A stretch of 64,000 nucleotides of DNA, taken from positions 1,318 through 65,317 of IMG/VR virus record IMGVR_UViG_3300008108_000109; one strand, written 5' to 3'. The DNA is from a virus. Its lineage: Duplodnaviria > Caudoviricetes. A program made the translations under genes and the position numbers. The notes beneath the pieces were generated by a model that was not told the DNA's origin, did no database searches, and saw nothing but the letters and a program-made list of their open reading frames with translations. Positions 1 through 64,000 of the stretch are shown here, piece by piece. The stretch's first letter is position 1; every line of letters begins with the position of its first letter.

Positions 1-114
1 ATTGTTATTGAGTCAAAACCGAAAAAAACTCGGCAAGGAACAGGCAAACATACAAAGTACGCCGCAACGTCTCGTAATAAAGCAGGTAAAAGATATCGCG
101 GACAGGGTAAATAA
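1..114 (+). CDS. 3' end of small basic hypothetical protein (partial)
   Basis: Frame +1 reads IVIESKPKKTRQGTGKHTKYAATSRNKAGKRYRGQGK-stop (TAA 112-114); resembles a small Lys/Arg-rich protein I recall upstream of gp25 in T4-like cyanophages; not in ORF track. Confidence 0.75.
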   Translation: MVIESKPKKTRQGTGKHTKYAATSRNKAGKRYRGQGK

Positions 115-134
115 TACAGATATTCATTTACTCT

Positions 135-640
135 ATGGATTTGGTCCAACTGGATCATATGTTCCTAAACCCGACTTTTATATTGTCCGCCCGATGATGA
201 ATTTACTTGGAATGAGTCGTTACGCCCGTAAAGATTTCATTTATAAGTATACAGAACACTATCATCCAGCGGAATTTTGGTCAGAAATCTTCCATGGACA
301 CCATATAAGTGTTGATTTTAGAGATAAAAAGTCAGAATTAGTCGTTTTGGGTACAAAAGACCCGACTGATCCTCTTTACAAATGGGAAAAATGGGAAAAA
401 CTCGATCAAGAAGTGCCTTTTCCCAAAATTTTAAACAGTTTAGTTGGCAACTATGAGTGGATTAACTGTGAATTCATCGGAAATCACCTAATTGAGGTGC
501 ATTTTAGAATAAATCCCAACTTTAGATACGGAAATACGGTTGCAATTCCAGTTTGGAAGGGTGATGAAGCAGTAAACAGTGAAAATTATAACTATATTGA
601 GGATGAGAGTTACTTAAGATCTGGTTTTTACGTTGATTAA
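135..640 (+). pseudogene. conserved cyanophage hypothetical protein (ATP-grasp-like), 5' end apparently deleted/frameshifted
   Basis: Protein-like sequence from GPTGSYVPKPDFYIVRP to NCEFIG..LIEVHFR; ATG at 135 after TAAATA (108-113) is out of frame with it; the first ~45 aa of track ORF 2..640 overlap the upstream gene. Confidence 0.5.
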
Positions 641-691
641 CGGGATAGCAACCCCGTAAAAAGTTCTGTTAACCCTTAAAAGGAGCAACAG

Positions 692-943
692 ATGGCAATT
701 CATCCAAATCCCGATAGAGACTCTGATTATATGAGGTCTACTTGGGGCACAACTAGCTTAGTTACTGATTATTGGTCAAATCCAAAACCACAAAAAATGC
801 TTAGGGAGATCGCTAACGACGATAAGACACCTAAAAAGCATGATTTTGAAGTGCAAAATGAACTTCATGAGAAGATTCGTAATGATGAAGACTATGATGA
901 TTGGTCTTATGGAACAGAACCAAGTTGGGGGCACAAGTGGTAA
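692..943 (+). CDS. hypothetical protein
   Basis: 83-aa ORF with AGGAG SD upstream, position immediately before gp25. Confidence 0.8.
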   Translation: MAIHPNPDRDSDYMRSTWGTTSLVTDYWSNPKPQKMLREIANDDKTPKKHDFEVQNELHEKIRNDEDYDDWSYGTEPSWGHKW

Positions 944-950
944 AAACCAC

Positions 951-958
951 TATAAATA
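951..958 (+). promoter_or_regulatory. T4-type late promoter TATAAATA
   Basis: Exact gp55 consensus 22 nt upstream of gp25 start. Confidence 0.85.
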
Positions 959-980
959 AGTTATCATCATATAAAAAATA

Positions 981-1382
981 ATGCCCGCAGAACGCATCAG
1001 CGTTGGTTTTAGAGATTTAAGTCTCTCGTTAAGATCCAATCCCTTAACGAGAGATTTAGTCATTTTAAAAAATGAAACTGCAATTGCTCGTTCTGTTCAA
1101 AATTTGGTTTTGACAAATGTTGGTGAAAAATTTTTTGAACCCAACATAGGAACCAATACATCTGCTTTATTATTTGAAAATATTGATGTTTTTACTGCTA
1201 ATGCATTAAGCACTCAAATAACAGAGGTCATAAAAAACTACGAGCCAAGAGTTGATCTGCTTGAAGTTATTGTTACCCCAGATTATGATGAGGGAGCAAT
1301 GGGCGTTTTAATTAAGTATTTAATAGTTGGAATTGATGCCCTACCACAACAGTTAGAATTCGTATTACTGCCAACCAGATAA
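981..1382 (+). CDS. gp25: baseplate wedge subunit gp25
   Basis: AIARSVQNLVLTNVGEKFFEPNIG and NYEPRV motifs of GPW/gp25 family; precedes gp6. Confidence 0.93.
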   Translation: MPAERISVGFRDLSLSLRSNPLTRDLVILKNETAIARSVQNLVLTNVGEKFFEPNIGTNTSALLFENIDVFTANALSTQITEVIKNYEPRVDLLEVIVTPDYDEGAMGVLIKYLIVGIDALPQQLEFVLLPTR

Positions 1383-3287
1383 ATGTCATTAGTTAACGTA
1401 TCATCACTAGATTTTAATGATATTAGAGAATCTATCAAGAGTTTTTTACGTTCTGATGGTAGATTTACAGATTATGATTTTGAAGGATCAAACTTTAGCA
1501 TCTTACTAGACACATTAGCATATAACACTTATATTAGCTCGTATAATGCTAATATGTTGACTAATGAAGTATTTTTAGATGGTGCTACACTAAGAGAAAA
1601 CGTAGTATCTCTTGCTAGAAATTTAGGTTATCTACCAAGATCTACAAGAGCGTCCAGAGCGCAAGTATCATTTTTTATAAACTTGACAGGATATGCTACA
1701 AACCCAATCAGCATAACTCTAAAAAGAGGAATAGTTGCAACCTCTAATGCATCGTTTAGTAATTTAAATTATGTTTATTCAATTCCAGATGATATTACTG
1801 TCCCAGTCTCAAATGGAGTAGCAAGTTTTCCTAAAATTGATATCTATGAAGGGTCATATATTCAAGATACTTTTACCGTAGATAGTCAAAATAAAAATCA
1901 AAGATACATTCTAAACAATCAAAATATAGATACAAGTTTAATTAGAGTTACTGTTAGAGAGAATAAAAATAGTAATATTAGCAGAATTTATAAGTATGCA
2001 GATAATTTAACGGCAATCAAAGCAACTGATGATGTATTCTTTTTAAATGAAATTGAAGATCAAAGATATGAATTAATTTTTGGTGATGGATCTTTTGGTA
2101 GTAAATTAAAAGATAACAATTATATTATAGTAGAATACGTTTCTACTAATGGTGCAATATCAAATGGAGTTTCTTCTTTTACATTTGCTGGAAGATTAGT
2201 TGATAATAATGGAAGTCCAATAACATTTGATGAACCGCTATTGAGCGTCATCGAGGTTGCTGGATATGGTGCAGATATAGAATCAATTGCATCAATTAAA
2301 AAATTAGCTCCGAGAGTGTATGCATCTCAAAATAGAGCAGTTACTGCTTCTGATTATGAATCCCTTATTCCAATAATATATCCAGAAACAGAATCTGTAT
2401 CTGTATTTGGTGGAGAAGAATTGGATCCTCCAAAATATGGAAAAGTTTTTATTACAGTAAAACCAAAAAATGGTTCATATTTACCTAATAACATTAAGGA
2501 TAATTTAAAGGTAACATTAAGAAAATATGCTGTAGCTGGAATTGTTCCAGAATTTATAGACTTAAAATACTTGTACATTGAATATAACTCAAAAGTATAT
2601 TACAACACAAATCAAGGTGCTCCAAACTTCTTAAAGAATGAGGTTCAAAATACTCTGCAAAAATTTGCTAAATCTGATGAGTTAAATAGATATGGTTCTA
2701 GATTTAAATATAGTAAATTTTTAAAGTTAATAGATGATTCTGCACTTGCAATAACTTCAAATATTACAACAATTCAAATTAGAAGGGATTTAAAAGTCAG
2801 ATTGAAGCAATTTACTGAATATGAGATTTGTTTTGGTAATGAATTTCACATAAAAAATTCTAGTGGTTATAATTTTAAAACAAGTGGTTTTTCAGTTGAC
2901 GGAATTACTGGAACTGTCTATTTGTCAGATCTACCTCATGCTGAAGGATTTGGTAGTGTATTTTTATTCAAACTTGACGCATCTAATCAACCAGTAGTTG
3001 TAAGAAAAAATATAGGAAGCATTGATTATATTAAAGGTGAAATTAGACTTAATGCTTTGAACATTTTACAAACATCTAAAAAATCTTTTGGTGACGATAT
3101 TATTGAATTTTCTGCAATACCAAAATCAAATGATGTTATTGGTAAGCAAGATTTGTACTTACAATTAGATAATGCAAAATCAAATATTAGTATGATTGCA
3201 GATGTTATTTCGTCTGGAATTGACATCTCAGGATCACAATACATAGTATCATCTAGTTACTTAAACGGCGAATTCATAAGGTTGTAA
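1383..3287 (+). CDS. gp6: baseplate wedge subunit gp6
   Basis: LDFNDIR..FTDYDFEGS..LLDTLAYN..A..LGYLP; FGDG; QNRAVTASDY motifs. Confidence 0.95.
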   Translation: MSLVNVSSLDFNDIRESIKSFLRSDGRFTDYDFEGSNFSILLDTLAYNTYISSYNANMLTNEVFLDGATLRENVVSLARNLGYLPRSTRASRAQVSFFINLTGYATNPISITLKRGIVATSNASFSNLNYVYSIPDDITVPVSNGVASFPKIDIYEGSYIQDTFTVDSQNKNQRYILNNQNIDTSLIRVTVRENKNSNISRIYKYADNLTAIKATDDVFFLNEIEDQRYELIFGDGSFGSKLKDNNYIIVEYVSTNGAISNGVSSFTFAGRLVDNNGSPITFDEPLLSVIEVAGYGADIESIASIKKLAPRVYASQNRAVTASDYESLIPIIYPETESVSVFGGEELDPPKYGKVFITVKPKNGSYLPNNIKDNLKVTLRKYAVAGIVPEFIDLKYLYIEYNSKVYYNTNQGAPNFLKNEVQNTLQKFAKSDELNRYGSRFKYSKFLKLIDDSALAITSNITTIQIRRDLKVRLKQFTEYEICFGNEFHIKNSSGYNFKTSGFSVDGITGTVYLSDLPHAEGFGSVFLFKLDASNQPVVVRKNIGSIDYIKGEIRLNALNILQTSKKSFGDDIIEFSAIPKSNDVIGKQDLYLQLDNAKSNISMIADVISSGIDISGSQYIVSSSYLNGEFIRL

Positions 3288-3291
3288 AAAT

Positions 3292-6200
3292 ATGAAGAAC
3301 AGAGTTAATATTAAAAACTTAGTTTCAGACCAATTACCAAGTTTTGTTAGAGAATCTTACCCAGACTTTGTTGAATTTCTAAAAAATTATTATGAATCGT
3401 TAGAATTTCCTGGTGGTCCTTCAGATATATTAAACAATATAGATGAATATACTAAAATTGATAATATTACTGAATTAACATATTATACAGAATTAACACA
3501 AGACATCGAATATGGTCCCACAGATATTTCAGTAACTGATACTTATGGATTTCCTCCAAATAATGGAATTATAAAAATAGATAATGAATTGCTTCTTTAT
3601 GAATCTAAAGATAATACAACATTTTTTAATTGTATTAGATCCTTTACTGGAATTACTTCATATACACAATCAGATACAGACACACTAAATTTTGAATACT
3701 CTGTCGAAGATGTTCATACCTCTGGAACAATTGTATATAATTTACATGCTCTATTTTTAGCTGAACTTTATAAAAAATTTAAAGCACAATATACTCCTGG
3801 TTTTGAAGATATTCAGTTTTATGAAGAATTGAATGAAAAAACTCTAGTATCTAGATTAAAAGATTTTTATACTTCAAAAGGGGCGAATAGTTCATTCGAT
3901 GTTTTGTTTAGATCTGTTTGGGGTTCTCCAGTTTCGATTATAAAACCTAGAGATTTTTTAATCCAACCATCAGATGCAGACTACAGAGTAACTAGAGATT
4001 TGGTTGTTAAGCAACTATCTGGTGATCCACAGGATTTAGTAAATAGAACATTATATCAAGATGAAACTGCTGTTATACCAAAAGCAGTTGGATCTATAAC
4101 CAATGTTGAGCAATTATTTAAAGATGGAGAAGAATATTATAGATTAAGTTTGGATTATAATCCCGAGTTAGAAACTTTTAATTTTACTGTACACCCAAAA
4201 ACTAAGATCACCAATCCAGTTGGAGTTGGACAAACATATTTGGATGTTGACTCAACCCTTAGTTTTACTAATTCTGGAACTCTTGTTGTAAATGATAATG
4301 GTGTAGAGTATCAGTTTAATTACTCATCAAAAAGTAGCACTCAGTTTTTTGGACTTTCTGCCCCAGTTGCAATTGGATTGAATGAAGATATTTCAACACC
4401 TGATTATGCATATGCACTTTCAAATTCTGGAGAACAAATAAAGGTAAAAATTACTGGAGTTCTTGGAGACTTAGAATTTGATCGTGATGCATCATATTAT
4501 TATGAAGTTGATGACCAAATTGAAATTGTTTCTTTGGGAGCAGATACAACTGAACAAATAAGAACTACGTGGATAAACAATGTAACACCAGAATATGAAA
4601 TTGAGCAAATAACTCAGGTTGCATTAAAATTAAATGGCGCTGCTCAATATAGAATTAGAACATTTGATCCTAATATTTTTACCCTGGGTGATATTGGGAC
4701 AATTAAAGGTAGTGACGGGAATCAGTACAATATTTTTGTTATAGCGGTATCTAATAAGTATGAATTTGACGTTAATTTAACAACAAGAATTAATACAACT
4801 TCTGTAAAATATTCGATAAGAAAGGGTGTATCAAAAGCTCTTAGTAATAATCAACCTGAAATTAATATAATTTCTGCAGATGTTCAAAATGTATATACTG
4901 ACGATGATGATACCTATGTTGTAGCATCATCATTACCAAATTATTATAATACACCAATTATTGTTGAAGATCTATCAGTAACATTTACTGGACAGTATGA
5001 TGGATATGATATTAATATTGGATCTAACTCTTTTATTAGTGGAGAAGCTGTATATTATTCTAGAAATAACAATATTGGATTAAATATTTCTGAAGGTCAA
5101 TATTTTATCTTTAGAGTCAATTCTAGTACGGTCAGATTAGCTACAAGTAGGGCAAATATTAGAAGTGGACAATTTGTTTACGTATTTGGAACAGTATTTA
5201 ATAATAAAATATCACTATTAAAATATCAAGGCAGAAGAATACAATCACAAGATTTAGTTAGAAAGTATTCAGCACCAGTTGATGATGACATCGTAGAAAA
5301 TAGAATTACAAAACCAGGAACAATAGGTCAATTTTTAAATGGTGTTGAAATATTAAATTATAAAACTTCTGATACAATCTATTCTGGTCCCATACAAGAG
5401 ATTGTAGTTTCTTCATCTGGTGATTCAAATTATGATGTAATCAATCCACCAGTCCTAGTAATTTCAGATAATATTGGAGTAGGAAATACCATTTTTGGTA
5501 CTGGTGCCGAAGGTGTTTGTAATGTTGTAGGATCATTATCAAGAGTTAATATCTTGGATAAAGGTTTTGATTATGTTGCTGAACCAAAAATAACAATTTC
5601 TGGCGGTAATGGAGTTGGTGCTGAGGCAAAAGCAAATCTATCAAAAATAGTTTATAATGTTACATTTAATGCTGGAAGTTTATATGATCAAGTAAATCTA
5701 GTAACAAATACAATTGGATTTACTACATACCATAAATTTAGAGACTTTGAGAAAGTAATTTACAACTCTCAAAATCAAACTAAAATTGGTAATTTAGTTG
5801 ATGATGCAATTTATTTTGTGAGAGTTATTTCTCCAACTGAAATTAAATTACATAATACTCTTGACAATGCTATTGCTGGTATTAATACTGTATCTTTTGG
5901 ATCTTATGGAGAAGGTTTACAAAGATTTTCAACTGCAAATAAAAAGAATGTAATTTCTTCAATTGAAGTTATAAATCGTGGTAAAGGATATACTAATAAA
6001 ACATTATTTTTTGATGAATTATCGGTAAATACATTTGATAACTATATTCAAATAAACAATCATGGTTATAGCGATAAAGAAATTATTTTATTTGAATCTG
6101 ATGGAGTTCTTCCTGTTGGTCTAACAACTAATACAGAATACTATATAAAAACTATTGATAAAAATAAATTTAGAGTTGCTAAATCCGAATCTGTTGGAGT

Positions 6201-9200
6201 TGGAAGCACTGTTACTAGTGATATTAATTATATTAACAGAAGGTTTATTGATTTTTCAGATGGTGGAACAGGAAAACATAGCATAAAATATCAACCAATT
6301 ACAATTAAAGTAGAATCCCCGATTGGAGTAACAACATTTGCTGGGCAAGATTTTACATGTAAAGTTGTACCTGTTTTTACAGGAGAAATTGTATCAGTAT
6401 CTTTAAAAGAGAAAGGAGATAACTATGGAGACCCAAGTATTGTAAATTACAATAGACAACCAAACATTTCACTAATTAATGGAGAAAATGCACAAATAAG
6501 TGTAATTGTATCATCTCAAGGAAAAATTATTGGAGCAATTGTTAATAATACTGGTTCTGGATATAACTCTCCACCTTTACTAGAGGTTTTAGGATCTGGT
6601 TCTGGTGCGATTTTAACTCCAGTTATTGTTGATGAAAAAATAGTTGATGTAAGAATAATAGAAAGTGGATTTGGATATAACCAAGTAGATACTAGTGTTA
6701 GAATTAAATCAACAGGAAGCAATGCACAATTCCAAGCCAATATTACTGCATGGACAATAAATCAAATAGAAAGATTATTTGAATCTGAGCAAGTAAAACC
6801 AGACGATGGCATAATCACAACTCCACTGGCATCTGACCGTGGATTACAGTATACTCATGGTTATCCTGCTAGAGAATTAAGAAGAAAACTTCTTGCAACT
6901 TCCTTAGATATTGTGGGAAATAGAGTTTATCGTGCAGATATTGAAAATGACAATAATCCAGAAAAGTATCATTCTCCAATTATTGGTTGGGCTTATGACG
7001 GAAATCCAATATATGGACCTTACGGATATAGGGATAAAGAAGGTGGAGCAGTTGTTAGGTTAAATTCTGGATATGAATTAAAACTAAAACCATATAGACC
7101 ATCAACCGCATTATTTCCTCCAGGATATTTTGTTGAAGATTATGAATTTACAAATAATGGTGATTTGGATGATCATAATGGCAGATATTGTAAAACACCA
7201 GAGTTTCCAAATGGAATTTATGCATATTTTTCAACATTCAATAATTTAAAAGAAGCCTCTGGTCCTTTCAATGGATACTTAAAACCAGTGTTTCCCTATG
7301 TAATTGGTAATACTTTTAATTCAAAAGTAATCGAGTACAACTTTGATCAATTATCAAATTTAACTTATGTAGATGTTTATAATTCTGGATGGATTAGACA
7401 TACATCTTCTCTTGGACTGTTATTAGATAAAACAAAATATCAAGGATTTATTAGACCAGATACATTTGCACGAGGATTTACAGAAGTTACAAGTATAAGT
7501 CCTGGTCAATTAGATCAACTTCAAATCATTGCCCCAGGTGACAACTATTCAGTGTTGGATAATATATTTTTTAATAGTCAAGGTACTGGTGGATCTGGTG
7601 CGTATGCTAGAATTTCAGAAATACAGGGAAGAGATGTAGATACAATTTCATATTCTTTTAGTAAACTTTCTGGAGTTGAGTTTACTCCTTTCGGTTCACC
7701 TGGAAAATATGTTGGATTTGCAAGCACATCTCATTCTTTAATTAATGGTGATATTATTTCTATTCAAAATTTAAATATCCTTTCTACAGATTTTGCATCA
7801 TCATATACAATTGGAGTATCTACAAATACTTTAACACTATCTTCTGATATACAAACACCAGCTCAAACTGGAATTGTTACTTATATTAATGTTGCTGGAA
7901 ATCTAGCGTTCCCAGTAACATCAGTAAACGATGTGTATAGAATAGGAACAGAGAAAATAAAAATCATAAGCATTCATCCAAACGACTCAAGAATGAGAGT
8001 CTATAGATCTTTTGGTGGTTCTGTTGGATCTGCACATTCTTCTGGTACTTCACTTATAGAATTAAGTAGAAAAATAACATTTAATAGTGGATTTAGCACA
8101 TCAACTGAATATAAACTCAATAGAGAAGTATTTTTCGATCCTAGAGAGTCTGCAATTATTCCTTCCGAAAATTTAATTTTATACTCAAATCCAATTCCAC
8201 CCTCATTAGTTCCAACAGCTTGGGATTATTACACATCAGGAATTGGAACTGGAACGGTAGAATATTTTACAATAAATTCTCCAGTTGGTGGAAATGACGT
8301 TGCTAAAGTTTCTTTTGCGTCTACCACTGGTTCTTCGGACGCTTTTGGTTTAAAATATGAACCTGTTTCTTTATCATCAGACTATAATACTCTTTCCGTA
8401 TTTTTAAAAGGACAAAACGGTGGAGAAAATGTTTATATTATTTTGGACGATGGATCAATATATTATTCTCAACTAGTAACATTAACAGATGAATGGAGAA
8501 GATATTCCCTGGTTGCACAAACTGCAGCAGGATCCCATAGAGTAAGGATTGGTACTTTTGGCACTCAAGGATTAACTTTAAATTCTGCTCCTACATTTTA
8601 TGTTTGGGGAGCTCAAGTTGAACTTGGGCAATTAACAAGTAGTTATTATTCAACATCTGGATCTGCACTAACCAGAGCAGAGAAAAAATCTGGACTATTA
8701 TTTTTTAGCAATCCAGGAGTAACAGAAAAAAAAGGTATCCAAACTATAGTTAATACTTTTTACGTACCAGAACATGGATTTAAAACTGGAGATAAAATTA
8801 ACTATAATGTTGGACATGGATATACTGGTGTAAGTGTTTCTTATGGCACAACAACTACCCCATTAGTTAATAATCAAGTTCTTTATGTTGCAGCATACAA
8901 TAATGATTTTATTGGTGTGTCTACACAGAGAATTGGAATAGGAAGCACAGGTGGATTTGTTGGAATTGGATCAGATATTCTAGAATTATTTAAAATTAAT
9001 GACTACGGTACAGGAGAAGTTCACAGCATAAAAACTGATGAATTATTAACTATTCGTGGAGATGTTTATAAAAAAACAGCAACAGTTGTTACTCAAAGGG
9101 AACATGGATTATCAAATGGAGATGTTGTAAGTTTAAAGGTAATTTCTGGAATAACATCTACAATTTATTTAAAATATGATGATGTTAATAGAAGGTTATT

Positions 9201-12200
9201 AGCAAATCCAAAACAATTTATAGATACTGATATAAATTTATCCAGAAATAGTATTACTATTCCAAATCATGGATTTAGAACTGGTCAAAAAGTAATATAC
9301 AATTCACAAACACCATCTAGTGGATTAATAAATTCTAAATTATATTATGTTATTGTCCCTGATGACAATACGGTATTACTTTCTCACATTTATTATGATA
9401 GAATATCCTCAAATGATGCAATTCAAATTGTAAATATTGGCACACAATCTGCTGGAGAATTGTCTTCAGTAAACCCAGAACTATTTGCTGTAAAAAACTC
9501 GACTGTTTTATTTGACTTATCAGATCCAACTTTATCTGCAAATTCTATTCCAGCATTCCAATTTGATTTATTTGTTGACCCAGAATTCCAAAAACCATTC
9601 TATACTTCCCCATTAAATAAGGGTGCATTTAATGTTAGAAAGAGTGGAGTAATTGGAGAACCAGGCGCAAAGGTTGAACTTGTCATAAATGATACTGTTC
9701 CAACATCTTTATACTACACATTATCTCCAATTAGATATTCTGGTGCTACGTCATCAAAACTTGAAATCATCAATGATAAATTTAATATTTTAAATCCAAA
9801 TAAGCTGTCTATTATTGATAGTAAGTATAATAGAATTACGGCAATTTCAGGAATAACTACAAACTCATTTAAATATTCATTAGAAGTAACACCAGAAAAA
9901 TATAGTTATTCTTCTTCTGAGGGTATATCCACTTATACAACCCAGTCCCAAACTGCTATAGGACCTGTAGCAAAAGTTACTATCGATTCTGGGGGAAGAA
10001 ATTATATTCGTCTTCCAAATGTCACCCAAATTGTTAGTGGATTAGGAACTGCAGCACTATTTTTACCAAGAAGTACTACTATTGGTAAAGTTAACAGTGT
10101 TGTTCTTACTGATATTGGATTTGATTATCCATCTGATAAGACATTAAGACCTCTTGCAAATTTACCATACACTTATAAAATTGAACCCCTGTCAAAATTT
10201 AAGAGAATTCAAATAGTAAATCCTGGAATTAATTATTTTGTTGCTCCACAATTAGCTGTTGTTGATGGATTTACTGGAAGAGTCAATACTGAAGTTTCTC
10301 TTGAATATGACATTGGCGATACAGAAGTTCGGATTATTAGAAATACTACAGGTCTGTATAATGTTACTCCAAAAATTATACCAATTAATAATCCAAATGG
10401 AGTTAGAATTGATAATATTGTATTTGACCCTGGAACTTTAAATGTTACAGTTTCATTTGCTGTGACATTCTCAAGTGCTCAAGATTATCCTTTTATTGTT
10501 GGTGAAAAAATTATTATTGAAAATACCAATGTTGATGCTAACTTTGGTGGTAGGGGATACAATTCTGCGGCATATGATTATAGATTATTCAGAATCTTAT
10601 CTGCAAATCCTGATGTTGGTGGAGATAATCCAACTATAACATTCAATTTAACTGGATTTTTAAACCCAGATGAAGAACCAGGAATATTTGATAATTTTGA
10701 GTCTTTTGGAACAGCAACTCCAGAATCATATTTTCCAATCTTTGACATCGATTTGGAAAAAGATTCTTTTAGAGTTGGGGAAACTATTGTTGCTCAAGAT
10801 GGTAATTTTGGAGTGGTACAATCATATGATAGAAGAAATGAGTTTCTTAAAATAAGGTCTAAGAGAATATTTAAGGTTGATGATTTAATTATTGGTGCAT
10901 CGTCGCAAAATAAAGGATTAATATCTTCTGTTGATGGAATCCGAGCAAAATATTTAATCTCATCAAATAGTATAACCAAAAAAGGTTGGTTAAAACAAAC
11001 TGGAAAATTGAATGAATCTTTCCAGAGAATTCATGATAATGACTATTATCAGTATTTTTCATATTCTGTTAGATCTCCAATTGAATATCAAGTATGGAAT
11101 CCCTTGGTTAGTAACTTAACACATACTGCAGGATTTAAAAAATTCAGTGAGTTAACAATTGATTCATACGATCCATCAATAGTAGGATTATCAACTAGTC
11201 AAGATTTAAACGCATTAGTTGCTATATCTGATCTAACTCAAATTGTTGATTTAAATTCTATAAAAGATTTTGATATTGCTAGGGAAAAAAGTATTCAAGT
11301 TAATAATAGTTTAGTATCTAATGAAATATTGTTTAATTTACCCTTCTTAGCACAATATCAAGAATTCATTGGAAATAGAGTTTTAGCTATAGATGATTTT
11401 AGTGATCAATTTAATGGAGTCAATAGGGGATTTGAATTAAAAACCCAAAATCAAACTATTTTTGAAAATATTTTTAATGGTAGTGATTCAACAATTATAT
11501 CACAAGCAGAAGGATCTATAAATCTCAAAAACCATTTCTTCGTTAGTGGAGAAGAGGTAGAATATATTCCACCAGACAATGATTTTGCAAATGCAATTCA
11601 AATTTCTCCTAGTGACTTTGGTCCTGGAATTGGCACAACATCCAGATTACCAGCAAGATTTATAATTATTAAACAAGATAACCAAAAAGTAAGAGTTGCC
11701 ACTTCAGCAACAAATGCATTGTTATTTAATCCAATTGGAGTGGGAATAACAGGAGTGGGGATAGGAAGCACTCATATTATTAGAGCAATATCACCTAATA
11801 ATAGAATGTTGATTACCATTAATGGTACTATTCAATCTCCAATTGTTGGTACAGCGTATACAACAGCGTCTTCAGCATCTATTGGAATTGGATCTACAAA
11901 TATTAATGTTGTAGGTGTTACTTCTATTTTTAGTGGGGATCTTCTTCAAATTGATGATGAAATTATTCTAGTTTCTGCAGTAGATGCAAGTACAAATACA
12001 TTAAATGTAAAAAGAGCTTGGATGGGTTCCACAGAAAACACCCACGCATCAAATACAGTAATTACTAAATTGGTTGGTAATTATAATGTTTTAAACAATA
12101 AGATACATTTTTCTGAAGCAATGTGGGGAAGTATTCCCGTTGGTTTTGGAACAACTGCAACATCTGCAAATGAAATAGATTATACTGGATTAACAACAAG

Positions 12201-15200
12201 TTCTAGATTTAGTGGTAGAGTATTTTTAAGATCATCCCTAAATCAAGGATTTACAACAAACTTTATTAAAGCATACGATAATAATTATGTTTTTGATGAT
12301 ATTTCACCACAATTTAATGGCATTACAACAACATTCACATTAAAATATCAAGGAAATGATATCGACAATATTACTGCTAGTAATACAATTATATTAATTA
12401 ATGATATATTCCAAGGACCCCAAAGACTTGGAAACGTACTTACAAATATTCCAGGAGATTATAAGTTAATTGATGGTGGAGGAGCACTACAAGTTGGATT
12501 TAGTGGTCCCGTTGCTGATCCAACAATAACTAATGATATAAACGCTAACAGTACTCCTAGAGGAGGAATTATTGTTAGTGTTGGATCAACAGAAGGTTAC
12601 GGTTACCAACCTCTTGTTGCTGCTGGTGGAACAGCAACAGTTTCTGCTGCAGGAACTATATCATTTATCTCTATAGGAAATTCTGGATCTGGATATAGAT
12701 CTGGATTACAAACGGTAAAAGTTGGTATTCAAACTCCAAGTTATGGACCTGCAAATATCAGTTATATTGGCATTGCAACAGTTGTTGATGGTCATGTAAC
12801 AGGAGTTGCAATTACAAATCCAAAGGTATTCTATGTACCAAGAAATATATCAAATGTTGGTTATAGTTCATTAACAGGAGTTACTACAATCACAACATCA
12901 ACTCCACATAATCTATTATTGGGAGATGAAATTGTGATTGCTGGAGCAGCATTTACTTGTGATTATTATCCACCTTTAGGTGTAAGTAGTGCATTCTATG
13001 ACAATATAACTGGAATTATGACGGTAAGTACCGTTGGAATAACAACATTATCAATAATAAGTTTTGTTTATGATAACACAACGGGTTTATCTACAGTTAC
13101 TACTTCACAACCACACAAACTAGTATCTCAAACTGCAATTGGTAGAAGTTTTAGTCTTGCTGGCATAGCAATGACTTGTGTTGGATATGGTCAAACCTTT
13201 GCTGTTTATGATTTTGTGTATGATGAATCTACAGGAATTTCTACAATTACTGTAGATGGAAATCATGGTTTATTATCTGGAGATAACTTTAAGATTAGAG
13301 ATCTATCAGTATTATCTGGAGTAACAACAACAATATTCCCTGATGGTTCTAGTGGATACATGTTTACTGTCGGTACAGTTGGAACAACTACATCATTTAC
13401 TGCAAATATTGGTATTGGAACTACCACTTTAAGTTATATAAGTGGTGGAGTAATTCAAGTTGGTATTAATACTGACATATTCCCAGGAGATCCTACGGTA
13501 TCTCCATTTGGTGATACATTCAGTGTCCTATCTGCACCAGATTCATATACACTCACATTTAATGCTGGCATATCTACTATTCAACATTTTTATATTAGTG
13601 GTGGTATATTAACTCTTGGTCATAAATTGAGAGTTGGATCTGACATTGCGCTTACTGGACTAGCATTTACATGTTCTTATGATGGCGGGGTTGGAATACT
13701 TACACATCCAAGAATTACAGATCCAGCATATTGCGGAACACCAGTAACCAAGATCAATAGCTTAACTGAATTTGAAGTTAATGTTGGGGTAACTACAGCA
13801 GAATCATTCTACGATTCTGGAGGAACCGTTGAAGAAATAGTAGTTCTACCTAGACAAAAGAATAATTCAGCGTCTGGTCAAGATTTAGCCGCAAACGGAT
13901 CCTCAGTTATAAAGATTGTAGATGATTACACATTCATAGTAAATACTGGAACTTCTCAATACACTCATTTTTATAAGAGATGTGGTACAATTGGAAAACC
14001 AGTAGAAGTTATATTTGATAGTCCACTATCATATCAAAATATACCTTTAATATACAGTCCTGGTGTTATTGGGTTTGGTACTGGTGCTACTGTAGACTTA
14101 GTTCCTAGTTTAGATTCGACTATATTAAATTTTGAACTTAACAATTTTGGTTATGGGTATGGTTCAGGAGAAAGACTTACTGTTGCTATTGGAGGAACAG
14201 TTGGAATTCCAACTTATGCTGGAATATCTTCATATATTCCATTTGAACTAACCATTGATAGAACATATCAAAGTAAATTTGCGGGATGGAACGTTGGCGA
14301 ATTTTTAGTTTTGGATAATATATCTGCATTTTTTAATGGGAGAAGAAGATTATTCCCACTAACATTGAATGGACAAAGTATTTCTTTCTTTGCAAAAGCA
14401 AATTCTGGTATTAATTTACAATCAAACCTACTTGTATTTGTAAATGATGTTCTACAAACTCCTGGAGAGGGTTATCAGTTTAATGGTGGTAGTACTATTA
14501 GATTTACAGAAGCACCAAAAGGATTAGTTGCTGGATTTAGTACAACTGGCGATACCGCAAAACTTTTAATGTATACTGGAACACAATCTATAGACGTTAG
14601 AACTGTAGATGTTTTACCATCAGTAAAAGTTGGTGATGATGTTCAATTGTATAGTGATGTTGATGCTACATTTACTGAAGAACAAAGATTGGTCATGGAT
14701 GTAGTATCTGCAGATAAAATCGTTACGAACAACTATGGTGGTCAAGGTGTGACCCTAGATGAATTGTATTCAAGACCTATTAGTTGGTTTAAACAGACAG
14801 TAGATAAAATTATTGATAATAAATTTGTTGGTAAGGATAGAATTTATTATGAACCAGTTATAAATCCAAGTACAAATATTATAGAATCGGTTGGAATTGG
14901 ATCTACTTATGTATTTGTAACTAATATTAGACCACTATTTGACGACTCTTTTGAGGGTATTCCTCTAACAGAAAGATCTATTATTGAAATAATATCACAA
15001 GAAAATTTAGATACTGCTACTGCAGTAGCAGTTGTTGGGTCTGGTGGATCTATAGCAAATCTAATACTTACAAATCCTGGGTATGGATATACTACTGCAC
15101 CAGAAATAGTTATTCAAAAACCCTATGGTGATGGAACTCAAGCTACTGGAAGTGCTACAATTGGTGCTGGTGGTACAATAACTTCTATAAGTGTAGGAAC

Positions 15201-16158
15201 AGGAGGAACAAATTATTATTATGGTCCTTTGGCATCTTTGACAATAAACCAACAGGGTTCTGGATTCCCACCAATATCTAACGACAACAACACATTCTAT
15301 AATGCAAGATTAAAATCACAATCTGGAATTGGTAGACACGCAACTGCAAATATTCAACTTAGTCCATTAAATTTCAATATTGCTTCAGTATCAATTACTG
15401 ATGGAGGAACAAATTATGCTGTTGGTGATATTTTATATGTTGACACGTATGATAATGTTGGATTAGCTACCACTGCAAGAAAATGGGCATTAAAATCACC
15501 AATGAAGTTTACAGTAACATCTATAGCAGCTCCACCAGTATTAATTGCACCACCAAAAAGAAGAGTCGAGGAAGTTATTAGAGTAAATTACGAAGGAGAC
15601 TATGGAATTATAGTTGGGGTTGCAACAACTTCTTGTGTTGGTGTAACTACTTGTTTAGGATTAGAACTAGACCTGTTTATTCCAATGGATTCTAGAATTA
15701 GAAAGTCTTTAAATATTTCTGTAACTGGAATAGCAACAGGATACTTATTTAACGTAATTGAATCTAATTTCGGCACATCTCCACAAACTTCTTTAAGGTC
15801 GGATGGATCTACATTAGGCATTTCTACACAATTTGTTAATATGACATTTGAATGTGTAAACTGGTACACTAAACAATCGGTAATACCAGCAGGAATTAGT
15901 GGATTAGCATCGACAGTTGGAATTGCCACTACTGTGACCACAGTTGTAGTGAAGTTACTAGATAATCCAGGAAACAATCTTGTTGGATTTGCAACAACGG
16001 CATTTTACGGTAAATATACTTGGGGTAAAATAAATATGCCAACAAGAATAACTCCACAAGAGTTTTCCGCTCAGCATGGAACTAAACAATCTGGTATTGG
16101 AACAAACCCAATTATAAGAAGAAAGAACCCATTAAAATATTTGGGTTACATTAGCTAA
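3292..16158 (+). CDS. gp7: giant baseplate wedge initiator gp7-like protein (4288 aa)
   Basis: Between gp6 and gp8; N-terminal QLPSFVRE..FLKNYY, FYTSKG and IHDNDYYQYFSYSVRS..HTAGFK motifs typical of gp7 in T4-like cyanophages. Confidence 0.85.
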   Translation: MKNRVNIKNLVSDQLPSFVRESYPDFVEFLKNYYESLEFPGGPSDILNNIDEYTKIDNITELTYYTELTQDIEYGPTDISVTDTYGFPPNNGIIKIDNELLLYESKDNTTFFNCIRSFTGITSYTQSDTDTLNFEYSVEDVHTSGTIVYNLHALFLAELYKKFKAQYTPGFEDIQFYEELNEKTLVSRLKDFYTSKGANSSFDVLFRSVWGSPVSIIKPRDFLIQPSDADYRVTRDLVVKQLSGDPQDLVNRTLYQDETAVIPKAVGSITNVEQLFKDGEEYYRLSLDYNPELETFNFTVHPKTKITNPVGVGQTYLDVDSTLSFTNSGTLVVNDNGVEYQFNYSSKSSTQFFGLSAPVAIGLNEDISTPDYAYALSNSGEQIKVKITGVLGDLEFDRDASYYYEVDDQIEIVSLGADTTEQIRTTWINNVTPEYEIEQITQVALKLNGAAQYRIRTFDPNIFTLGDIGTIKGSDGNQYNIFVIAVSNKYEFDVNLTTRINTTSVKYSIRKGVSKALSNNQPEINIISADVQNVYTDDDDTYVVASSLPNYYNTPIIVEDLSVTFTGQYDGYDINIGSNSFISGEAVYYSRNNNIGLNISEGQYFIFRVNSSTVRLATSRANIRSGQFVYVFGTVFNNKISLLKYQGRRIQSQDLVRKYSAPVDDDIVENRITKPGTIGQFLNGVEILNYKTSDTIYSGPIQEIVVSSSGDSNYDVINPPVLVISDNIGVGNTIFGTGAEGVCNVVGSLSRVNILDKGFDYVAEPKITISGGNGVGAEAKANLSKIVYNVTFNAGSLYDQVNLVTNTIGFTTYHKFRDFEKVIYNSQNQTKIGNLVDDAIYFVRVISPTEIKLHNTLDNAIAGINTVSFGSYGEGLQRFSTANKKNVISSIEVINRGKGYTNKTLFFDELSVNTFDNYIQINNHGYSDKEIILFESDGVLPVGLTTNTEYYIKTIDKNKFRVAKSESVGVGSTVTSDINYINRRFIDFSDGGTGKHSIKYQPITIKVESPIGVTTFAGQDFTCKVVPVFTGEIVSVSLKEKGDNYGDPSIVNYNRQPNISLINGENAQISVIVSSQGKIIGAIVNNTGSGYNSPPLLEVLGSGSGAILTPVIVDEKIVDVRIIESGFGYNQVDTSVRIKSTGSNAQFQANITAWTINQIERLFESEQVKPDDGIITTPLASDRGLQYTHGYPARELRRKLLATSLDIVGNRVYRADIENDNNPEKYHSPIIGWAYDGNPIYGPYGYRDKEGGAVVRLNSGYELKLKPYRPSTALFPPGYFVEDYEFTNNGDLDDHNGRYCKTPEFPNGIYAYFSTFNNLKEASGPFNGYLKPVFPYVIGNTFNSKVIEYNFDQLSNLTYVDVYNSGWIRHTSSLGLLLDKTKYQGFIRPDTFARGFTEVTSISPGQLDQLQIIAPGDNYSVLDNIFFNSQGTGGSGAYARISEIQGRDVDTISYSFSKLSGVEFTPFGSPGKYVGFASTSHSLINGDIISIQNLNILSTDFASSYTIGVSTNTLTLSSDIQTPAQTGIVTYINVAGNLAFPVTSVNDVYRIGTEKIKIISIHPNDSRMRVYRSFGGSVGSAHSSGTSLIELSRKITFNSGFSTSTEYKLNREVFFDPRESAIIPSENLILYSNPIPPSLVPTAWDYYTSGIGTGTVEYFTINSPVGGNDVAKVSFASTTGSSDAFGLKYEPVSLSSDYNTLSVFLKGQNGGENVYIILDDGSIYYSQLVTLTDEWRRYSLVAQTAAGSHRVRIGTFGTQGLTLNSAPTFYVWGAQVELGQLTSSYYSTSGSALTRAEKKSGLLFFSNPGVTEKKGIQTIVNTFYVPEHGFKTGDKINYNVGHGYTGVSVSYGTTTTPLVNNQVLYVAAYNNDFIGVSTQRIGIGSTGGFVGIGSDILELFKINDYGTGEVHSIKTDELLTIRGDVYKKTATVVTQREHGLSNGDVVSLKVISGITSTIYLKYDDVNRRLLANPKQFIDTDINLSRNSITIPNHGFRTGQKVIYNSQTPSSGLINSKLYYVIVPDDNTVLLSHIYYDRISSNDAIQIVNIGTQSAGELSSVNPELFAVKNSTVLFDLSDPTLSANSIPAFQFDLFVDPEFQKPFYTSPLNKGAFNVRKSGVIGEPGAKVELVINDTVPTSLYYTLSPIRYSGATSSKLEIINDKFNILNPNKLSIIDSKYNRITAISGITTNSFKYSLEVTPEKYSYSSSEGISTYTTQSQTAIGPVAKVTIDSGGRNYIRLPNVTQIVSGLGTAALFLPRSTTIGKVNSVVLTDIGFDYPSDKTLRPLANLPYTYKIEPLSKFKRIQIVNPGINYFVAPQLAVVDGFTGRVNTEVSLEYDIGDTEVRIIRNTTGLYNVTPKIIPINNPNGVRIDNIVFDPGTLNVTVSFAVTFSSAQDYPFIVGEKIIIENTNVDANFGGRGYNSAAYDYRLFRILSANPDVGGDNPTITFNLTGFLNPDEEPGIFDNFESFGTATPESYFPIFDIDLEKDSFRVGETIVAQDGNFGVVQSYDRRNEFLKIRSKRIFKVDDLIIGASSQNKGLISSVDGIRAKYLISSNSITKKGWLKQTGKLNESFQRIHDNDYYQYFSYSVRSPIEYQVWNPLVSNLTHTAGFKKFSELTIDSYDPSIVGLSTSQDLNALVAISDLTQIVDLNSIKDFDIAREKSIQVNNSLVSNEILFNLPFLAQYQEFIGNRVLAIDDFSDQFNGVNRGFELKTQNQTIFENIFNGSDSTIISQAEGSINLKNHFFVSGEEVEYIPPDNDFANAIQISPSDFGPGIGTTSRLPARFIIIKQDNQKVRVATSATNALLFNPIGVGITGVGIGSTHIIRAISPNNRMLITINGTIQSPIVGTAYTTASSASIGIGSTNINVVGVTSIFSGDLLQIDDEIILVSAVDASTNTLNVKRAWMGSTENTHASNTVITKLVGNYNVLNNKIHFSEAMWGSIPVGFGTTATSANEIDYTGLTTSSRFSGRVFLRSSLNQGFTTNFIKAYDNNYVFDDISPQFNGITTTFTLKYQGNDIDNITASNTIILINDIFQGPQRLGNVLTNIPGDYKLIDGGGALQVGFSGPVADPTITNDINANSTPRGGIIVSVGSTEGYGYQPLVAAGGTATVSAAGTISFISIGNSGSGYRSGLQTVKVGIQTPSYGPANISYIGIATVVDGHVTGVAITNPKVFYVPRNISNVGYSSLTGVTTITTSTPHNLLLGDEIVIAGAAFTCDYYPPLGVSSAFYDNITGIMTVSTVGITTLSIISFVYDNTTGLSTVTTSQPHKLVSQTAIGRSFSLAGIAMTCVGYGQTFAVYDFVYDESTGISTITVDGNHGLLSGDNFKIRDLSVLSGVTTTIFPDGSSGYMFTVGTVGTTTSFTANIGIGTTTLSYISGGVIQVGINTDIFPGDPTVSPFGDTFSVLSAPDSYTLTFNAGISTIQHFYISGGILTLGHKLRVGSDIALTGLAFTCSYDGGVGILTHPRITDPAYCGTPVTKINSLTEFEVNVGVTTAESFYDSGGTVEEIVVLPRQKNNSASGQDLAANGSSVIKIVDDYTFIVNTGTSQYTHFYKRCGTIGKPVEVIFDSPLSYQNIPLIYSPGVIGFGTGATVDLVPSLDSTILNFELNNFGYGYGSGERLTVAIGGTVGIPTYAGISSYIPFELTIDRTYQSKFAGWNVGEFLVLDNISAFFNGRRRLFPLTLNGQSISFFAKANSGINLQSNLLVFVNDVLQTPGEGYQFNGGSTIRFTEAPKGLVAGFSTTGDTAKLLMYTGTQSIDVRTVDVLPSVKVGDDVQLYSDVDATFTEEQRLVMDVVSADKIVTNNYGGQGVTLDELYSRPISWFKQTVDKIIDNKFVGKDRIYYEPVINPSTNIIESVGIGSTYVFVTNIRPLFDDSFEGIPLTERSIIEIISQENLDTATAVAVVGSGGSIANLILTNPGYGYTTAPEIVIQKPYGDGTQATGSATIGAGGTITSISVGTGGTNYYYGPLASLTINQQGSGFPPISNDNNTFYNARLKSQSGIGRHATANIQLSPLNFNIASVSITDGGTNYAVGDILYVDTYDNVGLATTARKWALKSPMKFTVTSIAAPPVLIAPPKRRVEEVIRVNYEGDYGIIVGVATTSCVGVTTCLGLELDLFIPMDSRIRKSLNISVTGIATGYLFNVIESNFGTSPQTSLRSDGSTLGISTQFVNMTFECVNWYTKQSVIPAGISGLASTVGIATTVTTVVVKLLDNPGNNLVGFATTAFYGKYTWGKINMPTRITPQEFSAQHGTKQSGIGTNPIIRRKNPLKYLGYIS

Positions 16159-16164
16159 TAAATA
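16158..16164 (+). promoter_or_regulatory. late promoter ATAAATA
   Basis: Motif in gp7-gp8 intergenic gap. Confidence 0.7.
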
Positions 16165-16190
16165 AAAGATATAGAAGTTTATTTCCTAAA

Positions 16191-17774
16191 ATGGCAGCAA
16201 TTATAACTGATTTGTTGAGGGTTAAGAACGCAAGGAGTTTTATTGATAAAATTAGAGACCCATCTAATTCATATTATACATTCATTGGATTACCAAATGC
16301 AACGGAAGTCCAATCGAATTGGAATACCACTCCACCATCTCCAAGAGATTGTTTTGATGATACCAATTTTTATTGGGATACAATGATTGCATTGAAAAAA
16401 ATTGCTGCTGACGATATTAGACCTGTTGTGAGAAAAATATTGTGGGCATCTGCAACAATTTATGATATGTATCGCCATGATGTAAATAGAAATAATTTAT
16501 CCAAACCTTCAAATAAAACAAGTTTATATTCTTCCAATTATTTTGTAGTTAATAGTGAATTTAGAGTTTATATTTGTTTAAATAATGGAATTGACCCAGA
16601 AAACCCGAATGGAAGACCTTCGCTTGATGAACCAAAATTTACAGATTTAGAACCAAGAGCAGCTGGAACTAGTGGTGATGGTTATATTTGGAAATACCTT
16701 TATACTATCAGTCCAAGTGATGTAATTAAATTCGATTCTTTGAATTTTATCCCACTTCCAGTTGATTGGGAAACAAATGCTGATTATGTTCCAGTAAGAA
16801 ATAATGCTGAAACTAGTGGACAGTTAAAAACTGTAACTATAAAAAATAGGGGATACTTAGTCGGACCACCAAATACAACATATACTAGAGTTCCGATCAA
16901 AGGAGATGGTAATGGTGCAGAATGTACTATAGTTGTTAATAATGATGCAAAAGTTGAATCTGTAACTATATCAAATGGTGGAAGTGGATATACTTACGCA
17001 AGTGTTGATTTAATTGGAGGTAACGTCCCAACTGGTTCTTTAACTCCAGTATTCGATGTTATAATACCACCTCCTGGTGGTCATGGATATGATGTTTATA
17101 AAGAACTTGGTGCAACTAACGTATTAATATATTCTAGAATTGAAAATGACGAACAAAACCCAGATTTTGTTACAGGAACATCAATCGCTAGAATTGGTAT
17201 TGTAGAAAATCCAGAGGCATTTGAATCAACAACTGTAATTACGGAAGATAGGGTAAGTGCAGTGTATGCTTTAAAATTGAAAGGACTAGCTCCAAATGTC
17301 GATGACTATAGATCAACCACATTCTTAGAAAATTCTTATATAACCCAAACAGTTGGAACTGGTGCAACAGCAATTGCACGAGTAATTTCTTATGATGCCC
17401 AAACTGGAGTGTTAAAATATTGGCAAGATAGATCTCTTGTTGGGTTTAATACTGATGGAACTCAAAGACTAAATCCAACCTATGGATTTAAGTTAAATCC
17501 ATTTACAGCAACTCCAACTACTGGAGGATCTTTAAGAATTGTGGGAGGATCAAAGGACTTATATATTGATGATGGATTTGGATCAGACAATACTCCTGGT
17601 ATCAGTACTGTCATAAATAATAAAACATACTACTTAGGACAAACGTTTATCAAAGGAATAGCATCACCAGAAGTTCAAAAATATTCTGGTACAGTCCTAT
17701 ATGTAGATAATAGACCATCTATTACTAGATCGGTAAATCAAAGAGAAGATATCAAAGTTATTTTGCAGTTTTAA
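16191..17774 (+). CDS. gp8: baseplate wedge subunit gp8
   Basis: MAAIITD start, YVVNSEFRVYICL-like, DGYIWKYLYTI, YSGTVLYVDNR..QREDIKVILQF C-terminus. Confidence 0.93.
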   Translation: MAAIITDLLRVKNARSFIDKIRDPSNSYYTFIGLPNATEVQSNWNTTPPSPRDCFDDTNFYWDTMIALKKIAADDIRPVVRKILWASATIYDMYRHDVNRNNLSKPSNKTSLYSSNYFVVNSEFRVYICLNNGIDPENPNGRPSLDEPKFTDLEPRAAGTSGDGYIWKYLYTISPSDVIKFDSLNFIPLPVDWETNADYVPVRNNAETSGQLKTVTIKNRGYLVGPPNTTYTRVPIKGDGNGAECTIVVNNDAKVESVTISNGGSGYTYASVDLIGGNVPTGSLTPVFDVIIPPPGGHGYDVYKELGATNVLIYSRIENDEQNPDFVTGTSIARIGIVENPEAFESTTVITEDRVSAVYALKLKGLAPNVDDYRSTTFLENSYITQTVGTGATAIARVISYDAQTGVLKYWQDRSLVGFNTDGTQRLNPTYGFKLNPFTATPTTGGSLRIVGGSKDLYIDDGFGSDNTPGISTVINNKTYYLGQTFIKGIASPEVQKYSGTVLYVDNRPSITRSVNQREDIKVILQF

Positions 17775-17780
17775 CAAATT

Positions 17781-20700
17781 ATGCCACAGGAAACTAATTT
17801 AAACGTATCTCCATATTTTGATGACTTTGATCCTAATAAGGGGTTTTATAAAGTATTGTTTAAACCTGGATTGCCAATTCAATCTAGAGAATTAACATCT
17901 TTACAGTCAATTCTGCAAAATCAAATTGAACAACTAGGTACACACCTATTTAAAGAAGGATCTGTTGTAATTCCAGGTCAAATTAACTATAATAATACCA
18001 TTTTTGCTGTAGAAATAGAAAATGATTATCTTGGTGTGCCAATTTCAAGTTATGCTGCAGATTTAGTAAATGTTTATATAAGAGGTCAAAATTCAAACGT
18101 AAAAGCAAAAATTGTTTTTAGCGTAGGTCCAGAGTATTCTCAAAGAGGTTACTATACATTATTTGTAAGTTATGTTTCTACAGGTATTAATGGAAAAGAA
18201 GTTTTTGATGATAACGAAACATTAACACTAGAATCTAACTTATCATCTTCTGTTATAAACTTTCAGTCTGGACAGGGATTTGCTATAACTGCAGCAACTA
18301 ATTCGACATCTATAGGTTCTGCAGTATTTTTATCTGAGGGCGTTTATTATTTAAGAGGAACTTTTGTAAAAGTTGATGCTCAGACTTTAATTTTAGATGC
18401 ACACAATCAATTTCCAACTTATAGAGTGGGATTGGAAATTTTTGAAGATATAATTACATCTGGATTCGATTCAAGTTTAACGGATAATGCTAAAGGTTTT
18501 AATAACTATGCAGCTCCAGGAGCAGATAGATTAAAAATAACAGCAGTTTTAACTAAGAAACCATTAGAATCTGATAAGAATGAAAATTTCGTTGAATTGT
18601 TAGTTGTTAGAGATGGTAACATTCAACATATTGAGGATAAAGTAAAATATAATGAGTTAGCTGAAGAACTTGCGAGAAGAACTTTTAATGAATCTGGTAA
18701 TTTTTACGTAAAGCCCTTTACCATTCATGCTAGAGAATCTTTAAATGACCGCAAAGGAAATAATGGTATATTTTTAAAGGGACAACTAACTTACAATAAT
18801 AATGTACCCAGTGATGATTTAGGAACTTATAAAATATCTCCAGGAAAAGCTTTTATTAGAGGTTTTGAAGTAGATTCAAGAACAGTTCATTACTTAGATT
18901 TTGAAAAAACAAGAACAACTAAAAAACTAGAAGATCAAGCAGTAAATTATTATACTGGACCAACTTTATCATTGAATAGAGTAATTGGCGCTCCTAGAAT
19001 TGGGTTTAGTACATCTTCTATTATTAGTTTGAGAGATTCTAGAATAGGAGTTACATCAACAACCGAATCTGGAAAAGAAATTGGTATTGCTAGAGTTTAT
19101 GATTATGCTCTAGAATCTGGATCATATTCTTCTGTTGCTGGTGTACTTAATGAGTGGGATATTTCAATGTATGATATACAAACATACACTGAATTAACTC
19201 TAAATGAAGCAATCACACTAACTGCGCCAACTTACATTGAAGGTAAATCTAGTGGCGCTTCTGGGCATTTAAGATTTAATACAACAACTGGAATTGTAAC
19301 CGCCTATGGAACTAAAGGTTCTTTTATCAAAGGAGAAAAATTAATTTTTAATGGAATTGATAGTAATAGAATTATTACAAATCCAATTGAATATAAAATA
19401 TCCGATGTAAAATCGCTTTATAGTTCTGTAGGAACTGGTCAAACTTTTAATGGAGATACAAAAGTTTCTACTGTTCTTACCGTAGGATCCGTCACAATTT
19501 CTCCAAAATCTGGAACTGCACCAGGAATTTCAACGGTAACTAACAACCGTATAGATTTTCGCGCAATTGTAAAGACTGGAGATCTAGTTGCTTTTACTAA
19601 TACATTATTAACTAATACTAGCGTAAAAACATATGCAAAAGTATCTAGTATTATTGATCGCAATAATATTACTATTGTTGGCATTACTACAGTTACAAAT
19701 ATTAATGATGGTGGTCTCCCAACATCAAGTATTGCCCCAACAGATTTTGAAATCCTTGGTACGTCTTTAAGATCATCAACAGATAATACATTATATACAC
19801 CACTACCAAAGAAATTTATTGCTTCTGTTGACTTAACAAAGTCCAATCTCTCAATTAAAAAGGAATTTAATGTCATCATTACTGCAAATGCAACTAATAC
19901 AATTCAAGCAGGAACTGATGAATCCTTTTTACCATTTGACGAAGAAAGATATGTTTTAATTAATTCAACTGGAGGATTTGAAGAATTAACCGAAGACAAA
20001 TTTAGATTTTCTAATGGTGGTAAAGAATTAAGAATTTTTGGATTAAATGTTGCAGGGTCTGCAAGACTAATTGCAACAATGAAGAAGATAAATGTAACAA
20101 ATAAAGTAAAATCTTTAAATAAAACAAATTCTATAATTGTCAATAAATCCAAATTATCTGCATCTGGTATTGGTTCTACCACTTTAGATGATGGATTAAC
20201 ATATGGTTCTTATGGTTATGGATTAAGGGTTCAAGATAAAGAAATTTGTTTGTTAGAACCAGATGTAACTAAAGTTTATGCAGTTTATGAAGCAAATGAT
20301 ACTAACAATCCAACGCTACCAACTATTAGTCTTTTTAACTTAGATGGTCCTACTGGAAAAGTTGATGACTTTATTATTGGTGAAGAGATAGTTGGTTCTT
20401 CTAGTGGGGCAGCAGCAATATATGTAGAAAAAACTGCAACTTCTACTATAGGATTAGTTTACTTAAATGATCTTAGATTTGAAATTGGAGAGTCTGTAAG
20501 ATCAGAAACTAGTGGAATAAGTGGAACTATAAATGATTTTGATCCTGGGGATGAAAATATTATTGATAGATTTAATTTGGATTCTGGTCAAAGAGAAACT
20601 ATTTGTGATTATTCTAGATTAGTTAGAAAAGCAAATTCTAAAGATCCAAGAAGAAAATTAAGAATTATATATGAATCAGCATCTTACAGTGATTCTACAG

Positions 20701-23700
20701 AAGGAGATATAACCACTGCATCATCTTATAATCAATTCAACTATTGTGAGTTGCCATTAATAAAAAATAACGATAAACTTACAGATATTTTAGACATTAG
20801 GCCAAGAGTTCGTAGATTTAATTCGGATTCAACAAACTACTCTCCATTTGAATTTTCATCTCGTAGTTTTTCTGATGGTACAAACTCTGCAAAAAATATA
20901 TTAGCTTCTGACGAATCAATTATTCTGACATATTCACATTATCTACCAAGAATTGATAAACTATATCTAAAAATAGATGGAGGATTTCAACTAATAAAAG
21001 GTGTTCCATCAGAAACACCACTTCCACCGATTCCATTAGAAGATTGTTTAGAAGTTGCAACTATAAACTTACCGCCATATATTTGTAACACAGAAAACGT
21101 ACAAATTTCATTAAACAGCTATAAGAGATATCGAATGCAAGATATCTCTCTACTAGAGGATAGGATTAAAAATCTGGAGTATTATACTGCATTATCCTTA
21201 TTGGAATCTAAAACTGAATCTCTATTCATTCCAGATGAAAATGGTTTGACCAGATTTAAGAGTGGAATTTATGTTGACAATTTTAGTAATACAAAATCGC
21301 AGTTAAAATTAGGAAAAGTTACTAATAGTATTGACCCAGAAAATCTTGAATTGAGACCTTCTCACTTCACAACATCTGTTGACCTGTTATTGGGATCTAG
21401 ATCTCTCCTTGGAATTGGTACAACAGCAAGTCCAACTGCAGATTCTGCATTTGTAACTGATATTATTGGTTCAAATATTAGAAGGACAGGTCAGTTAATA
21501 ACATTAGATTATGGTGAATATTTGCAATTTGCACAACCATTTGCAACTAGAGTGGAAAATGTAACTCCCTATTTGGTTGTTACTTATAGTGGTAATATTG
21601 TACTATTCCCATCTTCAGATATTTGGGTAGATCAAGTTAGATTACAACCACTTAGAATAAACGTAGATGATTATACTCAAACAAGACTTCAATTGGAATA
21701 TGCTGGGTATGATCAGCAAACTGGTTTAGGTCCAGTTCGTTGGGGGGCATGGCAAGCAACTTGGACTGGATCTAGCACATCATCAACCGCAAATACTGTT
21801 GTAACATCTACAAGCACACAAAACACTGGAAGTGCTTTAGTAACAACAAACCAGTTGCAAACAACTACTGTTACCACAACTACAAGAACTGGAACTGAAA
21901 ATAGAAGCGGTACTCAACTTAGAGTTTCTGAACAAGTGGAAACTACAAACGAAGGAGACCGAGTTGTAAGTACATCAATTATTCCATTCATGAGGTCGAG
22001 AAACGTTGAATTTACTGGTAGAAAATTTAGACCATATTCAAGACTGTATGGATTTTTTGATGGAACGGATATGAATTCGTTCATAATTCCAAAATTAATT
22101 GAAATTAGAATGATTAGTGGATCTTTCGCAGTTGGAGAACTTGTAACTGGAACAATGACTACTGGTTCTACAACCGTAACGACTGGTTCTACACCAAGAA
22201 TATCATTCAGAGTTGCAAAATCAAATCATAAGTATGGACCAATAACAAATCCAACAGATGTATATGCTACAAGTCCATATGATGAAGATTATATAATACC
22301 AGAAAATTATTCTAGCTCTAGTATTATTCTAAATGTAGATACAAGATCGTTAGCAGAAAGTAATCAATCTTTATATTCTGGTTTTATTAGAACTGGAATG
22401 AGATTAAGAAGTGCTTCTGCAGAAGCAGAAGTTATTGATGTCAGATTGTTTAGCGATAACGTTGGAACTGTAATAGGTTCATTCTTTATACCAGATCCAA
22501 ATCTACCCTCAAATCCATCATTTGAGGTTGGAACCAAGGTCTTTAGATTGACAACTCAAATATCAAATAGTCAGGTTGGAGGACTAACTTCAAGTTCTGG
22601 AGAGGAGTCTTACTTTGCATCTGGAACTATCAATAACATGCAAGAGACTATTAGATCTACTAGAAAACCAAGATATGACGTAGTTGCTACTAGTGAATCA
22701 AGACCTGCAGTTGATGTACAATCAACTACTACAGTAACAAACTCCACTACAACTAGTTCGACACCATTACCTCCTCCTCCTCCACCACCACCGCCTCCAT
22801 CAAACCCATCACCAAGACCAGTACCAACTGCTCCTGGTCCAGCACCAGCACCAAGACCAGCACCAGCGCCGCAACCAGCTCCTCAACCAGCGCCGCAGCC
22901 ACGACCTCAACCAGCACCTGCACCCCGTCGAGGCGGAAAAGATCCTTTAGCACAATCATTTACAATTACTGATGATGGTGGTGCATTTATTACTTCAATA
23001 GAAATATTCTTTAGGACAAAGGATCCATTACTACCAGTAACAGTACAATTGCGTCCAATGGAAAAAGGAATTCCTTCAGAACAAATTTATCCATTTGGAG
23101 AAGCAATTGTAGAATCTGCAGATATAATTGAAACTTCTGATGCAACTCAACCAACTAAAGTTACTTTCCCAGCACCAGTATACTTACATCCAAATACTGA
23201 TCATGCAGTAGTCCTTCTTTCAAATTCAAATGAATATACTGTATGGATTTCTAGAATGGGTGAAACTGATATTACTACATTATTACAACCAGAATCTAGA
23301 CAGGTTGTTGTTTCAGCACAACCATATCTTGGATCTCTATTTAAATCACAAAATGGTTCAAACTGGTCACCAAGTCAGTACGAAGATTTGAAATTTAATT
23401 TATATTCTGCTGGATTTTTATCCGAATCTGGATCGGTGTCATTCTATAATCCAGAATTAAACACTGGCAATAGGCAAATAGCAACTTTAGTAAGAGACCC
23501 TCTTGAATTTGATGCTAAAAAAATAATTATTACTACAGACAATATTATTAATACTTCATCGATTGTTGTCGGTAACACTATAATCCAACAAAATAATAAT
23601 GTTCGTGGAGATTATGTTGGTGCGGGTGGATCTGCAAGTGGTTCTTTAACAATTGTAAATTCTGGAATTGGATATACTCCATCTAATGGAACTTCATTTA

Positions 23701-25427
23701 CTTTTAATGATGTACCATTAATTTCATTTAGTGGAAATGGAAAGAATGCAACTGCAGATATCACTATAGGTCAAGCGGGTGGTGTAAATGGAGTTGCTGT
23801 TGCAGCAACTATTAGAAATGGTGGATTTGGGTATCAAGTTGGAGATGTATTAACTGTATCATCTATTGGCAATGATTCTCTTGGCAAAAACCTTCAATTA
23901 TCACTTTCTAGTATTGTTGGAGTAAATCAATTAATACTTGACAATGTTCAAGGTGATTTTGAGATAAACGCATCTAAACCATTACAATATGTAAGTTCAA
24001 CAACTGGTATTACTACAATACTTAATGCTAGTGGATCAAATTCAATTGTAAGTGATTTTGACCAAGCATCTTTATCTGAAGATGGTCTTCATATTAAAGT
24101 TAATCATAAAAATCATGGAATGCACTCAACAACCAATGTTGTTAAAATTAGTGGTGTAAAAGGTGATAGTAAACCAACTACACTAACTGGAGATTATGGA
24201 AACTCTGATTCTGGTCCTATTAGTATTGCAAATACTTCAGGATTTGCAACTTTTGAAAATGTATCGGTTGGAGCAACAAATCCAGGATATGCGCTTCTTG
24301 ATAATGAGATTATTTCATATACTGGCGTTCAAAATGGTCAACTCATAGGAATTACAAGATCGGTAGATGGTTCTGGTGCATATTCATATCCAACTAGGAC
24401 TAGCATTCAAAAATATGAAAATAATGGAATTTCTTTAAGAAGAATTAATAGATTGCACTATTTACAAGATGCTTTGGTTGCAAGACCAATTGAACTTGAT
24501 AGTTATTATATTAGAATCAATACCGCTGAAAACGGTGTTGATAGAAATAGTGGACTTGGATTCCCTAAACTGTATATTAATTCATCGAAGTCAACAGGTG
24601 GAGATGCAGTACAAGCAACACAGAATATTCAATATGAAACTGTTAATCCAATAGTTCAAACAATGGCATTACCAGGAACTTCTATTAAAGCATCTTTAAA
24701 AGGAATTACTGGCACAAGTGTTGATGGTAGCGAAACTTCTTTCTTAGAAACAGAATCTACCCCAATCAATTTGAATGAAAATACATACTTACCAGAACCA
24801 AGAATTATTGCATCTAGAGTTAATGAATTGCAGCAAACAACTAGTCTTCCTGCAAATAAATCTATGGAGATGACACTTACATTATCTACATCTAACTCTA
24901 AAATTTCTCCAGTAATTGATTTAGATCGTGTTGGTATCGTACTGACCACAAATAGAGTTGATAATCCAGTAACTGATTACATTAATGATCCTAGAGTATC
25001 TTCATTAATTGATGATCCAAATTCTTTCATATATGCAAACCAACCAATTGAATTGGAAAATGCAGCCACATCTATAAAAGTTATATTTGCTGGTTACATT
25101 AATACCTATAATGATGTAAGAGTATTTTATGCAATTAGTAATGATCCATCAACTGAGTTTATATATTATCCATTCCCTGGTTATGACAACCTAGATGTAA
25201 ATGGTAACATTATTGACAAAAACCAAAATAGTGGAAGACCTGACAAAAATGTTCCAAAGAGTGATGTTTTATCGGCAGATTCCTCTAAATTGGAATATAA
25301 AGAATATGAATTTAGTATTGATAGTTTACCAGAGTTTAGATACTTTACAATTAAAATTATTGGATCATCTACAAATCAAGCATATCCACCAAGAATCAAA
25401 GATCTGAGAGTTCTTGCTTTAGCATAA
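17781..25427 (+). CDS. large virion structural/baseplate protein (DUF4815/VrlC-like, 2548 aa)
   Basis: NLNVSPYFDDFD..KVLFKPG..QSRELT start, APGADR, RIKNLEYY, DPLAQSF, PRIKDLRVLALA end; follows gp8 as in cyanomyophages. Confidence 0.85.
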   Translation: MPQETNLNVSPYFDDFDPNKGFYKVLFKPGLPIQSRELTSLQSILQNQIEQLGTHLFKEGSVVIPGQINYNNTIFAVEIENDYLGVPISSYAADLVNVYIRGQNSNVKAKIVFSVGPEYSQRGYYTLFVSYVSTGINGKEVFDDNETLTLESNLSSSVINFQSGQGFAITAATNSTSIGSAVFLSEGVYYLRGTFVKVDAQTLILDAHNQFPTYRVGLEIFEDIITSGFDSSLTDNAKGFNNYAAPGADRLKITAVLTKKPLESDKNENFVELLVVRDGNIQHIEDKVKYNELAEELARRTFNESGNFYVKPFTIHARESLNDRKGNNGIFLKGQLTYNNNVPSDDLGTYKISPGKAFIRGFEVDSRTVHYLDFEKTRTTKKLEDQAVNYYTGPTLSLNRVIGAPRIGFSTSSIISLRDSRIGVTSTTESGKEIGIARVYDYALESGSYSSVAGVLNEWDISMYDIQTYTELTLNEAITLTAPTYIEGKSSGASGHLRFNTTTGIVTAYGTKGSFIKGEKLIFNGIDSNRIITNPIEYKISDVKSLYSSVGTGQTFNGDTKVSTVLTVGSVTISPKSGTAPGISTVTNNRIDFRAIVKTGDLVAFTNTLLTNTSVKTYAKVSSIIDRNNITIVGITTVTNINDGGLPTSSIAPTDFEILGTSLRSSTDNTLYTPLPKKFIASVDLTKSNLSIKKEFNVIITANATNTIQAGTDESFLPFDEERYVLINSTGGFEELTEDKFRFSNGGKELRIFGLNVAGSARLIATMKKINVTNKVKSLNKTNSIIVNKSKLSASGIGSTTLDDGLTYGSYGYGLRVQDKEICLLEPDVTKVYAVYEANDTNNPTLPTISLFNLDGPTGKVDDFIIGEEIVGSSSGAAAIYVEKTATSTIGLVYLNDLRFEIGESVRSETSGISGTINDFDPGDENIIDRFNLDSGQRETICDYSRLVRKANSKDPRRKLRIIYESASYSDSTEGDITTASSYNQFNYCELPLIKNNDKLTDILDIRPRVRRFNSDSTNYSPFEFSSRSFSDGTNSAKNILASDESIILTYSHYLPRIDKLYLKIDGGFQLIKGVPSETPLPPIPLEDCLEVATINLPPYICNTENVQISLNSYKRYRMQDISLLEDRIKNLEYYTALSLLESKTESLFIPDENGLTRFKSGIYVDNFSNTKSQLKLGKVTNSIDPENLELRPSHFTTSVDLLLGSRSLLGIGTTASPTADSAFVTDIIGSNIRRTGQLITLDYGEYLQFAQPFATRVENVTPYLVVTYSGNIVLFPSSDIWVDQVRLQPLRINVDDYTQTRLQLEYAGYDQQTGLGPVRWGAWQATWTGSSTSSTANTVVTSTSTQNTGSALVTTNQLQTTTVTTTTRTGTENRSGTQLRVSEQVETTNEGDRVVSTSIIPFMRSRNVEFTGRKFRPYSRLYGFFDGTDMNSFIIPKLIEIRMISGSFAVGELVTGTMTTGSTTVTTGSTPRISFRVAKSNHKYGPITNPTDVYATSPYDEDYIIPENYSSSSIILNVDTRSLAESNQSLYSGFIRTGMRLRSASAEAEVIDVRLFSDNVGTVIGSFFIPDPNLPSNPSFEVGTKVFRLTTQISNSQVGGLTSSSGEESYFASGTINNMQETIRSTRKPRYDVVATSESRPAVDVQSTTTVTNSTTTSSTPLPPPPPPPPPPSNPSPRPVPTAPGPAPAPRPAPAPQPAPQPAPQPRPQPAPAPRRGGKDPLAQSFTITDDGGAFITSIEIFFRTKDPLLPVTVQLRPMEKGIPSEQIYPFGEAIVESADIIETSDATQPTKVTFPAPVYLHPNTDHAVVLLSNSNEYTVWISRMGETDITTLLQPESRQVVVSAQPYLGSLFKSQNGSNWSPSQYEDLKFNLYSAGFLSESGSVSFYNPELNTGNRQIATLVRDPLEFDAKKIIITTDNIINTSSIVVGNTIIQQNNNVRGDYVGAGGSASGSLTIVNSGIGYTPSNGTSFTFNDVPLISFSGNGKNATADITIGQAGGVNGVAVAATIRNGGFGYQVGDVLTVSSIGNDSLGKNLQLSLSSIVGVNQLILDNVQGDFEINASKPLQYVSSTTGITTILNASGSNSIVSDFDQASLSEDGLHIKVNHKNHGMHSTTNVVKISGVKGDSKPTTLTGDYGNSDSGPISIANTSGFATFENVSVGATNPGYALLDNEIISYTGVQNGQLIGITRSVDGSGAYSYPTRTSIQKYENNGISLRRINRLHYLQDALVARPIELDSYYIRINTAENGVDRNSGLGFPKLYINSSKSTGGDAVQATQNIQYETVNPIVQTMALPGTSIKASLKGITGTSVDGSETSFLETESTPINLNENTYLPEPRIIASRVNELQQTTSLPANKSMEMTLTLSTSNSKISPVIDLDRVGIVLTTNRVDNPVTDYINDPRVSSLIDDPNSFIYANQPIELENAATSIKVIFAGYINTYNDVRVFYAISNDPSTEFIYYPFPGYDNLDVNGNIIDKNQNSGRPDKNVPKSDVLSADSSKLEYKEYEFSIDSLPEFRYFTIKIIGSSTNQAYPPRIKDLRVLALA
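22763..22930 (+). repeat. Pro-rich low-complexity tract (poly-P, PAP(Q/R) repeats)
   Basis: PLPPPPPPPPPSNPSPRPVPTAPGPAPAPRPAPAPQPAPQPAPQPRPQPAPAPR; C-rich DNA. Confidence 0.9.
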
Positions 25428-25428
25428 A

Positions 25429-25662
25429 ATGAATAAAGATTACCACATAAAGGTCGATGGTCACTCAAATTTAGTTAGAGATAATCGCAGTAATGCGATT
25501 ATCAACACTGACAAAAAAGCATACGATACTTATAAATCATTAAAAACTTCAAAAATTTTAGATAAAAAGAGAATAGATCAAATTGAATCAGATCTATTCT
25601 CTCTAAAAAATGATATTGGAGAAATTAAAGATTTATTGAAAGAAGTATTAAAGAACCAGTAG
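25429..25662 (+). CDS. hypothetical protein (small, C-terminal coiled coil)
   Basis: KVDGHSNLVRD..AIINTD motif; conserved position before gp13. Confidence 0.85.
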   Translation: MNKDYHIKVDGHSNLVRDNRSNAIINTDKKAYDTYKSLKTSKILDKKRIDQIESDLFSLKNDIGEIKDLLKEVLKNQ

Positions 25663-25671
25663 GTATTAAAA

Positions 25672-26511
25672 ATGGCGCAACCAGCATCCAGACAACAACT
25701 AATAGATTATTGTAAAAGAAAACTTGGTTATCCTGTTCTTGAAATAAACGTTGCTGATGAACAAATTGAAGACCTTGTAGATGATGCCCTGCAGATGTTT
25801 AATGAGCGCCATTTTGATGGTGTCACTCAAACTTATTTGAAGTATCAAGTAACACAAGCAGATATTGACAGGGGAAGAGCAAAACCTGGGGGTGTTGGAG
25901 TTGCTACAACAACAGCAACTACAAATATTGTAGGAACAGCAACTACATTCACATATTTTGAATCTAGCAATTATATTCAAATACCTTCACATATTATAGG
26001 TGTAAATAAAGTACTCACTTTTGAGGGGTCAAATTCAATATCTAGTGGAATGTTTAGTATTAAGTATCAATTATTTTTAAATGACATTTACTACTGGGGA
26101 TCTGTAGAACTTTTAACATATTCTATGGTTAAAAGATATTTGGAAGATATTGATTTTCTTTTAACAACTCAAAAACAAATTAGATTCAATCAAAGACAAG
26201 ATAGACTTTATCTTGATATAGATTGGTCTTCATTATCACCTGGTCAATATTTAGTGATTGATTGCTATCGTCTTCTAGATCCAGCAGAATCACCAAGAAT
26301 TTGGAATGATTCATTTTTAAAACCTTATTTAACAGCTTTAATTAAAAAGCAGTGGGGTCAAAATTTAATTAAATTCCAAGGAGTTAAACTTCCTGGAGGT
26401 GTTGAATTAAATGGAAGACAAATTTATGATGATGGTGAAAAGGAATTAAATGAAATTATTGGTAAGATGTCATCTACTTATGAACTCCCACCACTAGACA
26501 TGATAGGATAA
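25672..26511 (+). CDS. gp13: neck protein gp13
   Basis: LIDYCKRKLGYPVLEINV, KKQWGQNLIKF..LPGGVELNG motifs. Confidence 0.95.
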   Translation: MAQPASRQQLIDYCKRKLGYPVLEINVADEQIEDLVDDALQMFNERHFDGVTQTYLKYQVTQADIDRGRAKPGGVGVATTTATTNIVGTATTFTYFESSNYIQIPSHIIGVNKVLTFEGSNSISSGMFSIKYQLFLNDIYYWGSVELLTYSMVKRYLEDIDFLLTTQKQIRFNQRQDRLYLDIDWSSLSPGQYLVIDCYRLLDPAESPRIWNDSFLKPYLTALIKKQWGQNLIKFQGVKLPGGVELNGRQIYDDGEKELNEIIGKMSSTYELPPLDMIG

Positions 26512-26515
26512 TAAT

Positions 26516-27916
26516 ATGGTATTAAACCCTTTCTTTTTACATGGATCTTCTGGGGAACAAAATTTAATCCAAGATTTAGTAAACGAACATTTAAAAATGT
26601 TTGGTGTTGAAATTTATTATATTCCTAGAATATTTGTAAACGAAAAAACTATAATGGAAGAGGTGACCAGATCTTCTTTTAGGGATGCCATACCAATAGA
26701 AGCATATGTTGACACATATGATGGGTATAGTGGTGCAGGGACATTGCTATCTAAGTTTGGAGTTCAGGAGTTAGATGATTTAACTTTAGTAATATCTCAA
26801 GAGAGATATGAAACTGCGGTTAGACCTTTTATAGAAACAAGAGATAAAACAAAATTAACGAGTAGACCGAAAGAAGGAGATTTAATATATTTTCCCTTAG
26901 GAGATAGATTATTTGAAATTAAATATGTTGAACATGAAAAACCATTTTATCAACTTCAAAAGAATTATGTTTACGAATTAAGATGTGAACTATATGCATA
27001 CAATGATGATGATGTTGATACTGGAATTCTAGAAATAGACGATAATTTAAAAGAAGAGGGTTACATCCAAACCTTCAATATGGTTGGACTTGGATCTACA
27101 GCAACTGCTATTACAAGCCTTAGAGATGGGTCTGTAAGAAGAATCATAGTATCCAGAAGAGGATCTGGATACACATCAATACCAAGAGTTGCAATTACTT
27201 CAGCTCCATCTGGAGGTCAAACTGCAGTTGGTATAGCATCAATGATTAAGGGTATTGTTGATTTTTGTGATACAAGTCCAGATACATCTAGGGTTCAAGC
27301 AGTAAATGTTTCTAACCCTGGATATGGATACACCATCGCACCAAGAGTAACATTTATTGGTGGTGGTGGAAGTGGAGCATATGCTACCGCAAGTATATCA
27401 TCTAGAGCAGTTGGTATTATTACTGTTACTAGCGGTGGTAGTGGATATATTGGAATACCAACAGTAACTTTTGTAAAGTCTGGTATAGGAAGCACAACAA
27501 TTAATGCTGTTGGTAAAGCTGTTGTGTCTACTGCTGGAAGTGTTACCGCTATTATACTTGAAGATGCTGGTGGATACTATGAAGATACTCCACAAATTAT
27601 TATTGCAGGACCTCAACAAACTGTTGGATATGGAACTTATTTGTTTAATGAGGTTGTTATAGGTGCTGCAAGTAGTTCAAGAGGAAAGGTAAAATCTTGG
27701 GATTCTGTCAACCAAGAATTAAAACTTGGAAATATATTAGGTGATTTTATTCAGGGTGAAGCACTGATTGGACAATCTAGTGGAGCTGCTTACGCAATTA
27801 CACTTCTAAATAAACATGATATTCCCGAAGATACATTTGCTCAAAATCAGACAATTCAGATAGAAGCAGATAACATCATAGATTTCAGCGAAACAAATCC
27901 ATTTGGGATTCCCTAA
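26516..27916 (+). CDS. gp14: neck protein gp14
   Basis: EQNLIQDLV, YYIPR, PKEGDLIYFP, FEIKYVEHE, FSETNPFG; central Gly-rich insertion. Confidence 0.95.
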   Translation: MVLNPFFLHGSSGEQNLIQDLVNEHLKMFGVEIYYIPRIFVNEKTIMEEVTRSSFRDAIPIEAYVDTYDGYSGAGTLLSKFGVQELDDLTLVISQERYETAVRPFIETRDKTKLTSRPKEGDLIYFPLGDRLFEIKYVEHEKPFYQLQKNYVYELRCELYAYNDDDVDTGILEIDDNLKEEGYIQTFNMVGLGSTATAITSLRDGSVRRIIVSRRGSGYTSIPRVAITSAPSGGQTAVGIASMIKGIVDFCDTSPDTSRVQAVNVSNPGYGYTIAPRVTFIGGGGSGAYATASISSRAVGIITVTSGGSGYIGIPTVTFVKSGIGSTTINAVGKAVVSTAGSVTAIILEDAGGYYEDTPQIIIAGPQQTVGYGTYLFNEVVIGAASSSRGKVKSWDSVNQELKLGNILGDFIQGEALIGQSSGAAYAITLLNKHDIPEDTFAQNQTIQIEADNIIDFSETNPFGIP

Positions 27917-27932
27917 AGGAGAACTATAAACA

Positions 27933-28916
27933 ATGTTTGATCATTTTTATCACCAAATTTTTAGAAAGACTGTTATAGCTTTTGGGACACTATTTAATAA
28001 TATAACAATTAAAAGAGAAGGAAGTGAACCAGCGGAGATTATTCAGGTTCCTCTTGCTTATGGTCCAACTCAAAAGTTTTTGGCAAGAATTGAACAAGAA
28101 CCAGATTTGAACAAACCAGTTCAAATTAGTTTGCCAAGAATGTCATTTGAGTTTACTGGAATATCATATGACAATTCTAGAAAACTGGCAGCTACACAAG
28201 CATTTACAACTAGTTTAAAATCCGATGGCAAGGAAATACGTAAAATGTATTTCCCAGTTCCATACAATATGGATTTTGAACTGTCCATCATGACACTTTT
28301 GAATGATGATGCGTTACAAATAATTGAACAAATTTTGCCATACTTCCAACCAAATTTTACATTGAGTATTGACCTTGTAGAAACTATCGGTGAAAAGAGA
28401 GATATACCTATAAATTTAGAATCAGTATCTTTTCAAGATAATTATGATGGTGATTATACTTCAAGGCGTGTACTTATCTACACATTAAAATTTGTAGCTA
28501 AAACTTACTTGTTTGGACCAGTTCCAGATTCCTCAAAAGATATTATCAAAAAAGTTTCTATTGGTCTTGCTGGTGGAGAGTACAGTACTACAGCAACAAG
28601 AGGTTTAATTTATAAAGAACCAATAGCAACAAAGAGTTACAGTGGTAATATAGTTACAAACTTAGCAACTGACATTGCAGATAATATTTCTGTTATTGTT
28701 GTTAATGATGCAAGCAATATTCCTGCAAAATCATATATTACTATAGATGATGAAACATTATATGTAAATTCTAAAGAAGATAATACATTATATGTTGATA
28801 GGGGAGCATATAAAACAAATAATGTAGAGCACGTTGGTGGCAGTCCAGTTGCTTTAATTACTACGGCAGATAATGCGTTAATTATAGCTGGTGATGATTT
28901 TGGATTTAATGGATGA
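27933..28916 (+). CDS. gp15: tail sheath stabilizer/terminator gp15
   Basis: IAFGTLFNNI, VPLAYGP, LPRMSFE, QIIEQILPYFQP motifs. Confidence 0.95.
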   Translation: MFDHFYHQIFRKTVIAFGTLFNNITIKREGSEPAEIIQVPLAYGPTQKFLARIEQEPDLNKPVQISLPRMSFEFTGISYDNSRKLAATQAFTTSLKSDGKEIRKMYFPVPYNMDFELSIMTLLNDDALQIIEQILPYFQPNFTLSIDLVETIGEKRDIPINLESVSFQDNYDGDYTSRRVLIYTLKFVAKTYLFGPVPDSSKDIIKKVSIGLAGGEYSTTATRGLIYKEPIATKSYSGNIVTNLATDIADNISVIVVNDASNIPAKSYITIDDETLYVNSKEDNTLYVDRGAYKTNNVEHVGGSPVALITTADNALIIAGDDFGFNG

Positions 28917-28921
28917 TATCT

Positions 28922-29353
28922 ATGAAGGACAAATTTGAAGACTTAAATGATACTTTTGATGTAGAATCAAAGATTATCAAAAAAGAAACAACTCAAATAT
29001 CAAAAGATGTAAAAAGTGATGATTTTGATGTGACTAAAGATTATGAGTATACAAGAGGTAACTTATATTCAATTATAGAAAAGGGTCAAGAAGCATTAGA
29101 TAGTGCTTTAGAACTGGCAATAGATGGTGGTCAACCACGAGCATATGAAGTTGTTGGGCAGTTAATTAAAAACGTAGCAGACGCAACAGATAAACTCTTG
29201 GATTTACAAAAGAAGTTAAAAGATTTAGATGATAATAATTCTAAAAGAGGAAATACTACAAACGTTACCAATAATTCTGTATTTTTTGGATCGACAGATG
29301 AATTGTCTAAATTTTTAAAAAAACAAAAGGGAAATCTTGAGGGAGATAAATAG
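28922..29353 (+). CDS. gp16: terminase small subunit gp16
   Basis: DYEYTRGNL, PRAYEVVGQLIK, VFFGSTDEL motifs; start at 28922 or 28913. Confidence 0.92.
   Translation: MKDKFEDLNDTFDVESKIIKKETTQISKDVKSDDFDVTKDYEYTRGNLYSIIEKGQEALDSALELAIDGGQPRAYEVVGQLIKNVADATDKLLDLQKKLKDLDDNNSKRGNTTNVTNNSVFFGSTDELSKFLKKQKGNLEGDK
29346..29352 (+). promoter_or_regulatory. late promoter ATAAATA
   Basis: Overlaps gp16 stop, 20 nt before ATG 29373. Confidence 0.7.
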
Positions 29354-29372
29354 AAAAAAGTGTTTTCTAATA

Positions 29373-31163
29373 ATGTCTAGTTTCGATATCAATCCCCAAC
29401 AACACAAGCAATCAAATCGTGCTGCGAAGGTAAGAAATCTTGCTAAACGAGGTGCTACTGAGGGAGAACGTGCGGCAGCACAAAGAAAGACAACAGGACC
29501 AAGTATGCCTCTGGTAAAAAAAGGAGATACTGCAATTAGAAACGTGAACGCAGGGTATGAACCATCTTTGGTTAATAAGATATTAGATGAGAATGGATGT
29601 GGATGTGATGAACCTAAATGTAATAATACACCATCTGGAAAAAAATGTCCAATGCACGGTATGAAAGATTGTTCTGTTAAAGAAGAGAAAGATCCAAAAG
29701 GTCCTGTTAAAAAATATAAGTCACCAAAAGAAATTGCAGACAAGCATGGTGTTTCACTTGAGTCAATTAAAAAGCAACTTGAAATGGGAATTAAAGTAGA
29801 AGGAGAGCACACTTCAAGCAAAACTGCAGCAAGAATCACTGCATTACAGCATTTGGATGAAGTTCCAAATTACTATACTAAACTTAAAAAAGTTGAGAAA
29901 AAAACAACCTCAGAAGGTGTAAGTATTGAGGATATGTTTGGTAATAAATTTGTTGAATTTATTGACTTAATTAGACCAGAAGACGTTCTTGATGAGAAAA
30001 AACAAAAGGGATTATGGGATAGAATCCATGATCGTGACCGTAAAGGATTGCCAAATAAAAAACCAGGAGAAAAAGGTTATCCAAAAACTTTGAACATTGA
30101 AAATCATATTGATATTGCTATGGGTAAAGAATTGGATGATGAGGGATCAATGATTCTCAATCAATTAGAACAACTTGAAATGCATTGTAAGAGAATGAGA
30201 GAGATTGTTAAAGATCCAAAAATGCAAGTTCCTGCATGGGTCCAATCTAAAGTGACTCTTGCAACTGATTATATGGATGCAGTTGCAAATTATATGTCAG
30301 GTAAGAATGAAGAATATGAAATTGATGAGGCAAAAATTCCCGTAACTCGTCAAGCAGGTGACTTTAGATATTCTGGAAAGACTGGTGAAGAAAAAGCAGA
30401 AAGAAGAGCAAAGGTTTTAAGTAATTCACCAGATCCTAAAAAGCGTAGACAAGCAAATACAATTCGCAGCAAGATCAAAACAGTAGCAGATCGTGATACT
30501 GCCCGAGCAAGTTCTGATGCAAGACAAAAACTTTATCGTGGACAACAAAGAAGAGCAAATGATCTTGCAAAACAGTTGATGAATAAAGAGGAAACTCAAG
30601 TTGCAGAAGCAACTAGATTGCCTGCAGAATATGGTAATTTATTGATGGTTTCTGTTATGTGGAGAGCGACTTCACAACAAATTACTATGTTCTTCCCTCA
30701 GGCAAAAATGCCATCTAGAAAAGAAGTAGAGATTGAAATTCAAAAAGTTTATCCTGGTGGTAAGGTAATTTCTTTTATCAGAACAGATTTACCAAGTAAT
30801 CAATTTCCAGTAATTAGAGTTGGTTCTCAAGGTGGCAATTATGGAAAGATTGGTCCAAATAAAAATTATGTAAAACCAATGGGTGAAGAAGTTGAGATTG
30901 ATGAGGATTGGCAATCAGTAAATCGTAAAGATAAAACTGATGGTTTAAGTCAAAAGGCAGTTAATGCATATCGTCGTGAAAATCCAGGATCAAAATTACA
31001 GACGGCAGTAACCGAAAAAAAGCCTAAAGGCAAAAGAGCGAAGCGTCGCTCTTCGTTTTGCAGCAGAATGAAAGGTATGAAAGATAAACTGACTTCTAAG
31101 GAAACTTCCCGAGATCCAGATTCAAGAATTAATAGAGCACTACGTCGTTGGAATTGTAACTAA
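29373..31163 (+). CDS. modular basic hypothetical protein between gp16 and gp17 (candidate internal head polyprotein)
   Basis: ATG at 29373 downstream of late promoter; modules include GIKVEGEH..ALQHLDEVPNYYTKL and RRSSFCSRMKG..ALRRWNC; acidic x-x-E linkers. Confidence 0.8.
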   Translation: MSSFDINPQQHKQSNRAAKVRNLAKRGATEGERAAAQRKTTGPSMPLVKKGDTAIRNVNAGYEPSLVNKILDENGCGCDEPKCNNTPSGKKCPMHGMKDCSVKEEKDPKGPVKKYKSPKEIADKHGVSLESIKKQLEMGIKVEGEHTSSKTAARITALQHLDEVPNYYTKLKKVEKKTTSEGVSIEDMFGNKFVEFIDLIRPEDVLDEKKQKGLWDRIHDRDRKGLPNKKPGEKGYPKTLNIENHIDIAMGKELDDEGSMILNQLEQLEMHCKRMREIVKDPKMQVPAWVQSKVTLATDYMDAVANYMSGKNEEYEIDEAKIPVTRQAGDFRYSGKTGEEKAERRAKVLSNSPDPKKRRQANTIRSKIKTVADRDTARASSDARQKLYRGQQRRANDLAKQLMNKEETQVAEATRLPAEYGNLLMVSVMWRATSQQITMFFPQAKMPSRKEVEIEIQKVYPGGKVISFIRTDLPSNQFPVIRVGSQGGNYGKIGPNKNYVKPMGEEVEIDEDWQSVNRKDKTDGLSQKAVNAYRRENPGSKLQTAVTEKKPKGKRAKRRSSFCSRMKGMKDKLTSKETSRDPDSRINRALRRWNCN

Positions 31164-31182
31164 TACTTAAAGGTTTTACATT

Positions 31183-32832
31183 ATGGCAGTTGATCATTAT
31201 CTTGGTAATCCATTATTAAAAAAAGCAAATACTTCTCAAGGGTTTACCGAAGAGCAAGTTATTGAATTTGCAAAGTGTATAGACGATCCAGTTTATTTTG
31301 CACGGAACTATATTAATATTGTTACTCTTGACCACGGATTGCAGACATTTAATCCGTATCCATTCCAAGAAACAATGCTTGATCGATTTCATAATAATCG
31401 ATTTAATATTTGCAAACTTCCTAGACAGTCTGGAAAATCAACAATTGTTGTTTCATATCTTTTACACTACGCAATTTTTAATGATAATGTAAATATTGCA
31501 ATTCTCGCTAACAAAGCGTCTACAGCAAAAGATCTGTTAGATAGATTGCAGACGGCATATGAAAATTTACCTCGTTGGTTGCAACAAGGCGTTTTAACCT
31601 GGAATAAAGCGTCCCTTGAATTAGAAAACGGATCTAAAATTATTGCGGCGTCAACATCTGCATCTGCAGTTCGTGGTGGATCCTATAACATCATCTTTTT
31701 GGACGAATTTGCATTCGTTGCTAATCACATTGCAGATCAGTTCTTTAGTTCAGTATATCCTACAATTTCATCAGGTAAAAATACAAAAGTTATAATTGTT
31801 TCTACCCCACACGGTATGAATCATTTTTATAAACTTTGGCATGATGCTGAGAGGGGTAAAAATGAATATATTCCAACTGAAGTTCATTGGAGCGATGTTC
31901 CTGGAAGAGATGATGCCTGGAAAAAGCAAACTATAGCAAACACGTCTGAACAACAATTTAGAGTTGAGTTTGAATGTGAATTTTTAGGATCTGTTGATAC
32001 ATTAATTAGTCCAAGCAAATTAAGAACTTTAGTTTATGAATCTCCAGCAATTAGTAATCAAGGATTAGATGTATTTGAAGAGGTAAAAGATGAGCATAAT
32101 TATGTAATAACAGTAGACGTTGCTAGAGGAGTTGGAAATGATTACTCAGCATTTACTGTAATTGACATAACTCAATTCCCACATAATTTAGTCGCAAAAT
32201 ATAGAAACAATGAAATAAAACCAATGCTCTTTCCTAGCATTATTCATGAAGTAGCAAAAAATTATAATGATGCTTATATTTTGTGTGAAGTTAATGATGT
32301 CGGAGATCAAGTTGCAAGTATTTTACAATATGATTTAGAGTATAACAATCTTCTCATGTGTTCAATGAGAGGTAGAGCTGGACAAATTGTTGGGCAAGGT
32401 TTTTCTGGAAAGAAAACTCAATTGGGAGTTAAGATGTCCAAAACAGTTAAAAAAGTAGGATGTCTAAATTTAAAAACTTTGATAGAAGATAGTAAAGTTA
32501 TATTTAAAGACTACGACATTATCAGTGAATTAACAACTTTTATTCAAAAATCAAATTCATTTGAAGCTGAAGATGGTTGTAATGATGATTTGGCTATGTG
32601 TTTGGTAATTTATGCTTGGTTAGTTGTTCAAGATTATTTTAAAGAACTAACAGACCAAGATGTAAGAAAAAGATTATATGAAGAACAAAAAAATCAAATA
32701 GAGCAAGATATGGCACCATTTGGATTTATTGAAGATGGCATGGGAGATAACTCTAGTTTTGTAGACTCTACTGGAGACCGATGGTATACAGATGAATATG
32801 GTGATATGGCATACATGTGGGAGTTTAGATAA
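31183..32832 (+). CDS. gp17: terminase large subunit gp17
   Basis: Walker A PRQSGKST, Walker B IIFLDEFAF, STPHG motif C, nuclease VDVARG, DDLAM. Confidence 0.98.
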   Translation: MAVDHYLGNPLLKKANTSQGFTEEQVIEFAKCIDDPVYFARNYINIVTLDHGLQTFNPYPFQETMLDRFHNNRFNICKLPRQSGKSTIVVSYLLHYAIFNDNVNIAILANKASTAKDLLDRLQTAYENLPRWLQQGVLTWNKASLELENGSKIIAASTSASAVRGGSYNIIFLDEFAFVANHIADQFFSSVYPTISSGKNTKVIIVSTPHGMNHFYKLWHDAERGKNEYIPTEVHWSDVPGRDDAWKKQTIANTSEQQFRVEFECEFLGSVDTLISPSKLRTLVYESPAISNQGLDVFEEVKDEHNYVITVDVARGVGNDYSAFTVIDITQFPHNLVAKYRNNEIKPMLFPSIIHEVAKNYNDAYILCEVNDVGDQVASILQYDLEYNNLLMCSMRGRAGQIVGQGFSGKKTQLGVKMSKTVKKVGCLNLKTLIEDSKVIFKDYDIISELTTFIQKSNSFEAEDGCNDDLAMCLVIYAWLVVQDYFKELTDQDVRKRLYEEQKNQIEQDMAPFGFIEDGMGDNSSFVDSTGDRWYTDEYGDMAYMWEFR

Positions 32833-33062
32833 TGGAATTAGACAAGCAAATAAAGTTTGGTCATTTATTGCTTGTAGATAGAAGATGCAGAGTATGTGGA
32901 GAAACTAAAAATTTAATTGATGGATTTTATAGAACTCGCAAAAAGAGAGGAGTTGTTGCATCATCATATTCATATGAATGTAAGGAATGCACTATTAAAA
33001 GGATTGTTGAATCTAGAAAAAATACACCGAAAGTAAAAGAATGGGAATATCCAGACTGGTAA
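32832..33062 (+). CDS. small Zn-ribbon protein
   Basis: CRVC...CKEC, C-terminal WEYPDW; between gp17 and gp18. Confidence 0.8.
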   Translation: MELDKQIKFGHLLLVDRRCRVCGETKNLIDGFYRTRKKRGVVASSYSYECKECTIKRIVESRKNTPKVKEWEYPDW

Positions 33063-33105
33063 ACGGTGTTCACCATCACTTTCCCCCACGTAAATAGATA
33101 TTTTA

Positions 33106-33112
33106 ATAAATA
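33106..33112 (+). promoter_or_regulatory. late promoter ATAAATA
   Basis: Upstream of gp18, with AGGAG SD before ATG 33150. Confidence 0.75.
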
Positions 33113-33149
33113 TTTTCAGATAAACTGAGACTTTTAAGGAGAATTATCC

Positions 33150-35945
33150 ATGGCGACTCCTCAATTATCTCCTGGTGTACTGACTAGAGAGGTTGATTTA
33201 ACCGTAGGAAGAGCTGAAAACGTATTAGATAATATTGGAGGTATTGCAGGACCCTTTGAAATTGGTCCAGTAAACGAACCAATTACTGTTGCTACGGAAC
33301 AGGAACTAATTAACAATTTCGGTGGTCCAAAGACACCAGACAACCAATACGAATATTGGATGAGCGCATCATCCTATCTGTCATACGGCGGCGTTTTAAA
33401 AGTTGTCAGAACAGATGGTGCTAACTTAGCAAACGCTAACTGTGGAGTAGGTACTACTTCAGTATCTGGAACTAAAATTAAAAACTTCGATGACTACAAT
33501 GCAAATTTTGTAGATACTGCATCGAATTTCTATTATGCGGCAAAAAACCCAGGAGTCTGGGCAAATGGTTTAAAAGTTTGTTATATTGATGATTTTGGTG
33601 ATCAAATTTTAGGTATTGCCACAACTTCAGCAACATCACTTGGAGCAGCAGTTGGATATGGTGTTACAGTTGATATTAGTGGAAAAACTATACCAGGAAT
33701 AGGTTTAACAGAAACTTTCCAAGGTTATCTAAAAGGTGTAATTACTCAAGTTATTGATGGACCAGAAACTGGTACTAGTGCATTAGTTGTTAAAATTCAC
33801 TCCAGAGTTTCTACAGGTGGAACACAGCCAGGAAGACACTATTATACTAAATATTCCCCAAATAGTGAGTTTTCTTCTTTCTTAAAGGATCAAAGAGTTT
33901 CTATTATTGACAATAATGGTGATGTTGCTTCTCCAGTAGATTCCATTGCAAGTGTTGGAGTTACTTCTTCAACTGCAATTAATGGGCAGCAACTTGCAAG
34001 TTATGCTGGAGTTGGTGGAACTACTGCTGGTTCTGGATCTGGCGCAACCTTTACAATTACCAGAAATAATACTGACGGTAACGTTGCTACTGCAACTATT
34101 GTAAATGCGGGATTAGGTTATACTGTTGGAGATACAATCTCAATCGCTGGTACTTCAGTTGGTGGATACAACCTGTCTCAAGGTGTGATTAATACAATCG
34201 GTCTGACAACTGCTGCTGTTGTTGCTCCAGCATCAAATGGAGTTTACATCGCTGTTGCTGGCGTAAGCACAGTGGGATCAGGAGTATCATTTAATGTTTA
34301 TAGAAATGCATCTGGTGGAATTGGAACAGTAACGATGGTAAATCCAGGTGCTGGATATAATAATGGAACTGTTGTTACAATTCCTGGTGCTTCTATTGGT
34401 GGTGTTACTCCTGGAGATAATGCAACACTAACAGTCTCTGCACTGAGAAATGATCAAGTCGTATTAACTGTAACTAGTAGCAACTCAAGAATTCTTCTTG
34501 GTGGTGTTGATGATTGGTATGATGCACAAACACTAAACCTGAATAACTCAACGGTATTTTGGAGAACACTTGCACCTAAACCAGGAACTTCTAATTACGT
34601 TGCTGAGCGTGGTGGATACAATGATGAAATGCATGTCGTTGTTGTTGACGATGATGGCAAGCTAACAGGAATTAAAGGAAATATCCTTGAAAAGCACCTG
34701 TTTATGTCAAAAGCCAAAGATACAGTATCCCAAGTTAATTCACCACAAAAGATGTGGTACAAAAATTACTTGGCAAATTATTCAAATTATTTGTATGCTG
34801 GTGCAAACCAATCTACACAAAATGATCTTACTTGGAATACTTTCCCAACAACAACCACATTTACATTAGCAGCAAGTGCAGGTCCTTATGGATTTGCAGA
34901 TCGTCCAACAACATTTGCAACACCATCTGGTATTAACCAAATTTGGGATCGGGATGCTAAAGACGCCTCATTCTCTTCTATTGGTGCAGTCACTTATGAC
35001 CTTGGAAATGGTAAAAATTATACCGCCCAAGGAAATTTGAAATCAACTCTTGGTGATATTATTGAATCATATGAACTATTCAATAATAAAGAAGATATTG
35101 CTGTTGATTATTTGATTATGGGTCCAGGACTAGATTCATTATCAGATTCTCAAGCAAAAGCAAATAAACTAATCTCGATTGCAGACGGAAGAAAAGATTG
35201 TATTGCCGTACTTTCTCCACACAGAGCTTCTGTAGTTGATTTGTCAAATCCTGTAATACAAACTAATAATATTATTGAATTCTTTGGTCCACTCCAATCT
35301 TCATCTTATGCAGTATTTGATAGTGGATATAAGTATACCTACGATAGATTTAACAATCTATTCAGATATATTCCTTGCAATCCAGATATTGCTGGATTAA
35401 TGGCAAGAACAAATCTTATTGCTTACCCATGGTTCTCACCAGCAGGACAACAAAGAGGAGTTCTAAAGAATGCAATTAAACTAGCATATAATCCAAATAA
35501 AACACAAAGAGACTCCTTGTATTCTGCAAGAATCAACTCTATTGTAAATCAATCTGGAGCGGGAGTACTTCTCTTTGGTGATAAGACAGCACTAGCATAT
35601 GCTTCTGCTTTTGATAGAATTAACGTTCGTAGATTATTCCTAACAGTAGAGCAAGCACTTGAAAGAGCTGCAGAAGCACAACTGTTTGAATTTAACGATC
35701 AAATTACAAGATCTAACTTTGTAAACATCGTTGAACCATATTTACGTGATATCCAAGCAAAGCGTGGTATTTATGATTACCTTGTGATTTGTGATGAGAC
35801 CAATAATACACCTGATGTTATTGACAACAATGAATTTAGAGCTGACATCTTCCTGAAGCCTGCCAAATCAATTAACTATATCACTCTAACATTTGTTGCG
35901 ACTAGAACTGGCATCAGCTTTGAAGAAGTCGCTGGTAGAGTTTAA
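33150..35945 (+). CDS. gp18: tail sheath protein gp18
   Basis: LSPGVLTREVD start, PWFSPAG, GDKT..FDRINVRRLF, FEFND, IFLKPAKSINYITLTFVA. Confidence 0.98.
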   Translation: MATPQLSPGVLTREVDLTVGRAENVLDNIGGIAGPFEIGPVNEPITVATEQELINNFGGPKTPDNQYEYWMSASSYLSYGGVLKVVRTDGANLANANCGVGTTSVSGTKIKNFDDYNANFVDTASNFYYAAKNPGVWANGLKVCYIDDFGDQILGIATTSATSLGAAVGYGVTVDISGKTIPGIGLTETFQGYLKGVITQVIDGPETGTSALVVKIHSRVSTGGTQPGRHYYTKYSPNSEFSSFLKDQRVSIIDNNGDVASPVDSIASVGVTSSTAINGQQLASYAGVGGTTAGSGSGATFTITRNNTDGNVATATIVNAGLGYTVGDTISIAGTSVGGYNLSQGVINTIGLTTAAVVAPASNGVYIAVAGVSTVGSGVSFNVYRNASGGIGTVTMVNPGAGYNNGTVVTIPGASIGGVTPGDNATLTVSALRNDQVVLTVTSSNSRILLGGVDDWYDAQTLNLNNSTVFWRTLAPKPGTSNYVAERGGYNDEMHVVVVDDDGKLTGIKGNILEKHLFMSKAKDTVSQVNSPQKMWYKNYLANYSNYLYAGANQSTQNDLTWNTFPTTTTFTLAASAGPYGFADRPTTFATPSGINQIWDRDAKDASFSSIGAVTYDLGNGKNYTAQGNLKSTLGDIIESYELFNNKEDIAVDYLIMGPGLDSLSDSQAKANKLISIADGRKDCIAVLSPHRASVVDLSNPVIQTNNIIEFFGPLQSSSYAVFDSGYKYTYDRFNNLFRYIPCNPDIAGLMARTNLIAYPWFSPAGQQRGVLKNAIKLAYNPNKTQRDSLYSARINSIVNQSGAGVLLFGDKTALAYASAFDRINVRRLFLTVEQALERAAEAQLFEFNDQITRSNFVNIVEPYLRDIQAKRGIYDYLVICDETNNTPDVIDNNEFRADIFLKPAKSINYITLTFVATRTGISFEEVAGRV

Positions 35946-35983
35946 GCTACTAGATGATTAAATAAACAGGAGGAACCCTAACA

Positions 35984-36583
35984 ATGCCAAGAGCAATTAG
36001 AACTATCACCGACTTTAAAGCAAAACTTCAAGGCGGTGCAGCAAGACCAAACCTATTTGAAGTTAGTATTCCACGTTTTCCAGCTAGCGTAGCTGGTTGG
36101 GATGATGAAACTTTTAACTTCTTATGTAAAGCAGCCGCTCTACCAGCATCTAACGTTGCTTCAATTGATGTTCCATTTAGAGGAAGAATTCTTAAAGTTG
36201 CTGGTGACAGAACATTTGATGTTTGGACAGTCACCATTATTAATGATGAAGACTTTAAGCTGAGAACATCATTTGAACAGTGGATGAACCAAATCAGCAA
36301 AATGAATAATGCAACTGGTGCAACTAACCCAGCATCATATATGGTTGATGCATATGTTCATCAATTAGGTAGAGGTGAGACTAGGTTCTCAAGAAGTAAC
36401 ACATCTGCAACAACAAACACCCCACTGAGATCTTACAGATTCTACGATATCTTCCCAACAAACGTATCTCAAATTGATCTTTCATACGATACTTCAGATA
36501 CGATTGAAGAGTATACCGTTGATTTCCAGGTTCAATGGTGGCAGGCACAAGGAGATGACCAAACTGGCGCTGCTATTGTATAA
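35984..36583 (+). CDS. gp19: tail tube protein gp19
   Basis: ARPNLFEV, VPFRGR..AGDRTF..WTVT..NDEDF, FPTNVSQIDLSY. Confidence 0.97.
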   Translation: MPRAIRTITDFKAKLQGGAARPNLFEVSIPRFPASVAGWDDETFNFLCKAAALPASNVASIDVPFRGRILKVAGDRTFDVWTVTIINDEDFKLRTSFEQWMNQISKMNNATGATNPASYMVDAYVHQLGRGETRFSRSNTSATTNTPLRSYRFYDIFPTNVSQIDLSYDTSDTIEEYTVDFQVQWWQAQGDDQTGAAIV

Positions 36584-36589
36584 TAAATA
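36583..36589 (+). promoter_or_regulatory. late promoter ATAAATA
   Basis: Between gp19 and gp20. Confidence 0.75.
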
Positions 36590-36617
36590 GTAGAACAGTT
36601 TAAATCACTCACTTATA

Positions 36618-38255
36618 ATGGCAAAACTATTTGGATTCTCTATAGAGGATAATAGTAAAAAATCACCAGGAGTGGTCTCCCCCGTACCTCAAAATAATGA
36701 GGACGGGGTTGACTATTATCTAACTAGTGGATTTTTTGGGTCGTATGTAGATATTGAAGGTGTATATAAAACAGAATATGATTTAATTAAAAGATACAGA
36801 GAGATGGCTTTACATCCAGAAGTGGATGGTGCAATTGAAGATATTGTTAATGAAGCAATCGTAAGTGATACTAATGATAGTCCCGTTCAAATAGATTTAG
36901 ATAACTTAAGTGCCAGTGATGGACTTAAGAAAAAGATACGAGAAGAATTTAAATATATTTTAGAAATGATGGACTTTGATAAAAAAAGTCATGAGATTTA
37001 TAGGAATTGGTATGTTGATGGTAGATTATATTATCATAAGGTAATTGATTTAAAAAATCCTCAAGAAGGAATTCAAGAATTGAGATATATTGATGCTCTT
37101 AAAATGCGTCATATTAGACAGGCTGCAAAAAATAAAAAAGATGATGCTAGACTATCTCCATCTGGAGAAAAAAATCCATTAGATTCTGGATTCCCAGATA
37201 TTCAAGAATATTTTCTTTATAACAATTCATCAAACCAACTTGGGGTTATTAGTGGCGGTAATGCAACCCAAGGAATTAAATTTTCAAAAGACTCTATCAC
37301 ATATTGCACTTCTGGTCTTGTTGATAGAAATAAAAATCTAACGTTGTCATATTTACACAAAGCAATTAAATCTCTCAATCAACTTCGTATGATTGAAGAT
37401 AGTCTTGTTATTTACAGATTATCTCGTGCCCCAGAACGTAGAATATTTTATATTGATGTGGGCAATCTTCCAAAGATGAAAGCGGAGCAATACCTCCGTG
37501 ATGTAATGATGAGATATAGAAACAAACTTGTATATGATGCAAATACGGGTGAGATCCGTGATGATAAAAAATACATGAGTATGCTTGAAGATTTTTGGCT
37601 TCCAAGAAGAGAAGGTGGAAGAGGAACTGAAATCTCAACACTTCCTGGTGGACAAAATCTTGGTGAATTATCAGATATTAAATACTTCCAAGAAAAATTA
37701 TATCGATCACTTAACGTCCCTTCGTCAAGAATTGGTGGGCAAGAAGGTTTTAATTTAGGTCGTTCTTCTGAGATTTTAAGAGATGAACTTAAGTTTACAA
37801 AATTTGTTGGTAGACTTAGAAAAAGATTTTCTAATATGTTCAACGACATGTTAAGAACTCAATTACTTTTAAAAAATATTGTTAGTCCAGAAGATTGGGA
37901 ATTAATGGAAGAGCATATTCAATATGATTTCTTATATGATAATCATTTTTCTGAACTTAAAGATGCAGAATTAATGACTGAAAGACTGAATATTGCTGCT
38001 ACTGCAGAACCTTATATTGGTAAGTATTATTCCCAAGATTATGTAAGAAGAAAGATTCTTAGACAAACAGATGAAGAAATTATTGAGCAGGATAAATTAA
38101 TCAAACAAGAAATTAAAAAGGGCATCATACCAGATCCAAATGCACCAATTGATCCAGTAACTGGACAACCAATGCAAACTCCTGCTGGTGGAGATTCTAT
38201 CGACGGTGCTTCTGGTGGAGTTCCAGTAGATCCAGAGGCACCAACAATAACTTAA
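36618..38255 (+). CDS. gp20: portal protein gp20
   Basis: WYVDGR, RAPERRIFYIDVGNLP, EDFWLPRREGGRGTEISTLPGG motifs. Confidence 0.98.
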   Translation: MAKLFGFSIEDNSKKSPGVVSPVPQNNEDGVDYYLTSGFFGSYVDIEGVYKTEYDLIKRYREMALHPEVDGAIEDIVNEAIVSDTNDSPVQIDLDNLSASDGLKKKIREEFKYILEMMDFDKKSHEIYRNWYVDGRLYYHKVIDLKNPQEGIQELRYIDALKMRHIRQAAKNKKDDARLSPSGEKNPLDSGFPDIQEYFLYNNSSNQLGVISGGNATQGIKFSKDSITYCTSGLVDRNKNLTLSYLHKAIKSLNQLRMIEDSLVIYRLSRAPERRIFYIDVGNLPKMKAEQYLRDVMMRYRNKLVYDANTGEIRDDKKYMSMLEDFWLPRREGGRGTEISTLPGGQNLGELSDIKYFQEKLYRSLNVPSSRIGGQEGFNLGRSSEILRDELKFTKFVGRLRKRFSNMFNDMLRTQLLLKNIVSPEDWELMEEHIQYDFLYDNHFSELKDAELMTERLNIAATAEPYIGKYYSQDYVRRKILRQTDEEIIEQDKLIKQEIKKGIIPDPNAPIDPVTGQPMQTPAGGDSIDGASGGVPVDPEAPTIT

Positions 38256-38269
38256 AATATTTTTTTATT

Positions 38270-38932
38270 ATGAATAGATATCATAGATTTTTAGATATTA
38301 AGAATTACATTCCTAATATCGATACTTCAAAGTATCAAACTGAAGGAATGAGATGGCCAGAATTTCATAAACAACTACAATTTAGTGACCTAAACAATGA
38401 TAAAATTTTGCCATGGTTGAATAGTTTAGGATTTACTTCACACTGGATTGAATTTTTTTATACACCACCTCATGATGATGGAGTTATACACTCTGACAAT
38501 GTTTATTATGCCGATTGGGCAAAATTAATATTTCAATTTGGTGCTAAGGGTAGCACCATGAGATGGTGGAGTTCTGATATGGTATTAAGAGTAAGTACTA
38601 GTGCTGAGCAAGTTAGTTCAACAATAATTCCAGAAAGAAGTCAATATACTGTTGGCGACAGAACAAATGATCATTATCATGGACAAGTTTTAGTAAGTAA
38701 AGAAGAATACTGTAAAAAAGAATATGAAGTTGAAATTGGAACTTGTGGATTAGTAAATGTTGGTCCTCTTCATAGTTCACACAATCCAACAGGAGATAAA
38801 AGATTTACAGTAACTATAGCACTAATTGACAAAGATAAAGATTATGAACATAGAATTTTATGGGATGAAGCACTAGAAGCGTTCAAACCTTACATAATTG
38901 ATTCTTCAATAGACCTTTGCGACGCAGTATAA
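38270..38932 (+). CDS. hypothetical protein, cupin/2OG-Fe(II) oxygenase-like fold
   Basis: HxD (IHSD), distal H (PLHSSHN) and R (DKRFTVTI) with spacing of a double-stranded beta-helix facial triad; fold is inference. Confidence 0.55.
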   Translation: MNRYHRFLDIKNYIPNIDTSKYQTEGMRWPEFHKQLQFSDLNNDKILPWLNSLGFTSHWIEFFYTPPHDDGVIHSDNVYYADWAKLIFQFGAKGSTMRWWSSDMVLRVSTSAEQVSSTIIPERSQYTVGDRTNDHYHGQVLVSKEEYCKKEYEVEIGTCGLVNVGPLHSSHNPTGDKRFTVTIALIDKDKDYEHRILWDEALEAFKPYIIDSSIDLCDAV

Positions 38933-40649
38933 AAACTGTGTGGGGGTCGTTTTTGTCAAATTCTTTAAACTCAGTATCTACCAGATATTTACTATCAGAG
39001 CATTCAAGATAAAATGGATAGATTACATTCTCATCAAAAATGAATGCTCTTTGTAGTTTTAATATATCAGAATCTACAGAACAAAATAAATTACTCACAT
39101 CTTCTGCCATTTTAAATATCATATTTTTATTATTGAACATAAAAGCAAAACTTCCTGCATGTAAGGTATGTCCATGCTTGCCAGTATCAAGTATTTTTCC
39201 AGTTTTCATATAATGACTTACTGCCCGCTCAATCTCTCTATAGTGATTGCCAATGATACCATTATCATTTTTAACATATTCAAATAAAGAATCATAAAAT
39301 TTTCTGTATGATATGTTTAGATCATTGAAGAAGTGCTTTGCAATTAATTGAGTATATCCTGCTATATGGAATTGAATTATTAACCATCCATACATATATG
39401 CTTCAATTAGTTCATCATTGCTCATAGTATTTGTTTCTGATATTAGCTCTATAACTTCTTTTATATCATATTCATCATTGCTGAATGACATGTAATCTTC
39501 TGCCTTAATGGTTTTAATACCGAAAATTTCTCTAGAAGTCGCACTATTTAATTCAGTATCTCCAAACATTTGGCAGAACCAAACGTCAATTGATTCATGT
39601 TGCCCACACTCAAGAATTTTTGAAAATCCATCTTTCCAACTATCTAGAGTTTCATCTGGAAGACCAAGGATAAGTTCAGTATATGTTTTTACTCCATACT
39701 TTTTACTTTTCTCAATTTGTTCTGAGATTTTATTAATACTCATATTTTTACGCTTAATTGACTTAAGCGTTGGTTCATTCATGGTTTGAACACTTAATGT
39801 TACACCTCTACTAATGTCTCCAAGGATTTGTGCAATCTCAAAAATAACTTCGGTAGAATTTTTTGAGTATTGGACATTGATTGCTTCCAGTTTTCCTTTA
39901 TCTGCTGCTTTTCTAAACAATTTTGCAATCTCAACATCACGTTCTTTGAACATACCAAAATTTGCATCAGCATTAAAAATGAATCCAACATTATGCTTTG
40001 CTGCCCAATCAATATCTTCTTCAACTCTCGTTATATCAAAGTGCTTTACTTTTTGATATGTCATTCCACCCCAATCACAATAAGTGCATCTGTGGGGACA
40101 TCCGCGATTTGTTTCTATAGTCATTGACCATAAAACATTTGGATTATCATCAATAATTTTGTCGAAGATTCCCATTTGATAGGGACTAGGAAAATCTAAA
40201 GACTCAATTCTTTGTTTTACATATAGTCTTTCAAATGATTCTTTATTTGCAATTTTTCTAAGGAGATCTAAAAATGCCTCTTCACCTTCAGATACTATAA
40301 TACAATCAATAAAATCATACTCCAATAATTTACGAGTTGCTTGAGGACCACCAAATTCAATAATACAATTTGGATATTTTTCTTTAATTAATTTTGCTAC
40401 ATGTAAATTATACTGTTCATTCCATATGTAACAACTAAATGCACAAATTGAAGGGTTATCCAATCTATCAATAAGTTCTTTTGGATTCTCTCTTTTAAAA
40501 ATTAAGTCTTTTAAATTATATTCTTCAATAATATCATTGAACTGAGAACAGTATGCCCACAAGCAACCAACACTATATGGTAACCAATAAGTATCTTCAT
40601 TTCTAACTTCAACCGCATATTGTGGTTGAAACATGTAAAGATTTTTCAT
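38883..40649 (-). CDS. cobalamin-binding radical SAM protein (paralogue 1)
   Basis: ETNRGCPHRCTYCDWG (CxxxCxxC); N-terminal B12-binding-type AFSCYIWN..GGPQ..EGEE; DANFG; ELILGLP. Confidence 0.92.
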   Translation of the reverse strand: MKNLYMFQPQYAVEVRNEDTYWLPYSVGCLWAYCSQFNDIIEEYNLKDLIFKRENPKELIDRLDNPSICAFSCYIWNEQYNLHVAKLIKEKYPNCIIEFGGPQATRKLLEYDFIDCIIVSEGEEAFLDLLRKIANKESFERLYVKQRIESLDFPSPYQMGIFDKIIDDNPNVLWSMTIETNRGCPHRCTYCDWGGMTYQKVKHFDITRVEEDIDWAAKHNVGFIFNADANFGMFKERDVEIAKLFRKAADKGKLEAINVQYSKNSTEVIFEIAQILGDISRGVTLSVQTMNEPTLKSIKRKNMSINKISEQIEKSKKYGVKTYTELILGLPDETLDSWKDGFSKILECGQHESIDVWFCQMFGDTELNSATSREIFGIKTIKAEDYMSFSNDEYDIKEVIELISETNTMSNDELIEAYMYGWLIIQFHIAGYTQLIAKHFFNDLNISYRKFYDSLFEYVKNDNGIIGNHYREIERAVSHYMKTGKILDTGKHGHTLHAGSFAFMFNNKNMIFKMAEDVSNLFCSVDSDILKLQRAFIFDENVIYPFYLECSDSKYLVDTEFKEFDKNDPHTVFILRRKGLLKNQLCKV

Positions 40650-42445
40650 AATTTTACTATGGTGTTTTTATCAAGACCTTTTCTTTTTAATACCCACATA
40701 TCATACCTTTCACTTTCTTCTCGGGCATTGCAAATATTATATTGGGTCTCCTTATCTTCCCAAGTATCCAAATCAAACGGTAAAGATAATTTAATAGGAT
40801 ATTCTATATTTGGATTATATACAAATTCTTTTTGCATTGTAAGAATAGAATCTTCAACTTCCCAACAATTATTAATTAACTCAAATGTGTGTTCTTTATT
40901 ATCCCAAAATAATTTATAGTCTGTTGCCATAGACATTTCTAACGCATGTCCAGTACTGTCTATAACTTTACCAGTAGTCATGTAATTGTATATTTTATCA
41001 TAAAGATTTTTATAGTGATTGCCAAATAATACTGAATCATTTTTTATACAATCAAATAATTTATCATAAAATTTTCTGTAGGAAATTTGTTTTTTATTTC
41101 TATAATATTTTGATACTATTTGAGAGTATCCATTAATATGAAATTGAACAATCATCCAACTGTAAAGATATGCTTCAACTAATTCTTTAGTGTTTAATGT
41201 ATTTGTTGCTTTAATAATCTCTACTGTTTCTTTTATCTCGACACAATCTTTTGTGTTTGTGAAGGAAACATAATCTTCTGCATGAACAGTTTCAATGCCA
41301 TAAACTTCTCTTGATAAAGCACTATTAAGTTCTGTGTTACCAAACACCTGACAAAACCAAACATCAATTGATTCGTGTTGTCCACATTCAAGTAATGTAC
41401 AAAGTCCTTCTTTCCAAGATTCTAAGGTTTCGTCTGGAAGACCAAGAATTAATTCCGAATATGTACGAACCCCCCATTTTTTTGCTAGTTGCATATGTCC
41501 TGCTAAATCTTTTATATGAAGATTCTTTCTTTTAATTGCTTTTAGTGTTGGTTGGTTCATACTCTGAACACTTACGGTAACACCTCTTCTTGCAAATCCT
41601 CCCATTTCTTTTGTAATTTCAAAAACAACTTCATTAGAATTTTTAGAATATTGCAGAACAATATCTTCTATTTTGCTATTGGGATGATCTCCAGCACTTT
41701 TTAACATTTTGGCAATTTCCAAATCTCTCTCAGCAAATATGCCAAAGTTTGCATCTGTCATCATTAAGAATGCAACATTATTATCTCGTGCCCAGTTAAT
41801 ATCGTCTTGAACTCGTTGTAAGTTAAATTTAGATATTTTACTCATTGTTGTTCCACCCCAATCACAATAAGTGCATCTGTGGGGACATCCTCTATTGGAT
41901 TCAATTACTGTTGCCCAAAGAGTATTTGGATTTTCAGAAACTATTTTATCAAATATTCCAGACTGATATGGACTTGGAAATTCTAAATCAGTTATTCTTC
42001 CTCTCTCATAAACTTTATCAAGTTCATCTCCACGTATACACTTTGTCAATAGATCCAAAAAATTACATTCCCCATCACCACCAAGCATAATACAATCAAT
42101 AAAAGAATTATCCTCCAACATTTTTTTAGTTGCTTGAGGACCACCAAATTCAATAATACAATTTGGATATTTTTCTTTAATTAATTTTGCAATCGTTAGA
42201 CAATATTTTTCATTCCAAATATAACAACTAAAAGCACATATGAACGGATCTTCTAATCTTTCTAACAATTTTTCTGGATGTTCTCTTTTAAAAATTATAT
42301 CTTTTAGATCATAAAATGAATTAATGTAGTCATACTGAGAACAGTAACTCCACAAACAAGCAACACTATATGGTAACCAATAATTATCTTCTTTCCTTAC
42401 TTCAACAGAATATTGCGGTTGAAATAGATATATATTATTCTTCAT
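40646..42445 (-). CDS. cobalamin-binding radical SAM protein (paralogue 2)
   Basis: ESNRGCPHRCTYCDWG; same architecture; 4-nt overlap with paralogue 1. Confidence 0.92.
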   Translation of the reverse strand: MKNNIYLFQPQYSVEVRKEDNYWLPYSVACLWSYCSQYDYINSFYDLKDIIFKREHPEKLLERLEDPFICAFSCYIWNEKYCLTIAKLIKEKYPNCIIEFGGPQATKKMLEDNSFIDCIMLGGDGECNFLDLLTKCIRGDELDKVYERGRITDLEFPSPYQSGIFDKIVSENPNTLWATVIESNRGCPHRCTYCDWGGTTMSKISKFNLQRVQDDINWARDNNVAFLMMTDANFGIFAERDLEIAKMLKSAGDHPNSKIEDIVLQYSKNSNEVVFEITKEMGGFARRGVTVSVQSMNQPTLKAIKRKNLHIKDLAGHMQLAKKWGVRTYSELILGLPDETLESWKEGLCTLLECGQHESIDVWFCQVFGNTELNSALSREVYGIETVHAEDYVSFTNTKDCVEIKETVEIIKATNTLNTKELVEAYLYSWMIVQFHINGYSQIVSKYYRNKKQISYRKFYDKLFDCIKNDSVLFGNHYKNLYDKIYNYMTTGKVIDSTGHALEMSMATDYKLFWDNKEHTFELINNCWEVEDSILTMQKEFVYNPNIEYPIKLSLPFDLDTWEDKETQYNICNAREESERYDMWVLKRKGLDKNTIVKL

Positions 42446-43228
42446 AATTTAATCTTTTTTCCAACGCTTTATCGTAAAAATATTTATTGTCCCATCTGCG
42501 GATATTTCTTTCCATAAGTATATCATTATCTTTTCCATATGTAAAAAATTCATCTAAAGTAAAATTATCTTTATCGTGATGCCACCACTCATGATAGGCT
42601 TCATAACATTTTACAAAACTAAGTTTTGGATTCCAGGATAATTCTCCAAAAGGACCTTGATGACTGATTCCCGCAAAATATGGATTAATAGGAATAAGAG
42701 GAATTGAATAACAATTTCCAGATTGATTTATATAGTAATCTGGACCTCCAGAAGTTCCGTCATAATTTTTATCATCATGTATTCCAGAATTTCTATTTAA
42801 ATAAAAAGAATTTGAAATGTTATAATCAAACTTAAATTTACCACCAAAAAAATGGAGATCTAAAAGTTTTTCAACATATTCTCTTTTTAGTAAAGATGCT
42901 CCTAATGAATATTCTGGTTGGGTTGGATGCAAATAAAATGGAATTTTGTAAGGAGTTTCAAATCCAAGTTGAATGCAATCCCAATCATATGGAAGTCTAT
43001 CCATAAATTCTTCCCATTTAAAATGCCACAAAGGCATTAGAGATAAATCATAATCATCTTCCATAAAAATAAAAAATGGATCAGTTGTTGTTAATATCCA
43101 TTCCTCAAAAAATGTAAAAATAAGAGAAGCATACCAATTTATCCACTGGCAAGTATCTTTTGAATATGATCCAGATAATTTATTTAAAAAATCTTTTGGT
43201 GGTAAATAATTGGAAAATTATCTAACAT
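42435..43228 (-). pseudogene. glycosyltransferase family 25-like, 5' frameshift/deletion
   Basis: IFMEDD and LPYDWDCIQLG motifs typical of GT25; frame open 43217-42435 without ATG until 43064; ATG at 43228 (MLDNFPIIY) overlaps the upstream stop but is out of frame. Confidence 0.65.
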
Positions 43229-44799
43229 AGTGCTTCGGTAAGTCTTCTAGATAGTTCAAATTGAGTTTCTTCACTAGTTAATAAAGATCTGTCGTTAATA
43301 TTATAAAGTTCAAAATTATGACCTCTTTTATTTTGTGATAATGTTCCAGTATTCAGATACTGTGTAATTTGTTCTTTTGTTTCAAAATACTCATCTCTTA
43401 CTGGATTGTCAAAAGATAAAAGGACTTCTGTTAATAATTCATAGAATTTTCTATAAGTCATTCCACTATTTTTTGAAATCTCTTTAGTGTGACCATTATA
43501 GTGAAAATATCTAATTACCCAGAAGTACATGTAAGCTTCAATCATTTCTTCCGTTGACATAGTATTTGTTTTATTAACAATTACAGAATATTCAACAAAT
43601 CCATGATCTTCAGTATCACCATCAATAGATTCAATTGGCATATAGTTTAATGCATTGACACTTTCTATTCCATATAAGTTTTTTGATAACTCTGTTGCCA
43701 ATTCACTATTATTAAGAAGTTGACAGAACCAAACTTCCAAAGAATTATGTTGTCCACATTCCATTACAAGCGATATTCCATCTTTCCAAGATTCTAAGGT
43801 TTCTTCTGGTAAACCTAAAATCATTTCAGTATAAGTTTTAACGTTGTATTTTTGACTCAACTCCATATGACTTTTTAAGTTGTTTATATGAAGATTTTTT
43901 CTTTTGATTGCTTTTAATGTTGGTTGGTTTACACTTTGAACACTAATAGTAATTCCTCTTAGAGTATACACATCAAGTAAAGATGCCATTTTAAAAACAA
44001 CTTCTGTAGAATTTTTGGCATATTGCAAGATAATCTCTTTGACTGAACTATTGTCATCAAACTTTCTTTTCATTAATGCAGCAATTTCAAGATCCCTTTC
44101 TCTAAACATTCCAAAGTTTGCATCTGCAAGGAATATTGCATCAACATTATGAGTACGTATCCATTCAAGATCTGCTTCAACTCTGCTCATATCAAAAAAA
44201 CCAATACTACTTAATATAGTTCCACCCCAATCACAAAATGTACATCTATGAGGGCAACCTCTATTTGTTTCTAAAGTAGTTGCCCATTGATAATCTGGAT
44301 GTTTTTTAACTAACATGTCAAAAATTCCAGATTGATATGGACTTGGATAGTCTAAAGACTCTAATCTTTTTTTATCATAAACTTTAGGTATCTCTTGTTT
44401 ATTTAAAATACGAGTTAAAATATCGTAAAAACTTTCTTCTCCTTCAGCAACTATAATAGTATCAATAAAATCATATTGATCTTGCATTTTTACACATGCC
44501 TGTGGTCCACCAAATTCAATAATACAATTTGGGAATTTTTCTTTGATAAGTTTGGCAATACCTAAACAATATTGTTCATTCCAAACGTAAGTACTAAATG
44601 CACATATTGCTGGGTTATCTAATCTTTCTAACAATTCTTTAGGATTCTCTCTCTTAAAAATTACATCCTTTAAAATATAATTTTCTTGTATTTCTGGAAA
44701 TTGGCTACAGTAGCTCCATATGCAAGATACTGCATAAGGTAACCAATATTTTATCTTCCGATTACGCTTATACTGTGGTTGAAACAAGTAGACATTCAT
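43222..44799 (-). CDS. cobalamin-binding radical SAM protein (paralogue 3)
   Basis: ETNRGCPHRCTFCDWG; start MNVYLFQPQY aligns with the other two paralogues (ATG 44799). Confidence 0.92.
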   Translation of the reverse strand: MNVYLFQPQYKRNRKIKYWLPYAVSCIWSYCSQFPEIQENYILKDVIFKRENPKELLERLDNPAICAFSTYVWNEQYCLGIAKLIKEKFPNCIIEFGGPQACVKMQDQYDFIDTIIVAEGEESFYDILTRILNKQEIPKVYDKKRLESLDYPSPYQSGIFDMLVKKHPDYQWATTLETNRGCPHRCTFCDWGGTILSSIGFFDMSRVEADLEWIRTHNVDAIFLADANFGMFRERDLEIAALMKRKFDDNSSVKEIILQYAKNSTEVVFKMASLLDVYTLRGITISVQSVNQPTLKAIKRKNLHINNLKSHMELSQKYNVKTYTEMILGLPEETLESWKDGISLVMECGQHNSLEVWFCQLLNNSELATELSKNLYGIESVNALNYMPIESIDGDTEDHGFVEYSVIVNKTNTMSTEEMIEAYMYFWVIRYFHYNGHTKEISKNSGMTYRKFYELLTEVLLSFDNPVRDEYFETKEQITQYLNTGTLSQNKRGHNFELYNINDRSLLTSEETQFELSRRLTEALC

Positions 44800-44818
44800 A
44801 ACCAAAATCAATTTATTA

Positions 44819-44825
44819 TATTTAT
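44819..44825 (-). promoter_or_regulatory. late promoter ATAAATA for the radical SAM operon
   Basis: Plus-strand tatttat = ATAAATA on minus, 19 nt upstream of ATG 44799. Confidence 0.6.
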
Positions 44826-44827
44826 TC

Positions 44828-44834
44828 TAAATAA
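44828..44834 (+). promoter_or_regulatory. late promoter CTAAATA
   Basis: 25 nt upstream of ATG 44860. Confidence 0.6.
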
Positions 44835-44859
44835 TGATGGTAGTTAATTTATTAGTAAA

Positions 44860-45015
44860 ATGGAAGATCTCTTAGACATGATTGTTAGTGATGAAGCTCC
44901 ACATGCAATCTCTGACAAAATTAAAGAATTGATCTATGCAAAATCTGCAGAAAAGATTGAAGCAATTAGACCAAACGTATCAAACGCATTATTTAATTCA
45001 GAAGAAGAAGAATAA
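44860..45015 (+). CDS. small acidic prohead core protein (gp67-like position)
   Basis: 51 aa MEDLLDMIVSDEAPHAISDKIKELIYAKSAEKIEAIRPNVSNALFNSEEEE; not in ORF track; normally follows gp20. Confidence 0.75.
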   Translation: MEDLLDMIVSDEAPHAISDKIKELIYAKSAEKIEAIRPNVSNALFNSEEEE

Positions 45016-45043
45016 TAAATAACTAAATAGTCTGTTTATAATA

Positions 45044-45319
45044 ATGTCAACACGAATTAAAATTCTGGGGCAGGAATCTGCTCTTCCAACTACAACGGGA
45101 GCGGCGACTAGCTTTAGTGAGGCAACGGTTGTTCGTTTAGTTAATAGTTCAACCTCAGCAGATTATGTAGTTACAGTTGTTGCAAGTCAAAGTGGGTCTG
45201 TTATTGGATCATTTACTTTAATGAGAGCAACTTCTGAACTGTTAGAAAAGTTACCAACACATTGCGTTTACGCTTCAAACGCATCTGTTTTGGGTGCAAA
45301 AGTAGGATTCACAAACTAA
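45044..45319 (+). CDS. hypothetical protein (head module)
   Basis: 91-aa ORF preceded by ATAAATA (45015-45021) and CTAAATA (45023-45029). Confidence 0.8.
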   Translation: MSTRIKILGQESALPTTTGAATSFSEATVVRLVNSSTSADYVVTVVASQSGSVIGSFTLMRATSELLEKLPTHCVYASNASVLGAKVGFTN

Positions 45320-45325
45320 ACCACA

Positions 45326-45979
45326 ATGAAACTCATCAGAGAAGAAATCGAAAAGGTAGAAGTTCTTACCGAATCGGTAAATGGCAAAAAGAATCTCTTT
45401 ATTCAAGGAGTATTTCTACAAAGCGAGATGGTAAATCGCAATGGTAGAATGTATCCATTCTCTATTATGGAAAGAGAAGTAAAGAGATACACAAATGATT
45501 ATGTTAAAAAAGGACGTGCTTTGGGTGAATTAGGACACCCAGATGGTCCAACTGTTAACCTCGATAGAGTTTCACATAAAATTACCGAACTGAAGCAAGA
45601 CGGTAATAACTTTGTTGGTAAAGCACAAATCTTACACACTCCAATGGGTAAGATTGCAGAAGCATTACTTAAAGATGGAGTAACTCTTGGTGTTTCGTCT
45701 CGTGGTATTGGATCACTAAGAGAAAATATCAAAGGTGGTTATAAGGAAGTTGGTGAAGACTTCATGCTTGCAACTGCAGCAGATATTGTAGCTGATCCAT
45801 CTGCTCCTGATGCTTTTGTTCAAGGTGTTATGGAAGGTAAAGAGTGGGTTTGGGATGGAGGAATTCTTCGTGAAAAACTCGCACAACAGGCAAGAGATAG
45901 GGTTGAAGATTTAGTTAGAAGAAGAGAATTAGAAGAACATAAGTTAAACTTATTCAATGACTTTTTAAATTCTCTTTGA
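45326..45979 (+). CDS. gp21: prohead protease gp21
   Basis: NRNGRMYP, ALGELGHP, LGVSSRGIGS, DIVADPSAPDA catalytic motifs. Confidence 0.97.
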   Translation: MKLIREEIEKVEVLTESVNGKKNLFIQGVFLQSEMVNRNGRMYPFSIMEREVKRYTNDYVKKGRALGELGHPDGPTVNLDRVSHKITELKQDGNNFVGKAQILHTPMGKIAEALLKDGVTLGVSSRGIGSLRENIKGGYKEVGEDFMLATAADIVADPSAPDAFVQGVMEGKEWVWDGGILREKLAQQARDRVEDLVRRRELEEHKLNLFNDFLNSL

Positions 45980-46006
45980 GCATATATAGGTAAAAATTTT
46001 TATTTA

Positions 46007-46017
46007 ATAAATAAATA
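46007..46017 (+). promoter_or_regulatory. tandem late promoter ATAAATAAATA
   Basis: Upstream of gp22; GGAG SD before ATG 46052. Confidence 0.75.
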
Positions 46018-46051
46018 TAGATTAAATTCAAAGGTTAATCGGAGAGTTCAA

Positions 46052-47296
46052 ATGTCTAGTGGCAACAATTTACACGAAATGGAAGCAGGCACTTCACAAT
46101 CCAAGACCGCTGTTAATGCTGGTGCAAAAGCAGGGGATCCAATGCAGAAGCTAGCTCCTGGCGCAGTAGCAGGTCAAACTGGTTCATGGGAAGACCTTGG
46201 TGGTCCTACTCCAGAAAACTATAAGTCTGATGATAATTCAGCAGAACTTAAGACCCCAGGTAAAACCCTTCAGCAAGTTAGAAACGTAGTTAACAAAGGC
46301 GCAAAAGCAGCAGATCCAATGAAGGGTCTGAAGAAGAGCGATGCTGTTAAGGAAGAAGAAGAGATTGATTCCGAAGACATTCTCGATGAAGAAGAAGTAC
46401 TTGAAGATGAAGAAATCGTAGCAGAAGCTGCAGAAGAAGATGATGAGGAAGATGATGAGGACGAGGATGAAGATGAAAAGAAAGATAAGAAGAAAATGAA
46501 GGAAGAAGTAGAGGAAGAAGAAGAGGAAGAGGAAGAAGAGGAGGAAGAAGAGGAGGAGTTTGACATTGAAGAAGATGTCAATGCTCTTCTTGAAGGCGAA
46601 GATCTCTCGGAAGAATTCCAAGAGAAGGCGCGTACCATTTTTGAAGCTGCTCTGAGATCAAAGGTTGACGAGATCAAAGAAGCACTTATTGCTCAATATG
46701 ATGAAGCATATGAAGCAAGAATGGTAGAAGAAGTTACTGAGATTAAGGCAGCTCTTGAAGAAAGAGTTGATTCTTATCTTGAGTATGTTGCAGAAGAATG
46801 GATGACCGAGAATCAACTTGCAGTTGAGAGCGGTCTTAAGTCAGAAATGACTGAATCGTTCCTTTCAGGTATGAAGGAACTTTTTGAAGCACATTATGTA
46901 TCAATCCCTGAAGATAAATATGATGTTCTTGAGAGCATGGTAGAAAAACTTGATGAAATGGAGACAAAACTCAACGAGCAGATCGAAAGAAACATTGTCC
47001 TCAACAAGCGCCTCTCAGAGTCGGTTGCTGATGGAATCTTTGATGATGTTGCAGAGGGTCTAGCCCTCTCACAAAAAGAGAAGCTCGCTTCACTTGCCGA
47101 AAGTGTTGAGTTTGAAAGTGGCGAAAAATATCGTGAGAAACTGGAGATGCTGAAGGAATCATATTTCTCAGCGCAGAAAACTCCAAAAGCAAAAACAGAA
47201 AGTCTCTCAGAAGAAGTAGATGTAAATGCTGAGGGTTATACCCCAGACTACATGAATGCTTATCTGAAGACACTTTCAGCAGTTGCTAAAAAGTGA
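46052..47296 (+). CDS. gp22: prohead core scaffold gp22
   Basis: LSEEFQEKARTIFEAA, VDSYLEYVAEEW, LKESYF; highly acidic. Confidence 0.95.
   Translation: MSSGNNLHEMEAGTSQSKTAVNAGAKAGDPMQKLAPGAVAGQTGSWEDLGGPTPENYKSDDNSAELKTPGKTLQQVRNVVNKGAKAADPMKGLKKSDAVKEEEEIDSEDILDEEEVLEDEEIVAEAAEEDDEEDDEDEDEDEKKDKKKMKEEVEEEEEEEEEEEEEEEEFDIEEDVNALLEGEDLSEEFQEKARTIFEAALRSKVDEIKEALIAQYDEAYEARMVEEVTEIKAALEERVDSYLEYVAEEWMTENQLAVESGLKSEMTESFLSGMKELFEAHYVSIPEDKYDVLESMVEKLDEMETKLNEQIERNIVLNKRLSESVADGIFDDVAEGLALSQKEKLASLAESVEFESGEKYREKLEMLKESYFSAQKTPKAKTESLSEEVDVNAEGYTPDYMNAYLKTLSAVAKK
46420..46560 (+). repeat. poly-Glu/Asp low-complexity tract in gp22
   Basis: GAA/GAG/GAT runs encoding EEDDEEDDEDEDEDE..EEEEEEEEEEEEEEE. 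Confidence 0.9.
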
Positions 47297-47345
47297 ATTT
47301 AACATAATTCAAACAAAAACAAACACATTACAAAGGTAAAAGCAA

Positions 47346-48755
47346 ATGTTCCAATCCGAGCATCTGCAGGAAAAGTGGGCACCACTTCTCGACTATGATG
47401 GTCTTGATCCAATCAAAGATTCACACAGAAGAGCAGTAACCGCAGTCCTGTTAGAAAACCAAGAAAAATTCCTGAGAGAGCAATCTGCTTTCTCAAACGG
47501 AATCCTGATGGAATCCCCAACCAATAGCGCAAACGCTGCTGGTGCTTCAGGTGGATTCTCAGGTTCCGCTGCTGCTGCAGGTCCTGTAGCAGGTTTTGAT
47601 CCAGTTCTGATCTCACTCATCAGACGTGCAATGCCTAACCTGGTCGCTTATGACCTCGCAGGTGTTCAGCCAATGAGTGGTCCTACTGGACTCATCTTCG
47701 CAATGCGCTCACGTTACACCAATCAGTCAGGTGCTGAAGCTCTGTTCAACGAAGCAGATACAGTATTCTCTGGTCAGAATTCTGGTATTGGTCTAACTGC
47801 AGCATCTGACGTAAATGCTGGTTTAGGTACAACCACCCAGTATGGTTCAAACCCAGGTCTTCTTAATCCAATTGGTGCTGGTACTTCAACTGGTGCTAAT
47901 GGTTATAACGCTGGTCAGGGTATGTACACTGGAGATTCTGAGAATCTCGGTAACGGTGCTGGCAACCAGTTCAACGAGATGGCATTCTCAATCGAGAAGG
48001 TTCTTGTTGAAGCTAAGTCAAGAGCACTGAAGGCAGAGTACAGCCTTGAGCTTGCACAAGACCTCAAGGCAATCCACGGTCTGAATGCAGAAGCAGAACT
48101 TGCTAACATTCTCTCAACTGAGATCCTCGCTGAGATCAACAGAGAAGTTATCAGAACCATCTATAAGGTTGCTGAGCAAGGCGCTGCTGCTAACACTGCT
48201 ACCGCTGGTATCTTTGACCTTGATGTTGACTCCAACGGTCGTTGGTCAGTTGAGAAGTTCAAGGGTCTCCTGTTCCAAATCGAGCGCGACGCTAACGCTA
48301 TCGCACAAAGAACTCGTAGAGGAAAGGGTAACGTTATCATGTGTTCTGCTGACGTTGCATCTGCTCTCAGCATGGCTGGTGTTCTCGATTACACCCCTGC
48401 TCTGAATGCAAACCTCAACGTTGATGACACTGGTAACACCTTCGCTGGTGTTCTTCGCGGTAAGTATCGCGTATATATCGATCCTTATGCTGCAAACGTT
48501 GCTGCTCAGCAGTATTACGTTGTAGGTTATAAGGGTTCCAGCCCATATGACGCTGGTCTCTTCTACTGCCCATATGTTCCTCTCCAAATGGTTCGTGCCG
48601 TTGGTGAGAACACCTTCCAGCCCAAGATTGGCTTTAAGACCAGATACGGTCTTGTTGCTAACCCATTCGCTGAAGGCACCACTCAAGGTCTCGGCAGACT
48701 TCAAGTTAACGCAAACCGTTACTACAGAAGAGTTCAAATCAAGAACCTCATGTGA
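47346..48755 (+). CDS. gp23: major capsid protein gp23
   Basis: LIRRAMPNL..GVQPMSGPTGLIFAMR, SRALKAEYSLELAQDLKAIHG, FQPKIGFKTRYG. Confidence 0.99.
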   Translation: MFQSEHLQEKWAPLLDYDGLDPIKDSHRRAVTAVLLENQEKFLREQSAFSNGILMESPTNSANAAGASGGFSGSAAAAGPVAGFDPVLISLIRRAMPNLVAYDLAGVQPMSGPTGLIFAMRSRYTNQSGAEALFNEADTVFSGQNSGIGLTAASDVNAGLGTTTQYGSNPGLLNPIGAGTSTGANGYNAGQGMYTGDSENLGNGAGNQFNEMAFSIEKVLVEAKSRALKAEYSLELAQDLKAIHGLNAEAELANILSTEILAEINREVIRTIYKVAEQGAAANTATAGIFDLDVDSNGRWSVEKFKGLLFQIERDANAIAQRTRRGKGNVIMCSADVASALSMAGVLDYTPALNANLNVDDTGNTFAGVLRGKYRVYIDPYAANVAAQQYYVVGYKGSSPYDAGLFYCPYVPLQMVRAVGENTFQPKIGFKTRYGLVANPFAEGTTQGLGRLQVNANRYYRRVQIKNLM

Positions 48756-48774
48756 GTCTGGTCACAACTTATGC

Positions 48775-48801
48775 AAGAGACCCGAAAGGGTCTCTTTTTT
48801 T
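48775..48801 (+). terminator. rho-independent terminator after gp23
   Basis: AAGAGACCC-GAAA-GGGTCTCTT followed by T-run; CTAAATA late promoter at 48804-48810 restarts transcription. Confidence 0.92.
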
Positions 48802-48821
48802 ATCTAAATAGTTAGAAAAAA

Positions 48822-49385
48822 ATGGCAGTCGGTAACGCTTTTAGTAATCAAATACAAAATAGAAACTTTTTATCCTCAATTGGATTTAAGTTTACTTTAA
48901 ACAGAGCACGTAAAGTATCATTCTTTTCAAACTCTGCAAATATTCCAGGAATGACTTTGGGTGTTACTGAACAACCAACATATTTGAAAAATATTGATAT
49001 TCCTGGAGATAAAATTACATTTCAAGATTTTACACTAAGATTTATTGTAGATGAGAATCTTGAAAATTATATGGAAATTCAAAGATGGATGAGAGGTCTT
49101 GGATTTCCAGAATCTTTAAGTGAAATATATGATCTGCAAAGAGAAGATAATACTCAACTTGGGTATGATAGTAAATCGATGAATATCTATTCAGATGGTA
49201 CATTATCAATTTTAAATAGCAATCAAAGAACTCAGTTTGATGTAATATTTAAAGATATGTTCCCATACGATTTGACAGAACTTTCATTTGATGCTACCAA
49301 TCCAGACGTAGAATACTTTACTGCAGAGGTATCTTTCAAGTATACTATTTACGATATCTATGATCCACAAGGAAATAAATTATGA
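48822..49385 (+). CDS. gp3: tail completion/tube terminator gp3
   Basis: NFLSSIGFKF, IPGDK, FIVDENLENYMEIQRW motifs; follows gp23. Confidence 0.88.
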   Translation: MAVGNAFSNQIQNRNFLSSIGFKFTLNRARKVSFFSNSANIPGMTLGVTEQPTYLKNIDIPGDKITFQDFTLRFIVDENLENYMEIQRWMRGLGFPESLSEIYDLQREDNTQLGYDSKSMNIYSDGTLSILNSNQRTQFDVIFKDMFPYDLTELSFDATNPDVEYFTAEVSFKYTIYDIYDPQGNKL

Positions 49386-49819
49386 CTCTTGACCTTGAAG
49401 TGATCCAAAAGATGTGGGAAAAAGATGCTCACATCGATATGGACAATTTACATACAGAATCAATTAATATTCCAGTTTTACATGCTAAATATTTTGAGAT
49501 CTATAACAATATAATTCTTCTCAAAAAGAAAGCAGAACAACAAAGAAAAAATATTCGCCACGAACGTTACGAGTATTTTACAGGAAAAGCAGACCCAGAA
49601 GTTTACGTAGAAGATCCTTTCCCTAAAAAAATTAGAGATAAAGATACGCTTCAAAAATATTTGGATGCTGACGAAAAATTGTCTCAGGTTAGTTTAAAGG
49701 TCGAATATTACGAGACAATATTAAATTACTTAGAAAGTATTCTTAAGGTAATACAAAATAGAACTTACCAAATTAAGAATGCTATCGAATTTTTAAGATT
49801 CCAAGCAGGATATGGTTGA
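49382..49819 (+). CDS. uvsY: recombination mediator UvsY
   Basis: LHAKY, YLDADE, NRTYQIKNAIEF; precedes uvsW. Confidence 0.9.
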   Translation: MTLDLEVIQKMWEKDAHIDMDNLHTESINIPVLHAKYFEIYNNIILLKKKAEQQRKNIRHERYEYFTGKADPEVYVEDPFPKKIRDKDTLQKYLDADEKLSQVSLKVEYYETILNYLESILKVIQNRTYQIKNAIEFLRFQAGYG

Positions 49820-51284
49820 TAACTTTGATTTAATAATTCAAAAATCAAATGAAGTATATTTAAAAATTCAATGTGAACCTCATATTGAATATGAATTAAG
49901 AGATTATTTTAAATTTGAAGTTCCTAATGCAAAATTCATGCCCCAATATCGGGGTAGAAATTGGAATGGAGAAATTCATTTATTCGACATGAGAAGCAAA
50001 CAACTTTATGTTGGATTGTTAGATAAATTAATTTCTTTCTGTGAAAATTATAATTACAACTATAAATTTGAAGAGAACAAGTTTTATGGAATGCCTTTTG
50101 AAGTAAACGAAGGTATTTCATATGAAGGTGTCAAAGATTATATGACATCTATATGTTCTCATTCTCCCCGACAATATCAAATTGAGGGAGTATACGATGC
50201 CTTAAGACATAATAGAAAACTATTGATATCACCAACTGCCTCTGGCAAATCTCTGATGATTTATTCAATCGTAAGATATTATGTAGATAAAGGACAAAAA
50301 ATTCTTTTAGTTGTTCCAACGACATCTCTAGTAGAGCAGATGTATAAGGATTTTCAGGATTATGGTTGGGATGCTGATTCATACTGCCATAAAATTTATT
50401 CTGGAAGAGAAAAAACAAACGAACATCCTGTCACAATTACTACTTGGCAATCTGTATATAAATTAGAACGTTCATTCTTTGAAGACTATAATGTAATTAT
50501 AGGAGATGAAGCACATCTATTTAAAAGCAAGTCATTAATTGAAATAATGACAAAACTTCATCATGCAAAATATAGATTTGGATTTACTGGAACTCTTGAT
50601 GGCACACAAACTCATAAATGGGTTTTGGAAGGATTATTTGGACCATCTTATAAGATTGTAAGAACTTCCGAATTAATGGAGAAGGGACATGTCTCAAAGT
50701 TAGATATTAGATGTTTAGTATTAAAACATACTCCAAAAATATTTGCAACTTACGAAGATGAAGTTCAGTTTATTATATCTCATAACAAAAGAAATAATTT
50801 TATAAAAAATCTAGCTCTAGATCTAAAAGGTAATACTTTAATTCTTTTCTCTAGAGTAGAAACTCATGGTAAACCTTTATATGAATTAATTGATTCTTAT
50901 AAAAAAAAGAATAGAAAAGTATTTTTTATTCATGGTGGAGTAGATACTGAAGAAAGAGAACTTGTTAGGGAAATTACAGAGAGAGAAAATGATGCAATTA
51001 TTGTTGCATCTTATGGAGTGTTTTCTACAGGAATAAATATTAGAAACCTACATAATGTTATTTTTGCTTCTCCTAGCAAGTCAAGAATTCGTAATCTTCA
51101 ATCAATTGGACGAGTTCTTAGGAAAGGTAAAAATAAAACAAAGGCAATGTTATATGACATATCTGATGATTGTACATATAATTCTAGAAAGAATTACACT
51201 TTAAATCATTTAATAGAACGGATTAAAATTTATAATGAGGAAAAGTTTAATTATGAAATAATAACAATCAACTTAAAGGAATAA
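49812..51284 (+). CDS. uvsW: SF2 RNA-DNA/DNA helicase UvsW
   Basis: SPTASGKS, DEAH, TGT, QSIGRVLR motifs. Confidence 0.97.
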   Translation: MVDNFDLIIQKSNEVYLKIQCEPHIEYELRDYFKFEVPNAKFMPQYRGRNWNGEIHLFDMRSKQLYVGLLDKLISFCENYNYNYKFEENKFYGMPFEVNEGISYEGVKDYMTSICSHSPRQYQIEGVYDALRHNRKLLISPTASGKSLMIYSIVRYYVDKGQKILLVVPTTSLVEQMYKDFQDYGWDADSYCHKIYSGREKTNEHPVTITTWQSVYKLERSFFEDYNVIIGDEAHLFKSKSLIEIMTKLHHAKYRFGFTGTLDGTQTHKWVLEGLFGPSYKIVRTSELMEKGHVSKLDIRCLVLKHTPKIFATYEDEVQFIISHNKRNNFIKNLALDLKGNTLILFSRVETHGKPLYELIDSYKKKNRKVFFIHGGVDTEERELVREITERENDAIIVASYGVFSTGINIRNLHNVIFASPSKSRIRNLQSIGRVLRKGKNKTKAMLYDISDDCTYNSRKNYTLNHLIERIKIYNEEKFNYEIITINLKE

Positions 51285-51286
51285 TT

Positions 51287-51694
51287 ATGGAAGACGATTT
51301 TTATGCAACAGTTAAATTAAACACTGGCGAAGAAATATTTGCAAAGGTAATGCCCTGCTTTGAAGAACATAAAACATTTTTATTAATTACTAATCCAATT
51401 ACCTTTTCTCAAATAACTACAAGAACAGGATCAACAGGATACAAAATAGAATCTTGGTTAAAAACAACTAAAGAAGACATGTTTATTTTGGACATGGACG
51501 ATATTATTACCATGAGTGAATCTAAAGATGTTGAAATGATTATGATGTATCAATCTTGGATAAGAGATGCTTCAGATTTTAATCCAAAAGATAATCCACA
51601 TGGGATTAGAAGAAAGATCAATAGGAAAATGGGATATATCTCTAATGTTAATGATGCTAAAGAGATATTAGAAAAACTCTATAGAAACAGTTGA
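51287..51694 (+). CDS. conserved hypothetical protein
   Basis: YATVKLNTGEEIFA (Sm-like start); conserved position between uvsW and gp55. Confidence 0.8.
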   Translation: MEDDFYATVKLNTGEEIFAKVMPCFEEHKTFLLITNPITFSQITTRTGSTGYKIESWLKTTKEDMFILDMDDIITMSESKDVEMIMMYQSWIRDASDFNPKDNPHGIRRKINRKMGYISNVNDAKEILEKLYRNS

Positions 51695-51715
51695 TTTATA
51701 AACCTTAACAAAGGC

Positions 51716-51745
51716 ATTATACACAGTTTTGAATACCCTTGTCAA
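51716..51745 (-). promoter_or_regulatory. antisense sigma70-type promoter TTGACA-N18-TATAAT
   Basis: Plus-strand tgtcaa (51740-45) and attata (51716-21). Confidence 0.7.
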
Positions 51746-51748
51746 GCC

Positions 51749-51778
51749 TTGATTATTTTTGTATCCCAGTGTTATAAT
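51749..51778 (+). promoter_or_regulatory. sigma70-type promoter for gp55 operon
   Basis: TTGATT (51749-54), 18-nt spacer ending in TGn, TATAAT (51773-78). Confidence 0.7.
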
Positions 51779-51801
51779 TCCAACAAATAATTAGAGCTTT
51801 T

Positions 51802-52299
51802 ATGGGTATCACTAATCCAATGACTAAGAGAAAGAGATCAATACACTACGTTAATAATAAAGAATTTTTAGCAGCGTTAATTGAATATAGAAAACAAATT
51901 GCGTTAGCAGAAGAACGTGGAGATCCCAAACCAAGAATTACTAACTATCTTGGAGATTGTTTTTTAAAAATTGCAACACATTTATCATTTAAACCAAATT
52001 TTGTCAACTACATATTCAAAGATGACATGATTTCTGATGGGATCGAAAACTGTGTTCAATACATCCATAACTTCGACCCTGAAAAGTCTCAGAACCCGTT
52101 CGCTTATTTTACTCAAATTATTCACTACGCGTTTCTACGTAGAATTCAAAAAGAAAAGAAACAATTAGAGATTAAAAATAAAATTTTAGAACGGACTGGA
52201 TTTGATGAAGTATTCTTTGATGATAACGTTATTGACGGGATGAATTATTCTGACTATAATTCTATCAAGGATAATATTCATTCCAAAACTAGGTATTGA
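51802..52299 (+). CDS. gp55: late sigma factor gp55
   Basis: HYVNNKEF, DMISDGIENC, NFDPEKSQNPFAYFTQI. Confidence 0.97.
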   Translation: MGITNPMTKRKRSIHYVNNKEFLAALIEYRKQIALAEERGDPKPRITNYLGDCFLKIATHLSFKPNFVNYIFKDDMISDGIENCVQYIHNFDPEKSQNPFAYFTQIIHYAFLRRIQKEKKQLEIKNKILERTGFDEVFFDDNVIDGMNYSDYNSIKDNIHSKTRY

Positions 52300-53342
52300 T
52301 GAAAGTAGCAATAATTACAGACCAACATTTTGGTGCTCGTAAAAACTCTAAATTATTTCACGATTACTTTTTAAAGTTTTACACAGAAGTATTTTTTCCA
52401 ACTCTAGTAAAAGAAAATATTACTACAGTAATTGACATGGGAGATACTTTTGATAGTAGAAAGGGTATTGATTTTGCTGCTTTAGCTTGGGCAAAAGACA
52501 ATTACTATGATACTCTAGAAAAAATTGGATGCACGGTTCATACTATAGTTGGTAATCATACAGCATATTATAAAAATACAAATGATTTAAATGCTGTTGA
52601 TTTACTTTTGAGAGAATATAAAAATGTAAAAGTATACTCAAAACCAACAGAAGTTAAATTAGATAAGTTAAAAGTTCTTTTTATACCTTGGATTAATGAA
52701 CAAAATTTTGAAGACACTTTCAAATGCGTTGAAAATACAACTTGCAAGGTTGCGATGGGGCACCTTGAATTCTCAGGATTTCCTCCTTATCGTGGATACA
52801 CCATGGAAGAAGGTATGGACAGCAAATTATTTGAGAAGTTCCAATATGTCTTCTCGGGACACTATCACACTAGATCAAACAATGGAAAGATCTATTACCT
52901 AGGTAATCCTTACGAGATATATTCAAACGATATCGGGGATGTTCGCGGATTCCATATCTTTGACACCCAAACTCTTTCGTTAGAACCAGTTAATAATCCA
53001 TATACTATGCATGAGGTAATTAACTATGAGGATGATAACTATCAAACATTTGATGTGAGAAGTTATGAAAACAAAATTGTTAAATTGGTAGTTAAGAAAA
53101 AAACAAACGAAAAAAAATTTGAAAAATTTGTAGATAAACTATATTCTGTTAATATTGCAGAATTAAAAATAGTTGAAACTTTTGCAGACCAAAGTATAAT
53201 TAATGATGATTATGATTTAGAATCTGAAGATACAGTTTCCATTCTAACTAGATACGTTGATGATTTTGATAATACGATAAATAAATCGTCGATTAAAAAA
53301 CTTATATCGCAAATTTACAAACAAGCATGTGAAGTAGTCTAA
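52299..53342 (+). CDS. gp47: recombination endonuclease gp47 (Mre11/SbcD-like)
   Basis: DQHFG, GD, GNH, GHYH phosphoesterase motifs. Confidence 0.96.
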   Translation: MKVAIITDQHFGARKNSKLFHDYFLKFYTEVFFPTLVKENITTVIDMGDTFDSRKGIDFAALAWAKDNYYDTLEKIGCTVHTIVGNHTAYYKNTNDLNAVDLLLREYKNVKVYSKPTEVKLDKLKVLFIPWINEQNFEDTFKCVENTTCKVAMGHLEFSGFPPYRGYTMEEGMDSKLFEKFQYVFSGHYHTRSNNGKIYYLGNPYEIYSNDIGDVRGFHIFDTQTLSLEPVNNPYTMHEVINYEDDNYQTFDVRSYENKIVKLVVKKKTNEKKFEKFVDKLYSVNIAELKIVETFADQSIINDDYDLESEDTVSILTRYVDDFDNTINKSSIKKLISQIYKQACEVV

Positions 53343-53343
53343 C

Positions 53344-53613
53344 ATGTACATTCTTACTTTAGAAGGTAGAGAAGAGCAAGGAGCTTATTCTGTAACCAAT
53401 CAACGAGGAGAACAAATTCTCTATCTATTTGAAGAAGAAGATGATGCTGTAAGATTTGCCATGATGTTAGAAGAAGAAGATTATCCCTCACTTTCTGTGG
53501 TAGAAGTAGATGATGATTTGATACTTAGTACTTGTAAAGTTAATCAATACGAGTATGCAATTATTACCGCAAATGACATTGTAGTTCCCCCAGATCAAAA
53601 TGATATTATTTGA
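53344..53613 (+). CDS. hypothetical protein
   Basis: LFEEEDDAVRFAMML motif; conserved position between gp47 and gp46. Confidence 0.8.
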   Translation: MYILTLEGREEQGAYSVTNQRGEQILYLFEEEDDAVRFAMMLEEEDYPSLSVVEVDDDLILSTCKVNQYEYAIITANDIVVPPDQNDII

Positions 53614-55312
53614 CAAACTTCGTTATAAAAATTTCTTAAGCACAGGTAATCAGTTTACAGAAATAAATTTTACAAACTCACCAACTACTCTCGTAATTGG
53701 TAATAATGGATCTGGCAAAAGTACAATGCTAGATGCGTTGACATTTTCTTTATTTGGTAAATCTTTTAGAGGAGTCAATAAACCACAATTAATAAATTCA
53801 ATCAACGAAAAAGATTGTATGGTTGAAATTGAATTCAAAATTGGGTCTATAAATTGGAAAATTAGAAGAGGATTAAAACCATCTGTTTTTGAAATTTATA
53901 AAAATGGAGAGTTATTGAACCAAGATGCTGCAACTAAAGATCAACAGCACTGGTTAGAAAATGTAGTTTTAAAAATGAACTATAAGTCTTTTACTCAGAT
54001 TGTAATTTTGGGTAGTAGTAATTTTGTTCCTTTTATGCAATTGTCTGCAGCAAATAGGAGAGAAGTTATTGAGGATTTATTGGATATTAAAATCTTTTCT
54101 TCAATGAATACTGTATTGAAAGATAGGGTAAAAGTGTGTAGAGATGAGATCCGAAATTTAGAATATAAAAAAGAATCGGTTCAAGATAAATTAAAGATGC
54201 AACAAGATTTTATTGAACAGATTCAAAGTATTGGTAAAAAAGATATAGAATTTAAAACTAGTTCGATAGATAACATCTCACAAGAGAATGATAAATTGTT
54301 GTCAGAATCTTTGGTGCTTGAAGATAATTTAGTTAAAAAACAAAATGAATTATCCAATTTCTCTGGCGCAACAGATAAACTTCGTAAACTTGGTAATTTA
54401 AAAGGTAAGTTATCGCAAAAAATAACAAGTGTTATTGAAGATCATAAGTTCTTTTCTAATAATACGGTATGTCCTACTTGCACACAGTCTATTGAAGAGC
54501 AGTTCAGAATAAATAGAATTGATGACGCTCAAAATAGAGCAAAAGAGTTGCAATCTGGATACCAGGAATTGGAGCAGGCAATTAAAGAGGAGGAAGAGCG
54601 AGAGCGTCATTTTACTTCACTATCTAAAGAGGTAACAGACCTAACACATGAAATTTCTCAAATCAATACTAAGATCTCTGGATACCAAAGACAAATCCGA
54701 GGTCTTGAACAAGAAATTCAAACTATTACCGATCAACTTAAAAACAGAAATACTGAACATGAGAAGTTAAAAGAACTTGAGGATAACTACACAGAACTTT
54801 GCAACGAAGTAGATTCTAAAAAAGATCTTTTAATTAATTATAATTTTGTATCTGATTTACTCAAAGATGGTGGAGTGAAGACCCAAATTATTAAAAAATA
54901 TTTACCAGTAATTAACAGTCAGGTAAATAAGTATTTGCAAATGATGGAGTTTTTTATAAACTTCAAATTAGATGAGGAGTTTACCGAATCTATTGAATCA
55001 CCAATTCATGACGAATTCTCATATACTTCTTTTAGTGAAGGTGAAAGAATGAGAATTGATTTGGCGTTGTTATTTACATGGAGAGAGGTTGCAAAAATTA
55101 AAAATTCTTTAAATTGTAATCTAATTATCTTTGATGAAACTTTTGATTCTTCATTGGATACTTTTGGTACTGATGAATTTATGAAAATAATTAGATATGT
55201 CATTAAAGACGCAAATACTTTTGTAATATCTCATAAGGAAGGAATGAAAGATAAGTTTGCTGAAGTTTTGAAGTTTGAAAAAATTAAAGGATTTAGTAAG
55301 TTGGCATCATGA
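53600..55312 (+). CDS. gp46: recombination ATPase gp46 (Rad50/SbcC-like)
   Basis: GNNGSGKST, CPTC zinc hook, FSEGE signature, IIFDETFDSSLD. Confidence 0.97.
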   Translation: MILFDKLRYKNFLSTGNQFTEINFTNSPTTLVIGNNGSGKSTMLDALTFSLFGKSFRGVNKPQLINSINEKDCMVEIEFKIGSINWKIRRGLKPSVFEIYKNGELLNQDAATKDQQHWLENVVLKMNYKSFTQIVILGSSNFVPFMQLSAANRREVIEDLLDIKIFSSMNTVLKDRVKVCRDEIRNLEYKKESVQDKLKMQQDFIEQIQSIGKKDIEFKTSSIDNISQENDKLLSESLVLEDNLVKKQNELSNFSGATDKLRKLGNLKGKLSQKITSVIEDHKFFSNNTVCPTCTQSIEEQFRINRIDDAQNRAKELQSGYQELEQAIKEEEERERHFTSLSKEVTDLTHEISQINTKISGYQRQIRGLEQEIQTITDQLKNRNTEHEKLKELEDNYTELCNEVDSKKDLLINYNFVSDLLKDGGVKTQIIKKYLPVINSQVNKYLQMMEFFINFKLDEEFTESIESPIHDEFSYTSFSEGERMRIDLALLFTWREVAKIKNSLNCNLIIFDETFDSSLDTFGTDEFMKIIRYVIKDANTFVISHKEGMKDKFAEVLKFEKIKGFSKLAS

Positions 55313-56052
55313 ACGTTTTAATCACTGGACATAGAGGATTTATTGGTAAGAATGTGTTTGCTGATTGGCAAACTACTCACAATCATTTAGTCGTTGGAAT
55401 GGATTTTCCATATGATATTGCTAATTTTGTTGAAGATAATTATGATTTAGTTATTCATCTTGCGGCTTTTGCAAATATCAGGGAGAGTCTAGAAAATCCA
55501 CAAAAGTTTTATGAGAATAATGTAGTAAAATCTAAAAAACTTTTTGACTGGTGTAGAGAAACAAATACTAGACTTTTATATGCTTCTTCAAGTGCAGTAG
55601 AAGAAGATTACTGGGAAAATCCTTATGCCATGACAAAATGGATTAATGAACAAATGGCACCACCAAATTCTGTTGGAATGCGATTTACTACAGTTTATGG
55701 TCCAGACAGTCGTTCAGATATGATGTATAGAATGCTTGAAGACAAAACTGCAACCTATGTTACCAATCATAAAAGAGATTGGATTCATGTTAAAGATGTT
55801 TGTCGAGCAATTCGTTATCTTGCCAGTAGTTCTATTTGTGGTCCAGTTCCAGTTGGGTCTGGTAAATCTGTTTATGTTAAAGATCTTGCAGAAAAAATGG
55901 GGATGGGGCACCTGCCAGTTAGAGAACTGACCCCAGGGGAGAGACAAGACAATGTGGCAGATACTACAATCCTAACTAGTATTGGATGGTTCCCAACCAT
56001 TAACGTTCTGGATACGATCAATGAACACCCCAAATTGGCAACATCACTCTAA
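55309..56052 (+). CDS. NAD-dependent nucleotide-sugar epimerase/dehydratase
   Basis: GHRGFIG Rossmann motif, HLAA, ASSS, YAMTK (YxxxK), RDWIHVKD. Confidence 0.9.
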   Translation: MNVLITGHRGFIGKNVFADWQTTHNHLVVGMDFPYDIANFVEDNYDLVIHLAAFANIRESLENPQKFYENNVVKSKKLFDWCRETNTRLLYASSSAVEEDYWENPYAMTKWINEQMAPPNSVGMRFTTVYGPDSRSDMMYRMLEDKTATYVTNHKRDWIHVKDVCRAIRYLASSSICGPVPVGSGKSVYVKDLAEKMGMGHLPVRELTPGERQDNVADTTILTSIGWFPTINVLDTINEHPKLATSL

Positions 56053-56230
56053 AAAGGAACAAAAACGAAAACTTAAACCGCAAGCACTGAGGCAAGCAAA
56101 AGCAAGACTTGCCCAATTTAAAAAGCGTCACATGGGTCGTCCACAAGGCGACCCTTCTTCGTATAATGACTTCAGTTCAAACAAAAACACCAATGTCTGT
56201 TCGCCACGAAATCAAGTCCCAACTTGCTAA
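56021..56230 (+). CDS. small basic hypothetical protein
   Basis: MNTPNWQHHSKKEQKRKLKPQALRQAKARL; ATG 56021; recalled cyanophage-type ORF after gp46. Confidence 0.65.
   Translation: MNTPNWQHHSKKEQKRKLKPQALRQAKARLAQFKKRHMGRPQGDPSSYNDFSSNKNTNVCSPRNQVPTC
56133..56192 (+). promoter_or_regulatory. early/middle-type promoter with upstream hairpin
   Basis: GGGTCGTC-cacaa-GGCGACCC stem, TATAAT at 56162-67, A/C-rich leader. Confidence 0.55.
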
Positions 56231-58361
56231 ACTTCTTGCCACCGAAGACCTTGTGGTTGAGCACAAGAAGGTGGAGACTGCCTGCTTCAACGTTCATACC
56301 CGTGTGCTAACCCTGCCGATGTGGGAGAAGGCAAGCAACACTGTGTATGACCTTCTGGTGGGGCACGAGGTCGGACACGCTCTCTATACGCCTGATGAGG
56401 ATTGGTTGAAGGAACACAAAATTCCACCACAGTTTGTGAATGTTGTTGAGGATGCTCGCATTGAGAAACTGATGAAGCGTCGTTATGCTGGTCTTGCTAA
56501 GACGTTTTATAACGGTTACAAGGAGCTTGCTGATGATGATTTCTTCCAGGTTGGTGATGACAATCTGGAAACTTATAACCTTGCCGACCGTGCAAATTTG
56601 TGGTTCAAGATTGGTAATTACACGCAAGTGCCGATTGAGCGTGGTGAAGAAATGGATATTATTAATCTGATTGCTGATACGGAAACCTTTGCTGATGTTT
56701 TGATTGCTGCAGAAGCACTCTATAAGTATTGCAAACATAAACAAGAAGAAGAAATTAAAATTTCTTTGGATAATCTTGAGTCTCAACAAAGCGGTGCAAG
56801 TCAACAACCTGCATCTGAATTCAATGGTCAACAGGAAGGTGAGAATGATCAGGAGCAACCTGGTGAGACGGATTCTTATGGTGGGACTTCAGAAACTACA
56901 CAACAACCTACTCAACAACCTACTCAACAAACTAAGGAACAAACTGGGGGAGAAACTAATGAAGAACCAGAAGTAAAAACGATGGAGTCTTTGGAAGAAT
57001 CCTTGAAGGATCTTGTAGATCATTTTGCAACAGAAAGTGTATATCTTGAACTTCCAAAACTTAATCTCAAACAAATTATTGTTCCGAATAGTGAAATTCA
57101 TTCAAAGTGTGAATTGACTTGGAATGAATTTCAAAATAATTGTGGGTATACTCATGACCAACTTTTTGGTGTTGTTGATAAAAAATATTTTGAATTTAAA
57201 AAATCTGCTCAAAAGGAAGTCAACTATCTGGTAAAAGAGTTTGAGTGCCGCAAGGCAGCAGACTCCTATGCCCGTGCTTCGACTGCCCGTACTGGTGTTC
57301 TGGACTGCTCCAAACTTCATACTTACAAATACAACGAGGATCTCTTTAAGAAAGTCACCACTCTTGCTGATGGTAAAAACCATGGTTTGGTGTTTGTTCT
57401 GGATTGGTCTGGTTCAATGGGTGACGTTATGTTGGATACTGTCAAACAACTTTTTAATCTCATTTGGTTCTGCAAAAAAACTGGCATTCCTTTTGAAGTT
57501 TATGCGTTTACTCAAGATTATCCTCTTGTTTCTTATGAAGATGGTAAGGCAAATCTTCGCCAACTTTCTTATCAGAAAAAAGATGGACTAGTTCAAGTTG
57601 GTGAATGGTTTTCCATGATGAATTTGCTTACACATAAAGTTAATAGTAAGACTCTTGAAAATCAAATGAAAAATATCTTTCGGTTGGCAGATTCTTATTG
57701 TCGATACAGTTATTCTTCTTATCCCACTCCTCCTGGACTATCACTTTCTGGAACACCTTTGAATGAAGCAGTTATTTCTCTCCATGAAATTCTTCCAAAA
57801 TTTAAAAAGGACAACAATATCCAAAAAGTTCAATGCGTAATTTTGACTGATGGTGAAGCTTGTGGTATTAAGTATCATCGTGAAGTAAAACGTCATTGGG
57901 AACAAGACCCTTATATTGGAACTGCTGGGTTTGCTGGAAATGCAATTCTCCGCAACAGAAAAACTGGTCACACATATAAGTTCTCCAATGATTATGCTTT
58001 GATTACAGAAGTATTTTTGCAAGATCTTAAAGATAGTTTTCCTGAAATTAATTTGATTGGAATTCGTCTTTTAGAATCTAGAGATGCTGGTAACTTTATC
58101 CGTCGTTATTATGGATGGTATGGTGAAGAGTATGATAAAATTACAAGCATCTGGAAAAAAGAAAGAACTATTAGCATCAAGAAAAGTGCATACAACACAT
58201 ATTTTGGACTCTCTGCAAATGCACTTTCTTTAGAGACTCAATTTGATGTGCAGGAATCTGCAACTAAATCTCAAATTAAATCTGCATTTGTTAAGAGTCT
58301 TAAGTCTAAAAAAATGAATAAAAAAGTTCTCAATCAATTCATGGATCTTATTGTGCAATGA
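56193..58361 (+). CDS. CobT-like metallopeptidase/vWA domain protein
   Basis: HEVGH (HExxH) plus EDARIE; MIDAS DWSGS..GTP..LTDGE; partner of downstream AAA ATPase; ATG 56193. Confidence 0.88.
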   Translation: MSVRHEIKSQLAKLLATEDLVVEHKKVETACFNVHTRVLTLPMWEKASNTVYDLLVGHEVGHALYTPDEDWLKEHKIPPQFVNVVEDARIEKLMKRRYAGLAKTFYNGYKELADDDFFQVGDDNLETYNLADRANLWFKIGNYTQVPIERGEEMDIINLIADTETFADVLIAAEALYKYCKHKQEEEIKISLDNLESQQSGASQQPASEFNGQQEGENDQEQPGETDSYGGTSETTQQPTQQPTQQTKEQTGGETNEEPEVKTMESLEESLKDLVDHFATESVYLELPKLNLKQIIVPNSEIHSKCELTWNEFQNNCGYTHDQLFGVVDKKYFEFKKSAQKEVNYLVKEFECRKAADSYARASTARTGVLDCSKLHTYKYNEDLFKKVTTLADGKNHGLVFVLDWSGSMGDVMLDTVKQLFNLIWFCKKTGIPFEVYAFTQDYPLVSYEDGKANLRQLSYQKKDGLVQVGEWFSMMNLLTHKVNSKTLENQMKNIFRLADSYCRYSYSSYPTPPGLSLSGTPLNEAVISLHEILPKFKKDNNIQKVQCVILTDGEACGIKYHREVKRHWEQDPYIGTAGFAGNAILRNRKTGHTYKFSNDYALITEVFLQDLKDSFPEINLIGIRLLESRDAGNFIRRYYGWYGEEYDKITSIWKKERTISIKKSAYNTYFGLSANALSLETQFDVQESATKSQIKSAFVKSLKSKKMNKKVLNQFMDLIVQ
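56901..56930 (+). repeat. 12-bp tandem repeat CAACAACCTACT x2.5
   Basis: Encodes QQPTQQPTQQ in the acidic linker. Confidence 0.85.
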
Positions 58362-58525
58362 ACCTTAAACATTTTATTAATGAAGAAACCAAAGAAGTGT
58401 GGGTCCAATGTGACAGTGCAATCACTGCAATGGGACTAGGTGGATGGAGAAATAAATATTATCCAGGATATACAATCAAGATTGCCTCAAAAAAATATTT
58501 TGAAGAATTGGGTGGACAATCCTAG
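58358..58525 (+). CDS. small hypothetical protein
   Basis: 55 aa MNLKHFINEETKEVWVQCDSAITAMGLGGWRNKYYPGYTIKIASKKYFEELGGQS; ATGA overlap with upstream stop; not in ORF track. Confidence 0.7.
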   Translation: MNLKHFINEETKEVWVQCDSAITAMGLGGWRNKYYPGYTIKIASKKYFEELGGQS

Positions 58526-58570
58526 ACCTGTCCACTATGGACATGAGATTCCCCAAATTGCCACTATAAT
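58512..58570 (+). promoter_or_regulatory. early-type promoter with palindrome GTGGACA-N10-TGTCCAC and TATAAT
   Basis: Perfect 7-bp inverted repeat 58512-58535; TATAAT 58565-70. Confidence 0.65.
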
Positions 58571-58602
58571 TACTTTGTTCAAACAACCCACCTAACTACA
58601 TT

Positions 58603-59715
58603 ATGCCTCGTAAATCATCTGTGAACGACAAAGCACTTTTTGCAAGCATTCAAGAATTGTATGGTTCTGAAATTACTTCTGGAGATCTCAGGGGGTTTTG
58701 TGCTTCTAAGGGTTTGAATTACCAAACTGTAACTCGCCGCCTTGAACAATTTAAAACTTCTCGTGGTCGTTGGAACTTGGAAGTGACTCAAGAACGTGTT
58801 GAAGAAATTGAGCGTTCTTTTAGTGCTCCTTCTGTTCTTCCTTCTGTCGAGCAAAATCTTATTCCCGATAAAGATGATACCTTCGTCAAGTTTGGTAACT
58901 TTAACGATATTAAAAAAATTATTCAGTCCCATATCTTTTATCCTACGTTCATTACGGGTCTGTCGGGTAACGGTAAAACGTTCAGTGTGGAGCAAGCGTG
59001 TGCTCAACTGGGGCGTGAACTGATTCGTGTAAACATTACGATTGAGACTGATGAAGACGATCTTATTGGTGGATTCCGCCTTGTTGATGGTGCTACTGTG
59101 TGGCATAACGGTCCAGTTATTGAAGCCCTTGAGCGTGGAGCGATCCTGCTCCTTGACGAGATTGACCTTGCCTCCAACAAAATCCTTTGTCTACAATCCG
59201 TGTTAGAAGGTAAAGGTGTTTTTCTTAAAAAAATTGGTCGCTTTGTAAAACCTGCTGATGGGTTTAACGTTGTTGCCACTGCTAATACCAAAGGTAAGGG
59301 TAGTGATGATGGTCGCTTCATCGGCACCAATGTTCTCAATGAAGCATTCCTGGAGCGGTTCCCTGTGACCTTTGAGCAGTCCTATCCTGCTCCTGCAACT
59401 GAGCAGAAGATTCTGGAAGGCATCGCTCTGGATCTTGGTGTGGAAGACCGTGACTTCTGTAAGCGTCTGGTTGACTGGGCAGATATTATTCGTAAGACCT
59501 TTTACGATGGTGGTATTGATGAAATTATCAGCACCCGTCGTCTGGTTCATATCATCCGTGCCTATAGCATCTTCCAAGACAAAGCAAAGGCAATCCAAGT
59601 GTGTGTGAATCGCTTTGATGATGAGACCAAGCAATCGTTCTTGGAACTCTATGATAAAGTGGATGCCGACTTTGTGATGCCTTCTCAAGAAGTTGCTCAG
59701 GACGCTCCGTTCTGA
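58603..59715 (+). CDS. cobS: CobS-like MoxR AAA+ ATPase
   Basis: GLSGNGKT Walker A, LLLDEID Walker B, ATAN, NEAFLERF, ISTRRL. Confidence 0.92.
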   Translation: MPRKSSVNDKALFASIQELYGSEITSGDLRGFCASKGLNYQTVTRRLEQFKTSRGRWNLEVTQERVEEIERSFSAPSVLPSVEQNLIPDKDDTFVKFGNFNDIKKIIQSHIFYPTFITGLSGNGKTFSVEQACAQLGRELIRVNITIETDEDDLIGGFRLVDGATVWHNGPVIEALERGAILLLDEIDLASNKILCLQSVLEGKGVFLKKIGRFVKPADGFNVVATANTKGKGSDDGRFIGTNVLNEAFLERFPVTFEQSYPAPATEQKILEGIALDLGVEDRDFCKRLVDWADIIRKTFYDGGIDEIISTRRLVHIIRAYSIFQDKAKAIQVCVNRFDDETKQSFLELYDKVDADFVMPSQEVAQDAPF

Positions 59716-59721
59716 TATAAT
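59693..59721 (+). promoter_or_regulatory. sigma70-type promoter overlapping cobS stop
   Basis: TTGCTC-N17-TATAAT with TGn extension. Confidence 0.5.
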
Positions 59722-59724
59722 TGG

Positions 59725-59752
59725 GGGAGGTAATTGTGCCTCCCATTTTTTG
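59725..59752 (+). terminator. hairpin/terminator after cobS
   Basis: GGGAGGTA-attg-TGCCTCCC followed by ATTTTTTG. Confidence 0.7.
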
Positions 59753-59773
59753 TTCTTTATGTTTTGAATTATT

Positions 59774-60331
59774 ATGCCTAGTGAAAATTTTGAAAGCAGG
59801 TATGAAGATGGAATGCTACAACTAAACATTCCTACGTCTACTGCAGCACCAAACCAAGATTTTTGGGATGAAGATGGAATTAGTCTTGTAGGAAATCCAT
59901 ACTACTCCCCAGGATCTTCTGACACCATCTCTTTTGGTAATGATGTTATTACTGGAAGTAGAGTTTATGGTGGATCTTCCGATGATCTACTTAATAACAA
60001 TTTTGAATACAAACTGCCAATGAGTAATAAAAACCATTTTTGGAAATTTAAAGAAGACGAGACTCTCAAAGTAATTGAAGATTATCTCGCCAGCACATAT
60101 CATTCTCACTACACTTCGGAAGAATCTAAAACTCAAACTTTAGATCTTATTCAGAGTATTGGTGATGCAGAACCATTTACCAGGTCTAATGCCATTAAGT
60201 ACCTCTCTAGATTTGGTAAAAAGAATGGTAAGTCTAAAATGGATATTTTAAAAGCAATCCACTACTGTATTCTTCTTTATTACTTTGCTGGACTTCATAA
60301 TGAAAATAAGGGCACCTATGAAACTTTCTGA
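59774..60331 (+). CDS. DUF3310-like (T7 gp1.7-like) domain protein with low-complexity N-terminus
   Basis: SHY, SNAIKYLSRFGKKNG..DILKAIHY motif. Confidence 0.7.
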   Translation: MPSENFESRYEDGMLQLNIPTSTAAPNQDFWDEDGISLVGNPYYSPGSSDTISFGNDVITGSRVYGGSSDDLLNNNFEYKLPMSNKNHFWKFKEDETLKVIEDYLASTYHSHYTSEESKTQTLDLIQSIGDAEPFTRSNAIKYLSRFGKKNGKSKMDILKAIHYCILLYYFAGLHNENKGTYETF

Positions 60332-60983
60332 TAAAACTCTAAACCTTCTCAAAAATTTTTCTAACATTAATCAGTCTATTCTGTTTAAAAAGGGAAACAA
60401 ACTTCGCACTATTAGTGTGATGAAGAATATTCTTGCAGAAGCTGATATTACAGAAGACTTCCCAAAAGATTTTGGGATTTATGATTTAAATCAATTTTTG
60501 AATGGACTTGATCTACATAAAGATCCTGCTCTTGACTTTACTAATGATAGTTATGTAATTATCAAAGAAGGTAAAACTAGGTCAAATTACTTTTTTGCTG
60601 ATCCAAATGTAATTGTTACTCCTCCCGAGAAAGAATTACAATTGCCCTCTGATGATATTACGTTCAATATCACTGCAGATCAACTTACTCGTTTGATCAA
60701 AGCGGCAAATATTTTTCAACTTCCAGATTTGTCTGTTATTGGTGATGCTGGGGTTGTTAAACTGGTTGTCAGAGATAAAAAGAACGATACTTCTCACGAT
60801 TATCAAGTCATTGTGGGAGAAACTGATCTTACGTTCTGCTTTAATTTTAAAGTTGAAAACATTAAGATTATTAGTGGAACATATCAGGTTACGATCTCTA
60901 GTAAACTTTTGTCACGATTTGACAGTAAGGACTACGATCTCAAGTATTATATTGCTCTGGAACCTGATTCAACATTTGGATGA
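60318..60983 (+). CDS. gp45: sliding clamp gp45
   Basis: MKLSDKTLNLLKNFSNINQS, FGIYDLNQFL, YYIALE; ATG 60318. Confidence 0.96.
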   Translation: MKLSDKTLNLLKNFSNINQSILFKKGNKLRTISVMKNILAEADITEDFPKDFGIYDLNQFLNGLDLHKDPALDFTNDSYVIIKEGKTRSNYFFADPNVIVTPPEKELQLPSDDITFNITADQLTRLIKAANIFQLPDLSVIGDAGVVKLVVRDKKNDTSHDYQVIVGETDLTFCFNFKVENIKIISGTYQVTISSKLLSRFDSKDYDLKYYIALEPDSTFG

Positions 60984-61504
60984 ACATTTTTGTAACTTCT
61001 CCTTGGCCTGCTGAAAGTGCTGTTTGTCTCCCAGACAAACATATTGTTAAGATGCCTTTAGAGTGCTGCCAAATGCTTTCTATTGTTGCATCTGACAAAT
61101 GGGGTCATGGGTATGGACATCTTTACAAGTCTGATAATACTCCTTATAAGACTGAAAAAGGAGCATTCCGTAATCACCCATGCACTAAATGGGCATTAGA
61201 TAATATTCATAATGCGTATTGGTTAATTAAACATGGTATGAATCTTTCCGATGAGTACCAACTTAGATATGGCAAACAACATTCATGTTATAATACACTG
61301 CTTCAAGCATATTATCTATTTCCTAAGGGGAAGATTACAGAAGTAACACCATTTGCCCGTGCTATGCCAGATGAGTATAAACTTGACACAAGCATTGACA
61401 CTTTTACTGCTTACAAGATGTATATCGCATCCAAACCTTGGGTTGCATCTAATTATCTTCGTATGCCAGAACGAAAACCTAGAAAACCTTTACTGATTTT
61501 CTAA
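60980..61504 (+). CDS. pyrimidine-dimer DNA glycosylase/endonuclease V-like protein
   Basis: MNIF, DKHIVKMPLE..QMLS, NHPCTKW, AMPDEYK; last residues may be altered by a deletion at ~61480. Confidence 0.8.
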   Translation: MNIFVTSPWPAESAVCLPDKHIVKMPLECCQMLSIVASDKWGHGYGHLYKSDNTPYKTEKGAFRNHPCTKWALDNIHNAYWLIKHGMNLSDEYQLRYGKQHSCYNTLLQAYYLFPKGKITEVTPFARAMPDEYKLDTSIDTFTAYKMYIASKPWVASNYLRMPERKPRKPLLIF

Positions 61505-62349
61505 ATAAGGGTGAAGTGCCAAATTTGCTTCTTGCTGGTCCTGCTGGTTGTGGTAAGACCACAGTTGCTAAAGCACTATGCAATGAACTTGGAGTAGATG
61601 TCTATGTCATCAATGGATCCGACGAAGGTAGATTCCTCGATACTGTCCGAAACAATGCGAAGAACTTCGCTTCGACCGTCTCACTTTCGTCAACTGCTAA
61701 ACACAAAGTCATCATCATTGATGAGGCAGACAACACGACAAACGACGTACAACTCCTTCTACGGGCGTTTACTGAGGAGTTTAGTAGCAACTGCAGATTC
61801 ATCTTCACTTGCAACTTCAAAAATAAAATTATTGAACCACTTCACTCCAGATGTGCCGTTGTTGAGTTTGGAATCAAATCAAAAGAAAAACCAAAACTTG
61901 CTGCTGCATTTTACACTCGCATTCAAGACATTCTTCAAAAAGAATCTATTGAGTATGAACAAAAGGTTCTGATTGAATTAATTAACAAACACTTTCCAGA
62001 TTGGAGACGTGTTTTAAATGAGTGTCAACGTTATTCTGTTAGTGGTAAAATTGATTCTGGAATTCTTGCAACTTTTAGTGATGGTAATGTAAATGAACTT
62101 ATTAAAAACCTCAAGTCTAAGAACTTTAATGAAGTCCGAAAGTGGGTGGTCGGGAACTTGGACAACGATGCTTCTAGTCTACTTCGCAGGATTTATGACT
62201 CCACTTCTGATTGTCTTTCACCCCAATCTATCCCTGCTGCCGTTCTTATTCTTGCTAAGTATCAATACCAATGTGCGTTCGTGGCTGACCAAGAAATAAA
62301 TCTTCTTGCTGCCCTTACAGAAATTATGGTGGAGTGTGAATTCAAATGA
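61483..62349 (+). CDS. gp44: clamp loader large subunit gp44 (N-terminus missing in this sequence)
   Basis: GPAGCGKT, DEAD, SRC motifs; homology begins KTFTDFLNKGEVPN right after an in-frame TAG (61480-82); WVEKYRP box absent. Confidence 0.9.
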   Translation, partial: KTFTDFLNKGEVPNLLLAGPAGCGKTTVAKALCNELGVDVYVINGSDEGRFLDTVRNNAKNFASTVSLSSTAKHKVIIIDEADNTTNDVQLLLRAFTEEFSSNCRFIFTCNFKNKIIEPLHSRCAVVEFGIKSKEKPKLAAAFYTRIQDILQKESIEYEQKVLIELINKHFPDWRRVLNECQRYSVSGKIDSGILATFSDGNVNELIKNLKSKNFNEVRKWVVGNLDNDASSLLRRIYDSTSDCLSPQSIPAAVLILAKYQYQCAFVADQEINLLAALTEIMVECEFK

Positions 62350-62501
62350 TTAGACATCAACTTAAGTCCAGATGGTATTATATTTTTTGGGGATCTATGG
62401 CAGTTGCTGTAGTTGTTGGTCAAGTGTATATTGGTCTTGGGTATCGAGAAATGGCAAATGCTTTTAAATCTATTCAAATTAGTGTGAGTTGTGTAAAATG
62501 A
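62346..62501 (+). CDS. small predicted membrane protein
   Basis: 51 aa MIRHQLKSRWYYIFWGSMAVAVVVGQVYIGLGYREMANAFKSIQISVSCVK; ATGA overlaps at both ends; not in ORF track. Confidence 0.7.
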   Translation: MIRHQLKSRWYYIFWGSMAVAVVVGQVYIGLGYREMANAFKSIQISVSCVK

Positions 62502-62785
62502 ATGTAAAACTTATTCGTATGAATACTGGTGAAGATGTTATTGCGGATTTGATTAGCGAATCTGATAATACTTTGGTAATCAGTAATGCTATTGTTGCAG
62601 TTCCTTCTGGACGAGGTGAACTTGGGTTTGCACCTTGGTCTCCTCTTTTGAGTAAAGATGTAAAAGAGTTGACACTGAACAAAAATTTTGTAGTATACAT
62701 CTCAGAGACTCAACCTCAAATGGTTGAGCAGTATACTCAAATTTTTAGTCCAATTATTACACCAAATAAACAATTGTCTCTTTGA
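62498..62785 (+). CDS. hypothetical protein (Sm-like fold)
   Basis: MNVKLIRMNTGEDVIA..GFAPWSP; ATG 62498. Confidence 0.8.
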   Translation: MNVKLIRMNTGEDVIADLISESDNTLVISNAIVAVPSGRGELGFAPWSPLLSKDVKELTLNKNFVVYISETQPQMVEQYTQIFSPIITPNKQLSL

Positions 62786-62800
62786 TTTTTATTTTTTATT

Positions 62801-63322
62801 ATGATTAACATTGAACGTATTAACCTTGAAGAGTTCTTTGGTTGCGTGAATGCTACCAATACTAAAGAGATGAAGTCTAATGCATTCAAAACTATTCGCA
62901 CTTGGTTGCAGGAGAAGTCCTTTGCCAAGTGGAGTGATGGTCAACTTGAGTATGTTGGAGACTTCAAAGATGGAGTTGATTTTGTCTCTGAGGATAAAAT
63001 CAACTATGAGATGAAGGGTAAACTCAAGATGTTTAACAAGAATGGGTCTACCTCATCAATCGTTCTTAAGAATTTCCAGGGCGACAATAAAGTGATTGAG
63101 AAGACTTTTGACTATATGCTCCTAGTTGATACTAGTTCCATGGCAATCGGTATCACTGATTGGGACACTGTAGAGAAGCGTATTTACTATACTCCTAAAT
63201 CACCCACTGCTAAAGTTAAGTTCCTTCCTGGAGACTTTACTATCCTTGCTTCAAATGTAAAACCAGCAGAAAAGAAAATTACATCTGCACAGATTCTTGA
63301 AAATCTTCAGGAGATTCTCTGA
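62801..63322 (+). CDS. hypothetical protein, possible PD-(D/E)xK nuclease
   Basis: E..GVDF-x8-EMK pattern; overlaps dam start (TGATG). Confidence 0.55.
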   Translation: MINIERINLEEFFGCVNATNTKEMKSNAFKTIRTWLQEKSFAKWSDGQLEYVGDFKDGVDFVSEDKINYEMKGKLKMFNKNGSTSSIVLKNFQGDNKVIEKTFDYMLLVDTSSMAIGITDWDTVEKRIYYTPKSPTAKVKFLPGDFTILASNVKPAEKKITSAQILENLQEIL

Positions 63323-64000
63323 TGAAAGCACTTAAGACTCCGTTACGTTACCCTGGTGGTAAGTCCCGTGCTTGTGAAAAGATGGGACCTTATTTTCCAG
63401 ATCTTCGCAACTATGACGAGTTCCGTGAACCATTTCTTGGTGGTGGAAGTGTTGCGATTTATATCACAAAAAAATATCCCAACCTAGATATTTGGGTGAA
63501 TGATTTGTACGAACCTCTTGTAAACTTCTGGCAACAACTCCAGATGTTTGGAAATGACCTTAAAGATAAATTGGTAGACCTTAAGGCAGCAAATAATACT
63601 CCAGAATTAGCAAAGGAACTTTTTCTTAAAGCAAAGGAGCAAGTCAATGACCAAAGTTTGCCTAGCATTGATCGTGCTGTGGCTTTCTACGTTGTCAATA
63701 AGTGTAGTTTTAGTGGTCTCACAGAGAGTTCATCATTTTCAGAACAAGCTTCCAATAACAACTTCAGTTTGCGCGGGATTGAAAAACTGCCTTCGTATTC
63801 TGCGTTGATTAAAAATTGGGTTATAACTAATTATTCCTATGATTATCTGATGGATGGAAACAAAGGTGCTTTTATGTATCTCGATCCTCCTTACGATATT
63901 AAGGACAACCTCTATGGGCGTAAGGGATCAATGCACAAAGGATTTGATCACGATAAGTTTGCTGCTGATTGCGACGCTAACGATATGGATCAGTTAGTCA
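63322..64000 (+). CDS. dam: DNA adenine methyltransferase (Dam/D12 class), partial
   Basis: LRYPGGKS, EPFLGGGSV (motif I), YLDPPY (motif IV); runs off the window end; not in ORF track. Confidence 0.95.
   Translation, partial: MKALKTPLRYPGGKSRACEKMGPYFPDLRNYDEFREPFLGGGSVAIYITKKYPNLDIWVNDLYEPLVNFWQQLQMFGNDLKDKLVDLKAANNTPELAKELFLKAKEQVNDQSLPSIDRAVAFYVVNKCSFSGLTESSSFSEQASNNNFSLRGIEKLPSYSALIKNWVITNYSYDYLMDGNKGAFMYLDPPYDIKDNLYGRKGSMHKGFDHDKFAADCDANDMDQLV

Follow-up and report, generated by a model that had tools for sequence, protein, structure and literature searches.

A conserved cassette of cobalamin-type radical SAM paralogues, a GT25-like glycosyltransferase and an oxygenase-like gene in the head module of uncultured T4-like cyanomyoviruses

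We analysed a 64,000-nt stretch of an uncultured tailed-phage record from IMG/VR (hereafter the window), in which the portal gene gp20 (36618–38255; Portal_T4, E = 1e-193) is separated from the small head ORFs and gp21 (45326–45979; Peptidase_S77) by ~6.6 kb. In Synechococcus phage S-SM2 the gp20–gp21 gap holds two small ORFs only, which bears out the earlier claim of an insert of this size in the gp20–core–gp21 order. The island comprises the following features:

38270–38932, plus strand: ORF220, 220 aa, predicted double-stranded beta-helix fold with HxD...H...R
38883–40649, minus strand: rSAM3, slot A, the cassette's constant member
40646–42445, minus strand: rSAM2, 599 aa, slot-B paralogue
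42435–43228, minus strand: GT25-like glycosyltransferase (GT), broken in the window; assigned from a PHROG match on the remnant and the homology and fold of relatives
43222–44799, minus strand: rSAM1, 525 aa, third paralogue, slot B
44819–44833, both strands: divergent late-promoter-like pair, ATAAATA / CTAAATA

When ORFs are mapped greedily across the window, 44 fall on the plus strand and five on the minus strand, four of which belong to the island, as expected if these are the window's real antisense genes. ORF220 begins 14 nt past gp20, with which it is probably co-transcribed, and its 3′ end converges on that of rSAM3 with a 50-nt overlap. The rSAM2 stop overlaps the rSAM3 start (ATGA), and relatives with an intact GT have its start codon overlapping the rSAM1 stop (ATGTTAG) and its 3′ end overlapping the rSAM2 start. 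rSAM1 has 525 aa from ATG 44799, or 529 aa if TTG 44811 is used.

ATAAATA lies on the minus strand (44825–44819), with the rSAM1 ATG 20 nt downstream, and CTAAATA on the plus strand (44827–44833), 27 nt upstream of a 51-aa ORF at 44860; the back-to-back pair was present in all 39 loci that include both the start of gp21 and a gene of the island. The window has fewer sites of the motif [AC]TAAATA than expected (8 and 18 vs. ~21 and 39). Twelve of its 26 sites are intergenic, all 12 being 8–39 nt upstream of a gene start, and motifs of this type also precede gp18, gp20, gp22 and gp3. The island contains no copy of TATAAATA, the canonical T4 late promoter, and the whole window only one (~10 expected), so that the "late-promoter island" of the first-pass annotation is right as to a late-promoter-like pair but not as to the canonical sequence.

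The three radical SAM genes are 50–55% identical to one another (rSAM2–rSAM3 55%, rSAM1–rSAM3 50%, rSAM1–rSAM2 51%), and all carry NRGCPHRCT(Y/F)CDWGG. Matches to Pfam Radical_SAM were above the cut-off of 29.5 bits (rSAM3 57.3, rSAM2 41.7, rSAM1 48.6), whereas those to B12-binding were below the cut-off of 32.1 (25.5 for rSAM3, 19.1 and 16.6 for the others). Of the earlier description, CPHRCT(Y/F)C therefore stands directly, and the N-terminal cobalamin-type domain, sub-threshold in Pfam, is backed by the homology with TokK, which starts at residue 21. TokK and ThnK, which alkylate carbapenems at C6, and CysS, which extends cystobactamid alkoxy groups, are cobalamin-dependent radical SAM sequential C-methylases. 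rSAM3 alone retrieved TokK (7kdx, E = 2e-74, residues 21–473) and CysS (E = 4e-38), and a profile of 12 phage rSAM sequences retrieved TokK with E = 6e-93 over residues 22–508 and CysS with E = 1e-51. The N-terminal cobalamin domain, the radical SAM core and a portion of the C-terminal domain in the three-domain layout of TokK, ThnK and CysS align with the island proteins. CxxxCxxC is shared with TokK and CysS, as are the equivalents of TokK Trp76, which sits below the cobalt, and Trp215, next to both cobalamin and substrate, invariant in 12/12 aligned phage rSAMs; a passage of the TokK preprint gives both Trp as common to TokK, ThnK and CysS only, among the characterised methylases aligned there. 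The phage proteins differ from TokK in that the residue matching substrate-binding Arg280 is not Arg and the last ~100 residues do not align, and from all three enzymes in being virus-encoded, in two to three paralogous copies, with no beta-lactam or NRPS context in the island.

The best NCBIfam match of all three rSAMs is NF033712, the KedN5 family of methylcobalamin-dependent radical SAM C-methyltransferases (rSAM3 E = 4e-55, rSAM2 E = 6e-44, rSAM1 E = 6e-48), over profile positions 17–404 of 624. Since the scores (187 bits for rSAM3, 150–187 across the three) fall far below the cut-off of 700 and nothing matches the C-terminal third of the profile, we regard the rSAMs as relatives, not members, of this family. 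Their earlier placement in class B (cobalamin-type) radical SAM holds, the characterised members of the clade being C-methylases (TokK, KedN5-family matches), and on homology we assign them as paralogues in the TokK/CysS/KedN5 group of cobalamin-dependent C-methylases.

Orthologues of rSAM3 at 71–97% identity occur in 62 cyanomyovirus loci and form the slot-A clade (SH-aLRT 100); slot B (SH-aLRT 99) contains several diverged types, 43–98% identical to rSAM2 (rSAM2 dN/dS 0.085 vs. its counterpart in locus L007). rSAM1 is fast-evolving (terminal branch 0.76), lacks ~75 C-terminal residues, ending near rSAM2 residue 523, and was found in only three of the 67 loci (L005, L007, L012); its 90% cluster has 11 members, nine of them 525 aa, on >20 contigs, and its dN/dS is 0.084 (138 codons). 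Two rSAM copies are usual, a third being confined to the window and its nearest relatives, so the three paralogues reported for the window are present but are a rare extension of a cassette whose widespread form has two.

Compared with the copies in L012 and L005 (98% identical), the GT gene has a 112-bp deletion with its junction at about window 43202–43204, and 112 not being a multiple of 3, the gene is frameshifted. What remains is a stub of 14 codons from ATG 43228, ending at 43184, and a remainder readable in another frame (42435–43217), whose first ATG (43064) yields a 209-aa ORF without the nucleotide-binding N-terminal part. The first-pass annotation had missed this inactivation, and had listed four overlapping minus-strand genes; there are indeed four, but because of the deletion the 209-aa ORF does not overlap rSAM1. 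The broken form was seen only on the window's own contig, and GT is intact (290–312 aa) in 34/34 complete loci elsewhere; with GT knocked out, the pathway would be incomplete in this genome (or assembly). The remnant matches PHROG 2835, "glucosyltransferase" (E = 9e-16). Neither it nor the intact L012 copy matched PF01755 directly, but all eight relatives at 35–50% identity exceed the PF01755 cut-off. With an AF2 model of L012 GT (pLDDT 92), the best Foldseek matches were Mimivirus R655, human COLGALT1 and a bacterial GT25 galactosyltransferase (9crz, 9evj/9evk, 8xc8; TM scores 0.36–0.46), and the capsid-glycosylating GT of chlorovirus PBCV-1 (2p6w) was among the weaker matches (E = 2e-3). The GT25-like assignment is thus upheld by homology and fold. 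The modelled enzyme shares a GT-A fold and an E-D-D (DxD-type) motif with GT25 proteins (PF01755, bacterial LOS beta-1,4-galactosyltransferases, COLGALT1, R655) but has an extra helical C-terminal part of ~100 residues, and the window copy is truncated; we take GT, as modelled, to be a divergent GT25-like GT-A enzyme.

ORF220 had no match in Pfam, NCBIfam or PHROG, and its family comprises 84 clusters, all unnamed. H74, D76, H168, N172 and R178 do not vary among 42 sequences, and the H, D, H and R are likewise invariant in 38 distant members. The AF2 model (pLDDT 89.7) gave JmjC/cupin oxygenases as best Foldseek matches (E ~1e-4) and VIA-align Z scores of 8.8 for proline 3-hydroxylase, 8.0 for NO66 and 7.6 for AspH; these matches are moderate (TM 0.3–0.4; Z ≤ 8.8) and span oxygenases of many substrate classes. 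Given the predicted double-stranded beta-helix and the invariant HxD...H...R, ORF220 resembles an Fe(II)/2OG oxygenase, in keeping with the first description as oxygenase-like; it is a plus-strand gene and immediately follows gp20.

Of 67 related loci in IMG/VR, drawn from many independent assemblies, 62 have the cassette between g20 and g21, and dN/dS is 0.05–0.16 across all island genes (0.11 for gp20), so the island genes are under purifying selection. GT is found in 27 of the 33 complete islands (spanning g21 to g20) and absent from six, and six lack ORF220, which means that the rSAMs do not strictly need either in cis; ORF220 is present in 47/56 loci holding gp20 and an rSAM. An assembly chimera or decaying, non-functional DNA is barely credible: the GT deletion is private to the window's contig and the source record is a fragment, only 33% complete, but the shared gene order and site in independent contigs, the low dN/dS and the intactness of every other GT copy already contradict this explanation for the island as a whole, although an artefact is conceivable for the 112-bp deletion alone. 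No close homologue of the island was found in 50,697 phage genomes searched; among isolates, the rSAMs had no close homologue (two records, 22–24% identity) and ORF220 no match.

Cellular homologues of the rSAMs (55 loci) are at most 36% identical and none is cyanobacterial, so the proteins do not fall in a host housekeeping family. Within 7 kb of these 55 homologues lie epimerase/dehydratase (29), SDR (17), DegT (12), aldo-keto reductase (12), PhyH (11) and transketolase (10) genes, and in the sister CPR clade an epimerase/dehydratase is present at 7/10 loci; the cellular homologues lie in nucleotide-sugar clusters. Homologues of ~50% identity adjoin an epimerase/dehydratase on viral contigs L063/L064 and L065, and on L063 there is also an ORF220-like gene, as well as a DegT fragment. 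The window has a nucleotide-sugar epimerase of its own (55309–56052); it also occurs in isolates without the island and so gives no specific support to a sugar reading.

We propose, with a probability of about one half, that the cassette is a late sugar or glycan tailoring module of the cyanomyovirus head block. The operon would be read from the late-type promoter, presumably late in infection. With SAM, a reduced [4Fe-4S] cluster and probably host (pseudo)cobalamin, the rSAMs would add at least one methyl to unactivated carbons of what may be a sugar or sugar substituent. ORF220 might hydroxylate the same product or its acceptor, and GT would move the sugar onto an acceptor, most plausibly a virion protein. 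The presence of GT in 27/33 complete islands and the overlapping gene ends link rSAMs to GT, the sugar-gene neighbours of the viral and cellular homologues favour a sugar substrate, and the promoter pair in 39/39 loci, the motif before gp18, gp20, gp22 and gp3 and the constant head-module position link the cassette to late expression and the virion. Against a sugar or glycan module, the characterised TokK, ThnK, CysS and KedN5 work on intermediates of antibiotics rather than on sugars, the Arg280 equivalent is not Arg, KedN5 scores are far under cut-off, GT and ORF220 are each missing from 6/33 islands with GT broken in the window, and ORF220 has moderate fold matches to many substrate classes. 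In mycobacteriophages and PBCV-1, phage-encoded GTs by structural genes glycosylate the virion, and as in the island the GT gene sits within the structural module; we know of no such system that includes B12-dependent radical SAM methylases. Phage-borne GT25-type GTs with sugar-nucleotide enzymes also occur in the LPS/glycan clusters of the large cultured cyanomyoviruses P-SSM2, S-SCSM1 and S-SCSM2R, the last having the isolate GT nearest to that of the island (36% identity). These clusters, unlike the island, lie elsewhere in the genome, and the radical SAM gene in the S-SCSM2R cluster is, where PMC12801897 describes it, of "maturase" rather than B12 type.

Direct modification of a virion protein, with ORF220 hydroxylating a side chain, GT glycosylating the hydroxylated residue and the rSAMs C-methylating side chains, has precedents for each step: JmjC, AspH and prolyl hydroxylases hydroxylate protein side chains, COLGALT1 glycosylates collagen hydroxylysine, and Mmp10, the MCR glutamine C-methyltransferase and PoyC C-methylate side chains. 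The head-module location behind a late motif suits it, as do the many protein hydroxylases among the best ORF220 fold matches (NO66, MINA53, YcfD, AspH, plus a collagen prolyl hydroxylase of viral origin) and the best GT matches to human collagen hydroxylysine galactosyltransferase and Mimivirus R655. We nevertheless consider it unlikely, because the rSAMs are far nearer TokK (E = 2e-74) and CysS (4e-38), with no solved peptide-modifying B12-rSAM at E ≤ 0.01, a look for collagen-like repeats in the 65-kb record found none, small-molecule oxygenases match the ORF220 fold equally well, and the cellular homologues are in sugar clusters. On natural products, TokK, ThnK, CysS and KedN5 assemble alkyl groups (ethyl, isopropyl or larger), and because the nearest characterised relatives are all such enzymes of sequential methylation, the cassette could instead make or tailor a small diffusible metabolite, antibiotic-like or signalling; this is improbable given that Arg280 is not kept and that no NRPS, PKS, carrier protein or beta-lactam synthetase was seen in the cassette or the surrounding ORFs examined.

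Remodelling of the host surface (LPS or other envelope glycan), e.g., to block superinfection or alter recognition, which has been proposed for the LPS gene clusters of large cyanomyoviruses, is a doubtful alternative. It has in its favour the Pfam name of GT25 (an LPS/LOS family), the surface-glycan-type sugar clusters around the cellular homologues and, in the portions of PMC12801897 consulted, a proposal of cell-surface modification for GT-rich cyanophages, but a late-type promoter and head position poorly suit an envelope change needing time before lysis, and the cassette has no transport or flippase gene. Hypermodification of DNA by a glycosylated or methylated base, raised in the first-pass annotation, found no support and is very improbable: the GT remnant matches a PHROG with the name "glucosyltransferase", and some phage GT families glucosylate DNA (as stated in part of PMC12801897), but the late-type motif, the head-module position, the sugar-nucleotide clusters around homologues and the lack of a hydroxymethylase, kinase or DNA-binding domain in the cassette argue against it, and the only radical SAM found in print for phage DNA modification, in the sections of PMC8989533 consulted, is of a different, non-B12 type.

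Whichever substrate the enzymes act on, the cassette, known from an uncultured lineage only and absent from cultured phages, is a conserved accessory cassette of T4-like cyanomyoviruses (Kyanoviridae-like) among the ocean's cyanobacterial viruses, and its position within the head module is constant.

Of a 65.3-kb IMG/VR virus record with an estimated completeness of 33%, the window covers 64 kb. Its portal protein shares 78% identity with the portal of Synechococcus phage S-SM2 (Kyanoviridae), and 2,593 phage records, T4-like phages for the most part, match it. In S-SM2, the gap between gp20 (portal) and gp21 (protease) holds two small ORFs only, whereas the same gap in the window holds an island of three radical SAM paralogues of probable B12 type (rSAM1, rSAM2, and rSAM3), a GT25-like glycosyltransferase gene (GT), and a 220-aa oxygenase-like gene (ORF220), arranged as follows:

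35984-36583, gp19, upstream of gp20
36618-38255, gp20 (Portal_T4, E = 1e-193)
38270-38932, plus strand, ORF220, starting 14 nt after gp20
38883-44811, minus strand, the four minus-strand genes of the island
44860-45015, a 51-aa ORF between the island and gp21
45044-45319, a 91-aa ORF (phrog_19805)
after the 91-aa ORF, gp21 (Peptidase_S77), then gp22 and gp23

The island has a G+C content of 28-31% (33-49% in the flanks) and a reversed GC skew. The first-pass annotation had described its minus-strand genes as the only real antisense genes in the window, and a greedy ORF map of the whole window agrees, with four of the five minus-strand ORFs (vs. 44 on the plus strand) belonging to the island. 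The claim that these genes overlap translationally holds for the rSAM2 stop and rSAM3 start (ATGA) and for the GT frame and rSAM2 start (11 nt), but the GT itself is broken. At 38883-38932, the 3′ ends of ORF220 (plus) and rSAM3 (minus) converge and overlap by 50 nt, and a similar overlap is found in related loci, e.g., at 4681-4724 of L005, a close relative of the window; late transcripts of the two strands would be mutually antisense there.

A neighborhood survey of IMG/VR, which had been proposed as a check, was carried out with rSAM3 as query and showed that the cassette recurs: 67 loci were retrieved, and 62 of them are flanked, in the same order, by gp19, gp20, or gp21. We counted gene orders in the 33 loci extending from g21 to g20.

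Gene order of the island in 33 loci, written from the g21 side to the g20 side
GT-rSAM-rSAM-ORF220: 18 loci
GT-rSAM-rSAM: 5 loci
rSAM-rSAM-ORF220: 5 loci
GT-rSAM-ORF220: 3 loci
rSAM-rSAM: 1 locus
rSAM-GT-rSAM-rSAM-ORF220: 1 locus (L012, a close relative of the window; this is the window's form)

GT is absent from 6 of these 33 islands and ORF220 from 6, and the rSAM pair is therefore the core of the island. To see how the island is distributed, we took the best 80 gp20 relatives in IMG/VR, 52 of which have at least 1.5 kb of sequence downstream of gp20. The island is present in 13 of the 52, i.e., in 7/7 relatives with gp20 identity of at least 85%, in 6/19 at 80-85%, and in 0/26 below 80%, and marks one lineage. 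Among the 39 island-free relatives, gp21 lies within 0.9 kb in 28, other plus-strand inserts are found in 10, and one is uninformative. These other inserts measure 2.1-4.4 kb (contigs L145, L147, L148, L154, L155, L164, L176, L195, L200, and L201); in the seven examined, all ORFs are on the plus strand, typically an ORF of 105-230 aa followed by one of 406-528 aa, and nine ORFs scanned from five contigs returned no Pfam family above threshold. Such varied inserts at the g20/g21 junction indicate that the site is a cargo hot spot.

Among 50,697 phage genome records, rSAM3 matches only two gut-phage fragments (22-24% identity), GT has relatives at no more than 36% identity, ORF220 has no match, and the island DNA has none by megablast. 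In the protein database, rSAM3 has at least 2,802 homologues at E up to 0.001 among 8,000 candidates scored. The earlier remark was that no characterized phage system with three such paralogues is known; our search of the main texts of openly accessible papers found neither the island nor a phage B12-dependent radical SAM methylase. The sequence-similarity network in the supplement on TokK, a characterized cobalamin-dependent radical SAM C-methylase, might already place such viral sequences.

T4-type late promoters carry TATAAATA ~10 nt upstream of the transcript start. The island had been described as late-promoter driven; the exact octamer TATAAATA is absent from it (1 site in the window vs. 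~10 expected), and what is conserved instead is a pair of shorter motifs. The gap between rSAM1 and the 51-aa ORF contains ATAAATA (minus) and CTAAATA (plus) back to back, and the same pair is present in 39 of the 39 loci holding the gp21 start and an island gene. Both heptamers are rarer in the window than in dinucleotide-preserving shuffles (ATAAATA: 18 vs. 39 expected; CTAAATA: 8 vs. 21 expected). Of the 26 heptamer sites, 12 are intergenic, each of them located 8-39 nt upstream of a gene start; among the genes so preceded are gp18, gp20, gp22, and gp3. The depletion of the heptamers and of TATAAATA fits with selection against stray late promoters. Sigma-70-type sites are not enriched (60 vs. 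45.6 expected, SD = 7.2), and terminator-like sites occur at chance level. A second ATAAATA at 42481-42487 (minus) lies inside the 3′ end of GT, 36 nt upstream of the rSAM2 start, and could be an internal promoter keeping the expression of rSAM2 and rSAM3 independent of GT.

Some of the most difficult methylations in biology are the work of cobalamin-dependent radical SAM methylases. The motif CPHRCT(Y/F)C is kept, as first annotated, in all three rSAMs, within NRGCPHRCT(Y/F)CDWGG. The scores for rSAM3, rSAM2, and rSAM1 are 57.3, 41.7, and 48.6 bits against Radical_SAM (PF04055), all above the cut-off of 29.5, and 25.5, 19.1, and 16.6 bits against the Pfam B12-binding model, all below its cut-off of 32.1. 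However, the N-terminal 170 residues are covered by an alignment to TokK's cobalamin domain (E = 6e-93 for a match starting at residue 22). The three proteins share 50-55% identity with one another, and their best NCBIfam model is NF033712, the KedN5 family of methylcobalamin-dependent C-methyltransferases, with scores (187, 150, and 163 bits) that fall far short of its curated cut-off of 700 bits and a match confined to profile positions 17-404 of 624, i.e., the first two thirds. A search of PDB sequences with rSAM3 found TokK (E = 2e-74, residues 21-473), CysS (E = 4e-38), and, weakly, AprD4, and a profile of 12 phage rSAM sequences matches TokK at E = 6e-93 over 22-508.

In the alignment of this profile with TokK, two tryptophans that are invariant in the 12 phage sequences, W76 of Y-x-W-N and W193 of C-D-W-G-G (rSAM3 numbering), align to TokK W76 and W215. 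TokK W76 lies under the cobalt and W215 beside cobalamin and substrate, and, among the characterized methylases aligned there, both are common only to TokK, ThnK, and CysS (TokK preprint). According to the same preprint, the number of methyl groups added is two for ThnK and three for TokK. In the carbapenam methylases TokK/ThnK, TokK Arg280 binds the carbapenam C3 carboxylate; the phage profile consensus has a residue other than Arg at the aligned position (counted along the printed alignment), and the substrate of the phage enzymes therefore differs from that of TokK.

We built a quick maximum-likelihood tree (LG+G4, midpoint rooting) from 94 sequences, reduced from 159 at 93% identity, with ORFs <440 aa and partial copies left out of the input. 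All viral rSAM copies fall in one clade (SH-aLRT = 99), which joins ten Patescibacteria sequences with a support of 91, which does not reach the star threshold. Within the cyanomyoviruses, the copies form two groups: slot A, made up of rSAM3 orthologues (support 100), and slot B (support 99), which comprises rSAM2, rSAM1, and several diverged types. Islands carry one, two, or no slot-B paralogues, of at least four diverged types. rSAM1 is a long-branched member of slot B with ~75 C-terminal residues missing; its 90% cluster has 11 members, nine of them of 525 aa, on >20 contigs. The dN/dS ratios (NG86, window vs. L007, another close relative) range from 0.05 to 0.16 across ORF220, all three rSAMs, and the remainder of GT, compared with 0.11 for gp20, at dS values of 0.8-1.2 that are close to saturation.

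The GT of the window is a deletion derivative. Its 209-aa ORF matches only positions 102-189 of the 280-position PHROG "glucosyltransferase" profile, and no start codon was found in the conserved upstream frame, whereas GT is 290-312 aa long in all 34 loci with a complete copy (three further copies, cut by contig ends, are outside the 34). Relative to L012 and L005 (98% identical), the window lacks 112 bp, and the junction shows a 2-nt microhomology. The reading frame that begins at 43228, with a start codon overlapping the rSAM1 stop, is now a stub of 14 codons; residues 10-46 are gone, and the remainder is frame-shifted. In a collection of 15 billion proteins, the broken form is found only on the window's own contig, its cluster mates being 301 or 279 aa long except for one 165-aa member on an 820-bp contig, and searches of IMG/VR and the JGI metagenome contigs with the 34-nt junction gave no exact match. 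The broken form is thus either a rare variant or an assembly error.

The claim that this gene is GT25-like is supported by its fold and its relatives. Neither the window remnant nor three intact orthologues match PF01755 (GT25) at E up to 1, and a GT profile gave only marginal matches to PDB sequences (E = 0.03-0.2). However, all eight relatives at 35-50% identity pass PF01755 (24.7-30.2 bits vs. a threshold of 24), and the deletion takes out part of exactly the N-terminal region bearing that match. The AlphaFold model of the intact L012 protein (pLDDT = 92) has a GT-A fold, with Mimivirus R655, human COLGALT1, and a bacterial GT25 galactosyltransferase as best Foldseek matches, and a DxD-type motif (M93-E94-D95-D96) is invariant or nearly so in 41 GT sequences.

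ORF220 matches no Pfam, NCBIfam, or PHROG model, and the 84 clusters of its close family are all unnamed. A profile search of 1.84 billion representatives found 805 clusters (50% identity) at E up to 0.001, and none of 38 distant members sampled had an oxygenase Pfam match. In the protein atlas, only unnamed viral clusters were found, the nearest named clusters scoring 0.89, which is of lead level only. The oxygenase-like assignment is nevertheless upheld by structure and residues. The AlphaFold model (pLDDT = 89.7) is a double-stranded beta-helix whose Foldseek and VIA-align matches, with moderate scores (Z = 6.5-8.8), are nearly all Fe(II)/2OG oxygenases or cupins, and H74, D76, H168, and R178 (HxD...H plus Arg) are invariant in the alignments of both the close family and the distant members. 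R178 is probably the basic residue for the 2OG carboxylate. The family of 805 clusters, with no curated model, is a candidate new oxygenase family.

Clues to the substrate come from gene neighborhoods. A scan of GTDB found 55 cellular loci with rSAM homologues at no more than 36% identity, in Patescibacteria, Alphaproteobacteria, Pelagibacteraceae single-cell genomes, and others, with no cyanobacterial homologue among the 55. Within 7 kb of these homologues are genes for epimerase/dehydratase (29), SDR (17), DegT (12), aldo-keto reductase (12), PhyH (11), and transketolase (10), which are marks of nucleotide-sugar tailoring clusters. An SDR/B12-rSAM/aldo-keto reductase core is conserved in five loci (L091, L093, L094, L111, and L114, from Pelagibacteraceae single-cell genomes and one Flavobacteriaceae MAG), with epimerase/dehydratase or transketolase and E1-like genes nearby in all five and a PhyH dioxygenase gene in all but L114; it looks like an uncharacterized branched-sugar cluster of abundant marine bacteria.

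A 130-kb viral contig of another kind (L063/L064, 5448-17575) has a B12-rSAM homologue at 49% identity near three further radical SAM genes, a DegT fragment, an epimerase/dehydratase gene, an amidinotransferase-like gene, and a distant ORF220 homologue; the region would be a larger phage-borne sugar pathway. That ORF220 homologue (25% identity) lies 5 kb from the rSAM homologue in these unrelated contigs. In L065, another viral contig, an epimerase/dehydratase gene is two genes away from the rSAM homologue. In L051 (1918-9750), another T4-like contig, an rSAM3-type gene (71% identity) with a cytidylyltransferase-like gene nearby sits between RecA-like (UvsX) and DnaB-like (gp41) genes, so the gene has moved between genome modules. 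In published descriptions, S-SCSM2R has a different radical SAM "maturase" beside GT25 genes (PMC12801897), and pelagimyophages have radical SAM cassettes in the host-recognition cluster (PMC7029224). Within the window, three genes were considered beyond the island:

55309-56052, nucleotide-sugar epimerase/dehydratase, following gp46 as in phage Bellamy (76% identity)
56109-58361, a 750-aa ORF with no Pfam family
58603-59715, CobS-like AAA_5/CbbQ_C ATPase

The epimerase was dropped as specific evidence for a pathway partner, since it occupies the same position in isolates that lack the island, and the CobS-like gene is described as a core cyanophage gene in PMC9301287.

These results show the enzyme classes, conservation, position, and constraint of the island. 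We read it as a sugar or glycan tailoring module with a probability of about 0.5. The rSAMs would methylate carbon in a sugar substrate, presumably with pseudocobalamin as cofactor, and the product may be destined for the virion. The alternatives are direct modification of a protein, for which collagen repeats were sought as support and none found in the record, remodeling of the host surface, synthesis of a small metabolite, and modification of DNA.

A further reading, which we consider improbable, is that the rSAMs are sequential C-methylases by which an ethyl, isopropyl, or larger branched alkyl group is built up on a capsid-displayed glycan or side chain. The constant slot-A enzyme would start the chain, whose final size would depend on the slot-B paralogues, which are interchangeable and diversify fast. 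The virion would then have a variable "chemical serotype" whose synthesis depends on the host's supply of pseudocobalamin, and B12-dependent radical chemistry would be assigned to a virus particle for the first time.

The presence of the island at this site in 62 IMG/VR loci and the number of rSAM3 homologues in the protein database, without any isolate in the phage collection carrying the island, mark a common lineage missed by culture collections. The natural occurrence of islands with one, two, and three paralogues could aid the study of how methylation number is controlled. To our knowledge, the pathways in which cobalamin-dependent radical SAM methylases have hitherto been found are those of antibiotics, cofactors, lipids, and methanogens; with a conserved, selected, and putatively late-promoter-driven rSAM set in abundant ocean viruses, the range of this chemistry would come to include virions or infected-cell glycans, and the island would tie phage fitness to the supply of B12-type cofactor in picocyanobacteria.
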